From the IMG/VR virus record IMGVR_UViG_3300046517_000919: DNA of 20,000 nucleotides, one strand, 5' to 3'. Below the pieces are notes generated by a model that was not told the DNA's origin, searched no databases, and saw only the letters and a list, made by a program, of their open reading frames with translations. Below, one piece after another: positions 1 through 20,000 of this stretch (position 1 is the stretch's first letter; every line of letters begins with the position of its first letter). The DNA comes from an uncultured virus (IMG/VR IMGVR_UViG_3300046517_000919) (Duplodnaviria > Heunggongvirae > Uroviricota > Caudoviricetes). Both the position numbers and the translations under genes were made by a program.

Positions 1-77
1 CCTATGTCCTCTCGGTCAAGCGCTTTCACCGCTTCTTTCAGTTTGGTGGCTGTTTCAATTGAGATTGGTTTATTCAT
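1..77 (-). CDS. Hypothetical protein, N-terminal part (runs off the window start)
   Basis: ATG at 77-75 gives MNKPISIETATKLKEAVKALDREDI..., open to the window edge. Confidence 0.5.
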   Translation of the reverse strand, partial: MNKPISIETATKLKEAVKALDREDI

Positions 78-95
78 GGGAAGGCTTCTTTCCCC

Positions 96-123
96 AAAAG
101 GGGGCGAGCCGAAGCCCGCCCCC
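96..123 (-). terminator. Intrinsic terminator
   Basis: Minus strand reads GGGGGCGGGC-TTCG-GCTCGCCCCC-TTTT just after the stop at 135; UUCG tetraloop and U-tract. Confidence 0.7.
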
Positions 124-134
124 AAGATTGCGGC

Positions 135-530
135 CTACTCGTTGATGTCGGGAACGACTTCGCCGCCGACCGTGTTGCGACGTGTCTTGCGGTCTTCCTC
201 GTAACGCCGCAGCACTACGCCGAGCGCCTTGATGATGGTCGCCAGCTTTTGCGCCGCGACTTCCCCGTCCGGGTTGACCTCGGTGGCCTTGTTGCGGAGC
301 ATCTCAGCCGCCTTCACATTATCGGCGGAAAGCGACCCCTCGACCGCTTGCTCGTCGTAGACGGCATAGAGGAAACGCTTGTACTCCTTGTCGTTCGCCA
401 ACTCTAAGTGAACGTCCTCAATCTGATCATTGAGGGTGCGCACCGCCTTGATCTTACGCTTGGCGAGGAACGCTTCCCGCGACTCGGGGAGTTGCGCTGG
501 AAGTGGCTTTGGAACATTATTCATACCCAT
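135..530 (-). CDS. Hypothetical phage protein (131 aa)
   Basis: ATG at 530 preceded by AGGAGT RBS; MGMNNVPKPLPAQ...; charged helical protein; promoter upstream. Confidence 0.75.
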   Translation of the reverse strand: MGMNNVPKPLPAQLPESREAFLAKRKIKAVRTLNDQIEDVHLELANDKEYKRFLYAVYDEQAVEGSLSADNVKAAEMLRNKATEVNPDGEVAAQKLATIIKALGVVLRRYEEDRKTRRNTVGGEVVPDINE

Positions 531-567
531 ACTCCTAGTCGGCAGGCGCATTGCACTGCCGAGGCCT

Positions 568-596
568 ACGATAGTCGCAGCTCGTGCGACGGTCAA
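568..596 (-). promoter_or_regulatory. Sigma70-like promoter with palindromic operator in the spacer
   Basis: -35 TTGACC (596-591), 17 bp, -10 TATCGT (573-568); operator AGTCGCA-GCTCG-TGCGACG at 573-591. Confidence 0.65.
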
Positions 597-606
597 GGGA
601 CGAACA

Positions 607-1092
607 ATGGCGACAACTGAGCGTCTGTCCCCCTCAAAGTTAATTCTCTCGCAGGCGGGGGTGGACGTTCTTGCTGACAGAGAGGGCAACGAGCTGACCG
701 CCTATCTCGATTCGGTAGGCGTGCTGACCATCGGCATCGGCCACACCAGCGCCGCCGGGCCGCCCAAGGTCTACCAAGGGATGGTGATCACCGAGGATCA
801 GAGCCACAAGATATTCAGGGCCGACAACACCCGCTTCCGCAAGGAGGCGCTGCCGCTGGTCAAGGCGCCGCTCTACCAGCACGAATGGGACGCGCTCTGT
901 TCGTTTCTGTTCAACGTCGGGACGACCCAATTCGCTGGCTCGACCGTGCTCAAGCGGGTCAACGCCAAAGATTACGCCGGGGTGCCCGAAGCGCTTCTTT
1001 GGTGGAATAAGCCCCCTGAAATCATCCCCCGGCGCAAAGGCGAGGCGCACGATTTCGCCGAGGGCGAGCCTTATATCGCGCGGATCAGTTGA
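607..1092 (+). CDS. Phage endolysin / lysozyme (GH24 muramidase)
   Basis: Catalytic E-x8-D-x5-T motif REGNELTAYLDSVGVLTIGIGHT, then QHEWDALCSFLFNVG and C-terminal RRKGE; ATG at 607. Confidence 0.93.
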   Translation: MATTERLSPSKLILSQAGVDVLADREGNELTAYLDSVGVLTIGIGHTSAAGPPKVYQGMVITEDQSHKIFRADNTRFRKEALPLVKAPLYQHEWDALCSFLFNVGTTQFAGSTVLKRVNAKDYAGVPEALLWWNKPPEIIPRRKGEAHDFAEGEPYIARIS

Positions 1093-1378
1093 AGCTCGCC
1101 GGGTACTCGGTCTTTGGGTAGGTGATCTCGAAGCTGGTCGGATTGGGGCTGACGTGCGTTCCGCCTCGACAATCGCGGATATCGCCAACCAGCTTCGCGA
1201 TCAGCTCCATCTGCCCCTTGTTACGTTCGCTGGCGTTCGCCGCCACCTCGCCCAAAACGTAGCCTGCGAAACCGAGGAAGCCGACATTGATGATCAGCAA
1301 CGCAATCGCCAGCGGTTGCGACGACATCGCTGAGACTGCCGCAGTCCCAACCTTGCCGCCCTCTTCGACAACGCCCAT
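1085..1378 (-). CDS. Small single-TM membrane protein (possible holin or lysis accessory)
   Basis: MGVVEEGGKVG...QPLAIALLIINVGFLGFAGYVL hydrophobic segment; converges on and overlaps the endolysin stop. Confidence 0.6.
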   Translation of the reverse strand: MGVVEEGGKVGTAAVSAMSSQPLAIALLIINVGFLGFAGYVLGEVAANASERNKGQMELIAKLVGDIRDCRGGTHVSPNPTSFEITYPKTEYPASFN

Positions 1379-1422
1379 CAGCCCAGCCCATCGCGCCTCC
1401 GCCTCGCCGCCACCATAGCACG

Positions 1423-1911
1423 TCAGTGCCGGGGCTGGCGCTGATTTTGCCTCTGCTCCCTTCGCGTGGCCCAATAGCAATTATCCGGCTCATAGTGCCC
1501 ATCATTATTCCGACGATCCAATGTCAGCCCCGGCGGGGGATCGCCCATATCGGCATAAAAATTGTCGAAGATCATCCACCGCGCACACACTTTGATTCCT
1601 CGGCCACCATAATCGTCCCAGCGATCAGCCCTTGGGTTCAGGCAGCGATTCTTCATATTCGCCCATCTGGAATAAGCCGATGACGGCTTCTCCCCAACAG
1701 CATGCCCGTGCCTCAAGCGGAGCCCGCGAGTGTCGCGATAAAGGCATCCGCAACTATGAGTGGTCCCCCGAAGGTTGCCGGTAGTGGCGCGTATTTCGGT
1801 TCCGCAATCGCAGCGGCAAAGCCAATATCGATTGTGAGAACCGCTATGCGACAGTCCAAGAACGGTTAGCCGACCGAAGCGCTGACCTACGATATTAACC
1901 GGGGCGGGCAT
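1423..1911 (-). CDS. HNH homing endonuclease-like protein (GQRFGRL...CxCDCG / YGGRGI family)
   Basis: Motifs GQRFGRLTV, WLCRCDCG, SCGC, WANMKNRC, YGGRGIKVCARW, TLDRRNNDGHYEPDNCYWAT. Confidence 0.88.
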   Translation of the reverse strand: MPAPVNIVGQRFGRLTVLGLSHSGSHNRYWLCRCDCGTEIRATTGNLRGTTHSCGCLYRDTRGLRLRHGHAVGEKPSSAYSRWANMKNRCLNPRADRWDDYGGRGIKVCARWMIFDNFYADMGDPPPGLTLDRRNNDGHYEPDNCYWATRREQRQNQRQPRH

Positions 1912-1920
1912 GACGCGATC

Positions 1921-2400
1921 TTAATGGTAAGAAAACAGGTTGTCGAAGCGCCCGTAGCTGCGGTCGGGGCTCTCGCCCGCTTCGCTGTCCAGAGCGAGAT
2001 CGACGCACCGGCCCTTCTTGTTGCGCTTGATCCGCCAGCGGCGCAGCTTGTGATCGACGCCGTCGGTGGCGATGGCGATCACCACCTCAACGCGGTCCTT
2101 GGCCTGTGCGGGCCGCTCTGAGTCGTCATATTCCTTTGGCCGGATAATCATCCACGCCTCCGAGACGAACATGTAGGCGGTGACGGAATGTTCGCGGATC
2201 AGCTCGCGGATCTCTTGCGCTGCGGCCTCCTTGGAATCGTCGCCGTGGAACGGCGCCTGAACGATCAGATCGTGCGTGCCGGGACAGACGAGATGAAAGA
2301 GCGGCGTCAGCTCGCCCAGTTGGGCGGTGACGAGCACCGTCCGCGCATGATGTTCGGCGACGCGGAGAAGCCGGTCGAGATCAGTCTCGTCGTTGACCAC
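1921..2400 (-). CDS. Hypothetical phage protein (159 aa)
   Basis: GAGGAGG RBS before GTG; globular sequence with YMFVSEAW motif; coupled to neighbours. Confidence 0.75.
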   Translation of the reverse strand: MVNDETDLDRLLRVAEHHARTVLVTAQLGELTPLFHLVCPGTHDLIVQAPFHGDDSKEAAAQEIRELIREHSVTAYMFVSEAWMIIRPKEYDDSERPAQAKDRVEVVIAIATDGVDHKLRRWRIKRNKKGRCVDLALDSEAGESPDRSYGRFDNLFSYH

Positions 2401-2581
2401 GCAATTCCTCCTCGAATTGAGCCAGAGCGGCGTCCAGCTCCCAGACGCAGTCCTGCACCAGCTTGGCCCGCAGCGCGGCGGCGAGGATGGCGATTCTATC
2501 CTCCAGCACCTTCACCCGCTCCATGTCCTCGCGAAAGAGGGCGGCGTCGCGCTGCCCGAAGAGGATGTCCAGCTCGCTCAT
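2381..2581 (-). CDS. Hypothetical small coiled-coil protein
   Basis: MSELDILFGQRDAALF...; GGAGG RBS; ATGA overlap with the upstream stop. Confidence 0.65.
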   Translation of the reverse strand: MSELDILFGQRDAALFREDMERVKVLEDRIAILAAALRAKLVQDCVWELDAALAQFEEELRGQRRD

Positions 2582-2889
2582 GGGCGCGCCTCCTGCGTCG
2601 CGTTGTAGGCCTTGCGCGCGTACTTGAGGGCGCACTGAAGCGAGCAGAACGGCTGGTGCGGAGAGCCATACGATTCGCCGTCCCATATCCATCGCGTTGT
2701 GGTGAATGTCGGGATATCGGATGCCCCGCCCCGCGCGTTGAGCATGTAGGGCTGGCTGGTGTTGACCACCCTGCCGTTGCCTTTGTAGGCAGGGATGGGC
2801 TCGCCCTTCGGCCAGCGCACGGTTTCAGCAGTGACTCTTCGCGTGCCATAGCGCTCGCCGCACGAGACGCATTGGGGGCGGTGGGTCAT
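2578..2889 (-). CDS. Hypothetical Zn-binding protein
   Basis: CVSCG near the N-terminus and FCSLQC near the C-terminus; ATGA overlaps. Confidence 0.7.
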   Translation of the reverse strand: MTHRPQCVSCGERYGTRRVTAETVRWPKGEPIPAYKGNGRVVNTSQPYMLNARGGASDIPTFTTTRWIWDGESYGSPHQPFCSLQCALKYARKAYNATQEARP

Positions 2890-3113
2890 TGGTCACTCCT
2901 CACTTGATCCTGCATCTGGTCGAGCAAATCCTCTATCGCCTCGTCAGGCGTGCGGCCGGTGCCAACCGTGCAGCCGGGCTCATACTCCCCGACCCATGCG
3001 CCCCAGCCGTAGCCGTCAGGCGCGCCCTCGTTGCTCTCGCAAGTGACATCCTCCAGCCCCTTGAGGCCGAGGCGCTTGGCGATCCCGTCGAGGCGCAACT
3101 CGTCGTCGTTCAT
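2886..3113 (-). CDS. Hypothetical acidic protein
   Basis: 75 aa; C-terminal GTGRTPDEAIEDL (HicB-like GxTxxEA pattern); GGAGAGG RBS and ATGA overlaps. Confidence 0.7.
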   Translation of the reverse strand: MNDDELRLDGIAKRLGLKGLEDVTCESNEGAPDGYGWGAWVGEYEPGCTVGTGRTPDEAIEDLLDQMQDQVRSDQ

Positions 3114-3310
3114 GGCGCCTCTCCAATCGGCTTCATGTCAGCACGGATTTTGCCGGTTCCCTTGCGGAGCACGGTCGGGATGTCCTTGGCATGCTGCGCG
3201 CAATAGACGTTGCCCTTGGGGTCCGCCCAGCGGGCCTCCCGCGTGCATTGGCTCCCAGCCCCATGCTTCCAATTGATGCGCGAGGTTGTTCTGGCTTGGC
3301 ATTGGGTCAT
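3110..3310 (-). CDS. Hypothetical C3H Zn-finger protein
   Basis: MTQCQARTT...QCTR...YCAQH; GGAGAG RBS; ATGA overlap. Confidence 0.7.
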   Translation of the reverse strand: MTQCQARTTSRINWKHGAGSQCTREARWADPKGNVYCAQHAKDIPTVLRKGTGKIRADMKPIGEAP

Positions 3311-3498
3311 CGCTTCTCTCCCGGTTTCGAGGGCTTGTGACGGTAGGCCCCGGTGCGGTTGATCACGGCGCGGATCGTGGCGTGGCTGACGTTGAACGAG
3401 CGCGCCAGCGCCATCACTGTCCACTTGGTGTTCTGGGTCCGGTAGAGGTCGCGGACTTCGTCCGCTTCCTTCGGTGGCAGTTGAGTGCGGCGGCTCAT
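3307..3498 (-). CDS. Small helix-turn-helix DNA-binding protein
   Basis: EVRDLY...WTVMALARSFNVSHATIRAVI is an HTH pattern; GGAGG RBS. Confidence 0.75.
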   Translation of the reverse strand: MSRRTQLPPKEADEVRDLYRTQNTKWTVMALARSFNVSHATIRAVINRTGAYRHKPSKPGEKR

Positions 3499-3632
3499 CG
3501 CATCGCCCTCCACTTGAGCCAATCGGCGCGCGAGGCGAAGCACATGTACCCGCCGTCGACCTTGCAGATGATGGCGGCGCGCGGGTATCGGCGGCGCGCC
3601 GCGCGGTAACTCTTGACGGGCACGAAGACCAT
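3495..3632 (-). CDS. Small hypothetical phage protein (45 aa, absent from the ORF track)
   Basis: MVFVPVKSYRAARRRYPRAAIICKVDGGYMCFASRADWLKWRAMR; GGAGG RBS; fills the gap with an ATGA overlap. Confidence 0.65.
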   Translation of the reverse strand: MVFVPVKSYRAARRRYPRAAIICKVDGGYMCFASRADWLKWRAMR

Positions 3633-3635
3633 CGC

Positions 3636-3812
3636 TCACCCCCTCCACATGCCGCTGCGGCGCAACCTATGGCAGGGCTGGCAGACGGTCAGCGGCGCCC
3701 CTCTCTCTTCCCACTCCAGTTCCACCCCAAGCTGGCGCACGACCTTGTTGGTATGCAGCGGCTCCTTCCTGTGATGGCAGAGCGGGCATTTGTCGTTAGC
3801 AAGGTTTCTCAT
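3636..3812 (-). CDS. Small Zn-finger protein (CxxC...CxxCH)
   Basis: MRNLANDKCPLCHH...TVCQPCHR; ATGA overlap with the HNH stop. Confidence 0.65.
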   Translation of the reverse strand: MRNLANDKCPLCHHRKEPLHTNKVVRQLGVELEWEERGAPLTVCQPCHRLRRSGMWRG

Positions 3813-4237
3813 CGTTCTCTCCCCAACTGGATATTGCCGACATGCGACGTGCTCACACCGTAGGCGAGGCCCAGTGCTCGCTGGGTGATATGACCGCGCA
3901 ATTGCTTGATTTCCCACACTTCGCGAGCGGTGAGCTTGGGGTTGGGACCGCCGTTCCCGCGCCCCTTCGCAGCCATGTCCTGCATATTGTCGAGATGGGT
4001 TCCGAGAAAGAGGTGGCTCGGATTGACGCAGAGCGTCACGTCACACTTGTGGAGAACGTGCAGATCGTCTGGGATCAGGCCGTGGTACAGCAGCCATGCG
4101 ACGCGCGCGGCATACTGATCTTCGCCTTCGAACCAAAAGCGGGGTTGGTCATGTCCAGCTACCCCGCCCAGCCAGAGCCAGCACCCACTGTTCGGCTCTG
4201 GAATGTATTTCGCTTCGAAGCGGGCTAAGGGGCTCAC
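3809..4237 (-). CDS. HNH endonuclease with C-terminal HTH
   Basis: PEPNSGCWLW, ARVAW, VLHKCDVTLCVNPSHLFLGTHLDNMQDM; C-terminal KLT...TQRALGLAYGVSTSHV. Confidence 0.92.
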   Translation of the reverse strand: MSPLARFEAKYIPEPNSGCWLWLGGVAGHDQPRFWFEGEDQYAARVAWLLYHGLIPDDLHVLHKCDVTLCVNPSHLFLGTHLDNMQDMAAKGRGNGGPNPKLTAREVWEIKQLRGHITQRALGLAYGVSTSHVGNIQLGRER

Positions 4238-6225
4238 TGAGCCCCTCCCCGGATCACTGCCAGCAGCGCGGGATCGAGCTGCCGTCCGTACTTGATGACC
4301 ATCGGCCGAGCGGCCTTGGCCTGCCCTTGGGTCAGGAACGACCGGCCAGCGAGCGAATGGCCGAATGAAGTGTCCAACTTGTTAAAGCCCTGCCCGTCGA
4401 GCGAGAAGGCGCCGTCGCAGCGGGCTGAGAGGACGCGCAGAGCCTCGTGGACGGCTTCGACCACTTCCGAGGGGAGATCGGTCGTCCCGTTGCCCCGAGG
4501 GGCCTGTAGGGGCTTCTCAGGGGCTGCGACAGGCACGTCCAGAAGCTTGGGAGCCTCCAGCGCGCCGTCCGCGTCCTTGCTGTCCACCGCCGCCGCGATC
4601 ACGTCCATCTTATCGACGATGATCTGAGCCATCCGGCAGTCGAGCGAGCCGTCGAGCACGAGGTGCTGGACGAGGACGCTGTCGGTCTGGCCGATGCGGT
4701 GGCAGCGGTCTTCGGCCTGCGAGAGGTTGCCGGGAACCCAGTCCAGCTCGGCGAACACGACGTGGCTGGCTGCGGTGAGGGTGATGCCGACGCCTGCCGC
4801 TTGGATGCCGCCAATGAATACGCGGCAAGCCGGATCAGTCTGGAAGCGGGTAACCGCTGCGTCGCGGTCCTTGAGGTTCATCCGGCCGTCAAGCTTGACG
4901 ACGCAGTAGCTCGCGAACGCCTTCTCGATCTGGTCGATCACGTCGTGATGGTGCGCGAAGATGACGATCTTCTGGCCATTCTGAAGGCAGTCTTCGACGT
5001 GGGCGATGACCTGATCGACCTTGGCCAGCGCGACCTCGTGGCGGACCTTGGCCGTCTCGGCAAAAGCCGCCATGTTGCCTTGGTTCAGCTCCTCGACGGC
5101 CCGCTTGTAGGCGGCGGGGTCGTTCCAAGTGCGGGTTTCCTCGACGCGGGCGCGCAGCTTGGCCAGCTTGTCTTCGGCGGCGCGGGCCACTTCCGCCTCA
5201 TGCTCGACCGCTGCCTTTTCGGCTGCGCTCAGCGCTTGAAAGGCGATGACCGAACGGCGCTTGGCGGGCAGCTCGGTCAAGACATCGGCCTTCATCCGGC
5301 GGACCATGATCGAGGCGCGCAGCTTGGCCTGTAGCTCGTCCAAGTTGGAGGCCCCGGTCACGTCCCAGCCGTAGCGGCTCTGGCGCCCGGCGCAGTAGCG
5401 CATGGCGAAGCCCTTCCAGTTGGCGCCGAGCCCCTTGCGGTCGAGCGCGTGGACGAGGGTCCACAATTCGATTGGCCGGTTGAGGATCGGCGTGCCAGTC
5501 AGGAACACCCGGCGGCGGGCGCGGATCGGGTTGACGACCAGCTTCGGGTCGCGGTCCCAGTGGCCGAGGACGATCTGGGTCCGGTTCGCCTTGCCATTCT
5601 TCAGGTAATGGGCCTCGTCGCAAATCAGCAAGTCCCAAGGGGTGGCGTCGATCACGGCGCGGTACTTGGCGACCTGTTCGTAGTTGATGATCACGAAGCC
5701 GCCCGGGTTCATCGTCCCGTTGGCAATCGAAACCTTGAGCGGGCGGGTCAGCCACTTCTTGGCCTCGCGCGCCCAGTTGAGCTTGAGCGAGGCCGGGCAG
5801 ATCACCAGCACGTTGGCGACAGACTTGTCGGTGTTGATGAGGCCCAAGGCTTGGATCGTCTTGCCGAGGCCCATCTCGTCGGCGATCAGCGTGTCGGTGC
5901 GGGCCTGCGCGTAGGCGACGCCAGCGAGCTGGTACGGGAGGTAGCTGAGCCCCTGCGGGGCCGGGACGGCGATGTCGGCGGTCGCGGCGCGGCTCGCCTC
6001 GATGGAGGCCTGATCGCGCGCTGCCTTGGCGAGGCGGTCGGCGTTGATGGCGGCGACGGCTGCGGCGTCGCCCTGCGCGAGGCGCTCAGCGACTTCCGGC
6101 TTGTCGGTCCACCAGACCTTGCGGTCGGGGTTCCAGCGGGCGCCTGCGGCCTTGACGAGGTCTTTGTCGGAGAACGCCGAGCGTACGATCCAGAGAGCGC
6201 CTTCCTTCGAAACTGAGATGGTCAT
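4234..6225 (-). CDS. SNF2/SWI2-family helicase (SMARCAL1/HARP-like)
   Basis: LPYQ, IADEMGLGKTIQA (Walker A), DEAHYLKN, LTGTPILNRPIEL, GVGITLTAA, QAEDRCHRIGQ; N-terminal KAAGARWNPDRKVWW module. Confidence 0.95.
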   Translation of the reverse strand: MTISVSKEGALWIVRSAFSDKDLVKAAGARWNPDRKVWWTDKPEVAERLAQGDAAAVAAINADRLAKAARDQASIEASRAATADIAVPAPQGLSYLPYQLAGVAYAQARTDTLIADEMGLGKTIQALGLINTDKSVANVLVICPASLKLNWAREAKKWLTRPLKVSIANGTMNPGGFVIINYEQVAKYRAVIDATPWDLLICDEAHYLKNGKANRTQIVLGHWDRDPKLVVNPIRARRRVFLTGTPILNRPIELWTLVHALDRKGLGANWKGFAMRYCAGRQSRYGWDVTGASNLDELQAKLRASIMVRRMKADVLTELPAKRRSVIAFQALSAAEKAAVEHEAEVARAAEDKLAKLRARVEETRTWNDPAAYKRAVEELNQGNMAAFAETAKVRHEVALAKVDQVIAHVEDCLQNGQKIVIFAHHHDVIDQIEKAFASYCVVKLDGRMNLKDRDAAVTRFQTDPACRVFIGGIQAAGVGITLTAASHVVFAELDWVPGNLSQAEDRCHRIGQTDSVLVQHLVLDGSLDCRMAQIIVDKMDVIAAAVDSKDADGALEAPKLLDVPVAAPEKPLQAPRGNGTTDLPSEVVEAVHEALRVLSARCDGAFSLDGQGFNKLDTSFGHSLAGRSFLTQGQAKAARPMVIKYGRQLDPALLAVIRGGAQ

Positions 6226-6278
6226 GTTGTCCTCGGTAGTGTGCCGAATGAATTAGGGGCCGGGTTTGACCCCAGCCC

Positions 6279-6307
6279 CATGTAGCACCTACTGCGACAA
6301 CACGCAA
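6279..6307 (-). promoter_or_regulatory. Promoter plus operator upstream of the helicase
   Basis: -35 TTGCGT (6307-6302), 17 bp, -10 TACATG (6284-6279); operator TGTAGCA-CCTAC-TGCGACA at 6281-6299. Confidence 0.6.
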
Positions 6308-6311
6308 GCGG

Positions 6312-6605
6312 TTAGATGATGTCTCGCGAGATGACGTAGCCGAGCGAGCGCAGCCACTTGTAGGCTGGGCGCGGGAAGGACATGACGCCGTCGTAGTCCA
6401 CGATGCGCTTGCCCTCCAGCCCGAGCCCAATCGTCTCGGTCGTCTCAAGGCTCGGGAAGTCCCACTCAAGGAATACGTCAGCGCCCTGCCTGTAGAGCGT
6501 CATGGTCGAGGCGTGACGGCCGAGGCTGCGCTCGCCCCACGAACCCTGTTGGATGATCTCCTTAGCCGGGAAGGTGATGCTGGCGATGGTTTCAAGGTTG
6601 CTCAT
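6312..6605 (-). CDS. Hypothetical phage protein (97 aa)
   Basis: Clean ORF with IVDYDGVMSFP motif; ATGA overlap. Confidence 0.75.
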   Translation of the reverse strand: MSNLETIASITFPAKEIIQQGSWGERSLGRHASTMTLYRQGADVFLEWDFPSLETTETIGLGLEGKRIVDYDGVMSFPRPAYKWLRSLGYVISRDII

Positions 6606-6856
6606 TGGTCACTCACTTTCTCGGCAATGGTTTCGATCTCGCGGATCAGGTTGGTAAGGGTCTGGTAGCGGGCGGCGTGCTCCTTGGCGGCTTGGAAGCC
6701 CGCCAGCCCGCCTTGGACGTAGTAGTCGCGGGGGTTGGGCGCGGCGGCGCCAAGGGCGTCCCGCGCCGCGCGCAGGGCATCCAGCGCGTGGATGTAGCCG
6801 TCGAGGAGCGCCTGCTTGGCGCTCCCGTTGAGGTGTACGGTCGGGACCACCATCAC
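6602..6856 (-). CDS. Hypothetical phage protein
   Basis: (V)MVVPTVHLNGSAKQALLDGY...APNPRDYYVQG; GGAGGAGG RBS; overlaps the SprT stop. Confidence 0.75.
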   Translation of the reverse strand: MMVVPTVHLNGSAKQALLDGYIHALDALRAARDALGAAAPNPRDYYVQGGLAGFQAAKEHAARYQTLTNLIREIETIAEKVSDQ

Positions 6857-7503
6857 GCCTCCTCCGCCTTCATGGGCTCGTCGCAGTCGCCGCAGATCAG
6901 GTTGGCGTCGGGCTTGGCCCATGCGTTGGCGTCGCACGCCGGGCAGGAGTACTTGGTCTTGGACGCGGCCTTCTTCTTGGCCTTGGCCCGGCCCTCGGTC
7001 GTCCACGCCTCGACGTAGTCGATCACCACGCCCTGACGCAGAAGCTTGGCGCACGCCACGTCGAAGGCCGCGCCTTTGACGATCTGGTGGGTGACCTTGT
7101 TGCCGACTTCCTTGCCCGGCTGATCGACGCTGATCGGCTTGAGGCCGACGCGGTGCATCCACGCCGCCCATTCGCGGTTGTGGTAGCCGCCCTTGGCGGG
7201 TTTGCCGGTGTGGTACTGCTCCAGATGCACCATCTCGTGGACGAGGATCGACAGGATGAAGGTCGTATCGGTCTTCTCGAAATGGGATGGGTTCAGCGCG
7301 ATCTCGTCGGTGTGGGCCTTGCCGTCGCGGGTCTTGAAGCGCGCCCCGGCGAAATATCCGCCGCAGTTTGCCTTGCGCTGGAGGGTGACGAGGCACGTCG
7401 GCAGTTTGCCGCCGAACAGCTCGGCGTTGAGGTAGTCGTAGGCCTGAACCAAGCTGAGATAGGTGGTCTTGGTGGGGTCTTTGGCTGGGGTAATGGCGTT
7501 CAT
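6853..7503 (-). CDS. SprT-like zinc metalloprotease
   Basis: YLNAELFGGKLP, EIALNP, LVHEMVH (HExxH), GYHNREW, C-terminal CxxC...CxxC ribbon. Confidence 0.9.
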   Translation of the reverse strand: MNAITPAKDPTKTTYLSLVQAYDYLNAELFGGKLPTCLVTLQRKANCGGYFAGARFKTRDGKAHTDEIALNPSHFEKTDTTFILSILVHEMVHLEQYHTGKPAKGGYHNREWAAWMHRVGLKPISVDQPGKEVGNKVTHQIVKGAAFDVACAKLLRQGVVIDYVEAWTTEGRAKAKKKAASKTKYSCPACDANAWAKPDANLICGDCDEPMKAEEA

Positions 7504-7547
7504 GGAACTGCTCCCTTCGTGACGCAGATGATCCTGCGTCGTACGAC

Positions 7548-7575
7548 GGTGTAGCAGTTACTGCGACAAAGTCAA
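7548..7575 (-). promoter_or_regulatory. Promoter plus operator upstream of sprT-like gene
   Basis: -35 TTGACT (7575-7570), 16 bp, -10 TACACC; operator TGTAGCA-GTTAC-TGCGACA at 7550-7568. Confidence 0.6.
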
Positions 7576-9401
7576 CTGATAGGGGTGAATATGTGGGTGG
7601 CGGGGTTGATCGTCCCGATGGTCACCCAAGCGCCAGTGCTGTCCTGCACTTGCACGGCTTGCAGCGTCGAGGGCGGCGGCAAGGCGATGATGCCGATATT
7701 GAGCGTCGCAGGCAGGGTGCCGACCACCGGCAGCGGCGTCACCAAGATCTGGTTGCTGAGCTGCGAGGTCACCGAGGCTTGGGTGTTCGTGCCGATGACC
7801 ACGCAGCCAATATTGGAGTTGGTGTCGTTGGGATCATGGGTCTGGTAGTTAGATGAGTCGGTCCCGACCGGGACCGTCCCATTCCGCTTCCAGTTGTAGG
7901 AAAGCGTCGGCGAGCCGGTCCAAGAGCCGCCGTCGCAATGCAGGGTCGAGCCCACTTGCGAGAGGCCGGTTATCTGGGGCTGCACGAGGATAGTCGGCGG
8001 CGGGCCGAGCCCTGACGTGATGGTGATGCCCGCAGTGGCTGTTGCGGTTACTGGCCCGGCTGCGTTGGTCGCGGTGACGACGCAAGTCAGGGTGGTGCCC
8101 ACATAAGAGTTGTCGGCGACGAAATCCGGCGAATTGGGAGCGCTGGTGATGGTGATCCCATTGCCCTTCCACACGTAGGAATAAGTCGGCGAGTACAGCC
8201 AATTGCCATGGTCGCAATGGATGGTGGTCGTGGCGCCCGGCGTCACCAGTTGCGAGCCCGAGAGGGTGGGGCTCGACTGGAGCACCGGCAGCGCCGTCAC
8301 GGTGATCTGGTTGCTGATCGGCGATGTCCCCGAGCCGCCCGCATTGGTCGCAGTGACGATGACGCCAATTTGCGCGTTGAAATCGGTGGTGGCGACGGTT
8401 GTGTAGGAGGTGGCGAGCGGGCCGACCGCGCCAGCGATGCTGATGCCGTTGCGCTTCCATTGGTAGTTGTAGCCGGTTGGCGAGCCGTTCCAAGTGCCGC
8501 CGGGCAGAGGGTTAACGGTGAGGGTGGTGGGCGCGGGGCCTGCCGATCCGGTGATGACCGGGGCGCCGGTATTGGTGGGCGCCGCCGGGCCGCCGCTGGG
8601 GCCTCGGATGTTCGACAGAGCGATTATCCGGTCAACACGGCGCTCGTAAACCAAGTCCCAAGGGTTGCTGGCGAAATCGACCAACTGTTTGGTGTTGAGA
8701 AATTTAGCGGCGATGAAGCCCATTGCTTCTCTATTGTGCGGGACGCCGCCTGCGCCCTCGGTCAGCATCGTATAGCTCGTCCCTGCCGCGAGGGCGTTCA
8801 GCGAGGAATGCGTGCTGACTGACAGCACCCCAGAGGTGAGATCATTGACGACCATCGTCGCCCTCGACCCGGCGGCCGTGCTGTAGGAGATGGCGTAGAA
8901 ATAGCAATGCCCGTCCTGCGGGAGCTGCGGCTGAACATCGAAGGTTAGATTTACCTTGCCGCCGTTCATAAACCAAATAAATAGCGGATCGCTATAGATA
9001 CTCAGCAGGCAATTCGCGCCATACGAAATCATGTTTTGCGTACCGGCGCTATCCTGTCTGACTTGAACGATGCACCCCATCGTGAGTTCGTTCATTGTCT
9101 CAGGAATAGCAGGCCAATGAGCAGCAAACGTCGATGCCGTAGTAGGATAAATCGCCGGGCCTACTGGGGTCATAACCGAATGACTGACGTTGACGCTTCC
9201 AATAGCGCTTACTTTGTTTGTAACATAATCATAAAAACAGCCGCCCCCAGCGGCGTTTCCGGTGTTTAGACTTCCCGGCAGGGCGAGAGCCGCCAGCCGC
9301 AACTTGGGGCCATAGAGGATATGGTTGCGATTGAGCCGCGCTTGGCCGCCGGGATAGCGATACCGGGTCAAAACATGCGGCGGTGCGATCAGGCGAGCCA
9401 T
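7572..9401 (-). CDS. Putative virion (tail/fiber or decoration) protein with three Ig-like repeats
   Basis: Start MARLIAPP at 9401; three repeats P.(I/L)(T/S)G...(L/I)....G.W...P..(Y/L).Y.WK.NG...(I/L).(V/C).V.(A/G)TN; beta-rich N-terminal domain (possibly LamG/ConA-like); T/S/G/P-rich. Confidence 0.75.
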   Translation of the reverse strand: MARLIAPPHVLTRYRYPGGQARLNRNHILYGPKLRLAALALPGSLNTGNAAGGGCFYDYVTNKVSAIGSVNVSHSVMTPVGPAIYPTTASTFAAHWPAIPETMNELTMGCIVQVRQDSAGTQNMISYGANCLLSIYSDPLFIWFMNGGKVNLTFDVQPQLPQDGHCYFYAISYSTAAGSRATMVVNDLTSGVLSVSTHSSLNALAAGTSYTMLTEGAGGVPHNREAMGFIAAKFLNTKQLVDFASNPWDLVYERRVDRIIALSNIRGPSGGPAAPTNTGAPVITGSAGPAPTTLTVNPLPGGTWNGSPTGYNYQWKRNGISIAGAVGPLATSYTTVATTDFNAQIGVIVTATNAGGSGTSPISNQITVTALPVLQSSPTLSGSQLVTPGATTTIHCDHGNWLYSPTYSYVWKGNGITITSAPNSPDFVADNSYVGTTLTCVVTATNAAGPVTATATAGITITSGLGPPPTILVQPQITGLSQVGSTLHCDGGSWTGSPTLSYNWKRNGTVPVGTDSSNYQTHDPNDTNSNIGCVVIGTNTQASVTSQLSNQILVTPLPVVGTLPATLNIGIIALPPPSTLQAVQVQDSTGAWVTIGTINPATHIFTPIS

Positions 9402-9406
9402 CGCGA

Positions 9407-9895
9407 TTAAGCCGCGTTGGTGTTGATGTCGCCCGTCAGGATTTTTACGGTGCCGGAATTGATGGTGACGCCCAAATTGTTCTGAAGAGCGAGGACGAAC
9501 GTCGAAGGCGGCAGCAAGAGGTTGCTCTTGGCGAGGTAAACGAAGGCCGTTGATCTCGGGTACGCCGCCATCACGCACAGCGGCTCCCATGGCGGGGTGT
9601 AGGTGGCTTGGGTGCCAGCGGTGAGCCCGCCATCGCCAAAGGTGGTCAGATCGTCCAGTTGCTCGGCCGCCCAGATGGTGACGCAGGCTCCCGCGAGGAG
9701 GGATGCCGTGGTGATGGACACTTTCATCGAGACTTTGCAGAGCTGGTCGTAATTGCCCGCGCCATCATTTGCGAACGCCGTGAGGCTCGACAGGATCGTG
9801 CTGCCGTTGGTGAGGGCGGTGAGGTCCGAGGCTTGGAAGGCGTTGGTCCAAGTCGATGCGAGACGGCCGACAGCAAGACCAGTGATATTGGCCAT
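9407..9895 (-). CDS. Putative virion structural protein (beta-rich, 162 aa)
   Basis: MANITG... A/T/G/S-rich, low charge; directly upstream of the Ig-repeat gene. Confidence 0.65.
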   Translation of the reverse strand: MANITGLAVGRLASTWTNAFQASDLTALTNGSTILSSLTAFANDGAGNYDQLCKVSMKVSITTASLLAGACVTIWAAEQLDDLTTFGDGGLTAGTQATYTPPWEPLCVMAAYPRSTAFVYLAKSNLLLPPSTFVLALQNNLGVTINSGTVKILTGDINTNAA

Positions 9896-9992
9896 GGCTC
9901 AATTAGCCCTTGGTGGTCCCGACGCCTCGCGCCCTTCATAGCTCAGCCCGCGACAAGAGAAAAGGGGAGCCGTCCACGTCGTACGAATGTCG

Positions 9993-10021
9993 TTGACCGA
10001 TGTCGCAGAATGTGCGACAAA
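9993..10021 (+). promoter_or_regulatory. Promoter plus perfect operator palindrome
   Basis: -35 TTGACC 9993-9998; TGTCGCA-GAATG-TGCGACA at 10001-10019; weak -10. Confidence 0.6.
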
Positions 10022-10058
10022 CAGTGCGGGCAGAATTCACGCCCATCTGGAGGCAGCT

Positions 10059-10406
10059 ATGAATTTCAACATCGATATCGCCCGCGACGGTTTCAGCGCC
10101 ACCCGCAACACCGAGGACGGCCCGGTTCAGGTCTGGGAAGAGTATTCCGTCATCATCGCCACCTCCGAGCGCGGCGACCGCTGGTCGCTGGCGGACATCG
10201 GCAAAGGGGCCGGGCTTGTGATCAGCGACGATGAGGCGACCATGCGCGAAGTTCTCGCGGCCCTCGACCATAACCCGGATACCCAGCCCGTTCGCTGGCT
10301 CCCCTGCGATCCGGTCTACGGCTCGGACGCTTGGGATGATGACGCGGAGCATTCGCTGGCTTGCTTCGAAGCCGATTGCTACGGCGAGCCGCGCCCCCGC
10401 TGGTGA
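10059..10406 (+). CDS. Hypothetical acidic phage protein
   Basis: GGAGG RBS then MNFNIDIARDG...; C-terminal W...DPVYGSDAW motif. Confidence 0.75.
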   Translation: MNFNIDIARDGFSATRNTEDGPVQVWEEYSVIIATSERGDRWSLADIGKGAGLVISDDEATMREVLAALDHNPDTQPVRWLPCDPVYGSDAWDDDAEHSLACFEADCYGEPRPRW

Positions 10407-10499
10407 GAGCCCCTCAACACCGTGCTTCAGGCCCGCTCCTTCAGCGGGCCTTTGGCGTCAGGAGGGTCCGGTGACCCGCCCAAGCTTAGGAGACGTGAG

Positions 10500-11000
10500 A
10501 TGAGAGAGTTCACCAAGTCCGAGGCAATCGCCCTCGCTGCGCACGATCACTACCATAGCATTTTGCACCTTCACGGCGACCGCTACGGCGTCTGGGACGC
10601 CAAGGGTGACAGCTTGGTTGAGTTCGACGAGGCGCCGCGTCCCACCACCCGCATCATCCAACTGACCGCTACGGTCGCCAACCCAGCGAAGGACGGGCGC
10701 AAGACCGATTGGACCGGCGCCAAAACCTTCGATGAAGGAACGCGCTTCTCCGACAACGGCTCGACCATCCGCATCGTGAACGCCACGGCTTACAGCTACG
10801 TCAGGAGCATGAGCGCCGAGGGCCGCGCGATCCTTGCCAACAGCGTTGAGGTCGAGCCCGAGACGGTCGCCGAGCTGATCGCCGTCCACGAGTGCATGGA
10901 TGCCGACTTGGTTCTGCGCGTGCTGTTCAAGCAGGGGCGCGTCAACGCGGCCGACTTCAAGGCTGCTGGCGAGGTGATCAACAGCGAGGAGGTTCTCTGA
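10500..11000 (+). CDS. Hypothetical phage protein
   Basis: AGGAG RBS then MREFTKSEA...; GC3-biased codons. Confidence 0.75.
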   Translation: MREFTKSEAIALAAHDHYHSILHLHGDRYGVWDAKGDSLVEFDEAPRPTTRIIQLTATVANPAKDGRKTDWTGAKTFDEGTRFSDNGSTIRIVNATAYSYVRSMSAEGRAILANSVEVEPETVAELIAVHECMDADLVLRVLFKQGRVNAADFKAAGEVINSEEVL

Positions 11001-11143
11001 TGGCCGCGACCCGCCAGTGGCGCCCGAGCGAGGCGCAGAAGGAGCGCAACCGGCTCATCCGCCAGCAGCGCGCCAACGACCGGCGAGCAGCCAAGCGCCG
11101 CTGGCTCAAGGCGCTCAAGGTCGCCGCCAAGCCGCCTGAGTGA
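11000..11143 (+). CDS. Small basic hypothetical protein
   Basis: GGAGG RBS, TGATG overlap; MAATRQWRPSEAQKERNRLIRQQ... Confidence 0.6.
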   Translation: MAATRQWRPSEAQKERNRLIRQQRANDRRAAKRRWLKALKVAAKPPE

Positions 11144-11156
11144 CCCACTACCCAAT

Positions 11157-11196
11157 GCGCAAGAAAGGGGGCCTCTGTGGCCCTCTTTTTTTGCGC
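11157..11196. terminator. Bidirectional intrinsic terminator
   Basis: GCGCAAGAAAGGGGGCC-TCTGT-GGCCCTCTTTTTTTGCGC; U-tract on + and an A-rich arm giving U's on -. Confidence 0.75.
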
Positions 11197-11460
11197 CTTG
11201 CGCTCAAGCCCCCACCCATGCCAGCCTGCGACCGTGCGGCTCGAAAGAGGGATAGGCCGTGCGTGGCCCCCTGACACAGTCCCTTCGCCTGCAATTCTAC
11301 GGCAGCGGGCGTCACCATCGACCGCAGCCGTATGGCGGGCGATAGCTCGGTGAGTGACGGGGGCCGTTTTACCCACCTAAACGCCCACATTTTTCGCGTG
11401 TGAATTAAAAAGGCTAAATTGACAGGGAAGCCCGCTGAGTGGCCTTCCTTCAATTCCCGG

Positions 11461-11479
11461 TGTCGCAGGCTCTGCTACA
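11461..11479. promoter_or_regulatory. Operator palindrome copy
   Basis: TGTCGCA-GGCTC-TGCTACA in a non-coding region. Confidence 0.6.
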
Positions 11480-11622
11480 AAACCCCCCACTCAGTGAGCT
11501 TCCTAGGCGATCCTAGGCTATTTACATGCCTTAATTGGTGGGGATTTTTGGTGAAAAGTGCGGTTGATCGACTTGGCTGAAATTGGTCAATAATCAGAAA
11601 AATATGAGCTAAGCCCCGGCGA

Positions 11623-11886
11623 TCATTGCATGGTCCCCATGGTCTGCTTCGCCCGCCCGCCTTGGACGATCAGCAGCTCGACGTGCTTGGCGATGCCGCG
11701 CGAAATCAGCAGCGCGTCATCCTTGGTCGGCGCATTGTCGCAGAAGGTCGCAGTGACCAGTTCCAGCGCCCGGATGATGCTCAGCGGGTGCTCGCACCTG
11801 TCCAAGACCTCGATCACTTGATTGGCGAGCCCGCAGACCTCGGCGACCTCTCTGGGGCTGGGTCGAGATTTACCTTGGTCCGCCAT
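11623..11886 (-). CDS. Hypothetical protein (87 aa)
   Basis: GAGGAG upstream; amphipathic helical sequence. Confidence 0.65.
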   Translation of the reverse strand: MADQGKSRPSPREVAEVCGLANQVIEVLDRCEHPLSIIRALELVTATFCDNAPTKDDALLISRGIAKHVELLIVQGGRAKQTMGTMQ

Positions 11887-12017
11887 AGCCGCTGCTTCTC
11901 CTCATCCTGCACCCAGAGCCACATGGGAGGCGCTACAGGCCCGACGAAGTCAGGGTGGGGCCGCCATAGCACTTCCAGCCACCCGGGCGTCCACGACCCT
12001 CTCAGGTTCGCTCCCAT
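11814..12017 (-). CDS. Hypothetical W/P-rich small protein
   Basis: MGANLRGSWTPGW...FVGPVAPP; TGATG coupling upstream, but 73-nt overlap with the downstream gene. Confidence 0.45.
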   Translation of the reverse strand: MGANLRGSWTPGWLEVLWRPHPDFVGPVAPPMWLWVQDEEKQRLWRTKVNLDPAPERSPRSAGSPIK

Positions 12018-12103
12018 CACGTCACCACCCAGTAGACCAGCAGCACCAACGCCCCCGCCAGCAGGATGGCGACGCTGATGTAAACCCGGTGACGGTCGGT
12101 CAT
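12017..12103 (-). CDS. 28-aa transmembrane peptide
   Basis: MTDRHRVYISVAILLAGALVLLVYWVVT; fills the gap with a TGATG overlap. Confidence 0.5.
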   Translation of the reverse strand: MTDRHRVYISVAILLAGALVLLVYWVVT

Positions 12104-12112
12104 CGCGGATCG

Positions 12113-12616
12113 TCACCACGGCGTGCGGGGGTAGAGGTCGCGCCTTTCGCCGAGCAGCGCCTCGGAGCGCCCGGGCACGCAAGTGCAGTCGAGCCAGCCC
12201 AGTTGCTGGTAGTTCGCCTGCTGAAGCGCGTGCTGCTGCTGGGCGCTGAGCTGCTGCCCCACCGGGTTCTGGAGCGCTTGCTGCCCCTGATGATACTGCT
12301 GGCGCTGCTGCGACAATTGACTGTCGCCCCAGTGGTTGGGTGCCGCCAGCGCGCTGTACGCCCGCGCGCTGTACGCCCGCTGCCAATAGTCGGACTGCGA
12401 GCGCCAGTGCCGCGTCTGCGCCCGGTCCAGCTCCCCGCGTACCCGCTCGTCGTTGAGCTGGGCCTGCAAGGCGTTGTAGCGCTCGGTCAAGACTTCGTAA
12501 TCCTTGACCCGCGCCTGCTTCTCACGCTCCAGCTCGGCGATCTTCTCCTTGTCCTCGTCGGAACGCTTCAGTAGCGGCAGCGCCACAAACGCCAGCATCG
12601 TGCTCAGCAGCGACAT
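12113..12616 (-). CDS. Hypothetical protein: hydrophobic N-terminus, coiled coil, Q-rich tract, WLDCTCVPGRSEAL tail
   Basis: GAGGAGAG RBS; paralog of 12618-12908. Confidence 0.75.
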   Translation of the reverse strand: MSLLSTMLAFVALPLLKRSDEDKEKIAELEREKQARVKDYEVLTERYNALQAQLNDERVRGELDRAQTRHWRSQSDYWQRAYSARAYSALAAPNHWGDSQLSQQRQQYHQGQQALQNPVGQQLSAQQQHALQQANYQQLGWLDCTCVPGRSEALLGERRDLYPRTPW

Positions 12617-12617
12617 C

Positions 12618-12908
12618 TCACTCTCCTCTCTTCAAAGCCTCGGCCCTGTCAGGCGTGCAAGTGCAATCGGCCCATTCGATAGCCTTTGGCTCCGAGCCGG
12701 GTTGCATCTTGAGCGCGCTGGTCAGGTGGATGTTCTCGATTGTCGCGTTGGTCAGCTTCTCGCGCACCGCCAGACACTCCGCCCGCCACAGGTCGCGCTC
12801 GGCCCTCGCTTCCGTGAGCTGCCGCTCAAGCTCAGCCTCAAGAGCGTTCTTCTTCTTTGGCCGCACCAGCGGGATCACCACCAGCGCCAATGTGCTCAAT
12901 ATCGACAT
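12618..12908 (-). CDS. Hypothetical protein: hydrophobic N-terminus, coiled coil, WADCTCTPDRAEAL tail
   Basis: GAGGAGG RBS before MSILSTLALVVIPL; paralog of the downstream gene. Confidence 0.75.
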   Translation of the reverse strand: MSILSTLALVVIPLVRPKKKNALEAELERQLTEARAERDLWRAECLAVREKLTNATIENIHLTSALKMQPGSEPKAIEWADCTCTPDRAEALKRGE

Positions 12909-12910
12909 GC

Positions 12911-13081
12911 TCAGCCTCCTCGCCCGTTTGGAATGTATTTCCCTTCGATTTCGCACGGCAAGTCGGGGTCTTCGACCAGCCGCTTGATCGCAGCGCGCAG
13001 ATCGGCGTCTTGGCGCCGCCGGATAGCCGGGACCAAGCGCTGAATGCGCTCCAACCATGTCCTGCGACGAAACTGGATCAT
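12911..13081 (-). CDS. Small hypothetical protein (56 aa, absent from the ORF track)
   Basis: MIQFRRRTWLERIQRLVPAIRRRQDADLRAAIKRLVEDPDLPCEIEGKYIPNGRGG; ATGA overlap. Confidence 0.6.
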   Translation of the reverse strand: MIQFRRRTWLERIQRLVPAIRRRQDADLRAAIKRLVEDPDLPCEIEGKYIPNGRGG

Positions 13082-13503
13082 CCCCCTAGAGCCTTCCTAG
13101 CGCGCTCCAGCGCCTCGACCCAGTTCGGGCCGTCATACACCCCGCCATGGACATGATAGAGGGTCCACACCCCTTTGAAAGCCGGATGAGCGGCAATCTC
13201 ATCAAGCTTATCGACCAGCCCCTTCAGCGCCGCGCGCACCTCGTCCTTCGCCTCCTGCCTCGCCTGCCTCTCCCCAAGCAACTGGTTGACAACGGCGAGC
13301 GTGTCTGTGGCCCGGCGTGACGGCGGGCTGGGATAGCGCTCGCGCAGCGTCGCCAGCATCAGCCTGCCCATGTTCGGCAGGCGTATGATTTGCTCGTCAG
13401 TGCGCTGCGCCAGCTCCTCGACCGTCACGCCCTCGCCGCTGGCGACGTTCGCGAGGCGCGTCCACAACATCTTGAGCGTCTGCTCTGGGGTGTAGCGGGT
13501 CAT
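13078..13503 (-). CDS. Protein with an RNA polymerase alpha-CTD-like (HhH) N-terminal domain
   Basis: GVTVEELAQRTDEQIIRLPNMGRLMLATLRE resembles RpoA CTD [31 protein letters not shown]. Confidence 0.65.
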   Translation of the reverse strand: MTRYTPEQTLKMLWTRLANVASGEGVTVEELAQRTDEQIIRLPNMGRLMLATLRERYPSPPSRRATDTLAVVNQLLGERQARQEAKDEVRAALKGLVDKLDEIAAHPAFKGVWTLYHVHGGVYDGPNWVEALERARKALGG

Positions 13504-13793
13504 TTGGGCTCCACCGGCAGGGTCATGCGAACGATGGCGTCAGCCGCCGCCGAGCGCGGCTTGGGCGATCTAGCCTTAGTCTCACCGGCCCATAGCATGA
13601 CCCGCCGACAGCCAACACAATCGACTGCGCTAAGCCGTCTGGGCGGGCTCCATGGGCCAAGGCGAGGGATAGCGCCGCACAAGGCGCCAATGGCTTCAGG
13701 GCCCGCGCTGACGGCATGGAAGCGTCCATACTTACCCACTTGTCGGGAGTTAATCCGACGGGCGACCAATAGGCGTTTGGGCGTTTTCACCAT
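13500..13793 (-). CDS. Hypothetical Zn-binding protein
   Basis: FHAV...ALCG...VDCVGC ligand pattern; ATGA overlap; TTGACA-18 bp-CATCTT promoter upstream (13830-13801). Confidence 0.65.
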   Translation of the reverse strand: MVKTPKRLLVARRINSRQVGKYGRFHAVSAGPEAIGALCGAIPRLGPWSPPRRLSAVDCVGCRRVMLWAGETKARSPKPRSAAADAIVRMTLPVEPK

Positions 13794-13920
13794 GTCTTGG
13801 AAGATGCGTGAGGAGAGACAAATGTGTCAAGTGCTGCGACGAGCCTGATTATTCACAAGAGAGAGTGATGGTTTAGATGCGGGGTCAAAGCCGGGTCCAG
13901 AACAAATCTGTAATAGCATA

Positions 13921-14024
13921 TATCAATGGCTTAGCTGGTGCTGGTGTGGCAAAAGTGGGGTCATGGCAAAAAGACCAATCCTGTCAATGTCAATCCCCTT
14001 TTTTAGGGGTCTAACCCATTGATA
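13921..14024. promoter_or_regulatory. Two IHF consensus sites in inverted orientation (third near-match at 14481-14493)
   Basis: TATCAATGGCTTA (13921-13933, +) and TATCAATGGGTTA (14024-14012, -) match WATCAANNNNTTR; CATCAATGGGTTA at 14481. Confidence 0.6.
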
Positions 14025-14721
14025 TTGCAGGATGTGGTACCCAACGGTTTGAAATGTCATGTTAAAAAACCCCCCTCGCGCATCAACCCCACGATCTTAG
14101 ATCGTAAAACTCGCGTAGCGAAGGCCCGGCCGAAGCGAAGCGCGTTCAAACATTTGCGTACTGCATCCGCGCGCGTGCTACGCACACGCCCGCGCAGCCA
14201 GACCCAAATGACCCCGGAGTGTAGCGCTTCATGCAACCTCGCCAGCGATCAGCGTTCGGCTGCGTCCCGACCCTGACGGGCGCTCGGCCGGGCCTCGCTG
14301 TCGGGCCTTCGCCTCACTCACTCGGAGGCCTTCAGATCACCACCGCCTGATCGTACGATAGGCTTCCGCCGGGCGCGGCGCGCGGCTGCGTCCTGACGCG
14401 CCCTGACTGCGACAGGAACTGCGACAAATCTGGGAACGAAACCGGGAACAGCCGAGCCGCCGATGATGCAGATGCTGCTACATCAATGGGTTACGCTGGC
14501 TGTTCGACGGAAGGCTGTTCCGCCAGCGACGGATAACCAATCCGCTGGTCATGCGGTGGGCTGGGGGTGGCATGGGGTGAGGCGGATCGACCGCTGGCCA
14601 ATCGTACGGCCGGATGGCAGGCGAGAGGGGGGGGGGGGAGCCCCCGGCGCCTTCTTGGTCAATGTCAGCCCCTCCGCTAATATGTGTCGCGCTTCAGATG
14701 AACAACAGCCCATATATGGAC

Positions 14722-14753
14722 TATTATTCTTCATGGGGGGTATTATTCTTCAT
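14722..14753 (+). repeat. 13-bp direct repeat TATTATTCTTCAT x2, separated by G6
   Basis: Copies at 14722-14734 and 14741-14753. Confidence 0.8.
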
Positions 14754-14978
14754 TGCGGGGATTTTTCTCCATGAGGTGGGGAATGGCGCGCAAGTCGGAC
14801 AATCATCCTTCTACGTTGGTGGATTGGGGTTATCGTCCCGGGTATTTGCCGCATGGGGCGAGGGGCGATTACCGGCTTGCGAATGAGAAGCCGCCGACGG
14901 TGAGGGAGCGGCAGGGGCAATCGCAGAGCCGCAAGCCTGTTTCGTTAGCGTCTGTTTGGTTAAGGGGAACCAAGGATA

Positions 14979-15560
14979 ATGGCTACTCGTAGGGTTCTGC
15001 GCATAGGCCGCCATGCCCGGCCTAAGTCCACATGGGAGGATTTGGACCCACTGTTAGAAACTCTAACCCACACGCAACCACCTTCGGTGGATATGCGAAC
15101 AGAGCCGCCACTTCCGTATGACCCGCTTAATTACAGTCGTGGGCCACGGGGTCGCACGCCCGGTGCGGAGGCGAGGGCGATTGTGAGCCGGATGGCGGGG
15201 TTGGGTTACAGCGTCCCAAAGATCAGCAGGCTCACGGGTTTCCGTCCATCGACTTTGTATCGCGCGTTTCGTGAGGAGCTGACCACTGCCGCTGATTTGC
15301 GGGATCTTGATGTTCTCGAAAGCGCCTTCCATCAGGCGGTTGGCGGTCCTGAGAGGAATTTCCGGCATGCGGACGCGAGCATGACGCGGTTTTGGCTGGG
15401 GCAGCGTCTGGGGTGGAAGCAGCCGACGGCTTACGATCAGGCCCGCAACAAGGTAGAGATTGACCTCGACCGGTTGAGTGACGAGGAATTGCATGAGCTT
15501 GATCGAATCATTGGCCGGGCGAGTGACGGCGACACAGGTGAAGGAGGCTCTGAGGCGTAG
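14979..15560 (+). CDS. terS: Terminase small subunit
   Basis: HTH MAGLGYSVPKISRLTGFRPSTLYRAFREEL, then FHQAVGG...TRFWLGQRLGWKQ and C-terminal DLDRLSDEEL; immediately upstream of and overlapping terL. Confidence 0.8.
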   Translation: MATRRVLRIGRHARPKSTWEDLDPLLETLTHTQPPSVDMRTEPPLPYDPLNYSRGPRGRTPGAEARAIVSRMAGLGYSVPKISRLTGFRPSTLYRAFREELTTAADLRDLDVLESAFHQAVGGPERNFRHADASMTRFWLGQRLGWKQPTAYDQARNKVEIDLDRLSDEELHELDRIIGRASDGDTGEGGSEA

Positions 15561-17187
15561 GGCTTCGGATCAGACCCAGCGCAATGTGGACCGCTCGATC
15601 CCTGCGGTTCGCGCCAGATGCGAGAGATCTCTGTACACGTTTGTGAGGGAAGCATGGCACGTTCTGGAGCCTGCGACGCCGTTCGTAGACAACTGGCACC
15701 TTCAGGCGGTGTGCGACCACCTGACGGCGGTGAGCGACGGGACGATCACCAGACTTCTGATCAACATCCCCCCCGGGTCGATGAAGTCACTGCTCGTCTC
15801 AAGCTTTTGGCCAGCGTGGGAATGGGGGCCCCGGTCGATGATGTCGTTGCGTTACTTGACGACTTCATTCGCCGAGATCGCCGTTGGCAGGGACTGTCGG
15901 AGGATGAGAGATCTGATTTTGTCCGACTGGTATCAGAAGCACTGGCCAGACGTGGTTTTGAAGCGCGTGGGGGAGTTCAGTTTCGAAAACTCGATGACTG
16001 GTTCAAGAGATGGGATTCCCTTCGGCAGCCTGACCAGTAAGCGCGGAGATCGCCTTATCATCGACGATCCGCACTCGGTGATAAGGGCTGAGAGCAAGCT
16101 TGAGCGTGAAACGACGATTCGGAAGTTTCGCGAGGGGGCGATCAACCGGCTGAACGATCAAAAGCGCAGCGCCATCGTCGTGGTGATGCAGCGGCTGCAT
16201 TCCGGCGACATCTCTGGCGAGATCATGGACACCGGGATGGGCTATGTCTGTCTCGTGCTGCCGATGGAATATGAGAGCGGGCGGCATTGTTCGACGGAGC
16301 TGGGCTTCTCCGATCCTCGTGTCGTCGAGGGGGAGCTGCTTTGTCCTGCGCGCTGGGACCGCGTCGTATGCGATGACCTCAAGCGGGACATGGGTCCGGT
16401 GGGATGGGCCAGCCAGTACCAGCAGCGGCCGGTGCCGCGTGGCGGCGACATCCTGCCCTACAACGGCTGGGAGTACTGGAGCAAAGCCACTTCCATGATC
16501 TACGGCCGGTCGGAGAACCAGTTCCCCGATTTTGAGTACATCCTCGGGATCTTGGACACTGCGTTCGGCGAGAAGCAGGAGAGCGATTACTCGGCCTTCG
16601 TCGTGCTTGGGGTGTGGACGAATTTGTATGACCAGCCGCAAGTGATGGTGATGCATGCGTGGCGGAGGCGGCTCAAGTTTCACGACCTTGTCGAAGACAT
16701 CATCAAGCAGGCGGAGAAGTTCCGGTGCGACCGGGTGCTGGTGGAGAACAAGGCCAATGGGATCAGCGTGTTTGATGAGATCGTACGACTGACCAAGGAC
16801 GAGAGCTTCTCGATCCAGAAGATCGACCCGAGCAAGAACTTGAGCGCTGGGGGGACCGACAAGGAGGCTCGCGCCAGAGCCGTCAGCCACTTCTTGGGCG
16901 AGGAGCGCGACGACGGCACGCGGCGCCCGGGGATGGTGTGGGTGCCGTGCGTGACCCAGCCCGATGGTCATGTATGGCCGCGTAGCTGGGTTGAGATGCT
17001 GATGGCCGAGGCGGCCGAGTTTCCCAAGGGCAAGCACGACGACCTCGTTGACGCCTTCGTGCATGGGTTGCGTTTCCTGCGACTGCGTGGTTTGGTTCGG
17101 CGGTCGCGGGAGGTGGAGGTCGAGGTGCAGAGCGCGTTGCGTGAAGGGGGGATGGAGGCGGGCTTGGCGCCGCTTTATCCGACGTGA
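15493..17187 (+). CDS. terL: Terminase large subunit
   Basis: NWHL Q-motif region, LLINIPPGSMKS (Walker A), LIIDDPH (Walker B), VVMQRLH, YQQRP, nuclease LDTA...DYSA, VENKANG, FPKGKHDDLVDA; GAGG RBS before ATG 15493. Confidence 0.95.
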   Translation: MSLIESLAGRVTATQVKEALRRRASDQTQRNVDRSIPAVRARCERSLYTFVREAWHVLEPATPFVDNWHLQAVCDHLTAVSDGTITRLLINIPPGSMKSLLVSSFWPAWEWGPRSMMSLRYLTTSFAEIAVGRDCRRMRDLILSDWYQKHWPDVVLKRVGEFSFENSMTGSRDGIPFGSLTSKRGDRLIIDDPHSVIRAESKLERETTIRKFREGAINRLNDQKRSAIVVVMQRLHSGDISGEIMDTGMGYVCLVLPMEYESGRHCSTELGFSDPRVVEGELLCPARWDRVVCDDLKRDMGPVGWASQYQQRPVPRGGDILPYNGWEYWSKATSMIYGRSENQFPDFEYILGILDTAFGEKQESDYSAFVVLGVWTNLYDQPQVMVMHAWRRRLKFHDLVEDIIKQAEKFRCDRVLVENKANGISVFDEIVRLTKDESFSIQKIDPSKNLSAGGTDKEARARAVSHFLGEERDDGTRRPGMVWVPCVTQPDGHVWPRSWVEMLMAEAAEFPKGKHDDLVDAFVHGLRFLRLRGLVRRSREVEVEVQSALREGGMEAGLAPLYPT

Positions 17188-17390
17188 ACACCGACATTGT
17201 TCTGGCGGAGCTTCGCCGGGTTCCGAGGCCACGGCGGAGCGTCGATATCTGGAAGGTGATCGGGCGCGAAATCAGCCGGTCTGGGATCTCGACTGCGCTG
17301 ATCAGGCTGGAGAAGCAGGGGGTGGTGAAGCGCCAGCGGCGGTTCGATCAGGACGGCGACGAGATCGCCTCCCACTGGTCGCTGCTATGA
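17184..17390 (+). CDS. Small winged-helix DNA-binding protein
   Basis: IWKVIGREISRSGISTALIRLEKQGVVKR; GTGA overlap with the terL stop. Confidence 0.65.
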   Translation: MNTDIVLAELRRVPRPRRSVDIWKVIGREISRSGISTALIRLEKQGVVKRQRRFDQDGDEIASHWSLL

Positions 17391-17578
17391 CTTTCACCCA
17401 TCGCGAGCTTTGGAAGTGCGCCGCGCGCGAGGTGGCGATGCGCAAGAACGTGTTCAAGAAGCGCGGCATGACGCCCGAGCGCGAGAAAGAGATCGAGCTG
17501 ATGGAGGCGATAGCCGCGCATTTTCGCGAGCTGGCTGAAGGGCTGTCATCCCCCAGTCGCGATAATTCCACAGAATGA
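17387..17578 (+). CDS. Hypothetical phage protein
   Basis: MTFTHRELWKCAAREVAMRKNVF...EIELMEAIA; ATGA overlap. Confidence 0.7.
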   Translation: MTFTHRELWKCAAREVAMRKNVFKKRGMTPEREKEIELMEAIAAHFRELAEGLSSPSRDNSTE

Positions 17579-17581
17579 GAC

Positions 17582-17611
17582 TTGACAGACTGTCGCTATC
17601 TTTGCGACAGT
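17582..17611 (+). promoter_or_regulatory. Promoter plus operator upstream of the PEP-CTERM cassette
   Basis: Consensus -35 TTGACA 17582-17587; TGTCGCT-ATCTT-TGCGACA at 17591-17609; weak -10. Confidence 0.6.
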
Positions 17612-17769
17612 GCGAGCCGCCGCTATCCCGGCGTGCCAGCCGCTCACGGGCGGAACTGGCGTCCTGTTCAAATGTCTTAGCTTGGGCACTGGACGAAAGC
17701 ACGGGAAAGACGGGGAGGGGGTTGGGTGACCGCCCGCCCCCTCCAGCGGGGACCAACACGCGGGGTAAC

Positions 17770-18471
17770 ATGAATATGAGAAAGCTTTTACTGACGACGG
17801 CGCTGCTTGGCGCTGTCGGGCTGAGCCCGGCTTGGGGCGCCAACACGGCGCTCATTCTGTGGAACGGGGCGAACCCGGGCGACGCCGAGACGGCGACCGG
17901 CACCAACGCTGCGGCCATTCTTGGCTCCAGCCTCGACGGCATCACCATCTCGGTGAGCGCCGCATCGCGGGCGCTGGACCCCAATGGGTTGAGCGAAGGC
18001 AACATCACCATCACCAACACCACCAACACCATTCAGGTGTTGCACATCATCGCTGGCGCGAATGGCTTCCTCGGGCCATCTGCGGACTTCAACCTGACCG
18101 GGACAATCGGCGTCGATAGCGGCACGGCGACTTTGGCTGGTTCGTTCTTCGCCGACGCGACCAACTCGCTCAACGGTCAGGGCTTTAACGTCACCGGCAC
18201 GGATCTTGGTGACTTCCTGTCGGCCGCGCTCGTCGGCCCGCACTCGTTCTCGTTCAACGGCAGCGGCTTTGACCCTGTGCTAGGGCCGTATGGTTTGGCT
18301 GAGAGCCTGACATTGACCCTTCAGCCGGGGGCTATCGTTGGCGTTCAGAACGTCTCGATGGACGTAGCGGCGGTGCCCGAGCCGTCCACTTGGGCGATGA
18401 TGGGCGCGGGTTTCGCGTTCATAGCGTTCTTGGGCTTCAAGCGTAAGCGTGAGGCGAGGTTCGCCGTCTAA
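17770..18471 (+). CDS. PEP-CTERM (PEPxxWA-CTERM) sorting-domain surface protein 1
   Basis: Signal peptide MRKLLLTTALLGAVGLSPAWG-A; G/T/N/S-rich body; C-terminal VPEPSTWAMMGAGFAFIAFLGFKRKREARFAV (PEP, TM, basic tail). Confidence 0.93.
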   Translation: MNMRKLLLTTALLGAVGLSPAWGANTALILWNGANPGDAETATGTNAAAILGSSLDGITISVSAASRALDPNGLSEGNITITNTTNTIQVLHIIAGANGFLGPSADFNLTGTIGVDSGTATLAGSFFADATNSLNGQGFNVTGTDLGDFLSAALVGPHSFSFNGSGFDPVLGPYGLAESLTLTLQPGAIVGVQNVSMDVAAVPEPSTWAMMGAGFAFIAFLGFKRKREARFAV

Positions 18472-18559
18472 GAAGCCCTTCGGCGACGGCGAAGGGGGAG
18501 GGCGACTTCGATTCGTCTGTCGCTCTCCCCCAATGGCCCAACAACAAGGAACAACTCAC

Positions 18560-19366
18560 ATGAAAAAACTTCTTCTCGCAGCCGCGCTCACCGCGCTCGC
18601 TGCGCCCGCCTACGCGCAGACCTGCACGACCGATCCGGCGACTGGCAATACTCTCTGCGATCCGTCCACGCTGCATGTCTCAAGCTCCACCGCGACCGGC
18701 AAAGACCCGGTGCTGCTCAACGACACCAACACCTTCACCATCACTGAAGTTGGCAATCAGAGCATCAACGACCCGATCCGCGTCTACTTCATCGAGCCGT
18801 TGGGCGGGGTTCTGCCGACGATCACCGGAGCGACCGGGATTGGTCCGCTTGGAGCGTTCACCATCGGTGCAACCTCACTCGACCTTGCGCCGCGCGTACT
18901 CGATCTCGCTAACGGTCTGTTCGACGGCGCGCTGCTTGGCACCCTCACCGCCGGTCAGGACTTCGGCAAGCAGCTCGGCGTCGGCGGCGGGAGCTTGTCG
19001 TTCACCAACTTCATCAACGAGTACACGGCGCTTGGCCTGACCCTGCCCAGCGCATTCCAGATCGAGGAGGCGTCGTTCAACGTGCCGGGTGGCGGGTTTA
19101 CCAGCGACACGAACTTCCTCACCGTGAACGGTTCGTTCGCGCAGGGGACGATCATCGCTCCGATTGCGGTGGACGTGTCGATCAATCCGCACAACGGCAA
19201 GCTCGACATCACGGCGTATGACAGTCCGTGGACCGAGACGGCGATTGTCAATCCGCTTGGCTCTCCGGTCCCCGAGCCCTCGACTTGGGCAATGCTGATC
19301 AGTGGTTTCGGACTCATGGGCCTGTTCGGCTGGCGTAAGCACAAGATTGCGAGGTACGCCGTCTAA
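18560..19366 (+). CDS. PEP-CTERM (PEPxxWA-CTERM) sorting-domain surface protein 2
   Basis: Signal peptide MKKLLLAAALTALAAPAYA-Q; C-terminal VPEPSTWAMLISGFGLMGLFGWRKHKIARYAV; AAGGA RBS. Confidence 0.93.
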   Translation: MKKLLLAAALTALAAPAYAQTCTTDPATGNTLCDPSTLHVSSSTATGKDPVLLNDTNTFTITEVGNQSINDPIRVYFIEPLGGVLPTITGATGIGPLGAFTIGATSLDLAPRVLDLANGLFDGALLGTLTAGQDFGKQLGVGGGSLSFTNFINEYTALGLTLPSAFQIEEASFNVPGGGFTSDTNFLTVNGSFAQGTIIAPIAVDVSINPHNGKLDITAYDSPWTETAIVNPLGSPVPEPSTWAMLISGFGLMGLFGWRKHKIARYAV

Positions 19367-19446
19367 AATCCCCCAGACGGCGCACAAAGGGGGAGGGGAT
19401 TGGCTACCGCACCTTCCGAGCCCCTCCCCTACCGCGCGGAGCTGAA

Positions 19447-19548
19447 ATGGACGACGAAGTTCAAAACTTCCTGACCACCGCGATGATCGTCATCGCCGTC
19501 GTCACTCTGACCATCTTCCTCATTTTTGCGATGCCCCATCATGGATAG
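19447..19548 (+). CDS. 33-aa transmembrane peptide
   Basis: GGAG RBS; MDDEVQNFLTTAMIVIAVVTLTIFLIFAMPHHG. Confidence 0.55.
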   Translation: MDDEVQNFLTTAMIVIAVVTLTIFLIFAMPHHG

Positions 19549-19723
19549 CGTTTGGATCGATTTCGCAAACACCGTCGCCTGGTACGCAACCTTCGTCCTA
19601 GCGGGGGCGGTCGTGGTGATCACGCTCATGTTCCGCCTGCTGGCGAACCCCGGCACGGCCCCGATGCACCAAATCACCGAGGAGCAGCGTCAGCGCATCG
19701 CGCGGGCCTACGGCCAGCCATGA
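19541..19723 (+). CDS. Small single-TM protein
   Basis: MDSVWIDFANTVAWYATFVLAGAVVVITLMFRLL...; overlaps both neighbours. Confidence 0.6.
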   Translation: MDSVWIDFANTVAWYATFVLAGAVVVITLMFRLLANPGTAPMHQITEEQRQRIARAYGQP

Positions 19724-19911
19724 CCGAGCCGAGCGCCGTGATCCCCGACTATCGCATGATCTGCGCTGATTGTGGTCGCGATAATGGCCCCGTCAGCAAG
19801 TTAAAATACGCCAAGAACAAGATGCCCATTTTGCCTATCTGTCAGTGCGAGCGCAGCCTATTCCGTCTGATTGACGGCCTATCCCCTCCCCCGAAGGAGA
19901 ATGGAAAGTGA
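19720..19911 (+). CDS. Small Zn-ribbon protein
   Basis: ICADCG...ICQC; ATGA overlap. Confidence 0.6.
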   Translation: MTEPSAVIPDYRMICADCGRDNGPVSKLKYAKNKMPILPICQCERSLFRLIDGLSPPPKENGK

Positions 19912-20000
19912 GGGAGGTAGCCGATTGGATGATCCTGAACGGATACGCCACCGGGCACGGCGATACGACCGCCGACATGTTGAGAGAGTTAGAGGTTCAG
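19908..20000 (+). CDS. Hypothetical phage protein, partial (runs off the window end)
   Basis: AAGGAG RBS, GTG start; VADWMILNGYATGHGDTTADMLRELEVQ. Confidence 0.6.
   Translation, partial: MREVADWMILNGYATGHGDTTADMLRELEVQ

Follow-up and report, generated by a model that had tools for sequence, protein, structure and literature searches.

Gene pair, leader and flanking features

In the window, i.e. the whole stretch of 20,000 nucleotides that was analysed, two adjacent genes, designated A (P0001) and B (P0002), follow terL, each with an N-terminal signal peptide and a complete VPEPSTWAM-helix-basic tail, as the initial annotation had reported. The distance from the end of terL to gene A, given there as about 580 bp, was measured to be 582 nt, and two small ORFs were found within this gap. 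All features are compiled in Table 1. For gene A, an alternative start is present at position 17776, and for the 63-aa ORF in the gap a single tblastn match was obtained (locus L148, 45% identity).

Table 1. Features of the cassette and its surroundings; positions refer to the window.
Feature	Position	Strand	Description
Second motif copy	9994-10019	+	TTGACC + dyad, ~40 nt ahead of + strand gene 10059-10406
terL	15478-17187	+	phrog_38, E 3.7e-76; 87% / 84% identical to terL of viral loci L083 / L106
Small ORF, 68 aa	17184-17390	+	weakly winged-helix-like (MarR_2, GntR at E 0.007-0.009, below cut-off); no match in PHROGs or PADLOC
Small ORF, 63 aa	17387-17578	+	start overlaps stop of preceding ORF (ATGA)
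Candidate promoter-operator of cassette	17583-17609	+	TTGACA -35-like hexamer fused to dyad TGTCGC-N7-GCGACA
G-rich stem-loop	17712-17745	+	GGGGAGGGGG ... CCCCCTCC, in gene A leader
Gene A (P0001)	17770-18471	+	233 aa, secreted PEP-CTERM protein
Gene A parts			signal peptide aa 1-23; beta jelly-roll ectodomain aa 24-200; tail aa 202-233 (nt 18373-18468)
Stem-loop	18494-18531	+	GGGGGAGGGCGAC-N12-GTCGCTCTCCCCC, between A and B
Gene B (P0002)	18560-19366	+	268 aa, secreted PEP-CTERM protein
Gene B parts			signal peptide aa 1-19; Cys-x10-Cys loop; beta-sandwich ectodomain; tail aa 237-268 (nt 19268-19363)
Stem-loop	19390-19429	+	GGGGAGGGGATTGG-N12-CCGAGCCCCTCCCC, 3' of gene B
Membrane miniprotein, 33 aa	19447-19548	+	single-pass
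Membrane miniprotein, 60 aa	19541-19723	+	
Cys-rich small protein, 63 aa	19720-19911	+	no PHROG or PADLOC match

As read from the sequence, a K/R n-region is followed in both signal peptides by a hydrophobic core and then an AxG/AxA site, with cleavage predicted after MNMRKLLLTTALLGAVGLSPAWG and before AN in protein A, and after MKKLLLAAALTALAAPAYA and before QTC in protein B; this architecture is kept across the A-family and B-family alignments. At the C-terminus, V202, PEP (203-205) and STWAM of protein A are followed by a hydrophobic stretch, KRKR (224-227) and ARFAV; in protein B, V237, PEP (238-240) and STWAM precede a hydrophobic stretch, RKHK (259-262) and IARYAV. AlphaFold2 models (pLDDT 81 for A and 84 for B) revealed a helix at residues 205-226 of A and 242-266 of B, located C-terminal to all-beta ectodomains. 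In mature protein B, the first Cys is residue +3; its partner is a second Cys 10 residues further. For ectodomain A, a carbohydrate-binding-module-like beta jelly roll was the fold class considered, in comparison with solved CBMs. A Foldseek search of ectodomain B against the PDB gave no match at E 0.001 or better, neither protein matched the PDB by sequence profile, and the best match in the Protein Atlas was an unnamed cluster at 0.92, which provided no lead. Paralogy of A and B was rejected, as profile comparison aligned only the 35-column tail.

The claim that the pair is under its own promoter could be upheld in part. A sigma-70 scan of the + strand between positions 17000 and 20000 did not reveal a promoter site. 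A perfect TTGACA (17583-17588) fused to the dyad is present, a motif that is conserved ahead of gene A in both L083 and L106 and was found twice in the window versus 0.01 matches expected. For the stem in the 5' leader, covariation was looked for and none was shown. A hairpin similar to that behind gene A is present 3' of gene A in L001. No tRNAs were found, the Rfam search at E up to 1 returned two rows only, which is chance level, PADLOC gave no match, and no RNA data set was listed among the 24 sequencing runs.

Of the 14 viral loci listed, 10 have small TM ORFs downstream of the PEP-CTERM genes, and certain of these ORFs are homologous between loci; the 60-aa miniprotein of the window, for instance, shares 45% identity over 29 aa with a 39-aa TM ORF behind gene A in L080 (E 2e-5). 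In L117, the cassette directly precedes a small TM ORF and an endolysin, and an endolysin is also nearby in L001. Because miniproteins follow the cassette and an endolysin is near it in L117, there is room for an exosortase-independent role in the envelope. A and B would then be tail-anchored periplasmic proteins taking part, together with the miniproteins, in envelope remodelling, lysis timing or inner-membrane exclusion. The topology, with a cleaved N-terminal signal and a C-terminal helix, fits this explanation, as do the single-pass TM ORFs downstream; we nevertheless regard it as rather unlikely on account of the tails described below.

The window was found to encode, in addition to terL, an SNF2 helicase, two HNH endonucleases and a virion-type Ig protein (PHROGs), and its positions 4666-14102 are matched by G001 at 99% identity. 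PEP-CTERM proteins elsewhere are cellular, and NCBI assigns one relative, P0008, to the proteins of a Casimicrobiaceae MAG, so that the segment might be host DNA, either as a mis-assembled chimera or as a bacterial contig miscalled viral. This reading is hardly credible and is already contradicted by the following data. Colinearity with the window was found for the viral record G208 (74,075 bp, 99% complete), in which an A-B pair is flanked by terL and portal. The junctions terL-A, A-B and B-downstream are bridged by contigs of four soil/rhizosphere runs, with 0 differences at the first two junctions and 8 other letters plus 2 gaps at the third. Furthermore, the longest contig of the Casimicrobiaceae MAG protein and the viral record G211 both comprise 58,619 bases. 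We conclude that the contig is viral on both sides of the pair and that A and B are truly phage-borne, neither chimeric nor host DNA. A blastn search of positions 15478-19400 against GenBank phages yielded no more than two terL matches, each of 170 nt and to Erythrobacter phages (~70% identity), which are too weak for a host to be named from them.

PEP-CTERM signals of proteins A and B

The assignment to PEP-CTERM proteins was borne out by curated HMMs. With PF07589, A scored 26.7 and B 33.9 bits (gathering threshold 20.7), and with TIGR02595, 26.2 and 20.5 bits, respectively (cut-off 16), the PEP-CTERM matches ending 6-8 residues short of the C-terminus in both proteins. Both read PEPSTWA; on the PEPxxWA-CTERM model NF035944, B was exactly at the cut-off of 35 with 35.0 bits, and A was below it with 26.9 bits. 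The curated score, the order PEP-helix-basic and the N-terminal Sec signal peptide place the two proteins in the PEP-CTERM sorting domain. Among the named PEP-CTERM families FxDxF (NF038126), PepA (NF033554), NF038129, MHFG and XDP1, none scored above its cut-off; FxDxF gave the best score (A 27.0, B 33.4, cut-off 50), the others fell even further short of theirs in relative terms, and in most cases the match covered the tail only. P0001 is not a PepA member, as it scored 17.3 bits where 80 are required.

Comparison of 83 distinct phage tails with 100 distinct bacterial tails revealed agreement at positions that the search pattern had left free. Position +4 is T in 98% of the phage and 99% of the bacterial tails, and the same percentages apply to G at +11; A at +6, M at +7 and F at +12 are common to both sets, and the basic cluster begins at +21 in phage and bacterial tails alike. 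In the A-family alignment, P203, E204, T207 and W208 are invariant, and both families, A and B, keep the P and E of the motif without exception. The third motif position is not strictly kept, because PEA replaces PEP in some members of the B and C families. Judged on these sequences, the tails of A and B are genuine PEP-CTERM signals.

A mere membrane anchor would need neither the residue-wise match to bacterial PEPxxWA tails nor the same spacing of the basic cluster, and the invariant P and E likewise argue against the exosortase-independent role considered above. The absence of a lipobox from both proteins and of any PHROG lysis family matching them points in the same direction. A unimolecular spanin of the T1 gp11 type was rejected as well: protein A lacks a Cys at the signal-peptide cleavage site, there was no PHROG lysis match, and A and B are not u-spanin-like because they have no lipobox.

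Occurrence among phages and candidate hosts

A survey of viral databases for PEP-CTERM genes, as proposed initially, yielded 161 relatives in IMG/VR, of which 79 loci were kept; each of these contains at least one tail-bearing ORF. The A ectodomain was present in 63 of 80 sources examined and the B ectodomain in 10 of 80, each time immediately after A. Because the family recurs across many phages, the case for phage-encoded PEP-CTERM proteins is stronger than the initial annotation could know. All loci scanned (13/13) had phage-function PHROG matches, on different backbones; 16 of 23 carrier records were at least 90% complete according to CheckV, and direct terminal repeats were present in 5 of the 23 carrier records searched, which adds to the evidence against host DNA.

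The cassette is carried by several unrelated phage backbones, most of them without an integrase. A tyrosine integrase was found in 4 of 16 near-complete carrier genomes, so that decoration of the lysogenic cell, as suggested initially, does not hold as the general setting and the cassette must bring a benefit in lytic infection as well. The 12 carriers without integrase imply that A and B act in lytic infection; this would equally suit tail-anchored periplasmic proteins.

As far as these searches went, the ectodomains are restricted to phages. Tail-less HMMs of the A and B ectodomains matched 0 of 78 bacterial loci, tblastn with P0001 and P0002 gave no match in 50,697 GenBank phage records, and the tail-less A ectodomain matched only 29 cluster representatives among 1.84 billion. 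No PHROG family was assigned to A or B, be it in the window or in other loci. Scans for close relatives with P0002 were negative in viral contigs and in metagenome contigs, and the alignment scan gave 14 loci, none of them near the window phage. P0204, a protein of 1885 aa with seven weak A-like stretches, was rejected as an MBG/Big adhesin-like protein providing no functional lead.

In the scanned loci, the cassette is usually terminal in early or replication operons. This position, the host-like tails on phage-restricted ectodomains and the PEA variants of some members, which are possibly poor leaving groups, would also suit a role as decoys, where A and B are made in bulk early, jam the host exosortase, block maturation of host PEP-CTERM proteins and loosen the EPS/floc matrix. 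We deem this quite improbable, as a pure decoy needs neither conserved nor confidently folded ectodomains, and as the pair comprises two different ectodomains in fixed order.

In line with the absence of an exosortase noted initially, no exosortase family was among the Pfam matches of the 35 window ORFs scanned. An exosortase in the same genome, one of the marks of a PEP-CTERM system, was also missing from the viral records (PF09721 in 0 of 5, four of which are at least 99% complete); the need for this enzyme is, therefore, one that only the host can meet. As for candidate hosts, the expectation that they encode an exosortase was supported in part. PF09721 was detected in four of five Bradyrhizobium-type genomes, i.e. 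the bacteria with the most similar tails, and gave no match in the fifth, the MAG G004; the XrtV model gave no match in two further MAGs with similar tails. For both exosortases that were classified, XrtV was the best model, with 324 bits for one and 306 bits for the other versus a cut-off of 313. Each of them adjoins an EpsD-like PPIase, and the one in L160 also adjoins an FxDxF PEP-CTERM protein.

According to record titles, 69 of the 78 best bacterial tail matches belong to Alphaproteobacteria, 17 of these being Bradyrhizobium. Relatives of terL were found in 46 of 201 genomes of the Bradyrhizobium family (best 46-56% identity), compared with 5 of 201 genomes of a betaproteobacterial family used as control (best 33-35%). 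The Bradyrhizobium family is thus suggested as the likely source of hosts. A prophage copy of the cassette was not found in representative genomes of 185,579 species, and the regions around the best prophage terL matches (L183-L185) contained no PEP tails and neither A nor B.

Proposed role and known systems

We consider it fairly probable that A and B form a phage accessory ('moron'-type) mobile cassette of two host-exosortase substrates that alters the surface of the infected cell. Since the same genes recur in dozens of uncultured phages besides this soil phage, these viruses probably borrow the exosortase pathway of their hosts. According to the proposed mechanism, Sec would export both proteins, with the signal peptide removed after AWG in A and AYA in B, and the C-terminal helix together with the basic cluster would hold them temporarily in the inner membrane. 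The host exosortase, in the predicted Bradyrhizobium-family hosts presumably an XrtV-type enzyme serving PEPxxWA tails, would then recognise and cut them at the PEP motif, by which the beta-sandwich ectodomains would be delivered to the cell surface or the exopolysaccharide layer. The most likely benefit, in our analysis, would be an early change of the infected cell's surface, by which other phages may be excluded or progeny spared re-adsorption; Llp of T5 acts in this manner by way of lipoprotein sorting. More tentatively, and in a reading we hold to be almost evenly poised, the cassette, common to uncultured phages of soil and rhizosphere, might comprise one or two substrates from families A, B and C plus the membrane miniproteins under its own leader, be restricted to phages and mobile among lytic and temperate backbones, and rebuild or jam an EPS-linked surface via the exosortase.

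If true, this would be the first case of a virus using the exosortase sorting system, and a natural minimal set of substrates would be available for finding how an exosortase treats its clients. Small, well-folded and restricted to phages, the family of putative substrates recurs in at least 63 of 80 viral sources and constitutes a compact test set. It would also hint at a route, so far unstudied, by which phages of soil and rhizosphere may influence aggregation, EPS or susceptibility to phages. In a literature search, no paper describing a phage-borne PEP-CTERM cassette was found.

PEP-CTERM/exosortase systems are widespread in bacteria of soil, sludge and biofilms; to our knowledge, the fate and role of PEP-CTERM proteins after the cut are still unclear. 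A and B resemble the cellular systems in signal peptide, PEP motif, helix, basic cluster and tail profile, and differ in being encoded on phages without an exosortase and in having ectodomains that are absent from the 78 bacterial loci. The flocculation protein PepA of Zoogloea was reportedly described by Gao et al. in 2018. Like A and B, it is a small secreted PEP-CTERM protein, and it is tied to EPS and aggregation; PMC12642866 cites Gao et al. 2018 for Zoogloea PepA (NF033554). The Dehalococcoides element IME1 has a PEP-CTERM domain protein, HOG10, which is mentioned in passing, with no analysis there of the genes, of phage spread or of host-exosortase dependence (bioRxiv 10.64898/2026.09.15.751708).

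Parallels are also offered by phage proteins that enter other host sorting routes, namely lipoprotein sorting and sortase, to which the exosortase would be added. The phage lipoproteins Llp (T5) and Cor (phi80, N15) block the receptor FhuA, and their function is proven. As is predicted for A and B, they are phage envelope proteins that use a host sorting pathway and change the infected surface, and both groups occur on lytic and temperate phages alike; their signal is a lipobox handled by Lgt/Lsp/Lol, whereas A and B have a PEP-CTERM tail and are predicted exosortase substrates. SasX, an LPXTG surface protein encoded by a phiSPbeta-like prophage in Staphylococcus aureus, is a lysogenic conversion factor. 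It is a phage-borne substrate of a C-terminal sorting transpeptidase of the host, as is predicted for A and B; SasX, however, depends on a Gram-positive sortase A and the LPXTG signal and acts in lysogeny, whereas most carriers of A and B have no integrase.

The tandem genes and their viral setting

The initial annotation had described two adjacent genes, each with a Sec signal and a PEP-STWAM tail, and this was borne out. Typical Sec signals were read from the sequence at both N-termini (MNMRKLLLTTALLGAVGLSPAWG followed by AN in gene A; MKKLLLAAALTALAAPAYA followed by QTC in gene B), and both C-termini run from V-PEP-STWAM through about 14 hydrophobic residues to a basic cluster and a few further residues. 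Scoring with PF07589 gave 26.7 (A) and 33.9 bits (B) against a gathering score of 20.7, and TIGR02595 likewise lay above its cut-off of 16 for both (26.2 and 20.5), whereas the PEPxxWA-CTERM model NF035944 was reached by B, at exactly the cut-off (35.0), and not by A (26.9). Against named PEP-CTERM families (FxDxF, PepA, MHFG, XDP1 and others) both proteins scored far below cut-off, mostly through tail-only matches.

AlphaFold2 on family alignments yielded confident models (mean pLDDT 81 for A and 84 for B), in which an all-beta ectodomain is followed by a single C-terminal helix. The alignment of the A and B profiles was limited to the 35-column tail, implying that the ectodomains are unrelated. 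The fold matches would be compatible with surface or glycan-binding proteins, and prove nothing; Bd1399 is given as of unknown function in PMC10792529.

Viral origin was examined on both sides of the cassette. The viral record G001 matches positions 4666-14102 at 99% identity, and G208 (74,075 bp, CheckV 99%) is colinear with 2928-11970 and 14269-14684 at 71-81% identity, its terL being 84% identical to that of the window. Positions 14500-20000 are tiled by contigs of four soil or rhizosphere runs, one of which may be the source sample. Single contigs free of any difference span from the end of terL into A (16839-17826) and from A into B (17959-18679 and 17681-18595); a further one, with eight other letters and two gaps, links the end of B to the sequence beyond it (19349-19646). 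A chimeric or host contig is therefore very unlikely. The distance from terL to gene A, put at about 580 bp, is 582 nt, most of it taken up by two small ORFs. In G208, the stretch between terL and the portal gene (2938-10976, about 8 kb) is made up of small ORFs lacking PHROG matches and contains the A-B pair, forming an accessory island of unusual size within the packaging and head module.

Features of the window and of compared viral loci
Feature	Locus	Position	Strand	Remark
HNH endonuclease	window	1423-1911	-	
HNH endonuclease	window	3809-4237	-	
SNF2-type helicase	window	4234-6225	-	DUF5710 N-terminus
672-aa protein, Ig-like repeats	window	7572-9590	-	matches virion structural PHROG
TTGAC[AC] hexamer + dyad, other copy	window	9994-10019		before + strand gene at 10059
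terL	window	15478-17187		phrog_38, E 3.7e-76
TTGAC[AC] hexamer + dyad TGTCGC-N6/7-GCGACA	window	17583-17609		before cassette
Stem-loops GGGGAGGG(G)-loop-CCCTCCCC	window	17712-17745, 18494-18531, 19390-19429		bracket each PEP-CTERM gene
Gene A (P0001)	window	17770-18471	+	233 aa
Gene B (P0002)	window	18560-19366	+	268 aa
Membrane miniproteins	window	19447-19548, 19541-19723		
Membrane miniproteins	L001	11685-12210		
Membrane miniproteins	L080	10651-11006		
Membrane miniproteins	L090	11803-12023		
Membrane miniproteins	L117	11762-11878		
Family C (P0044)	L080	11003-11815		third secreted family, after gene A
Family C	L091	10765-11556		third secreted family, after gene A
B-family member (P0006)	L081	10763-11587		PEA-STW
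terL	L106 (G208)	1205-2938		
A-type gene	L106 (G208)	5650-6420		between terL and portal
B-type gene	L106 (G208)	6554-7264		between terL and portal
Portal	L106 (G208)	10976-13642		phrog_1216

Probable control elements and downstream miniproteins

The claim that the cassette has its own promoter stands in part: a sigma-70 scan of the + strand found no full promoter, but at 17583 there is a perfect TTGACA, fused to the dyad TGTCGC-N7-GCGACA. This motif occurs twice in the window against 0.01 matches expected, and is kept 5' of gene A in the viral relatives L083 and L106 (5631-5649 in the latter), both with similar terL. It is probably a phage promoter-operator, which the product of a small, winged-helix-like ORF (17184-17390) might bind; the cassette probably has its own regulated start, though no textbook promoter. 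G-rich stem-loops lie 5' of A, between A and B and 3' of B; they lack T-runs and were therefore passed over by the terminator scan. A similar hairpin follows gene A in the unrelated phage locus L001 (about 10700-10770).

A leader block 35-50 nt before gene A, of the form (A)TGAGCGAGCCGAC-N5-TCGGCCAAA...AAAGGGTGACA..ATG, is conserved in nine loci (L080, L082, L085-L091). It contains a 5-bp stem, with covariation absent. As the upstream genes of these loci differ, the unit seems to travel with its leader, which may represent the left boundary of what is mobile.

Downstream of the PEP-CTERM genes, the window and 10 of the 14 viral loci listed encode two to four single-pass membrane miniproteins of 28-60 aa; some are homologous between loci, and one in L117 overlaps the beginning of an endolysin gene. 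With these, A and B might serve an exosortase-independent, tail-anchored envelope function, which we regard as unlikely beside a conserved tail of host sorting type.

Distribution among phages and bacteria

An alignment scan of IMG/VR gave 161 relatives, of which 79 were kept as loci; in all 79, one or more ORFs end in a PEPxxW-helix-basic tail. With HMMs built after tail removal, the A ectodomain was found in 63 of 80 sources (the 79 loci plus the window) and the B ectodomain in ten, each directly downstream of A, while 17 sources have other ectodomains. The family C copy of L080 and the B gene of L081 carry PEA-STW in place of PEP-STW, which shows that the third position of the motif is variable. 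Word-based searches returned at least 169 relatives of A and 52 of B, nearly all metagenomic and many on contigs of 40-80 kb.

For a PHROG scan of 14 selected loci, 150 of 263 greedy ORF calls were submitted, representing 13 loci (ORFs below 150 aa, ten from L128 and one spurious L117 ORF were left out). All 13 gave phage-function matches (Erf, exonuclease, helicase, DNA polymerases, primase, tail fibres, baseplate, endolysin, DNA-ejection protein, terL and integrase). The carrier backbones are unlike one another; the viral record G002 (64,898 bp, 100% complete) has an A-B pair at 74% identity and no relative of the window terL. As a rule the gene closes an early or replication operon or lies at a module boundary.

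Among 185,579 species, one genome each, tblastn gave 386 relatives, of which 78 loci were kept; the matches mostly cover mainly the tail, full-length identity is at most about 30%, and the tail-less A and B HMMs matched none of their ORFs. Neither protein had a match in 50,697 GenBank phage records. Against 1.84 billion cluster representatives the tail-less A ectodomain gave 29 matches, 28 of about 240 aa or shorter and one in a 1885-aa protein. By these searches, both ectodomains look phage-restricted. Several metagenome contigs match the 30-nt PEP core alone (18370-18402 and 19268-19300), with both flanks unlike, and the core thus recurs almost letter-for-letter in other genes of the same communities.

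Host, exosortase and proposed role

Exosortase (PF09721) was not found in five viral records, four of them at least 99% complete. By record title, the most similar bacterial tails are alphaproteobacterial in 69 of 78 loci (17 Bradyrhizobium, 13 other Hyphomicrobiales-type names, 39 uncultured Alphaproteobacteria). The initial annotation had asked whether predicted hosts encode exosortase; four of five Bradyrhizobium-type genomes do. Exosortase V was the best class for both enzymes classified (324.1 bits, cut-off 313, and 305.9 bits); each adjoins an EpsD-like isomerase, and that of the bacterial locus L160 also an FxDxF PEP-CTERM protein. At positions unfixed by the search pattern, 83 distinct phage and 100 distinct bacterial tails have a common profile, the basic cluster starting at +21 in both sets.

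Relatives of the window terL occur in 46 of 201 Bradyrhizobium-family genomes (best identity 46-56%) versus 5 of 201 in a betaproteobacterial control family (33-35%; one of the five is the unpublished G315). Cassette DNA was detected in 24 DNA runs from soil or rhizosphere, and in ten of these half or more of its sampled words were present. Neither a prophage copy nor any other direct host link was found in the bacterial loci and the regions of prophage terL matches. Tail similarity, exosortase presence, terL relatives and the runs point to a soil alphaproteobacterium of the Bradyrhizobium family as the probable host.

The conserved host-type sorting tail, the phage-restricted ectodomains and the lack of exosortase in the phage records searched best support A-B as a mobile phage accessory cassette of predicted exosortase substrates. 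That A and B are a decoy jamming the exosortase is considered quite improbable. In the full-text literature, including PMC12642866 and with subscription journals outside the scope, no description of phage-encoded exosortase substrates was found. Two passing mentions concern the TIGR03118 family, which is tallied with the cell-derived genes of viruses from hot springs (PMC11003980), and a Dehalococcoides mobile element that carries a PEP-CTERM domain protein (bioRxiv 10.64898/2026.09.15.751708).

Of 23 carrier records, 6 encode a tyrosine integrase; so do 4 of the 16 that are at least 90% complete, G208 among these 4. Since integrase is missing from most near-complete carriers and the gene tends to be grouped with early ones, a role of these substrates during lytic infection is favoured, for instance a surface change that would serve exclusion or progeny protection. 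Phage lipoproteins such as T5 Llp bring about a comparable surface change; the likeness to A and B would lie in this role, and the difference in the host sorting pathway used.
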